In this document: piece after piece, positions 1 through 64,000 of the stretch | Numbering within the stretch: position 1 is the stretch's first letter | Layout: each line of letters starts with the position of its first letter | IMG/VR virus record: IMGVR_UViG_3300037484_001941 | Location: 3,171 to 67,170 of that record | DNA length: 64,000 nt | DNA from: a virus | Taxonomy: Duplodnaviria; Caudoviricetes | Reading direction: 5' to 3' (one strand) | The notes under the pieces: model-generated | Database searches by the model: none | Told to the model about the DNA's origin: nothing | The model's input: the letters and a program-made list of their open reading frames with translations, nothing else | Made by a program: the position numbers and the translations under genes

Positions 1-59
1 CACTCCTGGGAAGCCCTGGCTTTAGCCTCCCCCCATAGAACTTTTATGTTGCTATCCAT
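1..59 (-). CDS. 5' part of a hypothetical protein running off the left edge
   Basis: Minus-strand ATG at 59-57 preceded by AGGAGA; reads MDSNIKVLWGEAKARASQE with no stop before position 1. Confidence 0.5.
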   Translation of the reverse strand, partial: MDSNIKVLWGEAKARASQE

Positions 60-60
60 T

Positions 61-285
61 TCATTCTCCTAGTTCTTTCTCGCGGGCCTCGACCATGTCT
101 CGTAAATACTCCAGTTGCTGAAGTTTTCCACTGGCTACCCCGTAAAGAAATGCGTCCAAAGGAGGAAGCTTAGGTATATTTGCTAAGTGGTCCTCGTAGA
201 CTTCCTCGTAGTCTAAAACGTTAACTCTTGCCTTCTCTATTAACTCCTCTAAGAAGATTAAATACTTCTCGCTATCAATTACCAC
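61..285 (-). CDS. hypothetical protein (74 aa)
   Basis: Fills the gap between neighbours in the leftward operon; helical, protein-like composition. Confidence 0.55.
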   Translation of the reverse strand: MVIDSEKYLIFLEELIEKARVNVLDYEEVYEDHLANIPKLPPLDAFLYGVASGKLQQLEYLRDMVEAREKELGE

Positions 286-1027
286 TGTACCACTTCCTTT
301 CTAATTTTGGAACTTTTAAACTACTTAGTTTTTCTATCAGTTTTTTTGCTCTCTGGCCCGTTACCTGATAAACACAAATATTACCTCTCGGTCTTACAGA
401 AGAATTATATCTCTCGGATGGTGGTGCCCAGACGTCAAAATACGCTTTTACAAAGGAAAGAACTTCAAAAGTTCCCGCCACACTCAAATGCGGCCTATTT
501 TTATAATAGCCTATTGATCCGTCGCCATCTATGTATCCTACTATGTAGGCCATAACCATCTTTTCCGAGGCAAAAGATGGAGGTCTTAAGTTTAAAGTTT
601 TGTTTGGAAATATATTGAAAGTCTTTTTAAGGCACTCGGTAATTGCCAAGGAAGTTATGGTCATCCTAGCAGTAGGTCCGCCTTTACCATAATTCACTCC
701 TTCCCTTACAGGCCCTGTAAATTCTATATCTTTTTTAAGTCTTTCTAAGTGTGCCTTATCTTTTATGGAGAGATTTATTTGTAAGGTATTTTTATAGACA
801 CAACCATCCGCGGCTATAAATCCAGCCCAATAAGACGACAAAGGGTTTATTTCAAGAAAGAAATCCGAGTTGCAGCTATGTATAACTGCACTCTCTGACA
901 GACCAAGCCTCCTAGCTTTGGAGACGATAGCTTTTGCTTTTCTCCGCAGTCCGCGACAGAGCTTCTTCAAGCTTTCTCTGTGGTAGTTTTTTACCAAGTA
1001 GTCTGTTCCCTTCTTAGTCCATCTCAT
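275..1027 (-). mobile_element. free-standing double-motif LAGLIDADG homing endonuclease
   Basis: Two motifs, YWAGFIAADGCV and YIVGYIDGDGSI, plus an N-terminal WT...ARRLGL helical repeat. Both flanking genes are complete. Confidence 0.88.
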
Positions 1028-1030
1028 AAT

Positions 1031-1555
1031 TTATTTCCCACAACACCGCTTGTACTTTAGCTTTGAGCCACATGGGCACAAGTCATTTCTGCCGATTTTC
1101 TTGTAATCAATGAGTAATATACCGTTTAGGTGGTCTAATTCGTGTTGGATTATCCTGGATAGATCAAAGTTGTCGATGATAAGCGGCTGGCTATAATTGT
1201 CAGCCGCTACCACCACTGTTTCCCATCTCATTACCGTAGTTTGTAAGTCACTGCAGGACAAACACCCCTCAGTTGAACCCCGTCTCGTCTCGGAGTGTTC
1301 CGCTATCCTCGGACCTATCAGGTCCAGGCGGTAATCCCCAAAACGTATAATACAGGCCCTTTCGGTTTGCCCAATTTGATTCGCACTCAGACCCACCCCT
1401 AGGTATTCTTGCTCTAGGGGGTCCAGCAGTGCCATTTCTAATTTTATCAATGTACTTTCGGCGTCCGAGATTGAGGTACATTTATGTCTCAGAATCGGGT
1501 CCGGATGTACTATTATCTTTGGCCTCTCCTCCTGATACCTTTTCATCTCCTCCAT
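1031..1555 (-). CDS. def: peptide deformylase with C-terminal SEC-C motif
   Basis: Three PDF motifs (GVGLSANQIG, EGCLS, QHELDHLNG), N-terminal HPDPILR and C-terminal GRNDLCPCGSKLKYKRCC. Start uncertain: ATG 1555 or 1546 preferred over the track's 1642. Confidence 0.92.
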   Translation of the reverse strand: MEEMKRYQEERPKIIVHPDPILRHKCTSISDAESTLIKLEMALLDPLEQEYLGVGLSANQIGQTERACIIRFGDYRLDLIGPRIAEHSETRRGSTEGCLSCSDLQTTVMRWETVVVAADNYSQPLIIDNFDLSRIIQHELDHLNGILLIDYKKIGRNDLCPCGSKLKYKRCCGK

Positions 1556-1760
1556 GGCTTTCTCTAGCTGCGACAATTGCTCTAACTCTTGCCATAAAGG
1601 CGTCCTCTCCCTCGTCTCTGATAAGTTGCTCATACGCCTCACACTCCTTTAGGATGTCCTCTCCTGTAGCGAACCTTTTCTTTAGCTCCTTGCGTACCCG
1701 GTTTTCTGTTCCGGCTATTCCTAAAGCCCTAGAGATCAGTTCAGTAGTTCTCTTGCTCAT
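1482..1760 (-). CDS. hypothetical protein (92 aa)
   Basis: ATG overlaps the stop of the caspase-like gene (TAATG); the 3' end overlaps def. Confidence 0.6.
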   Translation of the reverse strand: MSKRTTELISRALGIAGTENRVRKELKKRFATGEDILKECEAYEQLIRDEGEDAFMARVRAIVAARESHGGDEKVSGGEAKDNSTSGPDSET

Positions 1761-2611
1761 TACTTCTTTGTTCCTCCCAGGAATAGAGTACTCATATAAG
1801 CCTCTTTTCCTTCGAGCTGTGGATCCTGCTCGTACTCTTCTCTGTCTAATTTCTCGTTTACTTTGATAATTAGATCAGCATAAGAGATATTCCAGTTAGC
1901 TTCCTTTAAGGTCTGCGCCAAATAAAATGTCAGCGCACCATGGTATCTACCACCTATATAAGCATCGGCACTGGTCTGCTTGTCAGAGCACCCAGAGATC
2001 AAGATTGCATCACCTTGGTCAGTACTATTAACAATGAACTTGTGCTTTACTATGCTTTTTCCATCCCTTGTTTTGTGTTTTGAAGACATCATACACAAAT
2101 CTTCGTCTAGGTTGATGTCTCCGGTAAGGGTAGTGTGTAAAGGCGGTGGTATATACCTGTTCTTTACTTTAGGTGGAAGCGGGTTACGTAGAAGAGTACC
2201 GCTGAAGCAGCAGTCTGCTATGAACAAAACCCTGACCCCCTTAGATAAATTGGTTATAAACTGATTCAGGTCATCGTCCCGAAGAGGTTCGTCCCAATTA
2301 AAATCGTAACATACCAGGCATTCATCCAAGCCATCTATTTCAAAACCAGCGGTCTCTGTTGTGACCGGAACCTGGGTTCCATGGCCACTATAGTGTATGA
2401 CTAACTCGTCGCCTTTCTTAGCTCCCATACATAACCACTGCAGGCCTCTGATAGCTTTCTTCTTAGTGGCTTCCCGGTCGTCCAAAACCCTAAAGTCTGT
2501 ATAGTCATACTTGTCTTTTAAAATCTTGTACATCAAACGGACGTCATTTAGACACCCATTTAGCGGAGAATCCGGGTAGGCATTTATGCCTATCATCAAT
2601 ACTTTTTTCAT
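1760..2611 (-). CDS. metacaspase-like cysteine protease (peptidase C14)
   Basis: N-terminal IGINAY...LNGCLNDV, catalytic His in YSGHG, catalytic Cys in IADCCFSG, p10-like C-terminus ILISGCSDKQTSAD...HGALTFYL...QDPQL. Confidence 0.9.
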   Translation of the reverse strand: MKKVLMIGINAYPDSPLNGCLNDVRLMYKILKDKYDYTDFRVLDDREATKKKAIRGLQWLCMGAKKGDELVIHYSGHGTQVPVTTETAGFEIDGLDECLVCYDFNWDEPLRDDDLNQFITNLSKGVRVLFIADCCFSGTLLRNPLPPKVKNRYIPPPLHTTLTGDINLDEDLCMMSSKHKTRDGKSIVKHKFIVNSTDQGDAILISGCSDKQTSADAYIGGRYHGALTFYLAQTLKEANWNISYADLIIKVNEKLDREEYEQDPQLEGKEAYMSTLFLGGTKK

Positions 2612-2646
2612 AATAAAAACTCCGTAAACTTAGAAAGATCAGAGAG

Positions 2647-3006
2647 TTATGTTCTGCTGATGGTGTCAGAGTGGCTCTTGGTGTATCCTGAGTTGTCACA
2701 CCAGACGATGCCTCTGTCCCACCATGGTTTGATCCACGGTTGTGGACAAGGGTAAGGGACTGGTTTCTCAATATAGATAGGATAGCTGTGGGTCTGTATT
2801 TGAATTTCTTTTTCAATTACAACCTCCGGGCCTTTCCTAACAAACTCTCTGTTGAAGTCTTCATCCTTCATATAGTATTGTTCTCTCCCATCTACTAGAA
2901 TCCACTCACCAGTGTCAGCGATCCTATTTCCTTCACTGTCATAGACAGGCCTTATAAGCCTGACTGCCTCTACTTCTACGGGCAGTCTTCGTTCAAATCT
3001 ACTCAT
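2647..3006 (-). CDS. conserved phage hypothetical protein
   Basis: VEAVR...GEWILVDGREQYYMKDEDFNREF pattern resembles a common small phage beta-rich family. Confidence 0.65.
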   Translation of the reverse strand: MSRFERRLPVEVEAVRLIRPVYDSEGNRIADTGEWILVDGREQYYMKDEDFNREFVRKGPEVVIEKEIQIQTHSYPIYIEKPVPYPCPQPWIKPWWDRGIVWCDNSGYTKSHSDTISRT

Positions 3007-3290
3007 ACGCTTCCTCCGAGTATTTTAAACAAGATTGGATAGACTGTAAATTCAGCTATCGGAAGCCCTCCCACTATTGCCAAGTGTGGTAAGCCAACGC
3101 TCACTAGGACACTTGGGATAACAAAATGTTCAATGACTTCTATCACTATAATTACTCCAGCTATTTTCCAACCATGTTTTAGCGCTACCTTTTTAACATG
3201 TTGATAGTTCTTTTTTATGCTGAAACTATCTTTGACAAGACGCAATGCTCTTGTCCACCGACTAGGGCCGGGGTCATCGGATGACTCCAT
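3003..3290 (-). CDS. putative membrane protein
   Basis: AGGAGG before the ATG; two hydrophobic segments. Confidence 0.65.
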   Translation of the reverse strand: MESSDDPGPSRWTRALRLVKDSFSIKKNYQHVKKVALKHGWKIAGVIIVIEVIEHFVIPSVLVSVGLPHLAIVGGLPIAEFTVYPILFKILGGSV

Positions 3291-3538
3291 GTATCCTCCT
3301 ATAATTAGGGTATTTGCAGCTTGAAGCAGCTGCTTTTCTGAATAAAAATGGCATGTGTAAGCCTAGAATCAAAAGTTTCCTCTTGTCCCCCTCCTTGCGG
3401 AGAGGGCTCATGTCGGTAGCGAAAAGTTCCGAAAGCCTGCATGGCCCTCGGTGTGTGCACCTGTTGCGACCTTTGTCCTCATCCTCAGGCGCTGTTATTT
3501 ATAGTCGCCCCACCCATATACATATTCCACGAGGCTAG

Positions 3539-3739
3539 TTATTTTTGGAAAAATTCTATCTCTCTGTCAATATTGAGGATACATCTCTCAGCTAATCTCT
3601 TCAATCTGCCTCTTCGATCTCCTAGGCGGTTGAGTTCCACTACGTCTCCTGTGGCTACGTCCAGGGCGAAGCTTACCTGGTCTTGTTCCATTGCTATTGC
3701 TATCATTAGACTTCTTATCTGGCTCTCCAGGCTCTTCAT
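3539..3739 (-). CDS. hypothetical protein (66 aa)
   Basis: GGAGGT five nt before the ATG at 3739; mostly overlaps the 3' end of the methyltransferase ORF. Confidence 0.55.
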   Translation of the reverse strand: MKSLESQIRSLMIAIAMEQDQVSFALDVATGDVVELNRLGDRRGRLKRLAERCILNIDREIEFFQK

Positions 3740-4313
3740 ACAATACCTCCGTGGCTTGGAATATAGAACAAACCCTAACAACGCGGTTTGTTCCAGTGAA
3801 TAGCCCTATGGTACCTAACAGCTCCCAATCTAGTTTTCGAAAGATAGGAACTTTGGTATCCATCCACACGAGTATGCCGCCGGGCTTTGTAACCCTACGA
3901 ATAGACCTTAAAACTAATCTCATATTAGGCAATTTATACCCGTATTTCCGGGCATCTTCTTTTGTGTAAGGCGGGTCAGCGTACACTATCCCGAATGTAC
4001 CAACCTTGAAAGGCAATGCTTGCACGTTGCAGCAAACGTCGGGCCGGAGTTTGGGGTTAATGTCAATCTTTATTTCTCCCTCCGCCGGTGGGACAGTCCC
4101 GCCGAACACGTGGAGTACTGGAGACTGCTCTGGGAACAGAGCTCGCATTCGTCTCAAATACGAAGGGGGATACTCCCCGTGATAACCTTTTACTCTCTTG
4201 TATAAATTACCAAAATACCACCATCCATATACCTTACCATCTGACTCCATCAAACACTTAGGGTATTTCTTAAAAACTCTGTGATAATTGTCTATATCAA
4301 ACGGTAGAGTCAT
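3588..4313 (-). CDS. putative amino (N6-A/N4-C) methyltransferase
   Basis: Catalytic ADPPY motif preceded by a Rossmann-like VLHVFGG...IDINP...DV...ALPF segment; ATG 4313 overlaps the upstream TAA. Substrate unknown. Confidence 0.72.
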   Translation of the reverse strand: MTLPFDIDNYHRVFKKYPKCLMESDGKVYGWWYFGNLYKRVKGYHGEYPPSYLRRMRALFPEQSPVLHVFGGTVPPAEGEIKIDINPKLRPDVCCNVQALPFKVGTFGIVYADPPYTKEDARKYGYKLPNMRLVLRSIRRVTKPGGILVWMDTKVPIFRKLDWELLGTIGLFTGTNRVVRVCSIFQATEVLYEEPGEPDKKSNDSNSNGTRPGKLRPGRSHRRRSGTQPPRRSKRQIEEIS

Positions 4314-4543
4314 TAAGCCCTCGGGATGGTCCACACACCGCTTGGGTTTATTTCAAATAATTCTGGATAGCCCCTATACGGGATTACCGAAGCTATTCCA
4401 CACTCAGGACAAAACAAACGCCAGGCTAGAGGAATCCTCATATACCTACATTCAATTGCTGATGCCTCAGCGGTACTAGTTAAATGTCCGCAACTAGGAC
4501 ACACCACCCGCTCTGTCATTTTGTCGTCTATAACCAGATCCAT
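4313..4543 (-). CDS. small zinc-ribbon protein
   Basis: CPSCG and CPECG pairs; AGGAG before the ATG. Confidence 0.65.
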   Translation of the reverse strand: MDLVIDDKMTERVVCPSCGHLTSTAEASAIECRYMRIPLAWRLFCPECGIASVIPYRGYPELFEINPSGVWTIPRA

Positions 4544-5420
4544 GTCTACTCTCCTTAATAACCTTTACCCATTCTTCGTGATCTGTAAAGAATCCCGCGG
4601 CTCCGTCGTGGCCGCCGCCTCCCCAGCGAGTGGCGATCTTTCCTAAACTCGGATAGTTGACCCCATCTCTACGGTACATCCCTACCGTGACCTTGTCCTC
4701 TCTAACCATGAAAACTATAGCAAACAAGGTGTCCGGATGGGCTTCCCGGAGCCTCTTGTGGAGCTCGCCTGACAGAGTACCAGTGCCGTTTAGGAACACA
4801 ACTCGGTGTCCCTCAAACATCCCTTCCCAAGCGTAGGAGGAGTTATATTCGTCTATGACATGTCTGATGTAGTCAAGCATTGGGCGGGCCTTGGCCAGAT
4901 AAGCTGCAGTGTAATTGTCGTCTTTGAGCAATTCCTGCCACCGCTTGTAGTCTTTCATGAACATACGGGTAGCCTCATGGAACACTGCTGTGTCCTCACC
5001 AAACTCCCAATTCCAGACATCGCGGTCGTTCACGAGTTTTAGGACCTCAGGGATAGCTCCATTGTAGCCAAAGAAGTACTCCCAACATAGGAGACAGCCT
5101 GCCTTACCTACCTCTCTTATCCCGCTGAATAGCTTACCACGGCTGTTTTCAATCTTGGCCAGCTCTTCCATAGCTGTTTTGTGGTGGTCTATCCAGAAGA
5201 TCTTGTCAAAGTATTTGTCCATCATACCTATGGGGAGCCGATAGTCTAACACGTAAACAGTGTCGGCCCACGCCACAGCTGCTTCATCTTCTACCCCATC
5301 ATAGTTTCCTACTCTGAATTGTATCTCTGCATAGGGGCGGCTCTGTAAAAACAAATCCGCAATTGCTGCGGATAGGTAACCATCATTATCGTTATGATGA
5401 TAAATCAGTATTTTACTCAT
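4494..5420 (-). CDS. DHH/DHHA1 family phosphoesterase
   Basis: HNDNDG, VLDY, IDHHKT and GGGGHDGAAGF motifs. Confidence 0.88.
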   Translation of the reverse strand: MSKILIYHHNDNDGYLSAAIADLFLQSRPYAEIQFRVGNYDGVEDEAAVAWADTVYVLDYRLPIGMMDKYFDKIFWIDHHKTAMEELAKIENSRGKLFSGIREVGKAGCLLCWEYFFGYNGAIPEVLKLVNDRDVWNWEFGEDTAVFHEATRMFMKDYKRWQELLKDDNYTAAYLAKARPMLDYIRHVIDEYNSSYAWEGMFEGHRVVFLNGTGTLSGELHKRLREAHPDTLFAIVFMVREDKVTVGMYRRDGVNYPSLGKIATRWGGGGHDGAAGFFTDHEEWVKVIKESRHGSGYRRQNDRAGGVS

Positions 5421-5963
5421 AAATTATTCCTTTCCAACTAGATTATGCTATGCTCATTAAGTGTACCAAGGGAACATTTTTGTTCCCCAGCAAGTCAAAT
5501 ATGCTAAGGGATCAAAAAATATTAGGTTTTTTCCCTTGCAATTTCAGTATGGTTATTGAAATTATTAAGAAACTTTTTTCATTCATTATAACAGGTAGAT
5601 ACTTTTATCTAGCCAAAATGATTGTTAAAGAAATTTTGCCATTAATAATATCAGCAAGTTACTTGTTAACACCCTGGTTTTATGGGATAAAAAATTTATG
5701 AATCATTTCGGTTTCGTGGACCCATCTGCCTGTTACCACTAAATTTTAGTGAGATGGATTTGTGTACTATATTAAGAGTATAGGCAAAAATTTGAAAAAG
5801 GTATATATATAGAGATTATTAAGAATTTAGATTAAGATCTTTGAGGGGGCTTTAGTCAATCCCGAAGAAAGACTGTCCTCCTGATCTTCTAAAACTTAAT
5901 GGAGGACTGGGTTTCTTCCCTTTCTTCAATTAACTGTCCTGTATAAATATGTGGAGGAACTAA
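5421..5963. promoter_or_regulatory. AT-rich divergent intergenic control region with inverted repeats
   Basis: Only strand switch in the window. Inverted repeats GGGAACA-tttt-TGTTCCC (5470-5487) and CACTAAA-t-TTTAGTG (5737-5751). Confidence 0.55.
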
Positions 5964-6449
5964 ATGACAAGGCATCATCACATTGATTCAGTCGAAGAGT
6001 ATCTCTATCTTAAATCTAAGGTAGTAAAGATCTTCGCAAAACAGAGTGCTGACACCCCAACGAAAACTCAGCGGGCCAGGAGACAGGCTAGGAAATTTAT
6101 AACCCGAATGAAAGAGATTGAAACCTATCACTCAAAAATGGGCTGGCCACACCCTGAAGCACACTCTAAACCAAGAGAAGGCCTGCAGCGAGAACTTGAT
6201 TCCTTAAAGCAACCAGTAGTGGGTAAGGCTGCCCTAACTAACCCGGACGGATCACTATACCAAAAAGACGGCATAGTTCAACCCGGCGACGGTTTTCTAA
6301 TTTCTTCCAAAGGTATAGTCAATCCGGACGGAACTCCCTTCGAGACGCCGGTGTTACCTGGCGCAGTAATGGATACTAAGCTACACTCCGAAGACAAGAT
6401 CAAAGAGTATCTAGCTAAAAGTGACGACAGCTTTCTAAGAGAGGAATAA
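5964..6449 (+). CDS. hypothetical protein
   Basis: GGAGGA SD before the ATG; first gene of the rightward arm. Confidence 0.7.
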   Translation: MTRHHHIDSVEEYLYLKSKVVKIFAKQSADTPTKTQRARRQARKFITRMKEIETYHSKMGWPHPEAHSKPREGLQRELDSLKQPVVGKAALTNPDGSLYQKDGIVQPGDGFLISSKGIVNPDGTPFETPVLPGAVMDTKLHSEDKIKEYLAKSDDSFLREE

Positions 6450-7331
6450 ATGCTGCTACTCTTCTGGAAATCCCTAGGGTTTATCGCCGGAACTCCCATC
6501 AGCCTAAAATGGTATCACAGCCCAGGTTACCCGCCGCGCTGTATTATAGCGGGAACAGACGGGACCTCCGTGGCCAACCCTTTTCTGCGAGAGACAGCAA
6601 CAACTAATGAATGTTCTTTTGCTGCCTTTGGGCACCAGTGCAACAGCGCAGATGTTTACGGGGGCGACCTCATAATGGGAACAGAAGACGCAGGGCTGTA
6701 TAAATTACCCTGGTCCAGCGTAACACAGGAGACCTGTAATGTTCTAGCTCCTAGGAATTTGTCATCCTTGGCAGAAACTTTTGTAGATTTTAACGGTCTA
6801 TTATCAGGTAGAGTCATTTCTGTAGAGGCAAACGATGATTACTTGGGAGTCGTCACAGACACTGGCTTCTGCTATGGCAAAGCCGGAAATGCGGATTTTA
6901 CTACTTACAGCACGACCTCTGGGAAGGACTGTTTTGTATGCCAGAATGGCACAGCTTATTTGGCTGAAGGGGACAGAGTCCTTGCAAAGAACTCCCCAAC
7001 TGACTTCATAACTTGGGAGACAGAGTATAACTTAGGTAGAGATATTAATGACATATGGGTAGTAGAGCGTGATGGTATCGACACAGTCTTCATTGCCACT
7101 GTTTCAGGGCTTGCGGTTCTTGAACAAGGACAGGAATTCTACTACGGTGACAAAGACTACAGTCAGATTAAGGCAGAGGCAGGGTCTTCTTTCGACCGCG
7201 GCCATGTATTTGCAGTCAGCTCTGGGACTGTGGATGTCATCAACCTACAACACCAGCAGCTAGAAAACACTGTAACCTACAGTGGTTTAGCAATTCTAGC
7301 ATATGAAAACAAACGAATATACAGTAAGTAA
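6450..7331 (+). CDS. hypothetical beta-rich protein, possibly propeller-like or virion-associated
   Basis: 293 aa, abuts the upstream stop; repeated short strand-turn-strand patterns. Confidence 0.6.
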   Translation: MLLLFWKSLGFIAGTPISLKWYHSPGYPPRCIIAGTDGTSVANPFLRETATTNECSFAAFGHQCNSADVYGGDLIMGTEDAGLYKLPWSSVTQETCNVLAPRNLSSLAETFVDFNGLLSGRVISVEANDDYLGVVTDTGFCYGKAGNADFTTYSTTSGKDCFVCQNGTAYLAEGDRVLAKNSPTDFITWETEYNLGRDINDIWVVERDGIDTVFIATVSGLAVLEQGQEFYYGDKDYSQIKAEAGSSFDRGHVFAVSSGTVDVINLQHQQLENTVTYSGLAILAYENKRIYSK

Positions 7332-7337
7332 GACGAC

Positions 7338-7349
7338 AATTAACTAACC
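7338..7349 (+). promoter_or_regulatory. copy of the conserved intergenic 12-mer (AATTAACTAACC)
   Basis: Near-identical copies at 27169, 43418, 46272 and 54605, all intergenic on the + strand. Confidence 0.6.
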
Positions 7350-7369
7350 AGGTGAAAGGAGTAGATGAT

Positions 7370-7690
7370 ATGGGAGATTTTCCATTGGGTATAGACCCCA
7401 AGCCCATAAACGGGAGGGTCTTAATTCGTATGTTAGGCAATGCAAGGCAAACGTCAGGGGGATTACATATCCCGGACACCGCTCACGAATACCCTGTTCA
7501 AGGGATTGTAGAGGAGATTAGTCCTGGATGGTATGAGGAAGGACTGTTTAGGCACCACCAGGTAGCGATTGGAGACACAGTTATCTTTAACTGGAAAGAA
7601 GGATTTGACTTGCAATTGGGCGAAATTGAGTTTAGACTTGTCCATGAGAAACAAATTCTAGCGATTTTGAGAGGAGTAAACTATGGCTAA
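7370..7690 (+). CDS. groES: co-chaperonin GroES-like protein
   Basis: PINGRVLI...TSGGLHIP...QGIV...PG...VAIGDTVIF...EKQILA pattern; ATG 7370 after AAGGAG. Confidence 0.9.
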   Translation: MGDFPLGIDPKPINGRVLIRMLGNARQTSGGLHIPDTAHEYPVQGIVEEISPGWYEEGLFRHHQVAIGDTVIFNWKEGFDLQLGEIEFRLVHEKQILAILRGVNYG

Positions 7691-7970
7691 TAAACCTAAT
7701 CAAGGTAAAGCAGGGATCTTTAGGCCTTGGGACGGAACACTAACCGGCCCAGCCGCAGGTGATCCAACGCCTATGCCTAATAGGAACCAGACTTGGAGCT
7801 CTGTTCAGAAGAAACAGACCCCAAAGACTTTCACTGTTGAAGAGGTGAAGGAGATTGTGGCTGAAGTTGTGGCGGCCACCAAAGAGGGTAAAGAGTTGCC
7901 AGACTTTGAAAAAGCCGCAGCTGCAAAAGAAGAACTACCACAAGAGGAGTTCGTTATCGGAGGTAAATAG
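7683..7970 (+). CDS. hypothetical protein
   Basis: Overlaps the groES stop; AGGAG SD. Confidence 0.65.
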   Translation: MANKPNQGKAGIFRPWDGTLTGPAAGDPTPMPNRNQTWSSVQKKQTPKTFTVEEVKEIVAEVVAATKEGKELPDFEKAAAAKEELPQEEFVIGGK

Positions 7971-7973
7971 AGC

Positions 7974-8498
7974 ATGTCTTGCCTAAATCACTCATGCCTG
8001 CTCTTGTCTTGGGATTACACTGCTTTGAGGGTTATACCTGTAAAGCAGGCTTTCAAACTAATCTTTTCTGACAAAGCCGAGATAGTTAGGGCGTTCACAG
8101 ACAGAGTGGTGAAAACTGTTAATAGGGCCTTTAATGTTCCAGCAGTTATCAGATTGCTGGGAAAATTCAAACTAAAATTCAACGTAAGACTCACACGGAA
8201 GAATATCCTGATCAGGGATAAGTTTCGTTGTAAGTATTGCGGGAAGGAAGGAACGGCTAGCACTTTAACCCTAGACCATATTATACCGAGGTCTAGAGGG
8301 GGAAAGTTTACCTGGCAGAACATAGTATCATCTTGTTTGGAATGTAATGCTAAGAAAGGCGACAGAACACCAGAGGAAGCAGGGATGAAGATTATAGGTG
8401 CAGCTCCAGACAGGCTAGATATGTACGCGTACATAAAGTGCCTGTTAAGTACTCGATTAAACGGGATTCCTGAATGGGAAGCTTTCGTATCACCTTAG
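7974..8498 (+). CDS. HNH endonuclease (McrA-like, Zn-binding)
   Basis: RDKFRCKYCG...TLDHIIPRSRGG...NIVSSCLECNAKKG. Confidence 0.9.
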   Translation: MSCLNHSCLLLSWDYTALRVIPVKQAFKLIFSDKAEIVRAFTDRVVKTVNRAFNVPAVIRLLGKFKLKFNVRLTRKNILIRDKFRCKYCGKEGTASTLTLDHIIPRSRGGKFTWQNIVSSCLECNAKKGDRTPEEAGMKIIGAAPDRLDMYAYIKCLLSTRLNGIPEWEAFVSP

Positions 8499-8535
8499 AT
8501 TATAACAGGCCCGGAGGGGCTAGAGGAGTTAGGAA

Positions 8536-8829
8536 ATGAAGTTTGATTATTTGATAGAGGATGCGGTCGCTACATACGGCGGCCAAAAGGTAAACAAAAG
8601 GACTGCAGAGGAACTCATTCGTGGTGTTTTTGATAACATCAAGTTGGCTTTGACTCAAGGAGAGGGGATTAGTGTCCGAGGGTTCGGGTCATTTAAGCCA
8701 GTCGAAAAGAAAGGCCGGATTTACATTGAGCCACGTAATCAGAAGCCTGTAAAGAAGGGTCCATCTATTTACCCAAAATTCACACCTTCAGGGAAACTTA
8801 AGGCTAGACTGAACGGGAAGGATGCATAA
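8536..8829 (+). CDS. HU/IHF-like DNA-binding protein
   Basis: ISVRGFGSFK...RNQKP...YPKFTPSGKLK pattern; 97 aa. Confidence 0.88.
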   Translation: MKFDYLIEDAVATYGGQKVNKRTAEELIRGVFDNIKLALTQGEGISVRGFGSFKPVEKKGRIYIEPRNQKPVKKGPSIYPKFTPSGKLKARLNGKDA

Positions 8830-9284
8830 TGGAACTGGAAGAACACAAGATAGAGATAGTCGCAGACGCTAAAAAGGCTGATGAACTCTACTCTCTTATG
8901 ACAAATTCGAGTGTAGAGTCAATGGATCTACCCGCATTGCCGTTGACAGCAATAAAGGATTTCATCGACGAAAAGCGAGACAATCTGTGGGAAGTAACAA
9001 TTAATGGTGAGGTTTTTCTCACTGTTAAGTCAGACCGAGAGGGTGCACTAGCTCTCTTGAAGATGGTAAAGGGCGCAGGGCATGAGGAGTTTGTGATGGC
9101 TCCTCTGCCCGCTAAAAACCTCAGAGCTTTCGTCCAAGGTCAGAGAAAGAACGTGGCAACTCTGACTATCAGGCGTAACCCGGACGTAATGGTTAGGGTA
9201 AAACCTGATAAGGATACCAAGGACGCTAAGGAAACAAAGGAAGCGAAGGAAAGCCGAGAGAAGAAAAAAGAAGATAAGGAATAA
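8829..9284 (+). CDS. hypothetical protein
   Basis: TAATG coupling to the HU gene; K/E-rich tail. Confidence 0.65.
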   Translation: MELEEHKIEIVADAKKADELYSLMTNSSVESMDLPALPLTAIKDFIDEKRDNLWEVTINGEVFLTVKSDREGALALLKMVKGAGHEEFVMAPLPAKNLRAFVQGQRKNVATLTIRRNPDVMVRVKPDKDTKDAKETKEAKESREKKKEDKE

Positions 9285-9287
9285 AAC

Positions 9288-9734
9288 ATGGAGCATACTG
9301 ATTCTTTTACATTCAGGTTGTTGATGGTGGCTAAGGACGAAAAGTCTGCTAAAGAGATTAATCACCACTTCACCAAAGCAGGCCTGATTGGCATGGACAT
9401 AGAGACAGGAATAAACAATGTTATACCAAAGCTATCCAAGGAGAATACCTACGAAGGTATAATTTTGGACGCGGCGGCCACAGGCAACGTGGTAATGTAT
9501 ATCAATAAGCTCAGATCCAATCGAAATGGATCCAAACTCCCTATCATAGTTGTGAACCCAGATCCGGAATCAACCTGGATCGACATAACTCACATGTATG
9601 ATGCTGGAGCCAATTTCGTTGTGACGTCCGCTTTGGACGAAGATGTTGCCAACCATGTCCTTTGGATTTACAGTTCTATGGTAACTTTTGTAGAACAGTT
9701 CAAGAAAGGCATGGAAAGACTGTACCCCCGTTAA
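9288..9734 (+). CDS. atypical stand-alone receiver (REC-like) domain protein
   Basis: GIILD, LPIIVV and YDAGANFVV segments fit a receiver fold; the conserved Lys-Pro is not evident. Confidence 0.6.
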   Translation: MEHTDSFTFRLLMVAKDEKSAKEINHHFTKAGLIGMDIETGINNVIPKLSKENTYEGIILDAAATGNVVMYINKLRSNRNGSKLPIIVVNPDPESTWIDITHMYDAGANFVVTSALDEDVANHVLWIYSSMVTFVEQFKKGMERLYPR

Positions 9735-9767
9735 GGGAACTTCGTAAAGACTGAAAGGTCTAATCAG

Positions 9768-9792
9768 AGTGGGGCGTAAAAACCCCACTTTT
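9768..9792 (+). terminator. terminator-like hairpin just before the tmRNA gene
   Basis: AGTGGGG/CCCCACT stem followed by a short T run. Confidence 0.45.
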
Positions 9793-9797
9793 CACAT

Positions 9798-10297
9798 GGG
9801 GCTGTAAAGGTTTCGACGTGGATACGATGGACGTATGTTCGGGATAGCGAGTGTGAGTAGTAACTCTGAACTATTCAAAATATAGATGCCGAAAAAAGCA
9901 TGACTGAAATTATCCTGGAGAGTGTTGATCATTTCAATGGTAGCCTAGCGGCTACAGCCTAACAGGATGGGATCCCAATATCCTTGAAACAGAAAATTGG
10001 GCGGAGAGGGGCTACGCCCTCCCTCTTGCTTGAGAGGATAAACACAAGCTGGTGGAAGAGAAGCGCGGGAAACTGCGCCCCCAATAGGAGTGAAGGCCCG
10101 TAAGGGCAGACCCTTTCTCGGCCTCGCAGGAGGCTTCTTCGGAGGCCAACTTAGTTACGCGAAACATAGTGGGTCTAGCGTGCGAGGGAAACCGTGTAAC
10201 CCCACAACTCTCTGTCGGGAGTATAAAATGGACTATGCTATCTAAACTGAGTATATGAGAAGATTTGCGGACGCGGGTTCGACTCCCGCCAGCTCCA
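9798..10297 (+). ncRNA. ssrA: tmRNA (one-piece, about 500 nt)
   Basis: 5' GGGGCTGTAAAGGTTTCGAC and 3' GGACGCGGGTTCGACTCCCGCCAGCTCCA. The acceptor stem has the G3-U70 Ala identity pair. GATAGC/GCTATC helix. Candidate tag frame 9888-9962. Confidence 0.95.
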
Positions 10298-10462
10298 CAA
10301 GGACATCTCGCAGGTGCCGCTCCAGCAGTCGACGCTGGATGTCGGATTCTTGCTTAATGGGCATGCAAGAGGAGGACTCTGGTCCTATGAGACTTGTAAC
10401 CCGACAGGAGGGGGCCTCGCCCTGGGGAGGGGCTCCCATTTAACATTCGGAGGGGTAACATA

Positions 10463-10708
10463 ATGACAATTGAAGGTGCAAAACTACGTGGATTACAATC
10501 GGTAAGGGTAAGCAAGAAATTCTTGCTAGACAAGCTGACAGCCAACCGAGCGGAACACGAAAAGACCTATTACGAGATTTTGGACGCTAGGCACCAGAAA
10601 GTAGTGGAAGGAAATATATATAACGACTTCAGGTTGTTATATACCACCAAAGTAAGAAAGGAACTTCATGGAAGTCGAAACAAGAAGCCGCGGGGAACTG
10701 CTCTCTAA
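10463..10708 (+). CDS. hypothetical protein, possibly truncated
   Basis: Good SD and a helical N-terminal ~50 aa; sequence character changes at an AT-rich palindrome at 10617. Confidence 0.45.
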   Translation: MTIEGAKLRGLQSVRVSKKFLLDKLTANRAEHEKTYYEILDARHQKVVEGNIYNDFRLLYTTKVRKELHGSRNKKPRGTAL

Positions 10709-11291
10709 GCTAGAGCACGTTACCCTGCGGGGTAGCAGCGTCCAACCCTATTTGGGCGCACGGATTGATATTGTAACTTTAGACCCTGCCATATTAGCAC
10801 CAACCCAGAGATATGTATTAACATCAGAACTAAAGAAGATAGAACAGGTACGCTGGGGTCTCTTGAACGATCAGCATATTGACATACTGCAGCTTGATGG
10901 TTATCTCAAGTGTGCCTACGTCAATAATGATTCACTCAACGATAAAACACCACCAAAAAACCATGTGATCGACGTCCTGCCTCCAATTATTGAGGAGAGG
11001 TTCAACCCACGAGGGGGAATAGACCTGTTGATTTGTGATGGGCAGCACAGGTGTTATCTGGCTTACACGATGGGCACACTGTTGAGCGTGGCTTACATCC
11101 GGGGAGTCAGCAGACTTTATCCCTACTATGCTTATGCGCTGCCAAATGGTTGGGATGACGTAGAAGTAAGAGACGACATCCCAGAGGGCTATATCAAAAA
11201 ATTCCATGTAGCCCAAGACCATAAGAGACTTTATCGTAATTTTAATTCACAGTTTGAGAATATAGGCGACAGCCGATCATACAGCAAATGA
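10668..11291 (+). CDS. ParB/Srx-like domain protein
   Basis: LPPIIEE...LLICDGQHRCYLA matches the ParB N-terminal DGxHR motif. Confidence 0.6.
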   Translation: MEVETRSRGELLSKLEHVTLRGSSVQPYLGARIDIVTLDPAILAPTQRYVLTSELKKIEQVRWGLLNDQHIDILQLDGYLKCAYVNNDSLNDKTPPKNHVIDVLPPIIEERFNPRGGIDLLICDGQHRCYLAYTMGTLLSVAYIRGVSRLYPYYAYALPNGWDDVEVRDDIPEGYIKKFHVAQDHKRLYRNFNSQFENIGDSRSYSK

Positions 11292-11662
11292 AAATAGCAG
11301 TAGTTGGGTCTAGGTCTTTTAATGATTATGAATATATGCGAGCCCGGTTAGATGCTCTATATATTACTGTAAAAGATTCCCGCATGTTAGAGCTAGTTTC
11401 CGGAGGGGCCCGCGGGGCGGATAAGTTTGCTGAAGACTACGCGGTAGAGAGAAAACTGTTAATGAGGGTTTACCCAGCAGACTGGGATAGGTATGGTAAA
11501 TCGGCAGGTTACAAAAGGAATCAACAAATTGTAGATTACGCTGATATAGTAGTAGCCTTTTGGGATGGACAATCAAAAGGTACGAAACATTCAATAGACT
11601 TGGCTGTCAAACAGAACAAGCAAGTGCTAATTTACACGGATTGGAAAGGAAAAAATGGCTGA
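11288..11662 (+). CDS. SLOG superfamily protein (YspA/DUF2493-like)
   Basis: IAVVGSRSF, VSGGARGAD, AGYKRN, AFWDGQSKGT motifs. Confidence 0.88.
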   Translation: MKIAVVGSRSFNDYEYMRARLDALYITVKDSRMLELVSGGARGADKFAEDYAVERKLLMRVYPADWDRYGKSAGYKRNQQIVDYADIVVAFWDGQSKGTKHSIDLAVKQNKQVLIYTDWKGKNG

Positions 11663-12743
11663 TTATCAGCCCTTAGCTCTACAGCTAAGGCCTCAATTTT
11701 TTAAAGACTTTATTTACAATGAACCGATAATTTTGATCCTGAAGAATATGATCCTCAAAGATCAGATTCCGAATGGGATTATTTTTTCTGGCACACGCGG
11801 GATAGGAAAAACTACACTAGCTAGAATCATAGCTCGTTCGCTCAATTGCCAGGACCGGAAGGACATAGAGTTTGAGCCCTGTGGCGAGTGTGAGAGCTGT
11901 AAAGAATCCTTGGGGGGTACCCACCCAGATATTTTAGAGATAGACGGGGCAACCCACGGTAATATTGAGGACATTCGTAAGATACTCGATCAGGCGGTTC
12001 ACACACCCATGCTGGGGCAGAAGAAGATATTTATCGTAGATGAAGCCCACAACCTGGGCAGAAGTCAGGCTTCATGGGATGCTTTGCTGAAGATTCTGGA
12101 AGAGCCCCCGGAGCATGTTGTATGGGTTTTCTGCACAACGCAGAAGCATAAGATTCCTGATGTAATTAGATCCAGGCTGGTCTCGCTTGACTTGCGGATG
12201 GTCCCTACGAAGGTCATCGAAAAGTATGTCATGGAGATCCTGGCCAAGAAAGACATGGGCTTTGGTAAGATACCAACGTATGACGTCGCCCCAATAATTG
12301 CTAATACAGCGAATAATTCAATACGGGATGGGCTTACCCTGCTAGAAAAGGTTATGCCTTATTGTGACGAAAAGGGTTGGAGCAAGCAAACAGTGCTGGA
12401 GGCCATAGGTTCTTTCGATTCGTTGAAGATTCCCGACATTTTGGGCCTCATTGTCCAGAAGAATTCAGCGGGACTTTGGGCAACTTTGAACAGTATATTG
12501 GAGTCTGGAATAGAGGCTGATCCTCTGTTTGAGGCATTAACCTCAATTATCAACAATTTGATGACTATATACTTGGGTGGCTTTGTAGAGCAGTCTGCAC
12601 TGTTCACTCCTTATATGCCTCATTTTGCTCCGCCCAGAATCATATATTTGTGTGACACAGTCCTCAAGAGGGCCCGGGACCTGGCTTATAGTTCAAATAA
12701 GAAGATGGTCCTCCAAGTAACAGCTATGGAGTTGTGTGTATAA
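11655..12743 (+). CDS. dnaX: DNA polymerase III gamma/tau-like clamp-loader subunit
   Basis: Walker A GTRGIGKT, Zn motif LNC...PCGECESC, EIDGA, Walker B IVDEAH, LLKILEEPP, sensor IRSR. Confidence 0.92.
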   Translation: MADYQPLALQLRPQFFKDFIYNEPIILILKNMILKDQIPNGIIFSGTRGIGKTTLARIIARSLNCQDRKDIEFEPCGECESCKESLGGTHPDILEIDGATHGNIEDIRKILDQAVHTPMLGQKKIFIVDEAHNLGRSQASWDALLKILEEPPEHVVWVFCTTQKHKIPDVIRSRLVSLDLRMVPTKVIEKYVMEILAKKDMGFGKIPTYDVAPIIANTANNSIRDGLTLLEKVMPYCDEKGWSKQTVLEAIGSFDSLKIPDILGLIVQKNSAGLWATLNSILESGIEADPLFEALTSIINNLMTIYLGGFVEQSALFTPYMPHFAPPRIIYLCDTVLKRARDLAYSSNKKMVLQVTAMELCV

Positions 12744-13594
12744 TGTACTTCATGGACTTCGCCAAGTCAGTCACTGTAGAGGGGTCCTGCAGATACTTTC
12801 TGGCCGGGGAGAATGAATTTCTAAAGAACTATGCAATAGATAAGATTTCCACCCTTACTGGGAGGCAGGTAGAGCGGGTAAGCTCGGTCAGCGAGATTCA
12901 ACCACTCGGCCTCTTCAGGGGTGGAGTTCCTATTTGTGTTTTGGGTGGGAAATCCAACCCAAAGAATTTCCGAGATTTTATGATCAAGGTAAGCAAGAGT
13001 AAGATGGGGAAAACCTACAAGGACAATGGATTCGTTGAGGTCACCTGCTCGAACCTGTTTCCCAGCCAGGTTAATCAGTTTGCTAGCATGTTGCTTAAAG
13101 CTCGGGGGATGCCAGTATCTTTTGCTAAGACTATAGCAGAGCTCAGTAAGTATGACCCGTATTCGGTCTATAACGCTATACACGCTCTGTCGGTTTTAGA
13201 TAAAAAAGAGATAACACAAACTGATTTGTACAAATTCTGCAAGAACTTGACAGCCCCGGATCTTTATAAGGTGATAGACTACTTCATTGAGGCAAAATAC
13301 GAGGAGTTTCTAATTGCTCTCTCGGAGACCCGCATTGACATACATGGGGTTCTTTGGGGGCTTTTGGGGGCTTTGTCCAGTCTGCAGAGGGCCTACTTCG
13401 ACGCCCCCAATGCAGTGTCGTGGTATCAGAAGAAGATGGCGGAGGCCTCTTATAAGATCGCCCCCTTTGGGTTTGAGAAAATACTTTCGTATGTGAATGA
13501 CACATGCGTGGCTTATGGGGAGAACCGCGAAGTTCTCCTCCTTAAAATACAAAGACTTATTTTTTATCTTCGAGGTTTATCAAATAGATTGTAG
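12743..13594 (+). CDS. putative clamp-loader delta (HolA-like) subunit
   Basis: YFLAGENEFLKNYAIDKI resembles the HolA N-terminus; TAATG-coupled to dnaX; size fits. Confidence 0.55.
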   Translation: MYFMDFAKSVTVEGSCRYFLAGENEFLKNYAIDKISTLTGRQVERVSSVSEIQPLGLFRGGVPICVLGGKSNPKNFRDFMIKVSKSKMGKTYKDNGFVEVTCSNLFPSQVNQFASMLLKARGMPVSFAKTIAELSKYDPYSVYNAIHALSVLDKKEITQTDLYKFCKNLTAPDLYKVIDYFIEAKYEEFLIALSETRIDIHGVLWGLLGALSSLQRAYFDAPNAVSWYQKKMAEASYKIAPFGFEKILSYVNDTCVAYGENREVLLLKIQRLIFYLRGLSNRL

Positions 13595-13599
13595 GAGGC

Positions 13600-14046
13600 A
13601 TGCGTTTGGAAATAACAGAGAGAGACTTGCTTTTTTATTCTGGAGCTGTGGATAGCTTAACTCAGAGATTTGAGATAGCCAGAGAGTTTGTTAGGCACAA
13701 AGGGTTGACTTCCCTGCCAATGGAGGAGCTAACCAACCTGATGATCGTGGGTATAAAGGAATGGCTTTCTGGGACGCAGGGGGAGCAGTGGTTGTCGACC
13801 ATCGGTTACATCAGGGTTGATTCGGTTGATATAACTTATAGTGGGGCCGTAATCCTTAGTAGCGGATCTTTGTGTCCAGTATGCAGTGGGATGTATCACG
13901 AGATGCACGGGATGACGTGTGAGTGCTGTGGTAAAACAATTTGTGGTCCTTGCGCATCCATAGTAGACCCCATATACCACATTGGATGGTGTTCTGACTG
14001 CTTAGAAGAAAAGCCATTAACCAACTTATTGGTATATAGTGAGTAG
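13600..14046 (+). CDS. hypothetical protein with C-terminal Cys-rich zinc finger
   Basis: CPVC, CECC, CGPC and CSDC pairs; AGGAGG SD. Confidence 0.65.
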   Translation: MRLEITERDLLFYSGAVDSLTQRFEIAREFVRHKGLTSLPMEELTNLMIVGIKEWLSGTQGEQWLSTIGYIRVDSVDITYSGAVILSSGSLCPVCSGMYHEMHGMTCECCGKTICGPCASIVDPIYHIGWCSDCLEEKPLTNLLVYSE

Positions 14047-14099
14047 CCTGTGCATAACAAACTACTCTTAAATAGTTCAGTACACAGGAGTAAACGAGA

Positions 14100-14339
14100 A
14101 TGGCTCGTGAATGGGAACAAGCACCGGTAGAGCGTTTTGACCAAAGGGTTGATGGCGTTCTGTACAGGCGTTACAATAGACGCATCCAAGCCCGCGAAGA
14201 GCGACGATTCAAGCCGGATGATTTGACAGAGCAGGACCTGCGTAGCGGAAACACCAGGTTGTTTTTGGAAGACGACGGCTCGGGGGACCTCAGGGAGGTT
14301 TTGAGAGTGAAGAATACGTTTGAGGGGCTGATTGATTAA
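14100..14339 (+). CDS. hypothetical protein
   Basis: AGGAG SD; 79 aa. Confidence 0.6.
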   Translation: MAREWEQAPVERFDQRVDGVLYRRYNRRIQAREERRFKPDDLTEQDLRSGNTRLFLEDDGSGDLREVLRVKNTFEGLID

Positions 14340-14342
14340 GTT

Positions 14343-14507
14343 ATGAAAAAATCGAGGAAGCGTGAGTTCGCCAAGGAAAAGCACGGGGAGACCTGTATGT
14401 GCAAGAGATGTCGTGCTAAAATTGAAGCGATTTTCTACAGAAAAGGACAACCAAAGATCAACGGCCGTGATTACAAGGATCTCTCAAGGGAGTCCTATGA
14501 CGATTAA
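14343..14507 (+). CDS. small hypothetical protein (54 aa, not in the ORF track)
   Basis: Manual translation MKKSRKREFAKEKHGETCMCKRCRAK...; fills the gap before map. Confidence 0.45.
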   Translation: MKKSRKREFAKEKHGETCMCKRCRAKIEAIFYRKGQPKINGRDYKDLSRESYDD

Positions 14508-15204
14508 GGAGCAGATCATGAGAGAAGCCGGGGCAAAATTGCACCTTATTTTTTCTCAGATCCGCCCTCACGTAGTTCCCGGTATCCGGCTTAGCACAAT
14601 AGATAAGGACGTTGGGGGTTTGTTAAAATACCATGGAGCACGTTCAGCCCTTAAGATGGTTGGATTTCCTGGTAATATGGCAATCTCTGTAAATAAACAA
14701 GTGATTCAGGGGACTCCGGATTCTACTCTTCTTCGGGAGGGCGATCTGGTCTCCCTGGATATGACTCTGTACTATAATGGCTTTTTTGTTGATAAGGCAG
14801 TGTCGTTTGTGTTGGAGCCGCAACACTATGAAAAAAAATACTTAGTGACAGCGGTTCAGGCTTGTTTAAGCTCTGCGATAATGAGCTTACACCCAGGGGT
14901 GACTACTGGGCAGATAGGGGCTGTGATACAAGCCCAGGCCTCTCTGCTTAAGGTTAGGCCTTGCAGAGAGCTCAGCGGGCACTCAATAGGGGAGTCGCAT
15001 CACATGTTGCCACTAATACCTAACTTGGATGATGGGTCACAGGACATAATAAAGGCGGGGGATTTTGTGGCCATTGAGCCTATAGTGTTCTACAACTACT
15101 ACATATTAGAGCATAGGGGTTTCGAGGTCACCGCGGATGAACTGTCAGCACATGCGGAAGAAACCGTGCTGATAACAGACAAAGGAGCGGAGGTCATTAC
15201 TTAA
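14497..15204 (+). CDS. map: methionine aminopeptidase (type I)
   Basis: Metal ligands in DLVSLDM, FFVDKA, SGHSIG, AIEPIV and AHAEETV; ATG 14497 after GGGAG. Confidence 0.9.
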   Translation: MTIKEQIMREAGAKLHLIFSQIRPHVVPGIRLSTIDKDVGGLLKYHGARSALKMVGFPGNMAISVNKQVIQGTPDSTLLREGDLVSLDMTLYYNGFFVDKAVSFVLEPQHYEKKYLVTAVQACLSSAIMSLHPGVTTGQIGAVIQAQASLLKVRPCRELSGHSIGESHHMLPLIPNLDDGSQDIIKAGDFVAIEPIVFYNYYILEHRGFEVTADELSAHAEETVLITDKGAEVIT

Positions 15205-15566
15205 TGTTGGAATATGTAATTTTCTGGATATTTTGTTATGTCATAGCCAGTGTTGTGGTTCAGCAGAAGATATTTGAGGAGCCGCGTTCCTGGCTTAAAC
15301 AGTGTTCAGCGGATAACCCAAATTGGTTTAGAAGGAAATTATGCCAGCTTGTAAGCTGTATGTTTTGCACCGGTTTTTGGGCAGGTATCTTTGTAAGTTT
15401 TGTACTAGGTTTTTGTCCAATAGACTTCGAGGTTCTGGGCCTATTCGGGGGTGATTTTAGCTATTATTTTTTGCACGGCCTGCTAGGGGCCTTTGGATCC
15501 TATACACTTCATTTACTGATGGGATTGCTTATTGAACACGCGGAGAGTCTTGGAATAGATACTTAA
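15204..15566 (+). CDS. membrane protein, DUF1360-like
   Basis: LVSCMFCTGFWAG CxxC motif between hydrophobic segments. Confidence 0.65.
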   Translation: MLEYVIFWIFCYVIASVVVQQKIFEEPRSWLKQCSADNPNWFRRKLCQLVSCMFCTGFWAGIFVSFVLGFCPIDFEVLGLFGGDFSYYFLHGLLGAFGSYTLHLLMGLLIEHAESLGIDT

Positions 15567-15575
15567 GAGGAGGCT

Positions 15576-16049
15576 ATGCTAGCTGTAATGTTTTGGGGAG
15601 ATGACGAACAGAAGCAGAAAACCAGAGTAGAAGAGAAATTGCGAAAGAAGAAAGAGGAACGAAGGGGGGAGAGAGCAAAGCAGCCCGTGCCCACCCACGA
15701 GCCCTCAGACTCTGGTAATGCGGAAGAACTCGCTCACCAAACTGAATTGATAGGTGCCCAACAAAGGGAACTTGTGGATTTGAAACACTTATTAGTACAG
15801 CAGGGCAAAGTCTTACAGCAGATACTGGAAAAGAAAGAGACTCACACAGTAGAGTCTATACGGTATGTTGAGAAAGAAACCAGGGAAGGCGGAGACGATT
15901 TACCTTCCCTACAAGAAATAAATGTAGACGTAATACACACAGAAGGGATAGAGACAACTGGGGAAGCAGGAGAAGAAGCAACAGAGGGGAAGAGTGTAAA
16001 AGACCGCGCGAGCAAGCTTCGCGCACTCATACAGAGAGGTAAAGAGTAA
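15576..16049 (+). CDS. coiled-coil/acidic hypothetical protein
   Basis: AGGAGG SD; TAATG-coupled to the actin-like gene. Confidence 0.7.
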   Translation: MLAVMFWGDDEQKQKTRVEEKLRKKKEERRGERAKQPVPTHEPSDSGNAEELAHQTELIGAQQRELVDLKHLLVQQGKVLQQILEKKETHTVESIRYVEKETREGGDDLPSLQEINVDVIHTEGIETTGEAGEEATEGKSVKDRASKLRALIQRGKE

Positions 16050-17131
16050 TGGAACAGAATCAACAGGCACCACAAGTGTATGTGCCAGGAATAGGGTTGG
16101 ATATAGGGACATCCTTCCTGCAGGTCGCTCGTGAGAGAGCCGACGGGGTGGTAGAGTTTATATCTGAACGAGACGCATTCTATGCGATAAAGCCAACATC
16201 AACCATAGCGGCAAAATTTATAGAAAAAAGTTTGACTCAAAGGGGCGCTTTCGTACTTAAGTCCGGAGGCGTTTTTTATGTTGTGGGTAAACAGGCTATA
16301 GAAACAGCTATTGAACGTGGAGACAATGTTGAAAGGCCGCTGAAACACGGTGTTGTGAGCGCCCGGGACAAAGAGTCTATGCCAATGCTGGCAGTTCTTA
16401 TAAAGGCTCTGGTCAAGAACTCGACCGTCCCCAACGAGATCTGTGTTTATAGTTATCCGGCTAACCCCATCGAGGGAACCTTTGACGTAGTTTATCACCA
16501 GAACCGTATGGCGGAGATACTCAGTAGTTTAGGTTATAGAGCCGTCCCGCTACTAGAAGCGGAAGCCTTAGCCTACTCAGAATTGATGGCTGAGGATCTC
16601 ACAGGAATAGCGATAAGTTGCGGGGCCGGGATGCATAACCTGGCCGTTTTTCATATAGGAGAATGCTTATTCTCTTTCTCGATAGCTGAAGGTGGCGACT
16701 ATATTGATAAAAGCGCAGCCACATCCTTGGGTGTATCAGAAACCGAGGTTCAGGCAGAGAAAGAAAATAATCTTAATTTGTTGGAGCCCGTAGGGGAAAT
16801 CCAAGAAACAGTAGTAATGTATTATCGTAACCTAGTCAACCACGTCATAACACTCCTAGAAAAGAAATTCAAAAATATGTCAAATCTACCCCACTTTCGG
16901 AAACCAATTACAGTTGTGGTTTCCGGGGGGACAAGTCTGCCCGTAGGCTACATGGATTTATTTAGAGAATTTCTCAAGGCAGAGTATGATGTCAGGACGA
17001 AAGAACTGAAGAAGATAAGGGATCGAGAGTTTCCATTCGAGATTGGGGAGGTTAAACAAGCCAATGACCCACTCACCGCAGTAGCAAATGGCTGTCTTAT
17101 CTACTCTCAGGTGGTTGGTTCTGAGGAGTAA
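16049..17131 (+). CDS. actin-fold ATPase (MreB/FtsA/ParM-like)
   Basis: Phosphate-1 GLDIGTS, phosphate-2 ISCGAG, GGDYID, adenosine VSGGTS and connect-2 DPLTAVANG motifs. Confidence 0.85.
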   Translation: MEQNQQAPQVYVPGIGLDIGTSFLQVARERADGVVEFISERDAFYAIKPTSTIAAKFIEKSLTQRGAFVLKSGGVFYVVGKQAIETAIERGDNVERPLKHGVVSARDKESMPMLAVLIKALVKNSTVPNEICVYSYPANPIEGTFDVVYHQNRMAEILSSLGYRAVPLLEAEALAYSELMAEDLTGIAISCGAGMHNLAVFHIGECLFSFSIAEGGDYIDKSAATSLGVSETEVQAEKENNLNLLEPVGEIQETVVMYYRNLVNHVITLLEKKFKNMSNLPHFRKPITVVVSGGTSLPVGYMDLFREFLKAEYDVRTKELKKIRDREFPFEIGEVKQANDPLTAVANGCLIYSQVVGSEE

Positions 17132-17133
17132 TC

Positions 17134-17415
17134 ATGTCAAAGATAGAGGAAACACTGTCATTGATAGGCTTTGCTTGGGTTGATGACAACACCGGTGAGA
17201 TGAACTGGGCTTTGAAAGAGGACCTGGAGGGTGTTGCTCCTAAGGACAGGCCCGAGGGCTGTACGCCGGTAATAATAGAGATCACTCCCACTTTAGAGTG
17301 GGTTGATAAAAAGAGAAAGGAGCACGAGTTCTTGGGGGATCTGCAGGATCAAATGAGCAGAGTTACTAGCGATTTACGTCAGCTAGAGAAAAATTTGAAG
17401 GTAAAAGCAAAATGA
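17134..17415 (+). CDS. hypothetical protein
   Basis: GAGGAG SD; C-terminal coiled coil. Confidence 0.65.
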   Translation: MSKIEETLSLIGFAWVDDNTGEMNWALKEDLEGVAPKDRPEGCTPVIIEITPTLEWVDKKRKEHEFLGDLQDQMSRVTSDLRQLEKNLKVKAK

Positions 17416-17684
17416 GCAATGTCATAAAACAGCGTGGAGATACGCTAGGACAAGATAGGAAAGAAATGACTCCGGCCCGCAGAAAGATGATCCATGACCA
17501 CAGAAAGACAGCGGATACCTACGGACCAGAATTGCCCTTTCAATTTGGAATCTTTAAGCCTAAGCTTGGTGCTGGGGCTAAGAATATAGAAATAGAGTGT
17601 CAATCTTGCGGGAGGTCCGTGTTTATAACAAAGGCCACGTGCGCTGTAGAGTGCCCGTCCTGTAAGACTTTGTGGGTTAAGTAA
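17412..17684 (+). CDS. zinc-ribbon protein
   Basis: CQSCG and CPSC pairs; ATGA overlap with the previous gene. Confidence 0.65.
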   Translation: MSNVIKQRGDTLGQDRKEMTPARRKMIHDHRKTADTYGPELPFQFGIFKPKLGAGAKNIEIECQSCGRSVFITKATCAVECPSCKTLWVK

Positions 17685-18215
17685 ATGGAAGAAGAAGATT
17701 ATTTGAAGACTCTCTTTGACGCGATGGATGGAAAGGTCAAATTCAAAGACCTGGACAAAAAGAAGAGGGGCAGGAGGGCTGGCTATAAACATTCCCCGGA
17801 AACCAGGGATAAGATAGCCAAGCAGATGAAAGGCCGTGTCAAGGACGATGAAACCAAAGACAAAATATCCAAATCGCTATTAGGCCGGGAGAAGCCGTTG
17901 GAAACCAGACGGAAGATCTCTAAGTCGAAGACACACAATTCTGTGGCGGGAGATCTCCTGCATCAGTATAGTGGAGTAAATAGGGAGAGAGATATACCTA
18001 CTTCTACCCACGAATACCTTTCCAAGGTGGGCGGAGACCCACTAGACGTGTGTCAATGGATAAAGGATAATTTTGAGGCCATTAATGAGGGCCAGGGAGC
18101 TGATGAAATAGAAAGCCGTTGTATAAGGTGGGAAGCTGACCTTAACGCGGAGATGAAAAAAGAAGAGCCGAACCTAGACGAAATAGGTCTTATAGGTGGC
18201 TTGTGGAGGCCGTAA
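17685..18215 (+). CDS. NUMOD3-repeat DNA-binding protein
   Basis: Three repeats: HSPETRDKIAKQMKG, DETKDKISKSLLG, LETRRKISKSK. No nuclease motif seen. Confidence 0.7.
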   Translation: MEEEDYLKTLFDAMDGKVKFKDLDKKKRGRRAGYKHSPETRDKIAKQMKGRVKDDETKDKISKSLLGREKPLETRRKISKSKTHNSVAGDLLHQYSGVNRERDIPTSTHEYLSKVGGDPLDVCQWIKDNFEAINEGQGADEIESRCIRWEADLNAEMKKEEPNLDEIGLIGGLWRP

Positions 18216-18805
18216 TGGCTGACAAAAAGAGGAATTACAACCCTAACTCAAGAAATAATCTAGTGCAATTTCAAACTGCAGCTAGAAAAAAAAGACAGGA
18301 GGATATCACTAAGGAGATACTGGGGGAGGTTGAGGTAAATGAGGAGTTGCTTGAGCTCGTCGTGGCCGCTAAAGAAATTTGTGAGAATAAAACCGAACAA
18401 ACACGATTTATGGGCTACGTAAAAGAATACTTGAAAGAGTATAGTAAGAAAGGGACGGAACTAACTATATCTGATATAGACGATATTGCCACATTGTGTA
18501 TGAATAACATAATGATCACCAGGATGTACAAGACGGCTAAAAACAATGCAGATATTTCTGTAGCTGACGTCATGGCGTCCATTGATCGTTTAAAGAAAGA
18601 CAACGTGAAATTAAAAGAGAATCTGGCCTCGACACGTAAAGACCGTGTTGATCCTAAGGCTGGACAAATTATCACTGTATCAGATTTAATTTCTGAATAT
18701 GAGCAAGAGAGGCATGCTAGAAGGTCCAAACTAGAGGATTATCTGGTAGAGGAAGAGGAAGTTAAGAACCAGTGTCATACTTCAGTTGAAGATATGATCA
18801 CATAA
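18215..18805 (+). CDS. putative terminase small subunit
   Basis: Directly upstream of and coupled to the large terminase; helical; N-terminal NPNSRNNL. Positional inference. Confidence 0.5.
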   Translation: MADKKRNYNPNSRNNLVQFQTAARKKRQEDITKEILGEVEVNEELLELVVAAKEICENKTEQTRFMGYVKEYLKEYSKKGTELTISDIDDIATLCMNNIMITRMYKTAKNNADISVADVMASIDRLKKDNVKLKENLASTRKDRVDPKAGQIITVSDLISEYEQERHARRSKLEDYLVEEEEVKNQCHTSVEDMIT

Positions 18806-20556
18806 TGACTAGTAATACTTTTAGTCATCCCGTAGAGATGTGGAGGAAATATCCGGCTATAGCAGCTCAGGATCTTTTACATAATCCCGTCTCTGATAAA
18901 GAGGATGAAAGATTCGAATTAATCCCTATCCAGCGAGTTGTTGCGAATAGGGTTTGGAAAGCAAGAAGTTCAATTATAGTTGCATGCCGTGGTTGGGGTA
19001 AAACCCGTATGGCAGCGACTTTAGCGATACTCCAAGCCTGGCTATACCCAGGGCGACGAGTCGGCTGTTTATCAGCCTCCTTCCGGCAGTCTAAGCAGAT
19101 CTTCGAAGAAATAGGAAAGATCTGGGATAGATCGCCACTGTTACAACAATGCACCACCCGACATCCGGTCATTTCAAATGACACCTGCCGATTAGACTTC
19201 AAACCGGTCCCTGGGTATGATCCATCTACAATTAGAGCTCTACCGCTCGCTGACGGCTCGAAAATCCGTGGAGCACGTTTCCACATGATTATCGTGGACG
19301 AGTGTGTACATGTGCCTGAAGACGTTTTTCAAATGGTAATACGACCTATGGCTGCTACACACCAGGATCCTGTCCGCGCTATGCGTATAGAGAAGGAAAA
19401 AGATAGGATAAAAGCCCAGGGACTCCCGCCTGAAATTGAGCTTAAGCTCATTAAAGAACTAGAGGAATTTATAGGTGCGAACCAGATAGTTATGCTTACC
19501 TCTGGGTATTATTCCTTTAATTATGTGTACAATTTGTACAAAAAATATAGCGCGCGAATGCACGGGCGTTTTGAATACGAAGAGGGGGAAGAGATAGACT
19601 CTGAGGATCCAGAGGATTACGCTACTTTTCAGATTCCTTGGCAAGCAATTCCCAAAGGCTTTTTGGACCCCCGGGCCCTTAGAGACGCTCGCCGTGATAT
19701 GGCTGCTATCCAATTTAGGATGGAGTACGAGGCCGCATGGATATTGGACACCGGTGGCTGGTTTAAAGCCTCTGACGTTGACCTATGTAGATCTCACAGC
19801 CTGGTAGAGGATGAAGTTATGCTCGAACCACATACAGTGCACCATCGGGGAAAACCTGGCCGGAATTACATCATGAGTATAGACCCTGCTAGGACATCTG
19901 ACGCTTTTGCTATTGTTATTTCTGAGTTCGATCCATCTTTTGGTATGAAGGTGGCATTTGTCGAACAGCATTTTAATAGAACTACTCCTGATATGGTCAG
20001 AAGAATCTTCGAATTAAACAACCTGTTCCATATCATAGAGATAGGTATTGATAAAGGCGGCGGTGGTCAGCAGATAGCAGACTTCCTCGCTGAGGGCACG
20101 GTAGAGGATACGCCTCTCTTTGACATGGAAGAAGAGAAGTATAGGGGAATGCGAGGTAAGCACATAGTTAAACTCATTGATTTCACCTCTGCATGGATAG
20201 AGCAAGCCAACAACGACGCATATAACATGCTACAACGTAGGCAGATGTGTTTCCCTAGCCCTAACATGGGCGCGGAAACAAAGGAGTCCAAGGTTCAGGA
20301 TGAGGTGTCAAGAACTATAGAGAAAATGATCTCTCAGTTATTGAGTATAACTCCATCCGAGACGCGCTTGGCGGGCAAGATCAGATTCGATCTCCCGGAG
20401 ACAGGAGGCGGCTTCGAGCAACATAAAGACTTGTATTCTGCCTGGCTGATAGGGTCCCATCTGATTTACACTAAGTTGATGGAGGGAGCTCTCCCCACCA
20501 AAAAGATGCCTCTCTTAGGTATTATCACACCTAGATATAGGTCTGGGTGGTATTAA
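18805..20556 (+). CDS. terL: terminase large subunit
   Basis: Walker A CRGWGKT, Walker B IIVDE, RNase H-like SIDPAR, GIDKGGGG and KDLYSA. Confidence 0.92.
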   Translation: MTSNTFSHPVEMWRKYPAIAAQDLLHNPVSDKEDERFELIPIQRVVANRVWKARSSIIVACRGWGKTRMAATLAILQAWLYPGRRVGCLSASFRQSKQIFEEIGKIWDRSPLLQQCTTRHPVISNDTCRLDFKPVPGYDPSTIRALPLADGSKIRGARFHMIIVDECVHVPEDVFQMVIRPMAATHQDPVRAMRIEKEKDRIKAQGLPPEIELKLIKELEEFIGANQIVMLTSGYYSFNYVYNLYKKYSARMHGRFEYEEGEEIDSEDPEDYATFQIPWQAIPKGFLDPRALRDARRDMAAIQFRMEYEAAWILDTGGWFKASDVDLCRSHSLVEDEVMLEPHTVHHRGKPGRNYIMSIDPARTSDAFAIVISEFDPSFGMKVAFVEQHFNRTTPDMVRRIFELNNLFHIIEIGIDKGGGGQQIADFLAEGTVEDTPLFDMEEEKYRGMRGKHIVKLIDFTSAWIEQANNDAYNMLQRRQMCFPSPNMGAETKESKVQDEVSRTIEKMISQLLSITPSETRLAGKIRFDLPETGGGFEQHKDLYSAWLIGSHLIYTKLMEGALPTKKMPLLGIITPRYRSGWY

Positions 20557-20568
20557 ACGGAGACGGGT

Positions 20569-22494
20569 ATGACAAAAAAGGATCAGACAAAGATAAAGAA
20601 ACAGATAACTGAATTCAAGAAGGACTATCCCAACGTGGAGCTAGCCGGAATAATCCCCGGACAGGACGGTGACTACAAGATGGTGTTTAAGCCACGTCTC
20701 GCCACGCTGGGACCTTTTGAGCAGGGCGGGGCTGACGTGCCCTCGGACTTGAAAGAGAAGATGCAGGTTAACGCATCTATCATGTATAGGGACCCCCTGC
20801 TTCGGTCCGACCTCGATTTAGCCAAGCCTGATATTGTCAACGAGGCACCACATAAGCTTTACAGCCGTATGAAATCCTACTATAGGTCTAAAGACGTCTT
20901 TGGGTCGTTTGTCAGGACCATGGTTAATTTTGCTCTCTCTGGTTTTGAGAATGACTGTGAGGATCTTAAGATCAAGGAATTCTTTGATAATTGGTGCCAG
21001 GATGTAGATATAAACCAAGTCCTGGAATGGATTTTTCAGGAGTTTTATACTACTGGTTTCGTTAGAACATACAGGGTTTTAGGGAAGTATGAGCCCCAGG
21101 TGAATACGTTGCGGGTTATGAACAACCCTCCGGAGCCTATTACTCCCAAGAAGCTGTCCGCCGAAACCTCTAGGGAATTTGCTGAGAGAAAGAAGCGTTG
21201 GTCTAAGGGCTTTATACCCCTGGCCTATACGGTGCTTAATCCTCTAGAAATAGAGATTAAGGGCTCAGTGTTCCTGAATCAGACTCGTGTGGTTATGAAA
21301 CCTAACGAAGACATGAAAGAATTGATTATGCGTGAGGGTACCCAGACCCCGCTGACCGATGCAGAAAAGAAGATATTGGATAGCATACCGCCCGAAATTC
21401 GATCCGCCATTAAGGCCGGGAAAGACATTGAGCTTGATCCGGAGTTTGTGGGGGAGATAGATTATAGAAGGATGCCCTCTGAGAAGTATCCATTGCCCCC
21501 GTTTGCTTCTGCTTTGGAAGTAATTGAATATAAGGAACAACTGAGAGAGGCTGATTACAGCACTATAGACGGCATTACATCAGAGATTTTGGTTGTTACT
21601 GTGGGTGATAAGGACAACCCCGTTCTGGACGATGACGATCTCCGTAAGGTTTCTCAGCTATTTAATACAGCTCAGAAGGCTTATTCAGTAGTGTGGAATC
21701 ACACATTGAAGGTGGACCGGGTTGAAGTTCAAAATATAGATAAGATTTTTGGGCCGCAGAAGTTCGTCCAGGCTGAGACGGACATGTCCGGGTCTATAGG
21801 GTTACCTAGAGCAATGTTGGACGGCGTGATTATAGGCAACTCAAGCAAAGATGCTTTGGACGTTGCTACAAAAGCTGTTATTGCAGAGCTTAATTATGCA
21901 CGTAATCAGGTTGCCAGGTGGCTACACAATGAATACAGGCAGATAGCAGAGGCCTTTGGGTTTAAACGTTATCCATCCGTACGATGGAATGAAAAGGTGC
22001 TCAAAGATGAACTCGCCATAATGACTGTAGTTCAGGGTCTCGTGGACAGAAGGATCATATCCTACTATACTGCCCACAAGATGCTCGATCTGGATCCTGA
22101 GTTTGAGCTTAAAAAGCTGGAAGAAGAGGCACCTAAAGTGCAAAAAGGAATTATTGGTATTATAGGATCTCCTTACCAGAAAGCTGCGGGAGACGGAGGG
22201 GGAACACAGAATACCCAGAAGGCCCCTAAGGGAGCTCCTTCAGAGGGTAGACCGAAGGGGAAGCCTTCCCCGACACCGGCCCCGGCCAAGCCTCCCGGAA
22301 AGATAAAAGAGGTTATTAAGAAAGAAACTAAGCACGTCAAGGAAGAAATTAGACGTGGGGCTCTTCAAGCATTAAAGAAACTATCTCTGTCCGAATTAGC
22401 TGAGTTAGAAAAGATGCTCCAATTTGCCAAACAAAAGAAGGCAGAAGAATTAGTCAACTTAGTAGAAGATGCAGAGGAAAATCTGGAGGGTTAA
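20569..22494 (+). CDS. portal protein
   Basis: Follows terL; 641 aa; helical core with a low-complexity P/K/G C-terminal extension. Confidence 0.75.
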   Translation: MTKKDQTKIKKQITEFKKDYPNVELAGIIPGQDGDYKMVFKPRLATLGPFEQGGADVPSDLKEKMQVNASIMYRDPLLRSDLDLAKPDIVNEAPHKLYSRMKSYYRSKDVFGSFVRTMVNFALSGFENDCEDLKIKEFFDNWCQDVDINQVLEWIFQEFYTTGFVRTYRVLGKYEPQVNTLRVMNNPPEPITPKKLSAETSREFAERKKRWSKGFIPLAYTVLNPLEIEIKGSVFLNQTRVVMKPNEDMKELIMREGTQTPLTDAEKKILDSIPPEIRSAIKAGKDIELDPEFVGEIDYRRMPSEKYPLPPFASALEVIEYKEQLREADYSTIDGITSEILVVTVGDKDNPVLDDDDLRKVSQLFNTAQKAYSVVWNHTLKVDRVEVQNIDKIFGPQKFVQAETDMSGSIGLPRAMLDGVIIGNSSKDALDVATKAVIAELNYARNQVARWLHNEYRQIAEAFGFKRYPSVRWNEKVLKDELAIMTVVQGLVDRRIISYYTAHKMLDLDPEFELKKLEEEAPKVQKGIIGIIGSPYQKAAGDGGGTQNTQKAPKGAPSEGRPKGKPSPTPAPAKPPGKIKEVIKKETKHVKEEIRRGALQALKKLSLSELAELEKMLQFAKQKKAEELVNLVEDAEENLEG

Positions 22495-22498
22495 TGAT

Positions 22499-23992
22499 AT
22501 GATTTTACCTGGTAAGAAGTTTAGAATGTACGGCGGCGCAGGGCACGAGGTTACGTTTTTTGAAGCTGGAATGGAAAAGAAACCTAGCCCTGGTCTCCTA
22601 GAACATGTTGTGCTTCCGCCAAATCCTAGCAAGGATATTATAGCGTTCGGAGCAAAATACGTTGAATCGAAAGAGAACCTTAACAAAGCCTACTTCGCTA
22701 ATGAGGAATTGATCGTGGCCCAGCCCACTATTGCCTATAAGGCTCTTGATATAGAGCACGAAGAGGAAAGCATTGTGGGACATATTCATTCAGCCACGTA
22801 TGTTAATAGAGCTACAAATGAAGTAGTTGATGTGGCGGACCTGGTTAAGCTAGATGCAAAAGCCTTGAATGACATCATGATAGATGTAGTTATAGGTGGC
22901 ATCATCTACGTGAGCCGTTTCCCAGCTTTAGAAGGACCGGTATCTGAAAAGAGGTACGCTATAAGCATGGAGTGCTATTTCGATAGCTTTGACATCATGC
23001 TGGAAAACGGTATACGTGTTACCCTTGAGGAAGCTCAATTGTTGGGCTGGTCTACCCTGATAGATCAGTTACTTGGTTCTTTTGAGACCAAGGAAGCAAT
23101 GGACGCTGCCCATAGGATTAAAGTAGTACTAGCTGACCAGCGCGAAGTACCAATGAATGTTTACAAATGGCTCAAGGGAATCATGTTCTCGGGTGCTGGT
23201 TTGGTACTAAATCCCGCTTGCCCATCTTGTCACATCCTGTCCACCAGCAGGGACGGTGAGGACTGTGAGTGCGAGGATAAGAATGAGGGGGCCAAGGCCT
23301 CCGTGGAGAGCGCCGACACTTTGTTAACCATTAATCTTACCAAGCTTGATTCTTACATGGAGACATGGAGGAGCTCGAATGAAGGTAAGCCTCTGAACCA
23401 CCAGGTAAAGGATAATGTCATATCTGTTTCTACCACCGAAGAGACCGCCGCCCCGAAGAAGGGAGATTGCAAAGGCGGGTGTATGGATAAGTGCAAAGAC
23501 AGCAAAGACCCCAAGTGCATGGAAGATTGTATGAAAAACTGCACAGATATGATGGGGGAGAGAGAAGAGTCTGACTCTACAGATCCTTTTGTTAAGGACC
23601 GTGACCCTAATAGCCCTGATAAGAAGAGGGCCATGTGTCCTCAGTATAAATACGAAGTGTGGGTACTCAACGGCGATGTAGAGGAGCAAAAAAGACACTG
23701 GTGTATGTACGCCAGCGACAAGTGTCCTACTGCGGGCGACCGTGGGTGGCACGAGTGTCTGAGATGGTACCGCCAGGGTGAAGACTGGATCATGGACCTG
23801 CGTAACAACAGGGACGAAGAGTCCGCTGGCTGGGGCACCGAGGACGAAAATACTGCTTCCAGCTCTGTTGAATATAAGCGGATGAGTGCTATGGTTGATA
23901 GTTTCTTATACCAAGTTGAATCCCTCGGGCGGGAGAAAGAGATTGCATCTCAAAGGAAGGATCTTAAAAAGCCTTCGAGGAAGGTGAAATAA
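22499..23992 (+). CDS. putative prohead maturation protease with Cys-rich C-terminal extension
   Basis: LDIEHEEESIVGH and ISMEC segments fit HK97-type prohead proteases; follows portal; ATG 22499 after GGAGGG. Confidence 0.65.
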   Translation: MILPGKKFRMYGGAGHEVTFFEAGMEKKPSPGLLEHVVLPPNPSKDIIAFGAKYVESKENLNKAYFANEELIVAQPTIAYKALDIEHEEESIVGHIHSATYVNRATNEVVDVADLVKLDAKALNDIMIDVVIGGIIYVSRFPALEGPVSEKRYAISMECYFDSFDIMLENGIRVTLEEAQLLGWSTLIDQLLGSFETKEAMDAAHRIKVVLADQREVPMNVYKWLKGIMFSGAGLVLNPACPSCHILSTSRDGEDCECEDKNEGAKASVESADTLLTINLTKLDSYMETWRSSNEGKPLNHQVKDNVISVSTTEETAAPKKGDCKGGCMDKCKDSKDPKCMEDCMKNCTDMMGEREESDSTDPFVKDRDPNSPDKKRAMCPQYKYEVWVLNGDVEEQKRHWCMYASDKCPTAGDRGWHECLRWYRQGEDWIMDLRNNRDEESAGWGTEDENTASSSVEYKRMSAMVDSFLYQVESLGREKEIASQRKDLKKPSRKVK

Positions 23993-24330
23993 TGAGAGAC
24001 AGTCAGCCCAATTACAATAAATGGCATTTGATGATGGGCCCATACACTGGTTATGACCGCATGGAGATAACAGTCTCTGGTGGGGTAGAGAACTATGACG
24101 TTAGAGCAAATACCCCTTTTTTTGATACTGTCGGCCAGGGCTCATACTTGGAGGTCTCTTCCAGTGGGTCCAGCGTGTATCTTAAGATGAACGGTTCCGG
24201 TAATGCTGCTATACCAATAGCTGCTGGTGGTGAGTGGGCAGTAGCCGACTTCATATTCACTAACCTGTATCTTACTAACGACTCGGTGTCAGACGCGGTG
24301 GTGTCTCTCTATATGATGGGACATAGATAA
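23992..24330 (+). CDS. hypothetical virion protein
   Basis: TAATG-coupled; beta-rich. Confidence 0.65.
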   Translation: MRDSQPNYNKWHLMMGPYTGYDRMEITVSGGVENYDVRANTPFFDTVGQGSYLEVSSSGSSVYLKMNGSGNAAIPIAAGGEWAVADFIFTNLYLTNDSVSDAVVSLYMMGHR

Positions 24331-24458
24331 TGAAGCCGAGAGTGTGGACGAGGGAAGAGGACTTCATTCTTCTACGGGAATATACAGAAAAAGGTCCACA
24401 CATACTGGCAGCGGCAGACAAGATTGATTATATAGCTGGGTGGAGGCCAAAACGGTAA
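24330..24458 (+). CDS. 42-aa ORF with a WTREEDFILL (Myb/HTH-like) start
   Basis: TAATG overlaps at both ends; not in the ORF track. Confidence 0.5.
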   Translation: MKPRVWTREEDFILLREYTEKGPHILAAADKIDYIAGWRPKR

Positions 24459-24940
24459 TGGAAAAAAGCGTTGGCATAAAAACTACCGGCGCAGATACTT
24501 ATGTTGCGGCCTTTAGTGCAGCCGAGCAGGCCGAGGGCCAAAATAGGGTTGTTCAGATTATCAGCCTTGCGGCTGGTAAGGTGTCTTCCTCTTTGGGGGC
24601 CGCTACAAGGTCCGTGTCGTCTAACGACTCCTTAGATATGTCCCTAATAACTGGAGACATGGTCGTAGGAGACAACTCTTTTTTCGCCTGTTATTTGGGA
24701 CATTCCCAGAGTAATGGGTCCTGCTTAGTTACTCCCCTCTTGTGTGATAATGACGGTCTTGTTATAGGTACCCTGGAAAGCCGGGTATCCCGAGTCATGC
24801 TCCCTGTTGTCAACGGAGCCAAGTATATGTCTAATTGTTTGTCCTGGCCCATACTGGAGACGGGCGCATGGAAGATCTATGCGCATATAACAGACTTAAG
24901 TGGCTCCAATGTCGTAGATATTTGGTGTTTTACATTCTAA
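24458..24940 (+). CDS. hypothetical virion protein
   Basis: ATG 24458 after GGAGG, coupled to the previous stop. Confidence 0.65.
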   Translation: MEKSVGIKTTGADTYVAAFSAAEQAEGQNRVVQIISLAAGKVSSSLGAATRSVSSNDSLDMSLITGDMVVGDNSFFACYLGHSQSNGSCLVTPLLCDNDGLVIGTLESRVSRVMLPVVNGAKYMSNCLSWPILETGAWKIYAHITDLSGSNVVDIWCFTF

Positions 24941-24950
24941 AGGATTACCA

Positions 24951-25277
24951 ATGGCTGCAGGAGATTACAACAAAATAAGTTCTGACTATCCTCGTGCTCA
25001 CATGAGGTATGCTTCCGTGAGCATTACCTTTGACGAGGATGTGGTGGATTGGAGCGTGAAAGATAACACTTATCTTTTCACTAATATGAAGGTGGGCAGA
25101 GAAGTCACTCTGAGAAATACGTCCCCAATTCATGTGAAATTGAATAGTAGTGATAATGATGTGATAGAGCTGTTTGAGAATGAGGGTTTAAATGTAGTGG
25201 GATATCCTGTAGAGGATATTTTTATAACAGGGGCCGCAGCCTCAGTTGTCAGGATCCTGCTACTCGGGTGGAACTAA
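24951..25277 (+). CDS. hypothetical virion protein, similar to 23992-24330
   Basis: Same size and similar pattern (DYNK/NYNK start, LKMN/VKLN..I.., ..I.IT, L..GH/GW end). Confidence 0.65.
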   Translation: MAAGDYNKISSDYPRAHMRYASVSITFDEDVVDWSVKDNTYLFTNMKVGREVTLRNTSPIHVKLNSSDNDVIELFENEGLNVVGYPVEDIFITGAAASVVRILLLGWN

Positions 25278-25405
25278 TGTCTACCCCAAAAATTACCATA
25301 CTGGACAGAAAGACCCCAGGAAAGCCCAAAAGGCTACAAGTAGAATCGCTTAACAAGAAAAAGGGCTGGCTGTATTGGCTAAAGTCCTTTTTCATACGGA
25401 GATAA
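25277..25405 (+). CDS. 42-aa basic hypothetical protein
   Basis: TAATG-coupled; stop two nt before the next ATG; not in the ORF track. Confidence 0.45.
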   Translation: MSTPKITILDRKTPGKPKRLQVESLNKKKGWLYWLKSFFIRR

Positions 25406-25406
25406 T

Positions 25407-25595
25407 ATGTTGTCGGACAAGCTTATATGTCCGCACTGCGGGCACCACAAGACAGGCAAAGAGGATATAATAACTGTGCCATTAATAGGAGAGCACCTGA
25501 TTCATCTGTTTTGTATTAAATGCGGGATGGGTTATCAGCTTTCTACACAGGATGGTTTATACAAGATAGAGGCTATTCAAGCAGAGGAGGTCTAA
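25407..25595 (+). CDS. small zinc-ribbon protein
   Basis: CPHCG and CIKCG pairs. Confidence 0.6.
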   Translation: MLSDKLICPHCGHHKTGKEDIITVPLIGEHLIHLFCIKCGMGYQLSTQDGLYKIEAIQAEEV

Positions 25596-27164
25596 TTGGC
25601 TGTAGCAGTAACTCCAAACTTAACTCCAATTTCGCTCTGTGAGTCGACAACTGGCTGGGTTGCTACTGGTGGGTCTAATACCCTAAACCCAGATGTTTTT
25701 GTACAGGGTCTCAACTGTATCCATAACTATCAGTCTGGGGCTGCAGCTCGCGGCGCAAACTATGATATGGGCGCTGGAGGAACGAACCTTTCGAATCAGA
25801 ATATATACTGTTGGTTCGCTTTTTCTAACAAAGCCAATATTCCAGTAAAGGGAGCAACTGGTCTTAGAGTTAGACTAACCGATACCTCGTCCAATTATTC
25901 TGAATGGGATATAGCAGGAAGTGACACCTTACCACACGGTGGTTGGATTGCTTACGCTATTAGAACTTCTGTTACACCCTCCAGGAGCAGCGCTACCCCT
26001 GCAAACCTCTCTTTAATAAGATACGTAGGATGGCAGTGCGGTGGCACGGTCGTAGGAAAAACCTATATTTATTTTGATGCATTCCGTTATGGGAGTGGAT
26101 TGTCCATTCGAGGAGGAACATCAGGGGCCCCGGCCACTTTTGAATCTCTGTACCAAGCGGACTCAGACGTCAATAATGCCTATGGTGTTATTGATAAAGT
26201 GTTTGGTATTTACTATGTTCAGGGCCAGGTCAATATTGGTGACACAGCTATTGGTGATGGTACGTATTTCCAAGACACTGGTCAGGTTGTTGTTTTTAAA
26301 GATACAATGATTCCTAATGGTTTTTACGACTTAAAACTACAGGGAAATACCACCAGCGGCACTGAAGTTTATTTTGGCTCGCTATCTAACGGCCGCGGTA
26401 TTGCTGGTTGTGTTTTTAGGTGTGCTTCTTCTACACAGATTCCTAAATATACAGTCACAGCAACGGATACAAATATTACCAAATACGGTTTTTACGGAAC
26501 TACTTTTCTGGACTCAAACTCTATCAGTTTGCAGGCTTATAGCGCGGACAAGAATTTCATAGACTGCTCCTTACAGTCTTGTGCAGAGATGGTTCCTAAC
26601 ACAGGGACAGTCCAATACTGTAATTTCATCTCTTCCGTTTCTGGAACGGCGGGTCCCGCTGCTATTAAAATGGACTCTATTTCTCACCATATTACTTCTT
26701 GTAACTTCGTTAACTGTTTGGTGGGAATAGAGATAACAACTGCAGCTAGTGGTTATGTTTTCAATAATCTGCAATTTTCTAGCTGCACAAAGGACGTTAA
26801 GAACACTTCTGGGGGGGCTGTGTATATTAGTCCCACCAACTCTTCCAATGTCACAACCTATGAAAATACAGCCGGAAGCACGACTACTATACAAGCTGTT
26901 CAGATAACATTGACGCTGGCAGGCCTTGTCACTAACAGTGAAGTAAGGATATATGCGCACGAGACTACTACAGAACTGGGTGGAGTAGAAGACTGCAATG
27001 CTGTTTTTGAGTACACCTACGGCTATGCAGCCGGAACTTATGTAGATATTGTGGTTCATAACAAAGATTATCAGTATTATCGTATAAATAATTATTTATT
27101 ACCGTCGTCTAACGCTACTCTTCCAATAGCTCAAGTTTTTGACCGAGTGTATAGTAACCCCTAA
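25596..27164 (+). CDS. virion structural protein with a possible beta-helix region
   Basis: GAGGAGGT before the TTG start; S/T/G/N-rich; repeated short beta motifs in the C-terminal half. Confidence 0.7.
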   Translation: MAVAVTPNLTPISLCESTTGWVATGGSNTLNPDVFVQGLNCIHNYQSGAAARGANYDMGAGGTNLSNQNIYCWFAFSNKANIPVKGATGLRVRLTDTSSNYSEWDIAGSDTLPHGGWIAYAIRTSVTPSRSSATPANLSLIRYVGWQCGGTVVGKTYIYFDAFRYGSGLSIRGGTSGAPATFESLYQADSDVNNAYGVIDKVFGIYYVQGQVNIGDTAIGDGTYFQDTGQVVVFKDTMIPNGFYDLKLQGNTTSGTEVYFGSLSNGRGIAGCVFRCASSTQIPKYTVTATDTNITKYGFYGTTFLDSNSISLQAYSADKNFIDCSLQSCAEMVPNTGTVQYCNFISSVSGTAGPAAIKMDSISHHITSCNFVNCLVGIEITTAASGYVFNNLQFSSCTKDVKNTSGGAVYISPTNSSNVTTYENTAGSTTTIQAVQITLTLAGLVTNSEVRIYAHETTTELGGVEDCNAVFEYTYGYAAGTYVDIVVHNKDYQYYRINNYLLPSSNATLPIAQVFDRVYSNP

Positions 27165-27168
27165 TTCC

Positions 27169-27180
27169 AATTAGCTAACC
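27169..27180 (+). promoter_or_regulatory. copy of the conserved intergenic 12-mer (AATTAGCTAACC)
   Basis: Five nt after a stop codon; matches the other copies. Confidence 0.6.
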
Positions 27181-27296
27181 TGGTCCTAAAATCAGAATAT
27201 ATAGTTAAGGGATTCAGGACTTTTCCTTTAATCTATCAAATAGGGACAGGTTTATATAGGCAATAGAACATGATTTTAATCTGGAGGATTTAAACT

Positions 27297-28658
27297 ATGG
27301 CGATTATTACAGATCCTGACAATTTAAACCAAGCTACCGAGGTAACTATTACACCTGCCTCTAAGACCATAGGTTTGAATATAGCAGGGAATTTGAGTAC
27401 TGATGGCGTTGGCCTACAGTGCCTCTACTCTTTCCTGAAGGAAGAGTGGAAAACAGACACCAATTTGATCAAGTACCCTTTTCCTATGTTGGCCATAACG
27501 GAGGAAAAGTTCGAGCTTATCAACGGGTGGGATTTTGTTGACACAACCACACGGGAGCTTATTAGAACTGGAGGGTGGGCTCTTAAGGACCTAAGTGGTG
27601 TCACTCAAGAAGAATATGCGGGTATCATTTCTCTGGGCTCTTTGGGCGGAACCGACCAGGTTTACTATCAGCAAGTTACTGCTGGTGCGGCCATCAATGT
27701 TGTTTTGCAGGGGGCGGTTAATCAAGCGGTCAAAACTTACGGCGATGCCTCCCACGGCAACTTTGACTACCGCAGCTACTTTAAGATATTCTGTCGTGAA
27801 TATCAGAAATCCTATGCTTCCGCGCAACTAAGTGACATCGGTGTTAGCACCATGACATATCAGGTGTACCGTTTCCCGGTCACCAACGCTTCTGACGTTA
27901 AGATTACCCACAATGACGTCACTGTTTCTGGGTCAGCCCCTTACAGCACGATGGGCATAGAGTGGTTTGGGGTTGCACAGCAAAGGAGCATCGGTGGAAC
28001 TAACCGAGACTTTCACGTTATTATAGATGGTAATGACGGAACAGCTGAGCAGATCTACGAATTTGTGCAGTGGTCCTTGAGAAGCTATGATGATATTGAT
28101 GATGGAGCAGGGGAAAAAGTCGGTAAGGTCACGAACGACTTAGTACGTTTTGTTGGTGACACCTTATACACTAGGCTTGATAGCACAGGTGGAGTCTACA
28201 TTGATAACTTCCAAACAATCGACCAGAACAGATTGGTATTTGTGGATGACGGTGGAACTGAGAGAACTTACCCATACGTTGCTATTCTTACCATACAGTT
28301 TGGTGACAACTTGGTGGCCGACGCAGGTGCTATATATAGAGTATTTTTCACCAACGATGATGCAGGAGATAATGCAGGGTATGACTTTGGAACAGCCAAT
28401 GCTATAACATGCAATACCAACCTGGGAGCTACCATGTCGGGCACAGTAGGAGGAGCATCTTCAGTTCAGCTAGCCTACGATTACGACGGTAATGTGCAGC
28501 GCGGGGCAGCGAGTGCCGCTACTGAGGCACCTATTACAGTCGTTGCTCTGGGGCTTGCAACGGCACAGTATGTTAAAGCAGCAGGTTCAATCACTAGGAG
28601 CACAGCTAACGTTGTGTCCTTGGTTTCTCCGTTGGAACGTAACTACGTTAATCCGTAA
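27297..28658 (+). CDS. virion structural protein
   Basis: GGAGGA SD, 453 aa; its C-terminus (LERNYVNP) echoes that of 25596-27164 (FDRVYSNP). Confidence 0.75.
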   Translation: MAIITDPDNLNQATEVTITPASKTIGLNIAGNLSTDGVGLQCLYSFLKEEWKTDTNLIKYPFPMLAITEEKFELINGWDFVDTTTRELIRTGGWALKDLSGVTQEEYAGIISLGSLGGTDQVYYQQVTAGAAINVVLQGAVNQAVKTYGDASHGNFDYRSYFKIFCREYQKSYASAQLSDIGVSTMTYQVYRFPVTNASDVKITHNDVTVSGSAPYSTMGIEWFGVAQQRSIGGTNRDFHVIIDGNDGTAEQIYEFVQWSLRSYDDIDDGAGEKVGKVTNDLVRFVGDTLYTRLDSTGGVYIDNFQTIDQNRLVFVDDGGTERTYPYVAILTIQFGDNLVADAGAIYRVFFTNDDAGDNAGYDFGTANAITCNTNLGATMSGTVGGASSVQLAYDYDGNVQRGAASAATEAPITVVALGLATAQYVKAAGSITRSTANVVSLVSPLERNYVNP

Positions 28659-28700
28659 CATAAATTAATATCCCTATAAGCAAGGGAGTAAGGGGGAGGA

Positions 28701-29045
28701 ATGGTCTATAAGATAAGAGAATTATTGACTCTCTTGGGAAATGTAGGTAAAATGGATATAACAATTGGGGTATCAGAGACACTCCCTGTCGAGTGTCTCT
28801 TTATTCTTAAGGATAAAGCGCTGTATGATAAAGTAGAGACTAGTATTGAGTATCTAGATAGGATGGCTCAGATTCCAAACAGGACTTTCCTTGCAGAGGA
28901 ATCAATTGCTCGTTTACTGGTAGCCTTGGGTCAGAACCTCAAGCTGCTGGTAAATCTTAGCTATAACGAGATACTAGACAGGGACTGCCTGATACTTTTT
29001 AATAGCCCAGAATTAGTCGATAGGATTTATCATGGGAAAGTTTAG
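28701..29045 (+). CDS. hypothetical protein
   Basis: GGAGGA SD; 114 aa. Confidence 0.65.
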   Translation: MVYKIRELLTLLGNVGKMDITIGVSETLPVECLFILKDKALYDKVETSIEYLDRMAQIPNRTFLAEESIARLLVALGQNLKLLVNLSYNEILDRDCLILFNSPELVDRIYHGKV

Positions 29046-29095
29046 GTAAGGGTTACTAAGCCTTAAGAATATGTACGGCCCCGTGATGGAGTTAA

Positions 29096-29701
29096 ATGAT
29101 GGGTGTTTTATTTGATGGTCCCAACAGACTAATTATCGTGGCGTCAGGCACACTAAGTATAGACATGACGAGTGTCTATTCGCGGTGGAAAGACTGGGTT
29201 AGGGTCTCTGATAATTCCAAGTATTTGAAAGCTTTTAGTGTGGTCGGGGGAGAGCCCACAGTCCAAGGCCAGTATATTACTCCCTACTTCTTTTTAGAAA
29301 ATGGCTGGAAAATTGATGCCAGCTCTCAATCCATTTATCAGTACCACCCCTTAGACGTGACTGGTATAGTCCTGCAAGCCCAGGGTGGGTCCCCTTGGTA
29401 CAGCGATCCTAGCTGGCCTTTAACCATCGTAAGAAATATTGTGCCTATTAGAACAGAAACCGTTACTACGACTGGGGGAGAACCAATCAGTATATCTGAT
29501 ATTTTTTCCTACAGCGTGGAAGACGGGCTCTCATTCCAGTCGGCGCTCCGGGTGTTGGTGTCTGTTTTAGCAGGAAAGTCTGTCGTGATCGACGGGGAGC
29601 CTGTGGTTATGAAGTTTAGGGATGTCAATGATACTACGGACAGGGTGACAGCTGAGGTAGAAGGAAGTAACCGGGTAGAGGTTACATTAGATACAACATA
29701 A
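29096..29701 (+). CDS. virion-associated hypothetical protein
   Basis: FDGPNRLI...YSRWKDW...YFFLENGWKI pattern typical of phage structural accessory proteins. Confidence 0.65.
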   Translation: MMGVLFDGPNRLIIVASGTLSIDMTSVYSRWKDWVRVSDNSKYLKAFSVVGGEPTVQGQYITPYFFLENGWKIDASSQSIYQYHPLDVTGIVLQAQGGSPWYSDPSWPLTIVRNIVPIRTETVTTTGGEPISISDIFSYSVEDGLSFQSALRVLVSVLAGKSVVIDGEPVVMKFRDVNDTTDRVTAEVEGSNRVEVTLDTT

Positions 29702-29712
29702 GAGAGGGAAAG

Positions 29713-29919
29713 ATGTCAAACGATATTATCGCGGGTGTATTCGGAAAGATATTTTCCATGTTAGCAGAGAATCCAGAGAAGAACATAACTTTGGCAGAGG
29801 ATTTGTGGGACCTAGTGCCCAGCTACGAGTTTGACCTATTTTTAATGGGGTGCGATGAATCCCTTGTAAAGCTAGGCTTAGCTGAGCGGGGACCGGACGG
29901 ATTCATGCAATACAAATAA
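29713..29919 (+). CDS. hypothetical protein
   Basis: 68 aa, in operon order. Confidence 0.55.
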   Translation: MSNDIIAGVFGKIFSMLAENPEKNITLAEDLWDLVPSYEFDLFLMGCDESLVKLGLAERGPDGFMQYK

Positions 29920-29922
29920 ACA

Positions 29923-30465
29923 ATGAGAAGCTATAGGTATGTAAACATAATATCTCCGACAACAGCTGCGGGAGGAACTCTTCCACAGAATTTTACGCTT
30001 GATGATATACCTAATGGCTCTCAGTATGGAAAGGTGGCCCTGTCTGAGTTAACTGAAAGCGGGACAATAATCTATCCAGACATTAATATTGACGGGGCTA
30101 TTGTTACGCTTACGTTTCCTGATACTCTAATCAAGGCCAGCTTTATGCCGGTCGAGACTAAGGCCACTGTGACGGGGGTCCGAATAAATCTAGAGAATCA
30201 AGGCGGAGGCTCTAGCTTTGATTACATGGGTTTTTACGATTACTTGATAGACCAAGGAATGACTATAAGCGGGGTCTCTCCTGTAGCGATGGTTTCCTAT
30301 ATAGATAATTACTTTATGGGCCCGGGCCAGGACAACGAGAGCGTCAGCATCTACATCAACAATGATCTGATGACTTTTTCTGGCACAAAGCTAAGGGGAG
30401 AGCACGTGACTATTCTCGATGGAGAGTTCATAGGTTCACTCGTAATAGACGGGGGAGAGTGTTAA
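29923..30465 (+). CDS. hypothetical virion protein
   Basis: 180 aa; stop abuts the tail-fibre start. Confidence 0.65.
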   Translation: MRSYRYVNIISPTTAAGGTLPQNFTLDDIPNGSQYGKVALSELTESGTIIYPDINIDGAIVTLTFPDTLIKASFMPVETKATVTGVRINLENQGGGSSFDYMGFYDYLIDQGMTISGVSPVAMVSYIDNYFMGPGQDNESVSIYINNDLMTFSGTKLRGEHVTILDGEFIGSLVIDGGEC

Positions 30466-33400
30466 GTGGTAATCAGCGGCTCACGAATGAGATTGAAAAG
30501 AGGCCCAGAAAGCCACGTCCTCGCGCAGGATCTTTATCGCGGGGAGTTGGCTTTAGCTACAGATACACAAACTGTCTTCGCTTACGATGGCACACAGAAG
30601 TTCCCTGTCGGTAAGGCCATTGTTGATTCTTACGACCAAATAACTACTTACAGCGGCATGGAAGGAAGATTCTTCTATGCTTATGACCACGGCCTGCTTT
30701 ATGTAAACCATGAAAACAATTGGTTACCAACTTCTGATACCCCCACAGCGGATTATTTATTGTGGTCCGACATAGATAGAAACTCTTCTGGTCTAATTAG
30801 TGGCGGGGCTTTAAGCACAGGTACAGGGGGTGGCACTATTAATGTAGCCTCTGGTGTTGGATACATTAATTTGGGCACGGGTAATGGGGGGTCCTATAGG
30901 CGGGTTACCTGGGATAATTTTGTAGATCAGGCTTGTGTACAAATCACATATAATTATGTGGCAATTGATATTAATGGAAATATCAACATAAGTGCTACTG
31001 AACAAGATGCCAGAAATTATATACGACTAGGTTGTATGTACTTACGCCAAACGGGAGTTATCATTGCTAAATGGAATACGCCTCACTGGGTTGGAAATTA
31101 CCAGGAAAGAAATAATAAATTTATTAGACACGCTTTCGGAACTATTATAACTGAGGGTTTTGCAGTTAATAGCTATCCAGCTCCCAGTGGCCTTAATTTA
31201 CATATTGGTGCTGGTAATATGTTTATTGGTCTTACCGAGTTCACTTATCCAGCAACTGATTCATTTATAAAGCTTTATTACACCCATGTGAGCGGTACAG
31301 CAACAAGTTATACGAACCCTAACCAAGTAGACCCTAACTACTGGAATGATCCTACTCAGAATAGCTCCGCGACCGCATTAATTCCGATGACTAGCGGTTA
31401 TTGGAAAAAGGATATGATGGTAAAACATCCTGGAGGAAATACCTATTATTCTTATGGTACAGCGGAGTTTCCAACATACGACGAGGCCGTAGCTAGTCCC
31501 CTTCCGTCAAGCTCTTCTTTTCTTGCCCCCGACGGGAATGCTTTCTTGTGCACCTTTGTTGTTCAACAAGGCGCGACTACTATTTCTGGTGGCTTCTATG
31601 ACATTCGTCCTAATTTTGCAAGAATTTTTGAGTCGGAATCTATTACTGGAACCGGTGGGAATTTAATAAGTTATACGGATTTAATTAATAAGCCTTTCAT
31701 CCCCGCTACTAGCGACGACCTCACAGACGGGCAAGACTATAAGCAATACTCCGCGACAGATAAGGCTGCCGTGGCTGCAATACCCACAACCAGTGGAGAT
31801 ATAGTTGGTTGGGCTTATGACCATGTTGATACGGTAAGTGGGGTTATATCAGCTGCGGGGATTGAGTTGTACAATCAAGGTATAGAATATGTAAATGCCT
31901 ATGTTAAGCCTTATCACTATTTGTCAGTGTCTGCCTCTGGGGGAGACTTCCAGTCTATACAGGCAGCCATTGATAGTATAACAATTACTGATTTTGAGAA
32001 TGAATATTGGGTCATTCAAGTGCACCCTGGTGTTTATTCTGAAGATGTATATCTGAAAGATAATGTGGACTTGGTAGGCGACTCTTATGATACTTCCATA
32101 ATAGACGGTAGCTTGCATTGGATGGCTGAATACGGGTGTACAGATGGCTACTGGTCTGCTATACAAAATATTACTATACAAGCAGATACTTCGGCAAGTG
32201 GGTATTATACTATTCATTGTGATGCTGGTTACCATGATATAGTGAATGCTTACGTATGGTTAACAACTGACGGGGTCGGCGGCAGCTGTGTAATGATGGA
32301 GGGGGGTAGTATTGCTTCCTATCTGACCATGTATGAGTATGATCATACGGGTGACACCAGTGATGATCCCGACGATAACCATCGCTGTGTTCGTGGGTTA
32401 GGGGGCACATACGAAAGTGAGGCTGACAAGTATGTAATGTACGTAGAGGATACTACGCCAGGTAGGATTGTGTCTGTCATTAGTCAGCGTAGCCCCGCTC
32501 AAGAAGATAAGACGGTAGTGGTGGCAGCAAACATAGATGTGATCGTGGGTTCAGGGTTTGCTGGGGTTGTAGAACCTTTTCGAATACAAGGTGGTTCCCT
32601 AGTAAATTCCATTAATGCCACTAAGTTACACGTCGAATCTCTAGGGGGAGGAACTGCCTTCGGATATTATGTAGACTCTCTAGAAGTAGGTAACACACAG
32701 AGTAGAGTTTATTCTACTGCTAATCGGGTTACTTTGCTAGGATTTGATACAGATTATTTTGCCCATGTTGGATCCCAAGATTATTTTGCTAGTCATTTCG
32801 ATGACGTTATTTGTTCTAGCGGGGTACAAGGGGATATTCTTAATTACCAAATGGTGTCTTCTGAGATTGATGGCCAACTAAGAGTTACTGATCACATAAA
32901 AGTTGGAAGAGGAAATACTGCTGACAGGGATTTTATGGAGTTTGATATAGGACAAGAGCAGTCTAATCCTGCTTTAAGTTACAAACATAATTACATAACG
33001 CATGCAGCGGGGCCATTAGGACAACAACAAATCCATCATGGTTTGATTTATAACAACCCGGTCCAGGGCGGAGCTGTGTTTGGGTGCCATGCTCAAGACG
33101 GAGATGCAGAGTTTTCCATGACCACTTCCGGTAACGACGCTTATTGGTATGGGCAATACCTAATGATGCGCGCCCAGCATCCTGCGAGTGGGACTAAGTC
33201 ATGGTTAGTTGGTACACAGTCTCAGACTCAGAATTACCAGATAAGGGTACAAGAGCCTACGGGTGGGCCTGTTTCGGTACTTAATATAGACCGCTCTGGT
33301 GGATTAATGCTCAAATCTGGTGTAAGAGTAACCACTATACTGGATGAAGATACTATGGCCTCTAACACGGCGTCTGGGATTCCTACTCAACAATCAGTCA

Positions 33401-34386
33401 AGGCTTATGTAGACAACACAGAGCAGGCAGTAGTAAATTGGGTAGAAGCTAGGCACTATGTTGTTTCAGGCACTGTTCCTGTGAACCTGTGTGGGGACGC
33501 CTTATTTAGTGTAAGTGGCACCGAAATCGCACATAATTTAAACAATTTGGAGCACTTTTCCGGGGTGACCCCGACAGTTACCGGCGGGGTAGATGCTGCT
33601 AAAGTAGGAGTTATTTATGTGTCCAGAGGTTTGACCGCTGATACTGTGTATAATACAGGCGGATCTGACGCGGCGGGCTTGCCTTTTATGTGGCATGTGA
33701 GTGGTCTTCCTTATGTAGAACCACCTCCTGAGGTCTTGTCCCCACTGCACGTCACCGATTGTGGCCTGTGGTTAGTTTCCGATCAAGGAGTCACCCTGGA
33801 TGGTACAGAGGTAAGTTACTGGGAAGACCAGGCCGACGGGCACGATTTGGGTAACACTTTTGAGTTTTATAGGCCGTCTGTTGCTACAAACTATATCAAT
33901 GGACACCCGGCCCTGTATTTCTCCGATGGTTACCAGCCGCTCTTCTGGGAAGGCTTTGGGAACAATAGGGGGTGGGGGGCTGTCGTAGAGAATTGGGAGT
34001 GCTACGTTGTCTGGAAGGACACAGGAACGTTTTCTTATGGAAGGTTCATCTATGCTCCCTATGTCAGTTTGAGTTCTTACAATGGTTACCCAACGGTGGA
34101 ATTCGCTGACGGTAACCTGGTGAGTAGTCATATCACAACAGCGATGTCTATTGTACGTTTTCGCTGGAATTCAACCAGTGCATGGGTCTCAGTAAATAAT
34201 TCAGCTGAAGAGACCACGTCAGGGAAGACAGCAAAGACAAGAACTATTTGGGAATCTTTAGATTTCGACAGTCAGATGATTGGGTATGTACCTGAGATAA
34301 TTGCATTCCCTAGATTTTTGGACAGCGAAGAAAGCACTTACATCTTGAACTACCTCAGCCTGAGGTATGGTATCGCAATAAGTTAA
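30466..34386 (+). CDS. large tail fibre / receptor-binding protein (1306 aa)
   Basis: N-terminal KRG...GELALATDT...YDG fibre-anchor pattern, VSASGGDFQSIQAAIDSI beta-helix cap, LamG-like C-terminal domain. Confidence 0.8.
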   Translation: MVISGSRMRLKRGPESHVLAQDLYRGELALATDTQTVFAYDGTQKFPVGKAIVDSYDQITTYSGMEGRFFYAYDHGLLYVNHENNWLPTSDTPTADYLLWSDIDRNSSGLISGGALSTGTGGGTINVASGVGYINLGTGNGGSYRRVTWDNFVDQACVQITYNYVAIDINGNINISATEQDARNYIRLGCMYLRQTGVIIAKWNTPHWVGNYQERNNKFIRHAFGTIITEGFAVNSYPAPSGLNLHIGAGNMFIGLTEFTYPATDSFIKLYYTHVSGTATSYTNPNQVDPNYWNDPTQNSSATALIPMTSGYWKKDMMVKHPGGNTYYSYGTAEFPTYDEAVASPLPSSSSFLAPDGNAFLCTFVVQQGATTISGGFYDIRPNFARIFESESITGTGGNLISYTDLINKPFIPATSDDLTDGQDYKQYSATDKAAVAAIPTTSGDIVGWAYDHVDTVSGVISAAGIELYNQGIEYVNAYVKPYHYLSVSASGGDFQSIQAAIDSITITDFENEYWVIQVHPGVYSEDVYLKDNVDLVGDSYDTSIIDGSLHWMAEYGCTDGYWSAIQNITIQADTSASGYYTIHCDAGYHDIVNAYVWLTTDGVGGSCVMMEGGSIASYLTMYEYDHTGDTSDDPDDNHRCVRGLGGTYESEADKYVMYVEDTTPGRIVSVISQRSPAQEDKTVVVAANIDVIVGSGFAGVVEPFRIQGGSLVNSINATKLHVESLGGGTAFGYYVDSLEVGNTQSRVYSTANRVTLLGFDTDYFAHVGSQDYFASHFDDVICSSGVQGDILNYQMVSSEIDGQLRVTDHIKVGRGNTADRDFMEFDIGQEQSNPALSYKHNYITHAAGPLGQQQIHHGLIYNNPVQGGAVFGCHAQDGDAEFSMTTSGNDAYWYGQYLMMRAQHPASGTKSWLVGTQSQTQNYQIRVQEPTGGPVSVLNIDRSGGLMLKSGVRVTTILDEDTMASNTASGIPTQQSVKAYVDNTEQAVVNWVEARHYVVSGTVPVNLCGDALFSVSGTEIAHNLNNLEHFSGVTPTVTGGVDAAKVGVIYVSRGLTADTVYNTGGSDAAGLPFMWHVSGLPYVEPPPEVLSPLHVTDCGLWLVSDQGVTLDGTEVSYWEDQADGHDLGNTFEFYRPSVATNYINGHPALYFSDGYQPLFWEGFGNNRGWGAVVENWECYVVWKDTGTFSYGRFIYAPYVSLSSYNGYPTVEFADGNLVSSHITTAMSIVRFRWNSTSAWVSVNNSAEETTSGKTAKTRTIWESLDFDSQMIGYVPEIIAFPRFLDSEESTYILNYLSLRYGIAIS

Positions 34387-34400
34387 AAGGAAAGGAAGTA

Positions 34401-35126
34401 ATGTCAACAATACTTTTCTCGGATCTCCACATCGGGGATCATAAAAGTAAGCATGTACAGATGTGCAATTTTTTGGAGTCCCGGGAGGACATAAAGTCTG
34501 TTGTTATAGTTGGAGATTTATTCGACCTATGGGTGACGAGCGCGGGCCGGTCGTTTAAGGAAGCAAAGTATTTCTTGGATTATCTTTATAATAGGTTTCA
34601 GGGTGACATCATTTATTTGAGCGGGAATCACGATGAGGACTTGCAGTATATAAAGTCCTTGCATGGGATTCCCATAAAGCAATTTCACCACTTCAATTTA
34701 GGCCGTAAAAGCGTGGTTGTTTGTCATGGGCATCAGTATGATCACAACTTTTATTTAGAGAAGGCCACTTTACTAGCAAAGGGAAATGCCTGGGTAGTCA
34801 ATAGGGTCGACAGGTGGTTTGGCATTGACACCCGTAAGATACTAACTAGCTTGTCAGACGCTATACAAAAGGACCCTTTGGGGAAGATTATTTTCACTTA
34901 CGAGCACGTGTTGAAGCAGACTTTCACCGGTGTACACGATATAATCATCACAGGGCATACACATACACCGTGTATTAAGAGATTTAACAGACTAACTTAC
35001 ATTAACGTTGGAGATAGCATGCAGCACTCCACGGCAGTTATTCTAGAGGGGACCCGGTTCTCTCTACTAGATTATATACAAGGAAATGAGATTAGTTTCT
35101 TTGAAGCAGGAGATGACAAAGTGTAG
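34401..35126 (+). CDS. calcineurin-like metallophosphoesterase (LpxH-like)
   Basis: SDLHIG, GDLFD, GNHD, HGH and GHTH motifs all present. Confidence 0.88.
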   Translation: MSTILFSDLHIGDHKSKHVQMCNFLESREDIKSVVIVGDLFDLWVTSAGRSFKEAKYFLDYLYNRFQGDIIYLSGNHDEDLQYIKSLHGIPIKQFHHFNLGRKSVVVCHGHQYDHNFYLEKATLLAKGNAWVVNRVDRWFGIDTRKILTSLSDAIQKDPLGKIIFTYEHVLKQTFTGVHDIIITGHTHTPCIKRFNRLTYINVGDSMQHSTAVILEGTRFSLLDYIQGNEISFFEAGDDKV

Positions 35127-35129
35127 ACA

Positions 35130-35729
35130 ATGAAAACACTGGAACCGCGGTACAATATGGATCGAGCTGTTGATCCTAACTACGGGCCAGGAATGATAGG
35201 GTTTTCGTACAGAGACAACTCTGTAGTGTCCAGGGGAATAGCGTGGTTTACGCAGGAGGAACATGACAGGATAGTGCCCTCGCACACTTTCATAGTTAGA
35301 GACAAAACAAAGCTTGTAGAAGCACACTTTCCCGAAGTGCGCGAAGCGGAGCTGTCTGAATATTTCGACAATCCGCACATTGTAGTTTTTTTCAAGAAGC
35401 CGAAAGAGCTGACCATTAAAGAGATTGATGTCCTGGTTTTTAACGCATTACTCCATCTGGGAAGAAAGTATGACGTTGGTTCTTACGGTTATTACCTGGT
35501 CAGGAAGTTGCTGAGATTACTCGGGCGTTTTGAGCCAAACAAGGACAAGCCTTCAAAGTTTAATTCCCCCGAGGCCTGGGTATGTTCTGAGCTGGTTTCC
35601 CATTGTCTAAAAATGGTACCTAAATATGCTAACCTATTTCCTTTATCAGAATATCATCCGTCCAAGATAGATCCCGTGATGCTGTTTAGGTCGGAGGAAC
35701 TTTTTCAACCATGGAGTTTTGATGTTTAA
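35130..35729 (+). CDS. permuted papain-like NlpC/P60 (YiiX-like) protein
   Basis: N-terminal SHTFIV His, GRKYD, C-terminal WVCSELV Cys. Confidence 0.75.
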   Translation: MKTLEPRYNMDRAVDPNYGPGMIGFSYRDNSVVSRGIAWFTQEEHDRIVPSHTFIVRDKTKLVEAHFPEVREAELSEYFDNPHIVVFFKKPKELTIKEIDVLVFNALLHLGRKYDVGSYGYYLVRKLLRLLGRFEPNKDKPSKFNSPEAWVCSELVSHCLKMVPKYANLFPLSEYHPSKIDPVMLFRSEELFQPWSFDV

Positions 35730-36039
35730 ACCTCAGCCCTCAGACATATCCAACACACCCTTACAGGGCACCCTTAACGGAATACCACTCATTCAAAACC
35801 TGACTACGTACTCCGGGGAGTGGTATCCCATCATTTTAGAATTCGAAGAATCCAAACAAATGATTTTGCAGCCACGCTTGGCTGTAGACTGGTATTTTTC
35901 TACCACGTCCGGGGGGAATTATTTTACCCTTCGGCAAGGAGCAGCTCTACAGGCTCCTATTGTCACAACATCTGGGACCACGATAGGGTGGGTTTCGTGT
36001 AACCAAAATGTAGTTTTTGAACTGCTTACAGGACGGTAA
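35719..36039 (+). CDS. hypothetical virion protein
   Basis: 106 aa, beta-rich, overlaps the previous stop. Confidence 0.6.
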   Translation: MMFKPQPSDISNTPLQGTLNGIPLIQNLTTYSGEWYPIILEFEESKQMILQPRLAVDWYFSTTSGGNYFTLRQGAALQAPIVTTSGTTIGWVSCNQNVVFELLTGR

Positions 36040-36041
36040 AC

Positions 36042-37103
36042 ATGGGCCCAGGGCTTAAGATCATATACCCACCAACTACTATCTCTGGCTTAGCGGGGCT
36101 CCTTACTTATTTACAAGAGGGCGTTTGGTACATAGATCCGTCTAGTTTAGAAGTTTCAATATCCGGAAGCGGAGGTATTATTGCTACCCTTGTAGACAGA
36201 GAGTGGATCGTAGACGGGTCCAATCTAATCGGCGCTGGAGGAGGGGGTGGAGCAGCCGGAAATAATACAGTAAGCGGAGTCGCAGGAGAAAATCTCTTAC
36301 CTTTTGATACCGTGTATGAGAGTATAACCGACGGACTATTCTATAAAGCGTTCAACAACGGCCTAGCTTACCAGGCTGATGCTATTGGCATGGTGACACA
36401 CCCAGTTACTATTGTGACCGGTCAAGCTGGAGAGATTACTCTCGAAGGTTCCGTGATGAACGACGGCTGGGATTGGGCCGAAGGCAAACCCCTGTATGTG
36501 AGTAGCACACCGGGCATATTAGTAGATACTCCTACTACGGTTTCCGGGCAGTTTGCCAAGCCCGTAGCCCAAGCAATCAGCAATATAAGAGTATGGGTTC
36601 ACCCAGAGTTAGGTTGGGAAGTTGGCGGAATCTACGATCAGGTTATAATTACTCAGCAGCAGGGCCAGAAGGGGGATCCTGGGCCCGTAGGACCCGCTTC
36701 GCAAGTCCCTGGTCCGGTGGGACCACAAGTTACGTACATCTCCCTCCCCGGAGTGGCCGGAGAGACCTTGGCTCAATATGATGTGGTTTATCAAGATCAT
36801 ACCGATTCCGGTAAATATAAGATAGCTGTATGTAGTGATCTTGCCAAAGCAGATGCTTGTGGAATGGTAATTCAGCAGGGGGGCATTGTCAACGGAAATA
36901 CAGGAGACATATTAATATGGGGTTATATAACTGATGAAAGCTGGAACTGGATTTCTGGTAAGAATCTTTTCTTGTCTAGTACACCAGGGGTTTTTACTCA
37001 GGATGAGCCCACTACTTCGGGATACTACGGAAAACCATTAGGTAGGACACCAACTACATCAGGAATTTGGTTTAATTCAGAATTAGGATGGCTTATAAAT
37101 TAA
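36042..37103 (+). CDS. virion protein with two internal repeats and a short collagen-like linker
   Basis: GVAGENL.../GVAGETL... repeats, each with AxGMV...WxW...K.L..SSTPG, joined by GQKGDPGPVGP. Confidence 0.75.
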   Translation: MGPGLKIIYPPTTISGLAGLLTYLQEGVWYIDPSSLEVSISGSGGIIATLVDREWIVDGSNLIGAGGGGGAAGNNTVSGVAGENLLPFDTVYESITDGLFYKAFNNGLAYQADAIGMVTHPVTIVTGQAGEITLEGSVMNDGWDWAEGKPLYVSSTPGILVDTPTTVSGQFAKPVAQAISNIRVWVHPELGWEVGGIYDQVIITQQQGQKGDPGPVGPASQVPGPVGPQVTYISLPGVAGETLAQYDVVYQDHTDSGKYKIAVCSDLAKADACGMVIQQGGIVNGNTGDILIWGYITDESWNWISGKNLFLSSTPGVFTQDEPTTSGYYGKPLGRTPTTSGIWFNSELGWLIN

Positions 37104-37115
37104 GGAGAAAGATAG

Positions 37116-40100
37116 ATGGCTATAGCTAAATTTACAGGGGGTCCCCCAGGGCCAAAGGGAGATACAGGACCAACAGCTGATCGCGATATTAATTCTATGA
37201 TTATGCTGTCTTGGATTGCTCAGCCCATAGCCAAGGGACTAGATCTTTATACAAATAATTTCTCAACAAATAAAGGTGTGGATTCTAGCTCTACTGCTAT
37301 CTATAATTCCGCCGGTTTCTATGAGCCCCCGCAAGCAAGAGATGATTACTTGTTTAATTATGATTTTGACTCAACTGACAAGGTCGTGAGAGTAGACAAT
37401 AAGGGAAGTATTGCTTGGTGGTATCAAGACAACGGAGACTACGGGCATTTTGAGGGGGTTACTCTTACCGTAACCTCAGGTGGTGTTGCTGTTGATAAAG
37501 GTGGTGGTAAAGTTGGATTACCGTGTGTAGGCCAGTCCTTGGCAACTGGTAATTCTATTGAGGTTAGAGGTACCACATATTATAACGGAACAAACACTGT
37601 AGATGCTACTTCTTCTGCCGACGAGGTCGTAATCACAAGTGCTTATAACGCGGAAACTTTTGGTAATACTGCTACGATTCATCAGAGAATTGGGGTAGGT
37701 GCGGGTTTAGATAACACAGTTGTCCAACCATCTATGTCAGTTGAATTCTACGACGGTAACCCGCTCAGTATCCTCGTAGCATCCGGATCAGTATACCAGT
37801 CAGCTAGACTTGCTTCAGCTAAGCCCTCCGCGCGTGTTTCTGGAATCTACGAGGTGAGCTGCAACGGGACTTCAGTCTACCCCTCTTACGCTTATTCTAC
37901 TGCAGCTAGCGGGTGGCGGCAGGTTTTTAATGAGGTGCCGAATACCCGTGGCTGGACCTCGATGGTGTATGATCCTGTTAGCAAAGATCTTTGGGCATTC
38001 GGGGGCTACAAAAACGACACTGCCGCAAGAACGAATGAGATGTGGAGATACTCTACAGCTTCGGGACAGTGGTTTTACGTTATTACAAATGCCCCTCCTG
38101 CCGCCAGAGAGGGACACACAATGGTGTATGATCCTGTTAATGCACAGTTTCTACTGTTTGGTGGGTACACGGGATCAGCTTATCTTCAGGATCTTTACAA
38201 ATTTAATCCTCTCAATAGCCAGTGGACTTCTTTGTCTCCTACAGGAGGCCCACCAGGTCTACGGAACGCCCATGCCGCGGGTTATTCTTCTGTGAGTGGG
38301 ACGATGTTAATTTATGGTGGCTATAATGGCTCCGCTAGATTAAACGACGTATGGGAATATAATATAGGGACTAATGTGTGGAAGCAAATTGTACCTACTC
38401 TTAATGGTATGACTGGCCGCTCGGATACGCAGTATTGTTATCAGACTGTAAGTGGGGCTCTAGTCATACATGGAGGGTGGATAGCAGCTGAAACTGGTGA
38501 GACCTGGAAGTTTGATTACTATAAAAACGAGTTTCGTAAACTAACGAGTTCTCCGTATACAGCGAGGGCGGGCGCGGCTTTTTACGACGAAACTTCTGAT
38601 AAAATGTATCATATTGGTGGTTATTATAATAATCTTATGAACACTCAGGTTCCCGTGATATATAGCTATGACTTCAAAAGTGCATGGGGACAAGTAATAC
38701 CTAATCCTAATAATGGGCCTACACTGATGTACTACTTTGCTTATGCTTACGATACGGATAAAAGAGAATTTTATACTTACGCAGGGCATAACAGTGCTAA
38801 TTACCACGCTACCACTGCCTTATGGAAGTATAATGTTCCTGCTAATACTTGGGATACTATACACCCGCAGGCATTGGCGCGTCTCGGGGGTGCTTATGCC
38901 ACTAAGACGAACAAATTTTATATAGGGTTTGGAACCCCTCTAATCGCGAGTAGTTATTATGGGGGGCAGGAACTCTGGGAGTATGATTGTAGTAATGGAG
39001 TATGGACACGGATAAGTAATTATTATCTTGTAAATAACAGGGATGGCGGAGTTATGTACCTTCCTATAGCTTATTCACCAAACCTACACTGCTTATTTGC
39101 GTTTGGTGGACAGACTACCTTAGGAGCGTCAGCAAACTTGAATATATTACGCATGTTTGATTTAAATGCGAGCTACACAGCTAATAATCATAATTGGCAA
39201 ACACTTTACCCCTCTGGCCAGTGGCCGACGGCAAAGGCTGAACAGCTACAAGCCTACGATACCGATAACGATGTATTGTACCTGTTAGGGGGGTCTGGCT
39301 CTAACGCAGAGTTTTGGAAGTATGATGCTGTAACAAACTCGTTTGTGCGACTTCAGATACCGGGGCTTGCCCTGACAGTTAGATGGGCAACCTCTATGGT
39401 GTATGATAACATAAATAAATGCTTGTGGGCCTGGTGTGGCTACACCGGTACGGCTTATGTAAATGAGCTGTGGAGATTTGATATTGCTACGCAGTTGTGG
39501 ACGCAGATAGCATATGGTGGGGCTGTTCCCCCTATTCGTGGTAACACGTGTGTCGTCTTTGATGAAGTAACTCAATCTCTCTATTTATTTAGTGGAACAG
39601 CAAACGGTACTGCCCCTATCACTCCTGTAGACTTCTTTAAGTATGATGTCAGGACTAATACAGTGTATAAGATTACTGATACCTGGTCTCCTAATGCTAG
39701 ATTCAATTACGCTGCTGGGTTCAATAGTAGAACGGGAGAGATGTATGTATACGGAGGGGTGACTTCTGCCTTAAAGAGTACTACAGATTGTATTGCTTAC
39801 AAGGTATGGGACCGTACAACTACTTCTGGTGTTGTAGCAACCATGACTAGTGGAACCGGATTTCCCGCGGCTTGTAATTCGATTGGACACATCGTGGTTG
39901 ATGACAGCCTAGTAGGAAGTTCAGATATATACCACGCTTTAAGCTTTGACAGTACATCTAGCTTTAAAATGCTAAGTGTTGGTCCAGAGATTGCTCTGAA
40001 TGATCGGTCGTCTGTTGTAGACAAAGGTTCTGGTTTAGTTGGTTTTCCTTGTAATTCACATCCTTTTTCTCCTGGTGACTTTCTAAGGGCGTATAACACG

Positions 40101-40829
40101 GATCATTACAATACTAACTATTCTGTAGACCCCGCTACATCTACAAACGAAATTGTAGTTAGCGGAACATATATAGCAGAAACTTTTACTAGCTCAGCAA
40201 AGGTTAGAAAAGTGATAGGCTGGAAATCTATTGTTCAGCAGAGTGGCGGTAGCTGGCAATACCTTACTGATGCTTCTGTATGGCAAAATGCTTCGAGTAA
40301 TGATGTTAAGGCGGCTTTACAACAAGCTTTTACTGTGAGTGGAAATAGAATGAATGGTGCCGCCCTGGAGAGTATATACCCCGCAGAGTACACTATGGCT
40401 AGCGGGTATACTTCTGGGGACTCCCTGGATTTTGGCGTAGGTTTTTATTCTCCATCGAGCCCTCTTCCAGAGTTAAGTAGATATGAGGTTATTTATTCCG
40501 CCGGGTCCAATAATTTAACACTTTTCACCGAGGCTTGGAGTGCATCACAAAATGACCCCACAGCTACAAAGTGTTTAATCAAGACAACTTATACGGGAAG
40601 TATTACGTTGGATATGGATCTGACTGTGTGGGTAAGTATTGATGGCGGGGTTAATTATGAGCAGATTTCTGGTTTATCCCTGCTTAGGAGCGATGGTAAC
40701 GAGCACTATATTGCTGGCTCTAAGATTAATATAACTCCCCGTGGTTCTAACCAAGTAAAATTGAAGATTACCACACATAACTCGAAAGAAATCAGGATCA
40801 ATTCTGTTGGTATGGCTGTGGGGTATTAA
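37116..40829 (+). CDS. Kelch-repeat (beta-propeller) virion protein, 1237 aa
   Basis: Many xxYD...FGG...W.Y repeats flanked by a duplicated VDKG.G.VG.PC domain. Confidence 0.85.
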   Translation: MAIAKFTGGPPGPKGDTGPTADRDINSMIMLSWIAQPIAKGLDLYTNNFSTNKGVDSSSTAIYNSAGFYEPPQARDDYLFNYDFDSTDKVVRVDNKGSIAWWYQDNGDYGHFEGVTLTVTSGGVAVDKGGGKVGLPCVGQSLATGNSIEVRGTTYYNGTNTVDATSSADEVVITSAYNAETFGNTATIHQRIGVGAGLDNTVVQPSMSVEFYDGNPLSILVASGSVYQSARLASAKPSARVSGIYEVSCNGTSVYPSYAYSTAASGWRQVFNEVPNTRGWTSMVYDPVSKDLWAFGGYKNDTAARTNEMWRYSTASGQWFYVITNAPPAAREGHTMVYDPVNAQFLLFGGYTGSAYLQDLYKFNPLNSQWTSLSPTGGPPGLRNAHAAGYSSVSGTMLIYGGYNGSARLNDVWEYNIGTNVWKQIVPTLNGMTGRSDTQYCYQTVSGALVIHGGWIAAETGETWKFDYYKNEFRKLTSSPYTARAGAAFYDETSDKMYHIGGYYNNLMNTQVPVIYSYDFKSAWGQVIPNPNNGPTLMYYFAYAYDTDKREFYTYAGHNSANYHATTALWKYNVPANTWDTIHPQALARLGGAYATKTNKFYIGFGTPLIASSYYGGQELWEYDCSNGVWTRISNYYLVNNRDGGVMYLPIAYSPNLHCLFAFGGQTTLGASANLNILRMFDLNASYTANNHNWQTLYPSGQWPTAKAEQLQAYDTDNDVLYLLGGSGSNAEFWKYDAVTNSFVRLQIPGLALTVRWATSMVYDNINKCLWAWCGYTGTAYVNELWRFDIATQLWTQIAYGGAVPPIRGNTCVVFDEVTQSLYLFSGTANGTAPITPVDFFKYDVRTNTVYKITDTWSPNARFNYAAGFNSRTGEMYVYGGVTSALKSTTDCIAYKVWDRTTTSGVVATMTSGTGFPAACNSIGHIVVDDSLVGSSDIYHALSFDSTSSFKMLSVGPEIALNDRSSVVDKGSGLVGFPCNSHPFSPGDFLRAYNTDHYNTNYSVDPATSTNEIVVSGTYIAETFTSSAKVRKVIGWKSIVQQSGGSWQYLTDASVWQNASSNDVKAALQQAFTVSGNRMNGAALESIYPAEYTMASGYTSGDSLDFGVGFYSPSSPLPELSRYEVIYSAGSNNLTLFTEAWSASQNDPTATKCLIKTTYTGSITLDMDLTVWVSIDGGVNYEQISGLSLLRSDGNEHYIAGSKINITPRGSNQVKLKITTHNSKEIRINSVGMAVGY

Positions 40830-43360
40830 TGGCTATACTACAAGATGTTGCAATAGGTGGAGTAAAAGGCAGTATAGGAGATATGGGTTCGGCTAGTTCC
40901 GGGACAGTATTTTCTATTGCTATGTCCACTTGGACGCTCAATATTGATAAACTCCAATTTGATGATATTTGCTGCAATAATTTTATAGCCGGATCTGGTA
41001 TAGATCCTGCTTCAACGGTTTATTATCATCCCGCGGGCTTCGTTACCAGTCCATCCACGGGGTCTGGTATCTCATATCAGACCAGTGTGGATAATCCTTT
41101 TACCACTACAACTTTAGTAGATGAGTTTAGTTTTCCTAATGTGTCCGGTTCATTGAGGCCTCCCGGCCTGGAGAATGCGGCTGCAGCCTACTCTAGTCAA
41201 GACAACGCTATGTATATTTTTGGTGGCTATGACGAAAACCAACTCTGTTCTGATCTATGGAAGTTTGAGTGTGACTCCTGTCAGTGGACAAAACTTTCTC
41301 CACCCGCCAGCCCCGCAGCAAGGCATTCTCACTCCATGGTTTATAATTCAATTAGTGGCAGTCTCGTTGTGTTCGGAGGAACTGTTGCATCTGGCTCCGA
41401 GGGAGATTTGTGGTCCTACTCTATAGCTGATAATGTATGGATGCAAATACCCAGAACAGGAGATGGCCCCTATGACAGGACGGAGCATACATCCGCTTAT
41501 GATTCAAGTGCTAATCAAGTATTTGTATTTAGAGGTAGGGGCGACTCTGGATCATTTTTTAGTGAATTGTTTAGGTATAATTTTTTTGATAACACTTGGA
41601 GGCGTGCAGACTCTTCAACTGGTTCACACTGCAGAACCAGTTTAATTTATGATGCTGAAGAGAACGAGTTATTAGTTATTGCTGGATACAACTCCACTAG
41701 AAACATTGTCTCTACTATTTACAGTTATGGTATATACACTTATGCTTGGGCTCAGCAAACATCAGCATGGCCTTATTCACGTTACAACCATTCAACTGTT
41801 TTTGATCCATTTTCTCGTAATCTCCTAGTCTTCGGTGGTTATACTGATGGAGATCAGGCGATCTATGGCGTGTCTGTCTATAATATAGATACAGGAGCTA
41901 CTGCCGATACCCCTACCAACTACCCAGACCTCTGTAGAGTGGGGCATTGTGCTATATTTAGTACTAAGGATAGCTCAATGTATGTATATGGTGGCCGTGC
42001 AGACGCGCGTAGCCTCATCTCTTCTCAGATGATCAAGTACACTCATTTACAGACAACTTACGCTGAAGGTATCAATGTTCGTTATTCCGAACGGTTTTTA
42101 ACCAAGACTTGGGCACATCTAGACTCAATCAAAATGGATTCTGTTAGTAAGGCAGAATCTCGTGTGTATAACGCTGTTAGTTTCGACAATGGCAATGTGT
42201 GGAAAATATATCATCCTGTAGATAAGTGGGTTGCTATTGTACAAAACTCGGGGAGCACCTGGCAATACCGTAATGACGGAGGCGGCTGGACCAATTCCCC
42301 TATTAACACGCTAGATAACGCTTTGGAGAAAGCCTTCTCTATTAGCATAAATCAGTGGGCAAGAGACATAGTTAGTGAGTGGAACGAGAAAGACCAAAGT
42401 AGTATCCCTCTATTGAATACTAACAACTATTCTTTGGGGGCTTATGTAGCGTCTGCTTCGTCTCAATATAATGCTGATTGTAATGCTTACCGTGCGTTTC
42501 AGGGGTATGTTAATCTGGGAGCAGATGCTTCTTATTGGATGGCTACCCCTATAAATGGACAGTGGCTTCAGATAGACCTGGGAGATAAACCTATATGGCC
42601 TAGGGAATGGAGAATTAGAGCTCCATGGTATAGTGTAGGAACGGGCGCGCGGTGCCCTAAGCGATTCAAGATAACAGCGTCTAATGATCTGGTGCAGTGG
42701 GATGATATAGTTACTACCTTTTCTGGGGCAGACATGCCTAATCCTACAGGAGATAAATTTACGGCTTGGTATCCTACCACTGCTACTGGTATATATCGTT
42801 ACATCAGACTAACTACTTACAGTGCTCAGATTGATGTAACCTATGTTGGTATTAAAAAATTAGATTTCAAATCGTCATGGGATATAAACTCCTTAGCAAG
42901 AGAGCATTGGGAGTCTACCGGCGGTTTTGTTTCAGGAGCTACCTCCTCTGTTCAGATAGCATTAGGGTTTTTCACAAAAGGCAGTATTCCGACGGTCAAT
43001 AGCGTTACACCAACCTATGTGACGGTGGTACAGCCCAACACAGAGCTGATTACAGACTCTTGGTTAGCCTCAGCTAATAATCCGTCAAAGGCCCAATGCG
43101 TAATAAAATGTAAGCTGGTTGATTCGATTATTTTGAACACAGATCTTACAGTATACGTCAGTATGGACGATGGGGTCAATTACGAACAAGTTACTGACTT
43201 ACAGATAGTTTCTACGGTTAACGGATTTACATATATTATGGGAAGTAAGCCTGGGCTAGAAGCTAGAGATTCTAACATTATGAGAGTTAAGATCGTAATA
43301 TCAAATTTCAAAATGGTACAAATTTATGGAACATGTTTAGGAGTAGACTACCAGTATTAA
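40829..43360 (+). CDS. Kelch-repeat virion protein with F5/8 (discoidin)-like insert, 843 aa
   Basis: Kelch repeats, then ASASSQY...AYRAF...QWLQIDLG discoidin pattern; C-terminus similar to the previous gene. Confidence 0.85.
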   Translation: MAILQDVAIGGVKGSIGDMGSASSGTVFSIAMSTWTLNIDKLQFDDICCNNFIAGSGIDPASTVYYHPAGFVTSPSTGSGISYQTSVDNPFTTTTLVDEFSFPNVSGSLRPPGLENAAAAYSSQDNAMYIFGGYDENQLCSDLWKFECDSCQWTKLSPPASPAARHSHSMVYNSISGSLVVFGGTVASGSEGDLWSYSIADNVWMQIPRTGDGPYDRTEHTSAYDSSANQVFVFRGRGDSGSFFSELFRYNFFDNTWRRADSSTGSHCRTSLIYDAEENELLVIAGYNSTRNIVSTIYSYGIYTYAWAQQTSAWPYSRYNHSTVFDPFSRNLLVFGGYTDGDQAIYGVSVYNIDTGATADTPTNYPDLCRVGHCAIFSTKDSSMYVYGGRADARSLISSQMIKYTHLQTTYAEGINVRYSERFLTKTWAHLDSIKMDSVSKAESRVYNAVSFDNGNVWKIYHPVDKWVAIVQNSGSTWQYRNDGGGWTNSPINTLDNALEKAFSISINQWARDIVSEWNEKDQSSIPLLNTNNYSLGAYVASASSQYNADCNAYRAFQGYVNLGADASYWMATPINGQWLQIDLGDKPIWPREWRIRAPWYSVGTGARCPKRFKITASNDLVQWDDIVTTFSGADMPNPTGDKFTAWYPTTATGIYRYIRLTTYSAQIDVTYVGIKKLDFKSSWDINSLAREHWESTGGFVSGATSSVQIALGFFTKGSIPTVNSVTPTYVTVVQPNTELITDSWLASANNPSKAQCVIKCKLVDSIILNTDLTVYVSMDDGVNYEQVTDLQIVSTVNGFTYIMGSKPGLEARDSNIMRVKIVISNFKMVQIYGTCLGVDYQY

Positions 43361-43417
43361 CCTAATTCTCTCCATCTTATCCAAATAAAGTACCAATACC
43401 CACCTAGAATCATTACC

Positions 43418-43429
43418 TATTAACTAACC
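43418..43429 (+). promoter_or_regulatory. copy of the conserved intergenic 12-mer (TATTAACTAACC)
   Basis: Upstream of the scaffold-capsid operon. Confidence 0.6.
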
Positions 43430-43550
43430 TCTTGATCTAATGTAGACAATCTATTCACTTTAGAAAAGGTGGAAAAGGCAAAGGTTTGTGGGGGCGAAGT
43501 TTGGTTATACCTGAGAAATCAGGGATACTCTTTTTGGAGGGTAAGAAAGT

Positions 43551-44387
43551 ATGAAGACCGACGAGCGAAAGAAAATTAAGTCCGATGCGAAAAGCAAGGC
43601 GTCTGAAGTGCTCGCTCAAAAAGACGAGGCCGCAATGTTGGCTAAGACTGAGGAACTGTTTAACGACGTTCTGATAGAATTGGCCGAAGCAAAAGCCGAG
43701 AAGGACAAGTCAGTAGAGGACAATAGCAAGCTGGCTGAGGATCTTGAGAACCTTAAGTCCGAAAAAGATGAGCTAGTTACACAGAAAACCGAGCTGGAAG
43801 CAAAGGCTGAGGAGCTTCAGCAGAAACTCGACAAGGCCGAAGAGAAGATTACTGATCTGGAAGCTAAGTTTGAGTCCATGAAACAGGAGGCTGCTTTGCA
43901 GGCCCGTGTTGCGGAGCTCGAAGAGGCTGGTCTCTTGTCTGCTGGTAAGGCTGCTGATAAGCAGAAAACCAGAGTCAAAGCAATGGATGATGAGGCATTT
44001 GCTGAGTATAAATCCGAACTCCTAGAACTCAAGGAAACTTGGGCGACAAAGGACGAGGAAGCGAAATCCAAAGATAAGCCTAAAGAGGAGAAGAAAGAAA
44101 CCCCTAAGGGTAAAGCTGCTCCTAAGAAGGAAGAAGAAGAGGAAGACGCTGACGAGGACGAAGACCTCACAGCAGCCGCTGCTCTTGCTGAACTTGCCGA
44201 GCTCGAAGATATTGACGAGACAAAAATCAGTGCCGCACAGCTTCTTAAATTTAAGAGAGCTGCAGCAGCTCTTAATGTAGCATCCTTAGCCGTAGCTGGG
44301 TTCGAAGGAGACGACGAACTCATTGGCGTGGACAAGGGCCTACTGAAAGAGTATGACGACATGTGGGCTGAAGATGGAGGTAAGTAA
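43551..44387 (+). CDS. putative capsid scaffolding protein
   Basis: E/K/A-rich coiled coil two genes upstream of the major capsid gene. Confidence 0.75.
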   Translation: MKTDERKKIKSDAKSKASEVLAQKDEAAMLAKTEELFNDVLIELAEAKAEKDKSVEDNSKLAEDLENLKSEKDELVTQKTELEAKAEELQQKLDKAEEKITDLEAKFESMKQEAALQARVAELEEAGLLSAGKAADKQKTRVKAMDDEAFAEYKSELLELKETWATKDEEAKSKDKPKEEKKETPKGKAAPKKEEEEEDADEDEDLTAAAALAELAELEDIDETKISAAQLLKFKRAAAALNVASLAVAGFEGDDELIGVDKGLLKEYDDMWAEDGGK

Positions 44388-44389
44388 GC

Positions 44390-44920
44390 ATGTTTATTGC
44401 TAGAGAACCAGTTTTGGAGAATTCCTTCTGCAAGCATGATCCAACGCAGAATACTCCAATGAACGCTAGTACTCCTATTGTTAGCCCACAGGGCGCAGTT
44501 TGCACAATTGTGGGCTGCGACGGTGAGACTGCAGTAGTAAAAAAGATGGAATCTTGTGATGAAGTTCCTTTCGGATTCCTTATGCAAGAAATTCGAACTG
44601 ATTACAATCACGAGTATATTCCATGGGGTGGCATGCACCCACGTGATCTTGGTACGCAAAGATGCTTTGTAGGTGACCCAATTGGTGTTGCCCATCACGG
44701 CATATATTCTACCAACGTTTATGACACTGATGTGCAGATTAATGCAGGAGATTTCTTGTACGCTTCTGCTAGCGGCACGCTAGTCAAGTCTACTGGTTGG
44801 GGATACTGTTCAGTGTCCGGTACTTGGAACAATTTGAATCCAATCGCCGTCGCGATGAACACCTTGACTACGGCAAGACTAGAAAACGGCCGTTATCTTC
44901 ACATTAAGCTGTTGATATAA
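44390..44920 (+). CDS. putative head decoration/cement protein
   Basis: Beta-rich 176 aa between scaffold and capsid genes. Confidence 0.6.
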   Translation: MFIAREPVLENSFCKHDPTQNTPMNASTPIVSPQGAVCTIVGCDGETAVVKKMESCDEVPFGFLMQEIRTDYNHEYIPWGGMHPRDLGTQRCFVGDPIGVAHHGIYSTNVYDTDVQINAGDFLYASASGTLVKSTGWGYCSVSGTWNNLNPIAVAMNTLTTARLENGRYLHIKLLI

Positions 44921-44946
44921 TTCGGCGGTTAGGAGGTTCGATATAA

Positions 44947-46029
44947 ATGAACAAGACTAAGAAAATGAAATTGTTCCAGGCGACAGCCGCGTTGCATACC
45001 AGTGCAGGCCAGCAGGCCTACCGTGCTTTCGCTGCCTCTTCAACCAAGCCGATTCTTCAGAAACTTGAAGAACAGTCTTATATGAGACAGCTTTTTACGG
45101 TTGAGAGGCTTGGGCCTGGACAGCAACCAACTTATCCGTTGCCTGACGAGTTCGAAAGCCCTGTCTGGATTCTTCCAGGTATGGGTTATGTAGCACAAGA
45201 CTACATCGAATTGCTCGCTGAAGAAGTCAGCATCCGTACGTTCACCGTACAGGCTGCTAAAGATTGGCTTCTGAAGTATGCACGTGAGGGACGTGTTGAT
45301 GTTGCCGTAAGAGCGCAGCAAGCCGTTGCAAAAGCCCTGGCAGATTATGAAGAAGAAGCAGGATGGAGAACCATAATCCCTGCCGCCACGAGTACTTTCG
45401 ATGGCGCAGGTGTATTGCCTCCACGACCAGCTCCTATCTATGAAATGCCAGCTGGTGACCCCGCCGCCGGTTACTTCTCGAAAGAGTTGATTAACCGTAT
45501 GATCGTGGGTATGAAGAGACTCGGACGAAAGATCAACGAAATCTGGTTATCCCCAGAAGACTTGGCGGACATCCGAGAGTGGACTGATGTGGACGTTGAT
45601 CCCGCTACCCGTAACAGAATTTTCCAGGCCGCAGGGCTTGGTGATATCTGGGGCATCCAACTTCGAGAAATCGAGGCTCTGGGTGTGCGCGGTCAGTTCA
45701 ACATCAACGACAAAGACTCCGAGTTCGGACCATTCAAGGGTAATCAGGCTCAAAACAAGTACAACGACTATGCAATTACGCATGGTAACCTTGTTGACTC
45801 CAACGGTAACCTGACCGTGGCCGGTGAGACTCAGATCTACGGTTTCGACCGCAGTGACATCTCTCTGGTTATGCCTATAAAGCAGGAGTATGTTGCTCAC
45901 GAAGATATGACCCTCCTAAGAAAGCAGAAAGCTGGTTTCTTCGGATGGCAGGAATTTGGTATGGCTTGCCTAGACGCCAGATTCATTTGCGTGGGTATCA
46001 TTGACAGATACACTCCGAGTGGCTCATAA
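44947..46029 (+). CDS. major capsid protein (HK97-fold inferred)
   Basis: 360 aa, AGGAGGT SD, follows scaffold and decoration genes, strong codon bias, GFFGWQEFGMAC C-terminal strand pattern. Confidence 0.8.
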   Translation: MNKTKKMKLFQATAALHTSAGQQAYRAFAASSTKPILQKLEEQSYMRQLFTVERLGPGQQPTYPLPDEFESPVWILPGMGYVAQDYIELLAEEVSIRTFTVQAAKDWLLKYAREGRVDVAVRAQQAVAKALADYEEEAGWRTIIPAATSTFDGAGVLPPRPAPIYEMPAGDPAAGYFSKELINRMIVGMKRLGRKINEIWLSPEDLADIREWTDVDVDPATRNRIFQAAGLGDIWGIQLREIEALGVRGQFNINDKDSEFGPFKGNQAQNKYNDYAITHGNLVDSNGNLTVAGETQIYGFDRSDISLVMPIKQEYVAHEDMTLLRKQKAGFFGWQEFGMACLDARFICVGIIDRYTPSGS

Positions 46030-46047
46030 TAAAGGAGGTAACTGACA

Positions 46048-46260
46048 ATGGCAGTATTCGTATATCTAGATAGTAGTGGCCGCACTCGTCAGCTGAATGT
46101 TGACGGATGGCATGATGGCTACCATAAAAACCGCTTCGGTAGGTACGGGGCTTGGACTATGTTCAACCTGAACCCATATGACCTAAGCGTGGTCGTTACT
46201 GACGACAAACTTTACGCCGGAGATAGCCAGTATTTCAGCTGGCACATTCTTTGGGATTAA
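46048..46260 (+). CDS. small hypothetical protein
   Basis: AAGGAGGT SD; followed by a terminator. Confidence 0.65.
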   Translation: MAVFVYLDSSGRTRQLNVDGWHDGYHKNRFGRYGAWTMFNLNPYDLSVVVTDDKLYAGDSQYFSWHILWD

Positions 46261-46271
46261 TTAGCTGATTT

Positions 46272-46283
46272 AATTAGCTAACC
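46272..46283 (+). promoter_or_regulatory. copy of the conserved intergenic 12-mer (AATTAGCTAACC)
   Basis: Upstream of the lysis cassette; a partial copy (AATTAGCTGA) overlaps the preceding stop at 46259. Confidence 0.6.
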
Positions 46284-46292
46284 TGATATAAG

Positions 46293-46319
46293 GCAGGGTC
46301 GTAAGGCCCTGCTTTTTTT
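46293..46319 (+). terminator. intrinsic terminator after the capsid operon
   Basis: GCAGGGTC-GTAA-GGCCCTGC stem-loop followed by seven T. Confidence 0.85.
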
Positions 46320-46384
46320 ATGTACTTTAACTTCCCACCTTCCTCCTAATAGAGATATATTCCTAAGGCATGGAGGCCGCTAAA

Positions 46385-46801
46385 ATGAGTGACAAGAATT
46401 TTGAGGAACTGGAAAATGTTCCCCAGGCAAAGCCGATACAACAACGAGAGATAATGGAAGTTAAAGACGAATGGCCTTTTTGGCAGAGAGTCGTGGGCAA
46501 TATTGTCAACGCTCTTCCCACAGTCTTGTGGGCCGTCGTGACTGTTGCATTGTTAATTCTGTTTCAGGGCAATGCTGAGCTAGTCGGACTGAGCCAGGCT
46601 TACATGAACTTAGTTGTTCCTGCAACCGCCTATGGCATCCTTTCCCTGTCTGCAGGTCTAACTTTGATTTCTTGGTTTTTCCCCTACTTTTCATATAGAC
46701 GAATGATGAAGGATGGAACTCCTATAGAGAAAGCTGCCTGCATGGCTTTTTGGGGGCTTATAGCTATAGCCTTAGCCTTGGTGATAGCAAGCGTGGCATA
46801 A
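46385..46801 (+). CDS. holin-like membrane protein
   Basis: Three hydrophobic segments; first gene of the lysis cluster; ATG 46385 after GGAGG. Confidence 0.55.
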   Translation: MSDKNFEELENVPQAKPIQQREIMEVKDEWPFWQRVVGNIVNALPTVLWAVVTVALLILFQGNAELVGLSQAYMNLVVPATAYGILSLSAGLTLISWFFPYFSYRRMMKDGTPIEKAACMAFWGLIAIALALVIASVA

Positions 46802-46802
46802 T

Positions 46803-47402
46803 ATGAAAAAGGCACTGTTGGGCATACTGCTGGGGCTGTCCATATTTTTGGTAGCTCATGCTAGTCAGATCCCCAATGACCCTATTCCTAACCCAGCAAA
46901 GATTCAGTTTAAGACCTGTGAGGAGAGGATCCTGTATAGGTTAAATTTCTATTCAGACCTCTTAGTGAAGTACAGGATACCGTATGTGTGGGGAGGTTTC
47001 TGGGGGCTGTTCGGGGTGGATTGTAGCGGATACATGTACTGGATTTGCCACATGGCGGGACTCCCAGTTAAAAGGGTGAACTCCCTGCGTATGTGGTTAG
47101 ACCATGGGGCGTGGCCGGGGGAACGAGTTTTGGTTAAATTTGATGCCCATGACCGGGCACAGTTCCCTGATCTCTTGTTTTGGACTTATGACCCAAAGAG
47201 ACCCAAGGGACATACAGCTTTGGTGATAATAAACGCTGAGGACAAGAAGGGACATAGGACTATACTATTTCGAGAGGCGTCTTTTAGTCAGAAGATAGTT
47301 AAAGAGACAGAGATGAAGCAGGGGGATTACAGGTGGGTAAGATTAGAGGGAGTTTTGGTAATGGATTTGACCCCTGGGTTTAAGTGTGGTCTCGGAGGAT
47401 AA
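46803..47402 (+). CDS. NlpC/P60 peptidoglycan hydrolase (putative endolysin) with N-terminal signal
   Basis: PYVWGG...GVDCSGY catalytic Cys, GHTAL His, hydrophobic N-terminus. Confidence 0.8.
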   Translation: MKKALLGILLGLSIFLVAHASQIPNDPIPNPAKIQFKTCEERILYRLNFYSDLLVKYRIPYVWGGFWGLFGVDCSGYMYWICHMAGLPVKRVNSLRMWLDHGAWPGERVLVKFDAHDRAQFPDLLFWTYDPKRPKGHTALVIINAEDKKGHRTILFREASFSQKIVKETEMKQGDYRWVRLEGVLVMDLTPGFKCGLGG

Positions 47403-47403
47403 A

Positions 47404-47697
47404 ATGCTTTTCTTTCCAGGAGCTATAAGCTCATTCTTTGCTACAGTTTTGTTTTTCGTAGTCGTGGTTGGGGGAGGTCTTGCCACTGTTAAGATATATT
47501 ACCAGAAGGCTAAGATAACCTCTTTGGAAAAAAAGATTGTGCAGTACCAAGATGCTGTAGCTGCCATAGACGACAAGGAAAAGTATTTCAAAAAAAGTAT
47601 AGAGGTGCTGCAAAGGAGCTGTAATCGAACGGTTAAGCCAGCAGTGACCGGGGGGAAACTAAATGTGGAGAACTTATTTAACAATGAACCTAGGTAA
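47404..47697 (+). CDS. putative inner-membrane spanin
   Basis: N-terminal TM segment then coiled coil; overlaps a lipoprotein gene. Confidence 0.6.
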   Translation: MLFFPGAISSFFATVLFFVVVVGGGLATVKIYYQKAKITSLEKKIVQYQDAVAAIDDKEKYFKKSIEVLQRSCNRTVKPAVTGGKLNVENLFNNEPR

Positions 47698-48043
47698 GTA
47701 CATAGCTATTGCGGCAATCATTCTGATAGGTGGGTGTTCCTCGGTCCCTCAGGTGACGAGGAGCTCTGAGATACCTATACCTAAGATGCCTAAATCCGTA
47801 GTTACAGACAGCGGTAAGGTTGACAAGAGCAAGTTTCCTGACACCATATGGATAAAACCGCCTGTAGTAGACAATGAAAAACAGCGGGCTTATTGGAGTT
47901 TCGAAGACGTAGACCAGATCAATAAGAATCTAACTGAATGGCCAGCTTGGGGCAAAGATATGAAGGAACTCGTAGAGGGGCATAACAAACTCGTCGGCGG
48001 AGGCGGGGGCCAAAAAGAGCAGAGGTCTTGGCGACCATGGTAA
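47684..48043 (+). CDS. putative outer-membrane spanin lipoprotein
   Basis: Signal MNLGKYIAIAAIILIGG-C with lipobox Cys18; Pro-rich mature part. Confidence 0.65.
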   Translation: MNLGKYIAIAAIILIGGCSSVPQVTRSSEIPIPKMPKSVVTDSGKVDKSKFPDTIWIKPPVVDNEKQRAYWSFEDVDQINKNLTEWPAWGKDMKELVEGHNKLVGGGGGQKEQRSWRPW

Positions 48044-48046
48044 ACA

Positions 48047-48496
48047 ATGCCCCGAGAGAAGAAGAACCAGGATAGACATGTACAGTTGTTAGATGAACTG
48101 GAGGACATAGTATCCTTACTGGCACAGCAGACGGACAGTAAGACGACTAATCTTCAGGTCCATATAGAACAACAACGAAAGCAGCTAGAGGAGCAGGACA
48201 GCCGCCGCTGGAAATGGTTTGTTATCATAGCTAGCTCTATTCTTTTGGCAATAGGGATAATTACTTTCGAGATGTGGGAGCGACAATACGATAGAATTAA
48301 CTCTGTTGAAAAGCAAGTTGTCAAGATGGACACGTCGATAGACGTGCTGAAAGAGAACAGTTTGAAAAAGTACGAGTTTAGAGAGCAACTCGAAGACTAC
48401 AAAAAGAAGGCCGCAGAGGACAGGGAGAAAAAAGACAAAGAGATGGAAGACAGGATAAAATTGTTAGAAGACCTTGCGCTGCCGAGGAAAAAATAA
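48047..48496 (+). CDS. single-pass membrane coiled-coil protein
   Basis: One TM segment (WFVIIASSILLAIGII) between coiled coils. Confidence 0.65.
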   Translation: MPREKKNQDRHVQLLDELEDIVSLLAQQTDSKTTNLQVHIEQQRKQLEEQDSRRWKWFVIIASSILLAIGIITFEMWERQYDRINSVEKQVVKMDTSIDVLKENSLKKYEFREQLEDYKKKAAEDREKKDKEMEDRIKLLEDLALPRKK

Positions 48497-48882
48497 TGGA
48501 TATACTCATCGTCGAAAATGATATAGTTGTGACTAAAATGTGGTCCAAGAAATTGTCCAAAGACCACGAAGTGCGCATAGCAGAATCAGTTATGCAGGCC
48601 AAAGAAGAAATAGAGAAAAAGATGCCAGACTTAGTGATATTAGACCTACGACTTAACGGGCCTACTAATTCGGGGCTTAACATTTATGATTTTATCCGGG
48701 AGGAATTGCAGGAAAATATTCCTATCATTTTTATAACCGGACTTGCCTACAGTGTAGACCTGTTTCAGAGAGCGCAGCAGTTGAGCAGTATGGATGACTT
48801 GTCTGGCATAACTACAAAGTTAGTGGAGAAACCTATAAAGATAAACGAGCTGTCTAGTCTGGTTAATACACTAACAGCTTAA
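48496..48882 (+). CDS. single-domain response regulator (CheY-like)
   Basis: ILIVEND, PDLVILD (phospho-acceptor Asp), FITG and EKP all present. Confidence 0.9.
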   Translation: MDILIVENDIVVTKMWSKKLSKDHEVRIAESVMQAKEEIEKKMPDLVILDLRLNGPTNSGLNIYDFIREELQENIPIIFITGLAYSVDLFQRAQQLSSMDDLSGITTKLVEKPIKINELSSLVNTLTA

Positions 48883-48900
48883 TGAGGAACGGGCCGCATA

Positions 48901-51900
48901 ATGGATAAAGCAGTCGGGGGATTCAAATTCAAGTGGCGCTGGGTAGGCTTGCTAGTTGTGCTCGCGGCTCTTACTCTGACCGGCGGGTATAATTACTATC
49001 TATCTGAAACTCATCGAATAATCAACGAAAAACAAAAAGAACTTGTAACCATTGGTGAACTAAAAGTTAAACAAATAGCCCGGTGGAGGGAAGAGCGTGT
49101 TCTTGACGCCGAGCCCGTTGTTAAAAGCTTGTACTTTAGGGAAGTTTTCTTTGCGTGGTACAATGATCGGAAGGACCGGGACGCTGAGGCTAAATTAATA
49201 GACCGACTGTCTCTATTTAGAGAAATAGAAAGGTACCACGACGCGTTCATCGTGGATACTGCTGGTAATGTATTAATAGCTAGTAGCGGAAGAAATGGCC
49301 CGGTGGGCCCCGAGACATTAAGGTGTGTCCAGACAGTCGTGGAATCTAAAAAGCCCAAACTCGGCAACTTGCATTTATCCACCTACGACAAAATACCGGT
49401 CATAGACACAATGGCCCCTATCTTAAACAGTAATGGAGAGCTTAAAGGCATTCTACTGTTAAGAAGCTCCCCAAGAACCTATTTATACCCCATGTTAGAG
49501 ACCTGGCCCGTTCCTAGTAAGTCTTCCGAGGCCCTAATAGCACGCAAGCAAGGTAATGATGTGGTTTTTTTGAGCCCGCGTAAGATAGAAGAAGATGCTC
49601 TCTTTTCAAGGGTATCCATAGAAGCTGATCTACCATCGGCTAAGGCCGTTACCGGAACAACAGGGATTTATGTTGGTCCCGACTACCGCGGCCGGCAAGT
49701 TATGTCCTATTTGGCGGCTGTAAAAGATTCTCCATGGTTTCTTGTTTGTAAGGTAGACCTGGAAGAAATTTATAAAGAAACCAAGTATAAGAGAACTGTC
49801 ATTGTCATGTTTTCTCTGACAGTAGCATTCTTGCTGCTGTTGTCTATTGCGTTTACTTACCGCAATCAACAGGCTTCGGCCTTGAATAAGCTTTATCTGT
49901 CCGAAATAAAAGAAAAAGAAATTAGAGAAAAGTTCGAGTTTATGTTCAATTTTGTTCCCATGGGGATCATGCACTTTGATTCCACCGGGGCAATTACTGC
50001 TTGCAATGATCAGTTTGTTCAGATAATAGGGTCTAGCAGAGAGCAGTTAATAGGGCTGAATACGATTAAGGACATAGCAGATGAAAAGATGATAGAGGCT
50101 ATCTCCCTCTGTCTCAATGGAGAGGTGGGTTTTTATGAGGGCTACTACACGTCTGTTACTGCCAATAAGACAACCCCAGTAAGATGTGAATTTGCTCCCA
50201 TTAAGGTGGGTGGTAAGGTGCAGGGGGGGATAGGTTTAATTAAGGATATCACGTACAGGAAGAGGGCTGAACAAGCCATTCAAGTTAGCGAGTTGCGTTA
50301 CAGGAAACTGTTTGAATGTGCCAGGGATGGTATCCTAATACTCGATTATGACACAGGCAAAATTTTAGATGCTAATCCATATCTCATGGAGATTTTAGGT
50401 TACTCTCATTCTGAGTTCTTAAACAAGTATTTGTGGGAAGTCAGTCCGTTTAAAGACGCCGCTTTAAACAAAGATTCTTTTGAAAACTTGAAAGCCACAG
50501 GTTATACGCGTTACGAAGACTTGCCTATAGAAACAAAGGACGGTAGGAAAATAGACGTAGAATTTGTGAGTAACTGCTATCCAGCAAATGGGCAAACCTA
50601 TATTCAGTGTAACATTAGAGACACTACAGAAAGGGTTATTCTTCAGAGACGACAGGACTTCTTCATTGATACCCTGAAAATGCTGAATAGGCCTTTTGCA
50701 GGCCCAAAAACAATAGAGGATCTTCTCGTACTCATACAGTCTTATACTGGTATAGAGGCCATAGCCATAAGACTCCAAGAAGGGGAGGACTATCCTTATT
50801 TTGTTTACCGGGGTTTTGATAAACAGTTCATCAAGATGGAAAGTTCTCTGTGTGCTCGTGATTCTAATAGGTGTGTAATACGAGATCCTGAGGGCAAACC
50901 CGTGTTGGAGTGCATGTGCGGGTGTGTAATCCGGGGACAAACTGATCCCGCCTATCCTTTCTTTACCGATAGGGGAAGTTTCTGGACTAATAGCACTAGC
51001 ACGTTAATAAGCGGCAGCTTGCAGGTGAAATCCAGGAACACCTGTAACGCCCAGGGTTACGAATCGTTAGCTATCATACCACTTTCTACTGGACCCGAAA
51101 TTATAGGATCTTTACAGTTAAACGACAGGAGCCCGGGCGTGTTCAACGATTCTTTGATAAGGTTCATGGAAGAGATAGCCCTTATTATAGGTGTGGCGGT
51201 AAGAAGAACCTGGCAGGAGGATCGTATAAAGCTTTTGGAGGTAGCTAAGACTAAAGATCAGCTGCAGTCTTCACGGCTTTTGAATTCCGGTATAGCGCAT
51301 GAATTGCGGACCCCCATGCAGGCATTACTTAACTGCTTAGAATTAATACGGGAAGAGGTAGGAGCAACTTGTGATTACAGCTGCGAGGCCTCTGAGAAAG
51401 CAGATTGTCCAATGAAAAAGCCTGTTTGTGACAGTAAGCAAAGTATATTGGAGCTAGTCGATGACGGCCTGGAAAGAACCGAGTATTCTGTTAAGGTATT
51501 GAATTCATTGTCGGAGTACTCAAAGATAGCTAGTGCAGACGAGGTGCATTTAATTAACGTTGTTCCAGAACTGAAGACTATAATGAGGACACTTATGTTC
51601 ACCGACCAATTTAAGTGTATGAAAGAAGATAATTTTATCTTAACTAATAAAGACGAAGAGGAAGGGTGCTTTGTGTCAATAAATAGAGTTGACTTCTCTC
51701 AGCTCATAACAAACCTATGCAGAAATTCCAGGGAAGCCATTGTAAGCGAAGAGCCAAGAATAGAGATAGTAGTATCCCGTGCGGTTGAGGGGATTCAAGT
51801 TGTTATTATTGACAATGGAAAAGGAATAGATAAGGCATTAGGAAATAAGATATTTGAACCGTATTTTTCTACAAAGGAAAATCCGGACGGATATAACCAA

Positions 51901-52020
51901 GGACTCGGATTGGCAATGGTGAGAGACATCATTGCAGCCTACGGAGGGACAATAAAATATACAAGTCAGCCGGGGCACACGGAGTTCACAGTCACATTGC
52001 CATGTGAAAGTATAGAATAG
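48901..52020 (+). CDS. membrane sensor histidine kinase (Cache-like, 2 PAS, GAF, HisKA, HATPase)
   Basis: Two TM segments, two PAS-PAC blocks, Cys-rich GAF, H-box IAHELRTP, N-box NLCRNSREA, G1 DNGKGI, F-box FEPYFSTK, G2 GLGLA. Confidence 0.93.
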   Translation: MDKAVGGFKFKWRWVGLLVVLAALTLTGGYNYYLSETHRIINEKQKELVTIGELKVKQIARWREERVLDAEPVVKSLYFREVFFAWYNDRKDRDAEAKLIDRLSLFREIERYHDAFIVDTAGNVLIASSGRNGPVGPETLRCVQTVVESKKPKLGNLHLSTYDKIPVIDTMAPILNSNGELKGILLLRSSPRTYLYPMLETWPVPSKSSEALIARKQGNDVVFLSPRKIEEDALFSRVSIEADLPSAKAVTGTTGIYVGPDYRGRQVMSYLAAVKDSPWFLVCKVDLEEIYKETKYKRTVIVMFSLTVAFLLLLSIAFTYRNQQASALNKLYLSEIKEKEIREKFEFMFNFVPMGIMHFDSTGAITACNDQFVQIIGSSREQLIGLNTIKDIADEKMIEAISLCLNGEVGFYEGYYTSVTANKTTPVRCEFAPIKVGGKVQGGIGLIKDITYRKRAEQAIQVSELRYRKLFECARDGILILDYDTGKILDANPYLMEILGYSHSEFLNKYLWEVSPFKDAALNKDSFENLKATGYTRYEDLPIETKDGRKIDVEFVSNCYPANGQTYIQCNIRDTTERVILQRRQDFFIDTLKMLNRPFAGPKTIEDLLVLIQSYTGIEAIAIRLQEGEDYPYFVYRGFDKQFIKMESSLCARDSNRCVIRDPEGKPVLECMCGCVIRGQTDPAYPFFTDRGSFWTNSTSTLISGSLQVKSRNTCNAQGYESLAIIPLSTGPEIIGSLQLNDRSPGVFNDSLIRFMEEIALIIGVAVRRTWQEDRIKLLEVAKTKDQLQSSRLLNSGIAHELRTPMQALLNCLELIREEVGATCDYSCEASEKADCPMKKPVCDSKQSILELVDDGLERTEYSVKVLNSLSEYSKIASADEVHLINVVPELKTIMRTLMFTDQFKCMKEDNFILTNKDEEEGCFVSINRVDFSQLITNLCRNSREAIVSEEPRIEIVVSRAVEGIQVVIIDNGKGIDKALGNKIFEPYFSTKENPDGYNQGLGLAMVRDIIAAYGGTIKYTSQPGHTEFTVTLPCESIE

Positions 52021-52037
52021 GACAGGAGGATTTATTA

Positions 52038-52652
52038 ATGGCATACTACATCAAGAATATAAGCGAGAATTACGCTTGGATTCTGAAAAACCAGCTAGGG
52101 CCGGGAGAAACCTTGAACCTGACGAAAGTGTTCCAAGGGTTCTGTAAACCAAAGGCAGCCTCAAGGGCAGAAGCTAACAACCCGAAGTTCTCTGAATTTA
52201 ATGAGCACGAGTTCGACGAATTCTTGGACTGGGTACAGGAAGAGATTTTGGTAGACAAGGGGACCTTTGAGTTACTGAATGACGCTGACCTGCCTGACGG
52301 CGAGGAAGAGTATAGCGAGGACTTCGCTACTCGGACCTCCAAGCGGAGAGCTTTCCGAAAGGCTGCTAAGCCAATAGGAGACATAAAGGTCAGGGGAGAC
52401 GTAGAGGCGATTAAGGATAAAAGAGTCACACATAAGCAGGTAGGCAAAAAACTGCCTTCCCAGAAGGAGATTTCTCCAAAGGAAATAGCTTGGCTCCCAT
52501 TTGACAACGTGTCTAAGAGAATCATCGGTGACATCGAGGATATTCGTAGACTTAAAACGGCGTTCCGTTTGGTTCGTAATATCAATGGCCAAGAGAGAAC
52601 ACGAAAGTTGATTGAGGATAGGATCAACGAATTAGCTTCTGTGGGAAGATAA
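52038..52652 (+). CDS. hypothetical protein (head-completion region)
   Basis: AGGAGG SD, 204 aa, helical C-terminal module. Confidence 0.7.
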   Translation: MAYYIKNISENYAWILKNQLGPGETLNLTKVFQGFCKPKAASRAEANNPKFSEFNEHEFDEFLDWVQEEILVDKGTFELLNDADLPDGEEEYSEDFATRTSKRRAFRKAAKPIGDIKVRGDVEAIKDKRVTHKQVGKKLPSQKEISPKEIAWLPFDNVSKRIIGDIEDIRRLKTAFRLVRNINGQERTRKLIEDRINELASVGR

Positions 52653-53203
52653 TGATTGATCAGGCTTTCATAGATGAATTCAGGAAGGACCAGAAGCAGC
52701 ATGTTCTGGACCTAAGTAGGAATACTATCATAGGTTATGGTAGTAGTATAGAAGAGGAATGTCCTAACTGTACCTACGACGGTGTGGCTGGGGCTTCCGG
52801 TGCTTCCTTTACTTCATTTAGTGGAACCGTGACGGTGTTGGAGGGGACCCCCTACGCTAAGACTTTTGAAGCTAAATCGTTCAGAAGGCATTGCCCCGTG
52901 TGTGGGGGTAAGGGGTTCTTCTCTGCTCCTAATGAAAAAACCATAAAGGCCCATATCAATTGGGCTGATAAAGATCGTAACAGTTATCCTAATTCCCCGG
53001 TGGGAATTTCAGGACAGAATACAGTTAAGATAAAAGCCGACAGCATATACTACGATGACTTTCTTGTTGCTACCTACTTCAAGGTAGACGGTGTCACTGT
53101 AGAGCCTATAACAACCCCGGTCATCCGAGGCATGGCTGCCGCTGATGGTATTGTGGAGATTTGGTGTGGAACTACCGACACAGGGAAGGCAGTAAAGAAA
53201 TGA
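52652..53203 (+). CDS. putative head-tail joining protein with Zn-binding CxxC pairs
   Basis: CPNC and CPVC; position before neck and tail genes. Confidence 0.55.
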   Translation: MIDQAFIDEFRKDQKQHVLDLSRNTIIGYGSSIEEECPNCTYDGVAGASGASFTSFSGTVTVLEGTPYAKTFEAKSFRRHCPVCGGKGFFSAPNEKTIKAHINWADKDRNSYPNSPVGISGQNTVKIKADSIYYDDFLVATYFKVDGVTVEPITTPVIRGMAAADGIVEIWCGTTDTGKAVKK

Positions 53204-53802
53204 AGAAGATAGCCCCGGATGTATTAAAAAACCTGAAGGAGTATTTAAGCTCTGAGGGGCCTGGGGGGAAGAAGGTCATAAACGCATTCATGGAGCAATT
53301 TGAAAAGCTCAGCGAGAGATCTCCTAAGGATGACCCCACCAATTTGAAAAATCATATGATGTTTCTTTTGTCCCATATAAAAAAGACGTGGGATGAGAGT
53401 TTGAGTATAGCCTCGGACGGAACCATCAATATAGGTGTATGTAGTGACGAGACTTTGGGTTTCGATGTTAACCGGGCAAAGTTAAAGCACCACCCCAGCC
53501 CGGTTGTGTGGACTGTCTATCTTATAAGAGGAATAGGGGGAAGGTATGCCTTTGTTAACCCAGACACTTATTTTAAGAAACACGGCCACCCCATGCCCCC
53601 ACAGTACTTCGGGGGTTTTCTGATTAGCAAAAGAGCGTGGAAAAAAGAGGGCTGGGATAGCGCGGTGGGTTCTTTTGAATCCTATGAGCATCCGTCCTCA
53701 GGAGCGTCTCCTATACCGCTGTTTCAGAATGTCATTAGGAGCATTGATATACAGGGTTTGGTCTCCGAGGTATTAGGAGAGATGGAGGTAGAGGTCTTAT
53801 GA
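53200..53802 (+). CDS. putative neck/tail-completion protein
   Basis: ATGA overlap at 53200; positional inference. Confidence 0.5.
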   Translation: MKKIAPDVLKNLKEYLSSEGPGGKKVINAFMEQFEKLSERSPKDDPTNLKNHMMFLLSHIKKTWDESLSIASDGTINIGVCSDETLGFDVNRAKLKHHPSPVVWTVYLIRGIGGRYAFVNPDTYFKKHGHPMPPQYFGGFLISKRAWKKEGWDSAVGSFESYEHPSSGASPIPLFQNVIRSIDIQGLVSEVLGEMEVEVL

Positions 53803-54602
53803 AATTAACCAGGCAAGAAGATGTCAGCATGTACTTCTATCTTCGTGACATGGTCATAGGTCCACAATACGTTGAGGTTTTTGAAGAAGAAGAATTAGTG
53901 CTGGCGGAATCCGGAAAGTGGGACATGGCTTATCCTACTACTACGAACATCCATCCTTTCAGCAGAGGCACTCACAGCGGGTTGGGGCGGGGCCTGTTGT
54001 ACTTCGATCTTGCATTCGACTCTTGTCTGTTTGGGCCTGAACAAGATGATATGGTAAGAGTATATGATGGCACAGGGGACCTACCTCGCATTGATTATTC
54101 CGTAAACTACTTGACTGGACAGGTTTATTCCAATCTTGATCTCTCTGATTATTCCGTAGACTACTACTGGCATTATGTATCTGTTATTGATGCTTGGCCG
54201 CAGGAGGATGTACCTGACTTGCCTGTCGTGAGTATAGAGTTGCAGCTATCCGAAAGTCTGCCCCTCCAGCTAGGCGGAGGAGATATTAGGGGTGCTAGCT
54301 GGCATGTAGAGATTTTTGCCAACAATAAGGGAGAGCGGGACGATCTCATGGATGTAATCTTTGAGGGAATAAATCTAAGACGTTGTCCTATTTATACATT
54401 TGAGGGAGGCTTGCCTTTAACTAGAGAGGGCCTGTACAACTCAGATTTTGTGGTAGAGGAGAACCTTAATTATCCCAGTCTTTTCTTTGAAAACGCGAAA
54501 AAAAGCCTAACTGGTTTACCTAGTTGGGGTTTTTATCAGAACGAAGTGATTAACAAGTACAGAGCTGCAATAACCTTTGATACAAAAGCCTATAAGAAAT
54601 AG
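53799..54602 (+). CDS. putative tail terminator protein
   Basis: WHVEIFANNKGERDDLMDVI pattern; directly before the tail tube gene. Confidence 0.55.
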   Translation: MKLTRQEDVSMYFYLRDMVIGPQYVEVFEEEELVLAESGKWDMAYPTTTNIHPFSRGTHSGLGRGLLYFDLAFDSCLFGPEQDDMVRVYDGTGDLPRIDYSVNYLTGQVYSNLDLSDYSVDYYWHYVSVIDAWPQEDVPDLPVVSIELQLSESLPLQLGGGDIRGASWHVEIFANNKGERDDLMDVIFEGINLRRCPIYTFEGGLPLTREGLYNSDFVVEENLNYPSLFFENAKKSLTGLPSWGFYQNEVINKYRAAITFDTKAYKK

Positions 54603-54604
54603 CC

Positions 54605-54616
54605 AATTAACTAACT
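54605..54616 (+). promoter_or_regulatory. copy of the conserved intergenic 12-mer (AATTAACTAACT)
   Basis: Three nt after a stop; upstream of the tail tube gene. Confidence 0.55.
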
Positions 54617-54776
54617 AAGTGAGTGATTTTGAAGATGTGAAAAGGTAAAGGATCGGATCTGACCTAATGGTTTTGATGCTAACGTTAAAATCATAAGAAT
54701 GCCCCCACAGCGTCTAACGATTGAAAAAGCATTAAACAATTAGGACCTTTTTGACTATTATGGAGGAATACAAATA

Positions 54777-56441
54777 ATGGCAGCAAAACGTGATCGTATT
54801 CTATATGCGAGCCAGAGTGTCAGGGTCAATGGACGACTAGTCTATCGAGTCCAGACTCTCGGTTCCAACTCTACCTTCACTTCGGAAGACGTGTTCGAGT
54901 TGGGTCATCTAGACAAGGTGGATGTTGTTGACGACGTTCCTGCTGTAGCAGTAGCGCTTGACACCAATGATTTTGGTGGAGTCAACGGCATGGCCATTTT
55001 GGCTGGTATGAACCCAGATCGTATGAAGGGAGCCCCCACTTCTAGTGGCGCTTATCTACGTACGAATGCTGTGTGCACAGGTTCCGGGTCCAGGTACTAT
55101 CACGGTTTGGCTCTGGCTGATTATACTATGTGTGACGGTGTGAAGATAGTAGCACCGGTGCAGAAGGAAGCCTCTTTGGGTACCTCCGACGATGAAATTC
55201 AGATGACGCTCTACATGGACAAAGTCTATGTAAACAGCATAACTTTGACTTACAACGTTGGAGCTAACGCCACAGAGAACTACGCAGCTGAAACTGACAA
55301 CAAACGTTGGTTGGTTAACGGTGCTAAGTTCGTTACTACTGAAGAGTGGGTGATAGCTTCTCCTTCAAACAGCCAGGCGCTGAACGTCGGACTCGCCACT
55401 GGTAAGAGCATACCAGAGCTTTCCGATTGTAAGAGGGCCTTCCTCTCCTTTACCACCAACGGTAAAGAAGGTGTGGAAGTCCGAATCAAGACCGAGAGAC
55501 AGGGAACTATTTACCCTGTAGCCGCTGCAGCCGCAGCCGGTACTTTCGGCTATAATGACGGGACTAGAACCCTAACCCTACCTACAGACGCAGCTACGCT
55601 GTGGACTGAGGCCATCAAAGTTATCGCTGTGTACGCGGCTGATGCTTTTGGTGATACCGGCAACAATGCTGGTGGCGGGTTGGATTCTACTGATGCCTTC
55701 AATAAGTACTTTGAAGCCATCGACAGCACCCAATATCCAGAGGATGTTGGAGCTGTGCGACAGGGCCAGGTCGAAGTCTACTTGCTAGACCCGGATGACC
55801 CACCAGCCAATGATGACTGGGCAATGACCCTGCGTATGCAGACTGTTACCATTACGGCAACACCGACACGTACACCATTGAATGAGCTGGGCCATCAGAG
55901 ACCTTATGCTCGTCCGATGAACTTCCCAGTGGCTCTCACTACCAACACCACGACCACAGCTAACGACCTAGAGTTGTTCGCTAAGATCGCTGGTTTAACT
56001 CCTGCCAACTACGAAGACGGCGGAAGCGGTACTGACATAGCGCTGAACCATCTAATGTCCAAGGAAAACCTTTACCTAGTTGTTAAGGTATTCCAGCAGA
56101 CTGACGAGGAAGCAGGTGGAACCGGTCTTAACCGTAAGGCTATGGTTGCCAATATGTTGGGAGACGAATACTATGACTGGGACGGCGCTGGCACCTACAC
56201 TGATGTCGGTACCTGTGCAAGCCCAGACAGAGAGCGTCCTCTCAAAACCGTTATCGTTCCTAAGCTGAAAATCACGGCTGAGAACTTTAACAACGCAGCC
56301 GGTGGAGGCGGCGGAGGCGGAGCTGGGGCAACTCAGGAATTCAACTTCCGTTCATCCAACGAACTCTATGTTGTAAAGGGCGACGTCCATATTCAGGATG
56401 TGTTCTGCATGGAGAGAAACACTGCAGCTGACCAGTGGTAA
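54777..56441 (+). CDS. major tail (tube) protein with apparent tandem duplication
   Basis: VQTL...ELGH and MQTV...ELGH segments; strong SD; followed by a terminator and chaperone-like genes. Confidence 0.7.
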   Translation: MAAKRDRILYASQSVRVNGRLVYRVQTLGSNSTFTSEDVFELGHLDKVDVVDDVPAVAVALDTNDFGGVNGMAILAGMNPDRMKGAPTSSGAYLRTNAVCTGSGSRYYHGLALADYTMCDGVKIVAPVQKEASLGTSDDEIQMTLYMDKVYVNSITLTYNVGANATENYAAETDNKRWLVNGAKFVTTEEWVIASPSNSQALNVGLATGKSIPELSDCKRAFLSFTTNGKEGVEVRIKTERQGTIYPVAAAAAAGTFGYNDGTRTLTLPTDAATLWTEAIKVIAVYAADAFGDTGNNAGGGLDSTDAFNKYFEAIDSTQYPEDVGAVRQGQVEVYLLDPDDPPANDDWAMTLRMQTVTITATPTRTPLNELGHQRPYARPMNFPVALTTNTTTTANDLELFAKIAGLTPANYEDGGSGTDIALNHLMSKENLYLVVKVFQQTDEEAGGTGLNRKAMVANMLGDEYYDWDGAGTYTDVGTCASPDRERPLKTVIVPKLKITAENFNNAAGGGGGGGAGATQEFNFRSSNELYVVKGDVHIQDVFCMERNTAADQW

Positions 56442-56472
56442 TAATCACTGATCCAGATATAATGTAAAGGTG

Positions 56473-56505
56473 GGCGGGGTCGGTACATCCTTCCCCGCCT
56501 TTTTT
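56473..56505 (+). terminator. intrinsic terminator after the tail tube gene
   Basis: GGCGGGG/CCCCGCC stem followed by six T. Confidence 0.75.
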
Positions 56506-56528
56506 AAAGGTACAGGAGGTAAAGGACA

Positions 56529-56816
56529 ATGGCATCAGAGGAAACGCAAGTCCAATCCAGAAGCAGAGCTAAGTTTTTGAAAAAGATAAAGGAAGTGCAC
56601 GATAGGGCTTCTGGGCAAATTCTAGACCTCGTTGACGTTTCTCTTGGAGACGAGGGTAAATTCAAAGCTATCAGATCAAAGATTCTACGGGTCATTAATG
56701 ACGCGGGTCGTAACTTCGATAAGGAGTTAGAGCGCCATTATTTGATGGAATATGTATCTACTTCCGAGGACGTAATCGTGTTTGGAAGCGGGAATAGCGC
56801 GACTAACAATAGCTAA
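56529..56816 (+). CDS. hypothetical protein
   Basis: AGGAGGT SD; 95 aa. Confidence 0.7.
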   Translation: MASEETQVQSRSRAKFLKKIKEVHDRASGQILDLVDVSLGDEGKFKAIRSKILRVINDAGRNFDKELERHYLMEYVSTSEDVIVFGSGNSATNNS

Positions 56817-56833
56817 GGTGGAGGAACAAGGCA

Positions 56834-57547
56834 ATGGCCGATAAGAAGACAGAAGAGCAGGAGCTCAAAGACATTTTTGGTGATAAGAGATATTTCATCA
56901 ATGACGGACCAGGTGGGGACGGGAAAAAGTATTACCTAGATAGTGCCGACGTGGACGAAGTAAGAAACGCAGACTGGCATTATTCAAAGACATACAACGA
57001 GGCCCTGCTTGCTGGAGTGACTACTGCCGCACAGATGGCAGACATTCTGGAAGAGCGTAGCATAACTGGTAAGTCCTATGAGGAAAAGCGCCAGACCCTT
57101 ATTAAGGATCTTGACGACTCCGTAGAGAAGCTCACCACAGCTAGCGGTCTTGACGATAAGAAAGCCCTTGCAACAAGGGTAGAAGAGTTACGAAACCAGT
57201 TGTTCAGGCATAATCAGAGGGCCGCAAGCCCAATGAGTAATACCTGTGAGCAGTTGGCAGAGGACGCCAGGGTGGAATATTTAACTTCCGCCATGATCAA
57301 GGATGACCAGGGCAACAGGGTGTGGGACTCTTATGGTTCATATAAGACTACCAATAGACCTCAACTTGCCATGCGATCCCGATATGAGATCATGCTGGCC
57401 TTACAGGGGTTAGATAGTGACTTTTTGTCCAAGACTCCGGAGGCACTGGCCCGAGAAGAGATCAAACAACTCGAATCAGGGGAGTCTAAAACCGATGCGG
57501 CTGACAAGCCTACTGGTAAGAAAGACAAGAAACCTGCCAAAAACTAA
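56834..57547 (+). CDS. putative tail assembly chaperone 1
   Basis: Helical; between the tube gene and the giant gene. Positional inference. Confidence 0.55.
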   Translation: MADKKTEEQELKDIFGDKRYFINDGPGGDGKKYYLDSADVDEVRNADWHYSKTYNEALLAGVTTAAQMADILEERSITGKSYEEKRQTLIKDLDDSVEKLTTASGLDDKKALATRVEELRNQLFRHNQRAASPMSNTCEQLAEDARVEYLTSAMIKDDQGNRVWDSYGSYKTTNRPQLAMRSRYEIMLALQGLDSDFLSKTPEALAREEIKQLESGESKTDAADKPTGKKDKKPAKN

Positions 57548-57615
57548 GTCAATAAAAAGGAGAGGGCGGGCGGCCTTAGGTTGCCCGTATCCTCCTTGTA
57601 TTAGGAGGGGATAAA

Positions 57616-58725
57616 ATGGCTATTGACTGGTCCTTAGAAGAACTACAATTAGCACTAGATGAAATAGTTACCGGGGAGAAGCTTGTGGAAATCCACGATA
57701 AGAGCGGAGAGTCTATCTTTGTTCTTTTCAAGTACCCGTCTAAATCAGACATGCGAAATTCTGACATGAAGATGAAGCAGAAAATACAGCATGCTGTTAG
57801 AGAGAAGTTTCTTACCGAGCAGCAGATGTTGGACATCATCCGCCAGAGACGTATTTGGACGGAAGACGACGACGAGCTCATCGAGGATTTTAAAGAGAAA
57901 ATAGCAAAATGGAAAGATAAGCTCACTAACCCAGACCTGACCGAGAGAACAAGACAGACAGTTAAAGAGGCCATTCAAGGTTTTGAAAATAAGGTGTTCG
58001 AGGCTGAATACAAGAAAGAGATAATGCTGGTGAATACAGCGGAAAGAAAGGGCCGCCAAGAAAAGTTTGAGTATTTAGCTTGGAGCTCAAGTTATGACCC
58101 AGAAACCGGAGAAAGGCTCTGGAATAATTATCTAACTTACTGTAGATTGATGGATGCTCCATTAAAGAACAATCTATTAGGTGAGTTCATTAAGTATCTG
58201 GGCGGAAGGAAGACCGAGGAAATACGATATATTGCTAGAAGTAACCTGTGGAGGATCTGTTACGTCATAGCACAAAAAACTAACACACCACTCTTCCCTA
58301 GAGCAGTAGTTGATTTGACACCTGACCAAACTAACCTAGCTTGGTGGGCTGGTTATTACGACGGTATATACCAGATGATGCCAGAAGATATACCAGATGA
58401 CTACACTATAGAAAATGATGAAGCACTCGATGCTTACATGGAAGACCTGCACAAGGAACGGTCTCAAGAAAGACAGGACGCTAAGAGAGATAAGAAGAAC
58501 CCGTTTGGGGCTAAGTCTGCAAGGAATATGAAGGAACAGCTGATTATGCGCACTAACCCGGATTACTTGGATAATGAGTATGACAAGATTCCGGGAGACA
58601 AAGCATTGCATCAAGGAACTGACTTGTCCTTGAAAGACGAAGCGGGTGCCGGTACTAAGGCTGCTTTGCAAAGAAGCAAGCAAATAGTAGGCAGCAAACG
58701 GTTCAACAAAGAAAATCAAACTTAG
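57616..58725 (+). CDS. putative tail assembly chaperone 2
   Basis: Helical, with YDGIYQMMPEDIPDDYTIENDEALDAY segment; immediately before the giant gene. Confidence 0.55.
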   Translation: MAIDWSLEELQLALDEIVTGEKLVEIHDKSGESIFVLFKYPSKSDMRNSDMKMKQKIQHAVREKFLTEQQMLDIIRQRRIWTEDDDELIEDFKEKIAKWKDKLTNPDLTERTRQTVKEAIQGFENKVFEAEYKKEIMLVNTAERKGRQEKFEYLAWSSSYDPETGERLWNNYLTYCRLMDAPLKNNLLGEFIKYLGGRKTEEIRYIARSNLWRICYVIAQKTNTPLFPRAVVDLTPDQTNLAWWAGYYDGIYQMMPEDIPDDYTIENDEALDAYMEDLHKERSQERQDAKRDKKNPFGAKSARNMKEQLIMRTNPDYLDNEYDKIPGDKALHQGTDLSLKDEAGAGTKAALQRSKQIVGSKRFNKENQT

Positions 58726-58744
58726 GAGAGCTTAGACCGTTACC

Positions 58745-61700
58745 ATGGCGGAAGAATATACTTTTAACATCAGACTAAAAGTAAACGAAGAAACCACCAA
58801 GTCCAGCCCTGATGCTGGAAAGGGTAGTGGTGAATTCGAGCGCTTGCTAAACAAAGCTACTGATGTTTTAAGGGACATCAGCTCTTTGGATATCAGGTCA
58901 CTTAAAGGGGCCATGGGCTCTCGCGGCGGGTCTAAGGATTATGCCAGTGACAGGATCAAGGCTGAAAAGAGTGCTATTGAGGAGCAGATAGCCTTGTTGC
59001 GTGGGCTGAGAGCTTTTGCTCCGTCTATAAGCACTTCAGACTGGTCAGCTGGGAAGGGGAACGCCGACCCTACTAAGAAATTTGAGAAAGCTTACGAGAA
59101 GCCACAAGAAAAAGCTGAACTACAGGCAGAGCTCCGCAGGGAGCTTGACAGACAATTCCACTCTATAAATCAAACCACAGATACAATCAAGAGAAGTCTG
59201 GAGCAGCAGAGGCAGACTTTCCTAGACTACCATAATGAGATAAAGGCTCTGAGAGCTCCATCTACAACTACTACTTTTGCAGGGGAGCGAATAACTGTCC
59301 AACCAGAGCGTTCATTGCAGCAGATGGTTGCTCCTAACATATTCACCAGACAACTGGAGTTGCAGATCGAGAAACTAGCTAAAGTCTCTAAAGACCAGCT
59401 AGCCAAAGAGATGCTTAGAATTAAGTCGTTCATGGACGACACCTACGGAGAGATAGACACTGCATTGGGTCAGGTGGGCTACGAGGCTCACAATAGGGCC
59501 AAGCAGGAAGTCAGTAAGGTAAAAGAGCAGCTGGATAAAATAGTTGCTTCTGGAGATCCTCAGAAAATAAGCCAAGAGACTGAGGCAGCCCTTAAATCTG
59601 GACAGCTGACAAAACAAATTAGCGACATGAGGCGATCTATTGAGGACGCCTCGGCTGTGTTCTCCAAGGAGCTAGGGGCCGAAATGGACAAGGCCCGCAA
59701 GTCTTTTGAACAATTCCAAAGAAATATAGTTTTTACATTCCAGAGACCTCAGTTCTTTGACCCGGCTGGCCCGGAGTTCCGAGACATAGAATCTATGAGT
59801 TCCCGAAAGGGTATGGGTATGCCTATAGGTGGTAGATACGCTGGTGCCCCTAGAATAACTTTTGATGAGAAGGGCATGGCTAAGTACCAGATAGTAGACG
59901 TTAAAGCTCTGGCACGAGAGACTGCTAATATAATGCAAGCCTCAGGACTGAAGCAAGCCTTGGGAACCGACTTCAGCGCCTCTCTACAGAAAGCTATAGA
60001 CAGATATTTAGACGAACATCAGATCTCCAGAAGAATTGAAACCTTGATGTCCTTCTCCGTGAATGACCTGAAGAGGATACAACTTGACCTGATTAATTTA
60101 GCACAGAAAGAATTGAGATCCAAGGTGGGGGACCAAGAGGGACAACGTCGGCTAGACGTATTCCAGAAATATATAGAGGGCATGACAAATCAGCAGCTTT
60201 CTGTTCCATCTATGTATAAGAGCTCAAGGGGAGCTGGTATAATCAGAGACCCAGAGCGCGGGGAATATCTCACCCTTAGTAGATACGTAGAAGCACGACC
60301 TGGTATAAATGAACTAGAAGATAAGTTTATGCGTCCAGTAATGGATGCTATTAGAAAACTAAACTTTAGGCCACAAGAACAGCCCGAGTGGATGAGAGAG
60401 CTTGGGAAGGTAGTAAAAGACTTCTGGGTTAGAACCAGACCAGCCGAAGGCCACGGAGTAGGTACCGGAATGGAGGCCGCCTCAAGAGAGACATTACACA
60501 GGGTTAAGAACTCTTTTGACCGGGTAGCAGATTTCCTTAAGCAGACTCGCGGTCCGAGAGCAGGTCGGGCGATCTCAGAGGTGCAGGAGTTAAAGAAGCA
60601 GTTCTTTGATGAATACCACCGAGCCTTAAGGGAGTCCATAAGAACTACAGAAGAGAAGATCCTGAAGGAAGAAGTAGTCAGTGGGAGAAGAAAGCTCCCC
60701 GAGGCGTTGGAGTCTAAGTATAGAGAACAGTTGAAACCCTTAGTTGGCAAGGGCGCTCGCTATGAAATGATCCCTGAGCCTGTAGTGGGTTTCTTGAGAC
60801 AGGAGAGTGTAAAGGCCGCCCGCAAGATAGAGGCTATTCCTGTAGACAAGTTAGAATCTCGTATGCAACAAGTTTCCCAGCAGGAGAAACAAATTATAGG
60901 GAAGTCTGACTATGCCAATCGAGCGTGGCAAAGGGCCTTGGAAGAGTTTTCTAAGTATCGACAGGTTGATTTTTATAATCTATTGAACAGAGCAGCATCC
61001 TTTTCTAAAGAGGGAGCAAACGAGCTGGAGAGGCTGCGTAATAGTCTGTCTGCAGCAGGCCGCCTGAGCAATGAGTCCTATTTTCAAGAACTTTTACAGC
61101 AACAATTTAAGAAAGTATTTGACCCCATCAAAGAAAAGGTTCCGGAAGAACACGAGGCTATGCAAAAGCATGAAGTCTATGGTAAGTCTAAAGTTGTAAC
61201 TATACAGCCTAAGATACCTGGTATGGACGCTGGCCCAAGCTCTTACGGAGTGCCAGTCGATCTGCAGGCCAAAAAGAGATTCATTGTACAGCGTAACCTG
61301 GAGATGGAGGATCTCTTTGAGAAAGAAATGCTCCGCGGCATCGACAAGGCAATGAAAAAGCTTGGTCCAAATATCGAAAGACTAGCTACTGTTGGTTTGA
61401 ACGAAGCATCTGCTGCCGGTGACAAAGACTGGGGGGAACAGTTCGTAGAAAAATTCTTCAAAGGAAAAATGTTACAGCCTTTCGCTTCTTATGACCCAAG
61501 GCAGACTGAGGCTTTCGGACGTTCTATAAACCCAGCTCGCCCCACTGGAGCAGCTTGGGATTCCCTCGCTGGTTTGGAGTTCAACGCTGTACGCTCTAGA
61601 AAAGCACAAGATCTTATTAAGACAGGCCAGTTTGGTACTTACGGAACTGGCCTCAATTTGACTACAGTTTTGAAAGACGTCTCCCAGGGGTTTGAGGATC

Positions 61701-64000
61701 TTTACGAGATAGGCCGCAGGGCTCAAGAGCTCGCAACCTTCAAATACAAAAAAGAGATAGTTGCTAATCTAAAGTCTGCCCCTGAGTTACTCAAAGGTAA
61801 AACCATTAAATATTTAGAAGACCTGGGAAGCGAGATCTTCGGAGCCCCAGTCTCTATTAAGGGTATGGCTGATGAAACCTTTGTTACTGACATAGTGAAA
61901 AGGTGGGCGCAGTCCCCTAAAGGTCCAGTCGAAGAGAACATAGTGGAAATGCTAGATAGTTACTTGGGGCACGAAGCTCGTAAGTTATCTTCAGGGCAGG
62001 TTATGAAAGGCGTAGGGGCCACTATTTTTGGGCGGATGAAGGGCGGTGGCAAAGACCTTGAAGAGGAAGTTGCAGCGAAAGCCAAGAAGGGTATGTTTCC
62101 TAAGGTGAAGTTTCAAGACATAGGGGAGTTAATAGATGTACCTAAAGATTTTGAGCAACTATTTACTGAACTGATTAAGGCTAGAAAAGACCTGAGCCCA
62201 GAAAAAGCCCAGCAGGCACTAGACATGATTAAGGGAACCAGAAATATGGTTATGATGTCTAGCCAGCATCTAAAAGAATTTAAGATGTCACCACTGGAAT
62301 ATGGCACCGGAAAAGTGATGGGACAGGAAGGCTCCCTTAGCTTAGAGCAGAGAAAGAAGGCCCTGGGAGATCTGTTGGGGATCAACTTTTCGAGTGGGTC
62401 TTCTATGAAGGGCATAACTGCAGACATGGAAAAGGTTCGAGACGAATACCGCAAGACAGTGGGCAGTGAGCTTACTAAAGAGGCCCCCGTAGATCTACGA
62501 ATCTCCGCTTCTGGAATAGGAAAGGGATCTCGTATGATTGGTGGTAACTTGGCTGAGTTGATTACTAACAACATTATTGGAAACCTACGCTCTAAGGCCC
62601 TTAAGGGCGAAACCCTAATGGAACAAATTCAAAGGGAACCACTAGCCAGAGTTATGGTGGAAGATACAGCCTCCGGCATTGAAGCTCGTAAGCTTGCTCA
62701 ACAGTATAAGGAAGCTCTAAATCTCAAGGGCAAATATGGAGAGGAGTTTGTCTTTTCTCAGGGCGACCAAATGGAGAAGGCCATAGCTGGCACAATACAC
62801 ATGATGGTGATGAAGGAGCCTAAGGGGTGGGTCCCTAAGGGGGCTGAGCACCTTGTTAAAGGGGCTTCTAAGATGACTATTGACCCACACGCCTGGTTTG
62901 GCCTACAGAAACTGTTTGAGCCAGGCGGGGCTATGATGCGTGAATTTACCACCAGATCCTTTCCGGAGGCGAGGGAGGCAGGGTCTTTTATAGATGCTCT
63001 ACGGTCATTTGCCAAACTAAGAGAGGATGAAATTCGTCAGGATAAAACCAGACGAGTAATAGGGGTTGAGGAGCTTACTAAAGAGGGGTCCTCCGGTTAC
63101 GTTGCCCCACTAAAGAGAAAAGCCACTGTCGCTGATTTGGGTGACACTATATTTGACGCCTTCAAGTTTGGTAAAGCCTTGACTTTGCAACTCCCTGAGC
63201 CTTCAGATGAGATGGCAGAAACAATAGCCAAAGACGTACAAGAGAAGATCAAGAAGGGCGAACAGGTAATGCCCGTTAAGAAGGCCATAGAAATTCCGGA
63301 GATAACCGCACGCCAGTATGTCACATCAGAGACAGGAGAGGTTTTGCCCTCCACAGTCTCCAGGTATCTATCCGAATTGGTAGAAGCCACAAGAAGATAC
63401 TATAAGCTACAGGGCCCCACTGAGAGCCCAGAGATAGCAGAGATGAAAAGGACTTTCATTAATGCAATAGTAGGAGATTTTTATAACAAGTTCCACTCTG
63501 TACGAGAGGTTGATGTTAAGAAAGAGCTACTAGGGAAACTGGAAGACCAAGTTCTGTCCCTCGTCGGCCAGCAGAAAATGCCTCAATTCTCTGCTAAGTC
63601 CTCCCTTATAACTGACCCCAATGACCCGCATAAAGCATGGTTTCCGACCCTCTATTCTAGGTTGGGCGAAGATCAGATTAAGGGCCTAGAAGAGGGCATG
63701 AAAAGCGGGATAACTATAAAGGAAGCTTACGAGAAACATATCAAACCCAGCGTGGATGACTCTGTAACAAGCCAAAACTACTTAGCTAGATTACTGAGGG
63801 ACCTAGTTGCTGGTCCAGTTATTTATTCTAAGGATGTCAAAAAGATAGGGGAGACTGTAACCAAAGATATTTCCTCTGGATTAGAGAAGGGCTTTGATAT
63901 AAAAGACCTAGTGTCTGATAAGTCTATGGATAGTTTATTAAAAGACTTCAGACAGTATGAAGTAACTAGGGACGAGCGAGGCAAAGTTTCCGGATATAAG
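58745..64000 (+). CDS. giant virion protein (>=1752 aa, 3' end outside the window) at the tape-measure position, containing RNA polymerase beta/beta-prime-like motifs
   Basis: ATG at 58745. Stretches translated by hand (including all of 61200-64000) are open, and the track has no + strand call here, as expected for an unterminated frame. N-terminal helical/coiled-coil region, then GLN...GFED, GKVMG...MKG, PVD...SRM and GTIHMMVM motifs. Confidence 0.85.
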   Translation, partial: MAEEYTFNIRLKVNEETTKSSPDAGKGSGEFERLLNKATDVLRDISSLDIRSLKGAMGSRGGSKDYASDRIKAEKSAIEEQIALLRGLRAFAPSISTSDWSAGKGNADPTKKFEKAYEKPQEKAELQAELRRELDRQFHSINQTTDTIKRSLEQQRQTFLDYHNEIKALRAPSTTTTFAGERITVQPERSLQQMVAPNIFTRQLELQIEKLAKVSKDQLAKEMLRIKSFMDDTYGEIDTALGQVGYEAHNRAKQEVSKVKEQLDKIVASGDPQKISQETEAALKSGQLTKQISDMRRSIEDASAVFSKELGAEMDKARKSFEQFQRNIVFTFQRPQFFDPAGPEFRDIESMSSRKGMGMPIGGRYAGAPRITFDEKGMAKYQIVDVKALARETANIMQASGLKQALGTDFSASLQKAIDRYLDEHQISRRIETLMSFSVNDLKRIQLDLINLAQKELRSKVGDQEGQRRLDVFQKYIEGMTNQQLSVPSMYKSSRGAGIIRDPERGEYLTLSRYVEARPGINELEDKFMRPVMDAIRKLNFRPQEQPEWMRELGKVVKDFWVRTRPAEGHGVGTGMEAASRETLHRVKNSFDRVADFLKQTRGPRAGRAISEVQELKKQFFDEYHRALRESIRTTEEKILKEEVVSGRRKLPEALESKYREQLKPLVGKGARYEMIPEPVVGFLRQESVKAARKIEAIPVDKLESRMQQVSQQEKQIIGKSDYANRAWQRALEEFSKYRQVDFYNLLNRAASFSKEGANELERLRNSLSAAGRLSNESYFQELLQQQFKKVFDPIKEKVPEEHEAMQKHEVYGKSKVVTIQPKIPGMDAGPSSYGVPVDLQAKKRFIVQRNLEMEDLFEKEMLRGIDKAMKKLGPNIERLATVGLNEASAAGDKDWGEQFVEKFFKGKMLQPFASYDPRQTEAFGRSINPARPTGAAWDSLAGLEFNAVRSRKAQDLIKTGQFGTYGTGLNLTTVLKDVSQGFEDLYEIGRRAQELATFKYKKEIVANLKSAPELLKGKTIKYLEDLGSEIFGAPVSIKGMADETFVTDIVKRWAQSPKGPVEENIVEMLDSYLGHEARKLSSGQVMKGVGATIFGRMKGGGKDLEEEVAAKAKKGMFPKVKFQDIGELIDVPKDFEQLFTELIKARKDLSPEKAQQALDMIKGTRNMVMMSSQHLKEFKMSPLEYGTGKVMGQEGSLSLEQRKKALGDLLGINFSSGSSMKGITADMEKVRDEYRKTVGSELTKEAPVDLRISASGIGKGSRMIGGNLAELITNNIIGNLRSKALKGETLMEQIQREPLARVMVEDTASGIEARKLAQQYKEALNLKGKYGEEFVFSQGDQMEKAIAGTIHMMVMKEPKGWVPKGAEHLVKGASKMTIDPHAWFGLQKLFEPGGAMMREFTTRSFPEAREAGSFIDALRSFAKLREDEIRQDKTRRVIGVEELTKEGSSGYVAPLKRKATVADLGDTIFDAFKFGKALTLQLPEPSDEMAETIAKDVQEKIKKGEQVMPVKKAIEIPEITARQYVTSETGEVLPSTVSRYLSELVEATRRYYKLQGPTESPEIAEMKRTFINAIVGDFYNKFHSVREVDVKKELLGKLEDQVLSLVGQQKMPQFSAKSSLITDPNDPHKAWFPTLYSRLGEDQIKGLEEGMKSGITIKEAYEKHIKPSVDDSVTSQNYLARLLRDLVAGPVIYSKDVKKIGETVTKDISSGLEKGFDIKDLVSDKSMDSLLKDFRQYEVTRDERGKVSGYK

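Follow-up and report, generated by a model that had tools for sequence, protein, structure and literature searches.

Lysis timing sets the burst size and fitness of a phage, and to our knowledge lysis inhibition in phage T4 is the only well-understood case in which this timing depends on a signal. The T4 system comprises the holin T and two antiholins, RI as a periplasmic sensor and the cytoplasmic RIII (PMC8385771). Among bacteria, the staphylococcal two-component system LytSR stands over the holin/antiholin-like Cid and Lrg proteins (PMC4830213). Histidine kinases have also been described in phages; Clostridioides difficile phage phiCDHM1 carries an AgrC histidine kinase among host-derived agr homologues that lack a response regulator, located beside agrB and agrD (PMC3901668). 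Searching deposited phage genomes, we additionally found a sasA-like kinase in Microcystis phage MaAM05. Such genes are rare: any histidine kinase match was obtained in 16 of 50,697 deposited phage records, and most of these 16 look like misfiled bacterial contigs. A preliminary description of the locus studied here had called cognate kinase-receiver pairs uncommon in phage morphogenesis regions.

Here, we analyzed a 64,000-nucleotide stretch of viral DNA (the window), a fragment of a huge uncultured phage with a CheckV completeness of 34%. Its forward strand encodes, at 48047-52020, a signalling trio composed of a bitopic membrane protein, a stand-alone receiver and a sensor histidine kinase, directly 3′ of a putative lysis cassette of holin, NlpC/P60 endolysin, i-spanin and o-spanin (Table 1). 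We found no published description of such a phage trio. In our preferred reading, to which we give about an even chance, it would be a phage-resident two-component system whose receiver works on the co-translated membrane protein, thereby tuning lysis; lysis time would then probably be set by a signal that the phage senses.

Table 1. Features of the lysis and signalling region, in window coordinates
Feature	Coordinates	Strand	Basis
12-mer AATTAGCTAACC, one of five copies of WATTARCTAACY preceding late gene blocks	46272..46283	+	
11-bp G+C-rich hairpin followed by a T-run; upstream boundary of the lysis/signalling unit	46290..46315	+	
Holin-like protein, 143 aa, three hydrophobic segments	46370..46801	+	TM scan
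Candidate endolysin, NlpC/P60 peptidase with N-terminal signal/TM (1-24)	46803..47402	+	
i-spanin-like protein, 103 aa, TM 7-39, overlapping the next gene	47386..47697	+	
o-spanin-like lipoprotein, 126 aa, lipobox LIGGC	47663..48043	+	
Bitopic membrane protein, 149 aa; cytoplasmic N-terminal helix motif, TM 54-78, coiled-coil C-terminus	48047..48496	+	
Stand-alone receiver, 128 aa; E7-N8-D9, D50 (codon 48643-48645), T81, K112-P113	48496..48882	+	
Sensor histidine kinase, 1039 aa, TM-dCache-TM-PAS-PAS-GAF-HisKA-HATPase	48901..52020	+	
Periplasmic double-Cache sensor domain, aa about 40-295	49018..49785	+	
Two cytoplasmic PAS domains, aa 352-455 and 466-577	49954..50631	+	Pfam PAS_4, PAS_9, PAS_8, PAS
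GAF-like domain with Cys cluster C651, C658, C671, C673, C675, C715	50668..51210	+	weak Pfam GAF
DHp (H800 codon 51298-51300; Cys-rich insert aa 822-850) and catalytic ATP-binding domain	51238..52008	+	
Next 12-mer copy (AATTAACTAACT); downstream boundary of the unit	54605..54616	+	

The preliminary description had reported an intact receiver and a 1039-aa membrane kinase at 48496-52020, and both open reading frames were confirmed on the + strand. The receiver (Pfam Response_reg, E 7.5e-12, over the cut-off) is predicted by AF2 to form a single (beta-alpha)5 fold (pLDDT 93) that takes up all of its 128 aa, in line with the reported lack of an output domain. The model aligns to solved receivers with TM 0.75-0.8, its neighbours being NtrX, VicR, PhoB, FrzS, RR468 and DivK. 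Lacking an output domain, the receiver must act through protein contact, as do the single-domain receivers of the CheA/CheY-FliM, DivJ/PleC-DivK, CckA-ChpT-CpdR and Spo0F systems. Throughout its family, D50 is present in 64 of 64 sequences, and T81 and K112 in 63 of 64 each. The earlier statement that all receiver residues are intact holds for these three but not for the second residue of the acidic pair that holds Mg2+ (CheY D12/D13), which here is Asn8. This pocket reads V-E-N-D, with Asn at the CheY-D13 position in all 63 members and D9 in 58 of 63. Being invariant in 63 members, Asn8 is a hallmark of the family rather than a mark of decay, and it may bring with it an unusual phosphorylation chemistry. 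The family itself is sharply delimited: profile searches recovered 63 clusters at 95-235 bits, followed by a gap down to at most 67 bits, and the receiver signature occurred in none of 185,579 species genomes.

Turning to the kinase, Pfam matches to PAS_9, PAS_8, PAS and HATPase_c (E 1.8e-19) exceeded their cut-offs, and those to HisKA (23.7 vs 26.9), dCache_1 (25.7 vs 45, E 1e-5) and GAF were weak. All kinase boxes are present, as had been claimed, and are invariant across eight aligned phage kinases; these are the H-box IAH800ELRTP, the N-box N938-N942, G1 D971-N-G-x-G975, the F-box F985 and G2 G1001-L-G-L. A profile of DHp plus CA aligns to HK853, and the structures of ZraS, NtrB and FixL match as well. 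Autophosphorylation and phosphotransfer are predicted for the two-component system, and the HExxT motif suggests that the kinase can also dephosphorylate the receiver.

Sensing parts on both sides of the membrane, proposed in the preliminary description, were recovered as one dCache domain in the periplasm and as two PAS domains plus a Cys-rich GAF-like domain in the cytoplasm. The dCache domain is modelled with high confidence (AF2 pLDDT 92), and Foldseek relates it to the sensor domains of PctA, PscC, DctB and KinD (E 1e-10 to 1e-8). It shows the architecture of its class, with two stacked PAS-like modules, a long N-terminal helix and two TM segments, of which TM2 (296-321) is clear and TM1 (about 13-30) is less markedly hydrophobic (KD mean 1.35). 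The GAF-like domain with its Cys cluster is common to the window and the related loci L001, L004 and L020, and PAS1 is missing from the L001 kinase. Among the phage kinases it is the sensor part alone that varies, consisting of a dCache domain, an N-terminal receiver-PAS arrangement or two to three TM helices.

The preliminary description regarded the receiver and kinase as a complete system. We confirm this and find the system to be under purifying selection, resident in phages and adjoined by a lysis cassette in every relative with upstream DNA read. The description missed a third conserved member, the 149-aa membrane protein. This protein resembles an Rz-type protein, and its most conserved stretch is the cytoplasmic N-terminal motif. 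Its family is discrete, and at least 20 of its 35 clusters come from contigs that also encode a member of the receiver family. We propose the membrane protein as the best candidate target of the receiver. The two genes overlap within the TAATG at 48494-48498 that had been pointed out before, with the stop codon TAA at 48494-48496 and the ATG at 48496-48498, and the receiver start is preceded by a GAGGA 8 nt upstream.

The four genes upstream of the trio have the topology and motifs of a Gram-negative phage lysis cassette, which predicts a lytic function. The holin-like protein had no family match and has homologues at the same site in relatives (41-83% identity). The candidate endolysin scored 25.6 bits with Pfam NLPC_P60 (cut-off 23) and contains the DCSG Cys and GHT His motifs. 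Topology and weak PHROG matches (E 1e-6 to 1e-3) suggest the identity of the holin and spanins; specifically, the i-spanin-like protein has a weak Rz-like match (E 9e-4) and the o-spanin-like protein matches PHROG 812, an Rz-like spanin (E 1.2e-6), its lipobox being present also in L007, L010 and L020.

The 12-mer motif ahead of this cassette has five matches vs 0.10 expected, all of them intergenic and on the + strand, with copies kept at syntenic sites in L001 and L002; it may serve as a promoter. A terminator-like hairpin, with an equivalent kept in the same two relatives, follows directly 3′ of the motif at 46272, which is an oddity. In agreement with the claim that no terminator separates the holin-like gene from the kinase, we detected no strong intrinsic one on the + strand from 46370 to 54500, where only weak 5-10 bp matches occur. 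Spacing, the lack of strong terminators and the 12-mer motif suggest that the trio may be co-transcribed with the lysis genes. On the flanks, the spanin-like genes reported upstream of the pair were recovered, whereas the "head-tail joining" genes reported downstream gave no family match. The latter correspond to four tightly packed conserved genes (52038-54602, + strand; 204, 183, about 200 and 267 aa), to which the trio is equally close, with a gap of 17 nt.

Comparison with related phages supported the linkage of the trio. The order membrane protein, receiver, kinase recurs in 11 distinct receiver loci, and at least 10 related phages retain the trio. In all nine loci with downstream DNA, the start of an H-box kinase lies -13 to +18 nt from the end of the receiver gene, and a bitopic membrane protein of 140-182 aa overlaps or abuts the receiver start in 10 of 11, the exception being L007 with an inserted LAGLIDADG gene. 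In all seven relatives with upstream DNA read (L001, L002, L004, L007, L010, L020 and L071), the trio lies directly 3′ of spanin-like genes. This adjacency persists even though the lysis proteins diverge to 23-35% identity; in L010, an SLT transglycosylase replaces NlpC/P60 as endolysin. The pN/pS values of 0.22 (receiver) and 0.18 (DHp-CA), obtained with synonymous sites saturated, indicate purifying selection. More distant relatives (about 55 loci, whose 554-aa protein is 38-47% identical) have neither a detectable NlpC/spanin cassette nor the trio at this site, so the whole block looks like one insertion.

How might such a trio work? We envisage that it is expressed late, together with the holin, endolysin and spanins. 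A kinase dimer in the inner membrane would bind a small periplasmic ligand via the double-Cache domain, while the two PAS domains and the Cys-rich GAF-like domain would integrate the cytoplasmic state. The kinase would then autophosphorylate on His800, from where the phosphoryl group would move to the receiver residue Asp50. The most likely receiver target would be the conserved cytoplasmic N-terminal helix of the Rz-like membrane protein, which might in turn shift the triggering of the holin or the disruption of the envelope to an earlier or later time, such that lysis timing would follow the sensed signal. It is gene order and spacing that suggest lysis timing as the output, an idea raised already in the preliminary description. 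A broader version, which we put forward tentatively and with less than even confidence, is a phage phosphorelay whose output is neither transcription nor the flagellar motor. The phosphorylated receiver would dock on the Rz-like membrane-protein helix to gate the holin or spanin, and the signal would depend on the sensor: a small molecule, extracellular or periplasmic, for dCache; membrane state for two to three TM helices; and host phospho-signals for receiver-PAS. The result would be programmable lysis inhibition with interchangeable sensors.

The trio resembles bacterial two-component systems with single-domain receivers in several ways: the HisKA kinase has every box, the receiver adopts a (beta-alpha)5 fold that keeps Asp, Thr and Lys and lacks an output domain, the genes are neighbours and inherited together, and the sensors (dCache, PAS and GAF) are modular. 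In contrast to these systems, it is phage-encoded, belongs to phage-only families, has an invariant V-E-N-D instead of the D-D pocket, carries a Cys-rich insert between the DHp helices and is linked to a bitopic membrane protein and lysis genes; a flagellar, cell-cycle or sporulation context is absent. The likeness to T4 is a late periplasmic signal that shifts holin-dependent lysis through small inner-membrane proteins, an effect that for the trio is predicted. T4, however, relies on direct protein binding and not on phosphotransfer, whereas the sensor of the trio is a ligand-binding Cache kinase, and none of ten proteins scanned had a PHROG match to RI or RIII. Different from the phiCDHM1 genes, which are not in a lysis cassette, the kinase of the trio has its own receiver, no close cellular relative and a fixed place in its lineage. 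Similar to LytSR, a membrane sensor kinase would be coupled to holin-like lysis control, but LytSR is cellular, with a multi-TM sensor in LytS and a LytTR DNA-binding output in LytR that acts on transcription; Pfam found neither a LytS-type sensor nor a LytTR output in the trio.

Alternatively, the position beside lysis genes might be incidental and the module might, as the preliminary description also considered, feed into host signalling by trading phosphoryl groups with two-component proteins of the host (as a sink, as a decoy or by cross-phosphorylation), reprogramming motility, envelope stress or the cell cycle of the host late in infection. A receiver without output domain would suit such a role, as would the content of two near-complete relatives (256 and 260 kb), in which neither a further receiver or kinase nor any DNA-binding regulator was found. 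Moreover, the N-terminal receiver domains of the L002, L004, L020 and L073 kinases could be phosphorylated by a host kinase, and same-clade kinases occur outside the trio context in other huge phages (in L006 and as a second copy in a 545-kb record), so the kinase is not tied to lysis genes everywhere. We nevertheless consider this takeover of host signalling unlikely. The receiver and kinase genes are neighbours in every case and diverge together, as in cognate pairs (Spearman 0.72 between receiver and kinase-core identity, over 28 non-independent pairs), and the sharp separation of the receiver family from all cellular receivers counts against mimicry of host regulators. In addition, late expression beside a holin would leave little time for reprogramming, and the strictly linked membrane partner would be unaccounted for.

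The module might instead control some other late step, for example the assembly or maturation of virions through the four downstream genes, deployment of the giant protein, or superinfection exclusion at the membrane; this appears quite improbable to us. What speaks for it is that the block sits inside a structural array, between a capsid-like gene and the 554-aa structural-module gene, and that in the window neither a terminator nor a motif stands between the kinase stop and the conserved gene that follows. In nearly all of 64 related viral loci, the 554-aa protein is preceded by homologues of the 183- and 267-aa proteins. The downstream genes, though, occur without the trio in the about 55 distant relatives and thus do not need it. 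In L002, a copy of the 12-mer motif right behind the kinase separates it from these genes, assigning the kinase to the lysis unit and not to the structural unit. Finally, spanin-like genes always precede the trio, whose membrane member is similar to Rz-type proteins.

As for origin, a kinase phylogeny, a check proposed in the preliminary description, yielded a 29-member phage-only clade (SH-aLRT 100, stem 1.19), outside which all 56 cellular kinases fell. The record is listed as a provirus in IMG/VR, probably a trimming artefact since the provirus boundary cuts the giant ORF, and the PAS2 domain by itself shares 58% identity with a protein encoded on an Acidobacteriota MAG contig. We reject, as highly improbable, that the genes were recently captured from a host (as a passenger or moron), that they are a remnant in decay, or that the locus is a chimera of assembly, the first and last of which had been raised before: the catalytic core of the kinase is about 32% identical to its best cellular match, every near relative examined has the pair, which is under strong purifying selection, its receiver signature is missing from the species genomes, GC content is even across the locus, and independent JGI, ENA and Logan assemblies reproduce the synteny, which excludes a chimera.

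A lysis-tuning trio would be unusually testable, with three small genes, H800 and D50 as sites for point mutants, a ligand-binding domain that can be screened and sensors that can be swapped. With the trio, histidine kinases and receivers each gain a branch confined to phages, marked in the receiver by the invariant metal-pocket Asn. If our reading is true, some phages would carry out their own measurement of chemical or physiological signals and link it to the killing step.

A histidine kinase, a receiver and a small membrane protein form a complete set in the window that is under selection, restricted to phages and fixed behind the lysis genes. Both signaling ORFs lie exactly where the preliminary description had placed them (Table). 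In Pfam searches, the kinase exceeds the cutoffs for PAS and HATPase_c and matches dCache, GAF and HisKA more weakly, and its profile aligns with HK853, ZraS, NtrB and FixL. Its catalytic boxes had been described as intact, which was borne out by reading the H-box (His800) and the N, G1, F and G2 boxes directly; they are invariant in all eight aligned phage kinases. Residues 30 to 300, flanked by a weak TM1 and a clear TM2, were modeled (pLDDT 92) as a double Cache domain resembling PctA, DctB and KinD. A search of solved structures with the GAF-like region gave no informative relative. Two cysteine clusters, one in the GAF-like domain and the other in an insert that separates the two DHp helices, are shared by some members of the clade and may serve as a metal or redox site.

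The receiver likewise exceeds its Pfam cutoff, and its model (pLDDT 93) consists of a simple five-unit receiver fold and no further part, in line with the earlier view that it has no output domain. The accompanying statement that all receiver residues are intact holds for the phospho-acceptor, which is fully conserved and rules out a pseudo-receiver; it does not hold for the acidic pocket (E7-N8-D9), where an Asn occupies the CheY-D13 position. By class, the pair belongs to the HisKA two-component systems and carries a dCache sensor, the receiver being atypical in one feature, the D-D pocket. With the receiver profile, 63 clusters scored 95 to 235 bits and the next match at most 67 bits, and V-E-N-D, LDLRLNGP, FITGL and K-P are present in all family members. 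In IMG/VR, this signature occurs in the near group of relatives only, a metagenome scan with the profile returned just two further family loci, and no relative was found among 185,579 species-representative genomes. A transcription-factor output is ruled out, since a DNA-binding domain is found neither in the receiver nor anywhere else in near-complete relatives; these genomes (256 and 260 kb) encode no further receiver or kinase and no DNA-binding regulator. That the system engages in cross-talk with host signaling is, in our judgment, unlikely.

The third member of the set is a bitopic membrane protein whose stop codon overlaps the receiver start. It comprises ∼53 cytoplasmic residues, a transmembrane segment (54 to 78) and a charged coiled-coil tail. 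Among nine aligned homologues, conservation is highest in a cytoplasmic motif at the N terminus, ELE(D/E)L(I/V)xLLAQ(Q/T)(S/T)DS..(T/I)NL, and the C-terminal part is free to vary. The family consists of 35 clusters, none scoring below 95 bits, and no fewer than 20 of them are on contigs also bearing the receiver family. A homologue is recorded on a contig of 647,399 bp, the length of the related contig L006. The protein gives a weak Rz-like PHROG match, and an Atlas search found nothing but generic long-helix look-alikes.

All three genes follow four upstream genes (Table) whose predicted products have the make-up usual for the lysis cassette of a phage with a diderm host. The TAATG overlap at 48494-48498 was confirmed, and the receiver, the kinase and the gene after the kinase each have a Shine-Dalgarno sequence ahead of them. 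As had been noted for the stretch from the holin-like gene to the kinase, no strong terminator was found within 46370-54500. The 12-mer WATTARCTAACY occurs five times in the window against 0.1 expected, and its last two copies enclose a unit from the holin-like gene to a 267-aa gene. It is kept at syntenic sites in relatives, standing directly after the kinase in the related locus L002. Within 7 nt 3′ of the copy ahead of the holin-like gene lies a strong terminator-like hairpin, conserved in L002 and in another relative, L001, an odd order for a putative promoter and a putative terminator. The label "head-tail joining" for the genes downstream of the kinase found no family match to support it. 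Their 554-aa neighbor has no relative among solved structures, and an Atlas search with it gave a weak tail-tube lead only. In three relatives, a sulfotransferase-like gene that is absent from the window sits amid the conserved downstream genes.

Coordinates of features in the window and in related viral loci (L numbers)
Feature	Locus	Position	Strand	Remark
Deformylase, protease and actin-like gene set, part	window	275-2611	-	
Deformylase, protease and actin-like gene set, part	window	14362-17131		
Two Kelch-repeat genes	window	37116-43360		1237 and 843 aa; 5′ of capsid-like gene
12-mer copies	window	7338, 27169, 43418, 46272, 54605	+	all intergenic
Terminator-like hairpin	window	46290-46315		with T-run
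Holin-like protein	window			upstream of trio; three TM
NlpC/P60 peptidase	window			upstream of trio; signal/TM segment; Cys and His motifs present
N-terminal-TM protein	window			upstream of trio; gene overlapped by lipoprotein gene
Lipoprotein	window			upstream of trio; LIGGC lipobox; gene overlaps preceding one
Membrane protein	window	48047-48496		149 aa
Receiver	window	48496-48882		128 aa
Histidine kinase	window	48901-52020		1039 aa
Kinase Cys cluster 1	window	50851-51045		C651/C658/C671/C673/C675/C715
Kinase Cys cluster 2	window	51370-51429		C824/C828/C836/C843
Giant ORF	window	from 58745		open at window end (64000) and record end
Sulfotransferase-like gene (PF03567)	L001	13943-14848		
Sulfotransferase-like gene (PF03567)	L002	14827-15681		
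Sulfotransferase-like gene (PF03567)	L071	14509-15450		
Selfish-element insert	L002	6027-7148		
Selfish-element insert	L007	4476-5294		
Selfish-element inserts	L010	1281-2468, 3144-4151		
Selfish-element insert	L071	4713-5531		
Kinase of same clade	L006	8001-10091		receiver-PAS-GAF

The window covers 64,000 of the 67,170 bases of one viral record, which CheckV rates 34% complete; since related records of 211 to 545 kb are rated 86 to 100% complete, the window is a fragment of a huge phage. The source samples come from wetland and groundwater. Its proteins include a large terminase, a portal, a capsid-like protein and a clamp-loader subunit, and a DNA similarity search against 50,697 deposited phage records gave no match. 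The giant ORF showed no Pfam match over its first 1751 residues, and ORFs of 11,249 and 15,895 residues stand in relatives where it begins. The record is labeled a provirus in IMG/VR, probably a trimming artefact because the provirus boundary falls inside this giant ORF; the trimmed-off part is most likely the remainder of the giant gene and not host DNA. A kinase identical to that of the window is also found on a 104,186-bp contig, and matches to named MAGs are confined to generic PAS or kinase similarity. Elsewhere, the window encodes a LAGLIDADG-like protein, a peptide deformylase with a SEC-C motif, a stand-alone caspase-family protease, a Met-aminopeptidase and a Volactin-type actin-like protein, as well as two big Kelch-repeat beta-propeller proteins, kept in relatives, that may be receptor-binding or host-interaction proteins.

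A kinase search returned proteins at 80, 71, 78 and 59% identity on contigs with the gene order of the window, and the same order was seen in more distant relatives (49%) and on contigs reached via distant receivers. Single-sequence IMG/VR scans with the kinase or the capsid-like protein gave no matches; unlike these, alignment-based scans provided the IMG/VR relatives. The scan with the 554-aa protein found 64 loci in two groups. In the near group (554-aa protein at least 58% identical), cassette, membrane protein, receiver and kinase are always present. In ∼55 distant loci (38 to 47%), neither NlpC/spanin cassette nor receiver nor kinase was detected between the capsid-like and downstream genes, where only a small protein with two or three TM segments is encoded, and the receiver family is wholly missing from five large genomes of this group. 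The whole block therefore behaves like a single unit that the near group acquired.

Across 11 distinct receiver loci with DNA, the membrane-protein gene overlaps or abuts the receiver start in 10; the exception, L007, carries a LAGLIDADG homing-endonuclease gene at this junction. The H-box kinase starts -13 to +18 nt after the receiver in nine of nine loci. In L010, an SLT transglycosylase replaces NlpC/P60, and the trio still follows the spanin-like genes. Selfish elements in or beside the relatives' block comprise a TnpB/IS605 OrfB gene and several LAGLIDADG homing-endonuclease genes. Variation between the relatives' kinases is limited to the sensor end. The window, L001 (which lacks PAS1) and the two closest contigs have a TM-dCache-TM sensor; L002, L004, L020 and L073 combine PAS with an N-terminal receiver domain; and L007, L010 and L071 have two or three TM helices with hardly any loop. 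The clade also has members in other gene contexts, for example a second copy in a 545-kb record and the kinase of L006, whose catalytic core is 67% identical to that of the window. L006 (ENA, 647,399 bp) is a very large phage-like contig with a tRNA synthetase, an archease and many small ORFs. That the system governs a late step other than lysis seems to us unlikely, even more so than cross-talk with the host.

For the comparison of the window with L001, we give pN/pS in place of dN/dS proper, synonymous sites being saturated; the receiver has a value of 0.22, the catalytic core 0.18 and the Cache sensor 0.33. In the distant L002, the receiver (70%) and the C-terminal part of the kinase (59%) are about as similar to those of the window as is the capsid-like protein (68%), the lysis proteins reaching only 29 to 35%. 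Identities of receiver and kinase core co-vary across phages with a rho of 0.72, versus 0.37 for receiver and 554-aa protein, the pairs not being independent. Among the 185,579 species genomes, the best cellular match to the catalytic core is ∼32%, and PAS2 is the sole domain with a closer look-alike (58%). Phylogenetic analysis against cellular homologues set the phage kinases apart: in a tree built from 127 DHp-CA regions, every synteny-verified one falls into a single clade together with 23 metagenomic proteins (SH-aLRT 100, stem 1.19), and this clade includes none of 56 cellular kinases. Just 16 of the 50,697 deposited phage records contain kinase matches, the majority of them apparently misfiled bacterial contigs or fragments lacking annotation. 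With no relative of the receiver in the 185,579 species genomes, a low best core match there and a phage-only clade, we reject recent host capture; decay and assembly chimerism are rejected as well, and we give almost no credence to a passenger or artefact.

No account of a phage receiver-kinase pair within a lysis cassette came up in our literature search. Of phage kinases, the best known is AgrC of phiCDHM1, an agr gene of host origin that has no accompanying regulator (PMC3901668); in a survey of jumbo phages, receiver domains are mentioned, but solely outside kinase systems (PMC7824862). By working analogy, the nearest systems are the lysis inhibition of T4 (PMC8385771) and the control of holin-like proteins by LytSR (PMC4830213), neither of which has components in common with the phage trio.

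We are confident that this is a functional phage-resident two-component system, and consider the chances even that its output is the timing of lysis. The kinase would sense a periplasmic small molecule and, via two PAS domains, the six-cysteine GAF-like domain and the Cys-rich DHp insert, the cytoplasmic state, and would phosphorylate Asp50 of the receiver. Lacking an output domain, the receiver may then dock on the conserved helix in the cytoplasmic part of the membrane protein, a contact paralleled by CheY, which binds the N terminus of FliM. Such binding would alter when the holin is triggered or the envelope ruptures.

Follow-up and report, generated by a model that had tools for sequence, protein, structure and literature searches.

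An open frame at the end of a tail-like module

The window, the whole 64,000-nucleotide stretch of viral DNA that was analysed, closes with four tail-module genes followed by a giant open reading frame (Table 1). An ORF check of the window found 1,751 codons without a stop, as a first-pass annotation of this DNA had reported, and the frame leaves the contig, whose end is also the end of the window. The start codon is backed by two relatives whose proteins open with the identical MAEEYTFNI..., and all eight peptides that the annotation had quoted were recovered at their coordinates and residue numbers in the translated protein. Cysteine is absent throughout the 1,751 residues. The N-terminal 750 residues, equally free of cysteine, are rich in Glu, Lys, Arg, Gln, Ala and Leu, and their identity to the relative P0011 is 32-70% per 50-aa block, compared with 74-84% over residues 751-1000. 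The window protein has no match in Pfam, PHROGs, PDB (phmmer) or INPHARED (tblastn).

Table 1. Features of the giant gene and its upstream neighbours in the window
Feature	Position	Strand	Basis
Upstream tail-module genes (554, 95, 237 and 369 aa)	54777..58725	+	Order kept in all relatives, including L009
Giant ORF, N-terminal 1,751 codons, cut at contig end	58745..64000	+	Open frame, orthologues
Residues 1-750, poorly conserved N-terminal region	58745..60994	+	Composition, identity to P0011
Residues ~836-1416, conserved module, candidate β-like (DPBB-B) half	61250..62992	+	Shared with distant relatives P0008, P0010 and P0009
Motif G.N..T.L(K/R)x6(F/Y)ED (E984/D985)	61649..61720	+	Conserved in all relatives
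Motif P(V/I)D..IS..G.GK..R....E..NN..G	62486..62563	+	Resembles β
Residues ~1500-1751, connector to catalytic barrel	63243..63997	+	Conservation, AlphaFold

Orthologous genes are far longer than the part seen here, encoding at least 5,522 aa in L005, at least 6,667 aa in P0011 and 11,978 aa on a 138-kb JGI contig. If the gene has the length found in this 138-kb syntenic relative, the window would hold the N-terminal ~15% of a tail-module protein of ~12,000 aa.

The upstream genes are conserved even in the distant but syntenic L009, where homologues of the 554-aa and 369-aa proteins were found with E values of 2e-116 and 1e-50, respectively. None of the four matched Pfam, PHROG or PDB. The 554-aa protein has one weak language-model neighbour, a cluster in which 25% of members carry Phage_tube_2, a weak lead that makes it a possible tail tube. 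For the earlier claim that a tail tube gene and two chaperone-like genes come before the giant gene, this leaves no more than a lead.

The family is very rare, with seven matches among 1.84 billion representative proteins. No member was found in cultured phages, and the catalytic segment searched against INPHARED (tblastn, E ≤ 10) returned only a chance match in a Gordonia phage. IMG/VR, GTDB genomes and a protein search over 3,066-5,000 aa yielded no relatives, and exact-sequence searches with the 369-aa and 95-aa proteins of the window retrieved no other assembly of the phage. Among the sequencing runs listed, one DNA run from a sediment metagenome contains a small share (0.18), and none is an RNA run.

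Catalytic motif in relatives and a candidate β-like module in the window

The first-pass annotation had expected the catalytic DxDGD motif of a β′-type barrel beyond position 64,000, and the relatives carry it. The L005 orthologue, which is 82.5% identical over residues 1-1751 and shares the upstream genes, stays in one frame without a break for at least 5,522 aa and carries DYDGDMLAVH at residue 1993, placing the motif ~240 aa past the window end. For P0011, which is 57% identical and shares the N-terminus, the sequence is DFDGDMMSIH at 1990. The DFDGD form occurs in P0004, P0005, P0011 and L009, the DYDGD form in L005 and P0007. An NRxPT motif lies upstream of D(F/Y)DGD...H in three close relatives besides L005 and in one distant relative. 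In the alignment, which ranges from ~82% to ~25% identity and includes the distant L009 protein, NR.PT..(F)S and D.DGD....H are invariant. RNA_pol_Rpb1_2 (Pfam PF00623) matched four of the five DPBB-A segments of relatives (best E 8.9e-6), while every other Pfam family matched at most two of them; the match in P0005, the one with a reported bit score, reached 20.4 bits against a gathering score of 25.3. The best local hhalign match of the family was to the DFDGD sites of E. coli rpoC and P23-45 gp96. These sequence data support the presence, in this protein family, of a β′-type catalytic barrel downstream of the part seen in the window, roughly as far along as the first-pass annotation had anticipated.

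L009 divides the protein between separate genes. One encodes P0008, a 1,840-aa protein with the β-like module only; it is followed by the gene for a 2,522-aa DFDGD protein. This arrangement fits the proposed order of β before β′. The 2,522-aa protein carries LDFDGDAIEVH at residue 315 together with PhageMin_Tail (E 8.5e-28) and tape-measure protein (TMP) PHROGs (E 1.8e-71). Neither the window protein nor the first 5,522-6,667 aa of its close relatives contains a TMP domain, and those 5,522-6,667 aa also lack any clear cluster of transmembrane segments. The tape-measure link drawn in the first-pass annotation has indirect support, from the L009 protein.

Within the window, the candidate β-like half is the module at residues ~836-1416; residues 1138-1824 of P0008 align with orthologue residues 836-1416 (E 6e-24). 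The E. coli β and β′ peptides with which the first-pass annotation had compared the protein are genuine, and its segments 1, 3, 4 and 5 coincide with peaks of sequence conservation within the family. Segments 1 and 3, the two motifs listed in Table 1, keep their key residues in relatives with only ~25% identity. At the first of these, compared with E. coli β, distant relatives show FEDQIVVSGRLA; at the second, P1248, D1250, G1257, K1260, R1263 and E1271 are invariant across nine relatives. The lysine assigned at K1222 (segment 2b) is not conserved, being Gln in the 82%-identical orthologue L005 and replaced by an insertion in two other relatives; β's two conserved lysines have no convincing counterpart in the window protein. 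When the E. coli motifs were slid ungapped along the 1,751 residues, 195-476 of 500 shuffles reached the observed best. Two of the annotated motif matches (G.N...FED and PVD...R...E) are thus family-conserved, but each match taken singly is no better than shuffles.

Profile searches for a double-psi barrel at residues ~950-1400 were negative with Pfam, hhalign and PDB profiles, an outcome that the first-pass annotation had named as counting against its reading; no β-type barrel was detected by profile anywhere in residues 940-1460. Rpb2_6, Rpb2_7 and Rpb1_1 had no match in the window's record even at E ≤ 10, and Rpb1_2 gave no candidates there. Comparison of the family by hhalign with E. coli β alone, or with a profile of 81 gammaproteobacterial β sequences, returned nothing. 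Profile searches of PDB with the family alignments A1 and A3 retrieved no RNA polymerase (RNAP) chain, and the A1 matches stem only from the C-terminal nucleotidyltransferase and LigD_N domains of P0005. AlphaFold2 models of window residues 900-1751 and L005 residues 930-2129 had mean pLDDT values of 48.5 and 48.2, with the barrel regions below 50 and neither barrel folded. Because both models are poor, they provide no structural evidence on the barrels, and three fold searches (Foldseek PDB once, VIA wide twice) returned only matches of the 14-3-3 and helical-bundle type, which carry no weight for the fold. The neighbours that a language model gives for residues 940-1420 are clusters of TMPs, with scores below 0.9 that make them a lead only. 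A β-like double-psi barrel inside the window is accordingly a candidate suggested by sequence and is not proven.

Residues ~1500-1751, together with ~1540-1760, are the sole part of the window folded confidently by AlphaFold. This connector includes the highly conserved block IEIPEI.AR.YVTS.TGE.LPS..SRY; its proposed equivalence to β′ residues 242-273 is unproven. The open frame thus encodes the N-terminal 1,751 residues of a giant tail-module protein that very probably contains a fused two-barrel RNAP.

Relation to known RNA polymerases

The first-pass annotation knew of no RNAP delivered within a tape-measure protein. This novelty claim was mistaken, since in Thermus phage P23-45 the 5,002-aa TMP, gp96, bears at its N-terminus a two-barrel virion RNAP that is active, and what P23-45 packages is this TMP fusion itself (Chaban et al., Nat Commun 2024, PMC10770324). 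The present family resembles gp96 as a giant tail-module protein, encoded after what are here putative tail genes, with a probable single-chain two-barrel RNAP containing DFDGD. The gp96 order, DPBB-B before DPBB-A, would also hold here, and L009 joins its catalytic half to a TMP domain. The RNAP would follow an N-terminal region of ~750-900 aa here, whereas it starts from residue 1 in gp96, so that DFDGD lies near residue 1990 rather than at 779. The signature is cellular-like here (NRxPT, DFDGDxMAVH), in contrast to DFDGDTLVVL in gp96. The protein is also more than twice as long as gp96, and unlike gp96 the close family has so far no TMP domain. In the same chain, after the RNAP, close relatives have RNA ligase, LigD-type 3'-phosphoesterase and RNase H domains, and some relatives also have CCA/poly(A)-type nucleotidyltransferase domains. 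By hhalign, similarity between the gp96 RNAP and the family was confined to 13 columns at DFDGD (P 0.019), with no sequence relationship beyond; phmmer with the C-terminal part of gp96 found nothing in the relatives, and the supplementary alignments of PMC10770324 contain none of the family's motifs.

Phage phi14:2, which is crAss-like, provides another packaged single-chain two-barrel RNAP, the 2,180-aa gp66 (PDB 6VR4), as cited in PMC10770324. To the extent described there, the likeness would lie in a large single-chain two-barrel enzyme encoded beside other giant virion proteins. The gp66 motif is DFDID (in the context DFDIDKMYVML) instead of DFDGD, and hhalign against gp66 gave no relevant match. 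A crAss-like affiliation was rejected given the lack of similarity and the differing motif; the phage has no crAss-like markers.

Cellular β′ and Rpb1 (PF00623) are closer in their catalytic signature, with NRxPT and (N/L)(A/D)DFDGDxMAVH nearly matching E. coli NRAPTLHR and NADFDGDQMAVH. Unlike cellular RNAPs, the family has β-like and β′-like parts in one chain and a barrel with two insertions, and it lacks matches to Rpb2_6, Rpb2_7 and Rpb1_1. A tape-measure-fused virion RNAP is therefore already known and would recur here in a different, much larger family. What is new, as predicted from the relatives, is the cellular-like catalytic signature, the very large size and the fusion to RNA ligase, 3'-phosphoesterase and RNase H.

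Proposed role and competing explanations

In the explanation that we favor, and regard as fairly probable, the tail module supplies a giant protein whose chain includes both barrels of an RNAP; it is built into the tail, ejected and used to transcribe the first phage genes. In the proposed chain, the variable N-terminal region of ~750 aa would precede the RNAP; the β-like module at ~836-1416 and then the connector would follow within the window. The β′-like barrel (NRQPT ... D(F/Y)DGDM.AVH) would begin ~130 aa past the window end, with the metal-binding aspartates expected ~240 aa past it, and the chain would continue into RNA ligase, LigD-type 3'-phosphoesterase and RNase H as in close relatives. 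By analogy with P23-45 gp96, the protein would most likely be part of the tail and enter the cell before or with the DNA, and once ejected would transcribe the first phage genes independently of the host RNAP. The sequences establish the open frame, its orthology, the catalytic motif and synteny of the relatives and the L009 fusion to a TMP, whereas a β-type barrel within the window, packaging into virions, ejection, transcription of early genes and any part played as a tape measure in this phage are inferences.

Globular enzyme domains are unusual for a length ruler. The several such domains sharing this chain would suit an RNAP that is packaged and ejected as "cargo", whether as an internal or an ejection protein in the manner of N4 gp50 or crAss-like gp66, the true ruler being the product of another gene or confined to the far C-terminus. 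We consider this reading rather unlikely. It draws further support from the close relatives, with no TMP domain in 5,522-6,667 aa, and from L002, in which the RNAP part ends as a separate gene of 2,236 aa. However, the DFDGD protein of the syntenic L009 itself bears a TMP domain, the gene comes after a conserved tail-like module, and in the 11,978-aa form the other ~5,000-6,000 aa could hold the ruler. The L009 fusion is also hard to square with a purely intracellular enzyme, and it is improbable that the protein is a non-virion RNAP produced once infection has begun, comparable to P23-45 gp64 or the non-virion RNAP of phiKZ, with structural neighbors by coincidence. The operon, like other late operons, lies behind a conserved 12-mer, so the gene is probably expressed late. 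Such timing would agree with an enzyme made after infection, but late expression in a structural operon is the expectation for a packaged protein.

Least probable of all is that there is no polymerase: the protein would be structural or a tape measure, giant and helical, and its DFDGD and β-like motifs would be chance or degenerate relics. The in-window motif matches, singly at the level of shuffles, and the profile and fold searches with the window protein, negative or lacking a usable model, agree with this reading. Against it are the invariance of DFDGD..H and NR.PT from 82% to ~25% identity, the recovery of Rpb1_2 by four of five segments at E values down to 8.9e-6, and the split of L009 into β-like and β′-like genes, which mirrors RNAP subunit architecture.

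Extending the favored explanation of a tail-built, ejected RNAP, we tentatively suggest as a possibility that a ~12,000-aa tail-borne protein, injected with the genome, joins a cellular-type two-barrel RNAP to an RNA repair and processing kit, which in some relatives includes nucleotidyltransferases, and probably serves as the tail ruler, with an origin independent of P23-45. If so, a single molecule would bring in both the phage's first enzyme for transcription and a counter-measure against host defences that cleave RNA; with RNA ligase, phosphoesterase and RNase H in one chain, injected RNA repair becomes a testable idea. The phage would also represent a second, apparently independent lineage with its first-acting RNA polymerase built into a giant tail protein, which would make tail-delivered transcription recurrent and not peculiar to one Thermus phage. 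Because its catalytic motif is closer to that of cellular RNAP than are those of gp96 and gp66, the family is relevant to the origin of single-chain RNAPs from β and β′, whether split or fused. In L009, where the gene is naturally split, a defined β-like/β′-like pair is available for testing. At ~12,000 aa, the gene product would rank among the largest phage proteins.

Giant open reading frame and its relatives

The reading frame at 58745..64000 (+) stays open over 1,751 codons without a stop. Because the window (bases 3171-67170) ends where the 67,170-b IMG/VR record ends, the frame leaves the contig and its own record offers no further sequence to extend it; the CheckV completeness estimate is 34%. 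The first-pass annotation had read RNA polymerase (RNAP) segments in this protein; its eight quoted peptides were all found at the coordinates and residue numbers assigned to them, and the E. coli beta and beta-prime peptides cited for comparison are genuine. The protein itself gave no matches in Pfam, PHROGs, the PDB (phmmer over all chains) or 50,697 phage genomes (tblastn). When the E. coli motifs were slid ungapped along it, each scored no better than shuffles, 195-476 of 500 of which equaled the observed best. Since direct searches were empty and shuffles scored as well, the RNAP likeness is not above chance on the window sequence alone. Cysteine is absent from all 1,751 residues (window 58745-63997) and Trp accounts for 0.6%; freedom from cysteine fits passage through a narrow channel, but proves nothing.

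The family is very rare, with 7 matches among 1.84 billion representative proteins, a handful in a 5.8-billion protein set, and no relatives in IMG/VR, INPHARED or GTDB genomes. On the metagenome contig L005, which has the same upstream genes (267, 555, 238, and 374 aa), a single frame runs unbroken for at least 5,522 aa and is still open where the fetched DNA stops; over residues 1-1751 it shares 82.5% identity with the window protein. A 138,489-b contig encodes a 374-aa protein identical to that of L005, followed by an 11,978-aa gene product. P0011, a 57% identical protein of at least 6,667 aa, shares the N-terminus MAEEYTFNI.... In L002, the polymerase part closes as its own 2,236-aa gene, which precedes a 4,578-aa gene. 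The giant gene of L003, an ENA relative with 82% identity, is interrupted by several frameshifts, the first of which is read through in the window and L005. It occupies at least five frames (1, 3, 1, 2, 3; L003:4729-19216), and its broken state is probably an assembly error rather than biology.

Candidate polymerase halves

The catalytic motif that had been predicted to lie beyond 64000 was found in the orthologues, ~240 aa beyond the end of the window. Every relative reaching far enough has D(F/Y)DGD and then M.(A/S)(V/I)H, and NRQP(T/S)TDEFSY is invariant ~100 residues upstream in the relatives' alignment; the E. coli beta-prime counterparts are NRAPTLHR (424) and NADFDGDQMAVH (458-469). A Pfam scan matched RNA_pol_Rpb1_2 in four of five D(F/Y)DGD segments (best E 8.9e-6), every other family being matched by at most two of the eleven segments scanned in all; whole P0005, a relative's protein, scored 20.4 bits, under the 25.3-bit cut-off. 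By hhalign, the best local match of the family falls on the DFDGD site both of E. coli rpoC (P 0.0078) and of gp96 from phage P23-45 (P 0.019). The orthologous sequences support the RNAP reading for the catalytic half.

Features on the relatives' proteins (L, contigs or loci; P, proteins)
Feature	Sequence	Position or size	Remarks
D(F/Y)DGD	L005	residue 1993	
D(F/Y)DGD	P0011	residue 1990	
D(F/Y)DGD	P0004	residue 1597	
D(F/Y)DGD	P0005	residue 768	
D(F/Y)DGD	P0007	residue 509	
RNA ligase	L005	~3043-3184	
LigD-type 3'-phosphoesterase	L005	~3375-3470	
RNase H/RVT_3	L005	~3702-3825	
L009 gene 1	P0008	1,840 aa	complete gene; N-terminal region and candidate beta-like module only
L009 gene 2		311 aa	after P0008
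L009 gene 3		2,522 aa	LDFDGDAIEVH at residue 315; aligns to L005 catalytic barrel

A beta-type barrel had been placed at residues ~950-1400 of the window protein. In its favor, four of the five E. coli-like segments proposed for the giant protein (1, 3, 4, and 5) coincide with peaks of family conservation, and segment 2 lies in a trough. Region 836-1416 is exactly what the window protein has in common with the distant relatives P0008, P0010, and P0009 (~25% identity; whole-library search E 2e-6 to 5e-4, P0008 pairwise E 6e-24). These keep G.N..T.L(K/R)x6(F/Y)ED, where their FEDQIVVSGRLA is nearer to the 13-residue counterpart in E. coli beta than the window's own sequence, as well as P(V/I)D..IS..G.GK..R....E..NN..G; nine sequences show no variation at P1248, D1250, G1257, K1260, R1263, and E1271. 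Against the barrel, Rpb2_6 and Rpb2_7 matched none of six beta-like-region segments and nothing in the window's whole record at E<=10, and a beta profile of 81 sequences gave no hhalign match to the family. Of the segment 2 lysines, K1222 is a glutamine in the 82% orthologue and falls within an indel in two other relatives, and conservation of K1190 is limited to the close family. Two AlphaFold2 models were of low quality, with mean pLDDT values of 48.5 and 48.2 and both barrel regions below 50, and three fold searches gave generic helical matches only. With conserved motifs set against empty profiles and poor models, we regard a double-psi barrel at these residues as plausible, and the RNAP reading of the in-window beta-like half as unproven.

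The RNA ligase, phosphoesterase and RNase H/RVT_3 domains, which lie outside the window, are also present in L002 and L003; P0005 has two PolyA_pol-type nucleotidyltransferase heads in addition, and PolyA_pol is listed in the precomputed Pfam annotation of P0011. The polymerase is variably fused to or apart from this downstream block (L002:6694-16712; L005:5567-22132; P0005; P0011). The 8.6-kb contig of P0005 sits in a candidate division GN15 MAG, a weak host hint.

Possible tape-measure link and known virion polymerases

Pfam, PHROGs and the PDB returned nothing for the four upstream genes (554, 95, 237, and 369 aa); their sole annotation hint is a language-model neighbor cluster, 25% of it with Phage_tube_2. 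This module is kept in the distant relative L009, in proteins of 530 aa (E 2e-116) and 334 aa (1e-50), with further matches to those of 173, 82, 314, and 198 aa. There the giant is divided over three genes, a split that parallels the beta/beta-prime subunit boundary, and residues 1767-2484 of the 2,522-aa product form a true tape-measure domain (Pfam PhageMin_Tail E 8.5e-28; phrog_4211 E 1.8e-71). In the first 5,522-6,667 aa of the close relatives, no such domain and a single hydrophobic segment were found. Physical joining of this lineage's putative polymerase to the tail ruler is supported only through a distant relative, L009 being the best evidence. The 237-aa protein (window 56834-57547) corresponds to two neighboring ORFs of 173 aa and 76 aa in L009:8194-8949, an arrangement reminiscent of the two frameshift-linked ORFs of tail assembly chaperones.

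The arrangement had been taken as undescribed, which is wrong: P23-45 gp96 is a published tape-measure-fused two-barrel virion RNAP of 5,002 aa (779-DFDGD-783), an active enzyme packaged in the virion and responsible for pre-early transcription (PMC10770324). The arrangement read here is a further variant of that type. The family signature (NRxPT, DFDGDxMAVH) is of cellular type, any sequence relationship of the family to gp96 or crAss-like gp66 is confined to the aspartate loop, and gp96 itself is reported to resemble known RNAPs detectably only at DFDGD (PMC10770324); together these points suggest an origin independent of gp96. We propose that the giant protein would be produced late, together with the tail genes, incorporated in the tail and then ejected into the host, where its polymerase core would transcribe the earliest genes on the incoming DNA; RNA at this stage may be protected or processed by the RNA-repair and RNase H domains joined to the core.

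Other features of the window

The 12-mer WATTARCTAACY occurs in five copies (window 7338, 27169, 43418, 46272, and 54605), all on the + strand and intergenic, versus 0.1 expected, and 0/100 shuffles reach five, a post hoc count with the pattern drawn from the same sites. The copy before the 554-aa gene, head of the operon that includes the giant ORF, is kept as AATTAACTAACTAAG in two 82% relatives (L005:1413; L003:574). The element is a candidate phage-specific late promoter.

A response regulator and a 1,039-aa PAS/dCache histidine kinase lie within the structural region (window 48496-52020); the 138-kb relative has a 128-aa Response_reg protein and a 918-aa kinase in the same place. Two adjoining Kelch-repeat beta-propeller proteins of 1,237 and 843 aa (window 37116-43360; Pfam E 7e-67 and 1e-53) are possible receptor-binding proteins; upstream of them is a 1,306-aa protein whose tail-fiber PHROG match is weak. 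A 199-aa NlpC/P60/CHAP-type peptidase (window 46803-47402; Pfam E 1.2e-5) is probably the endolysin.
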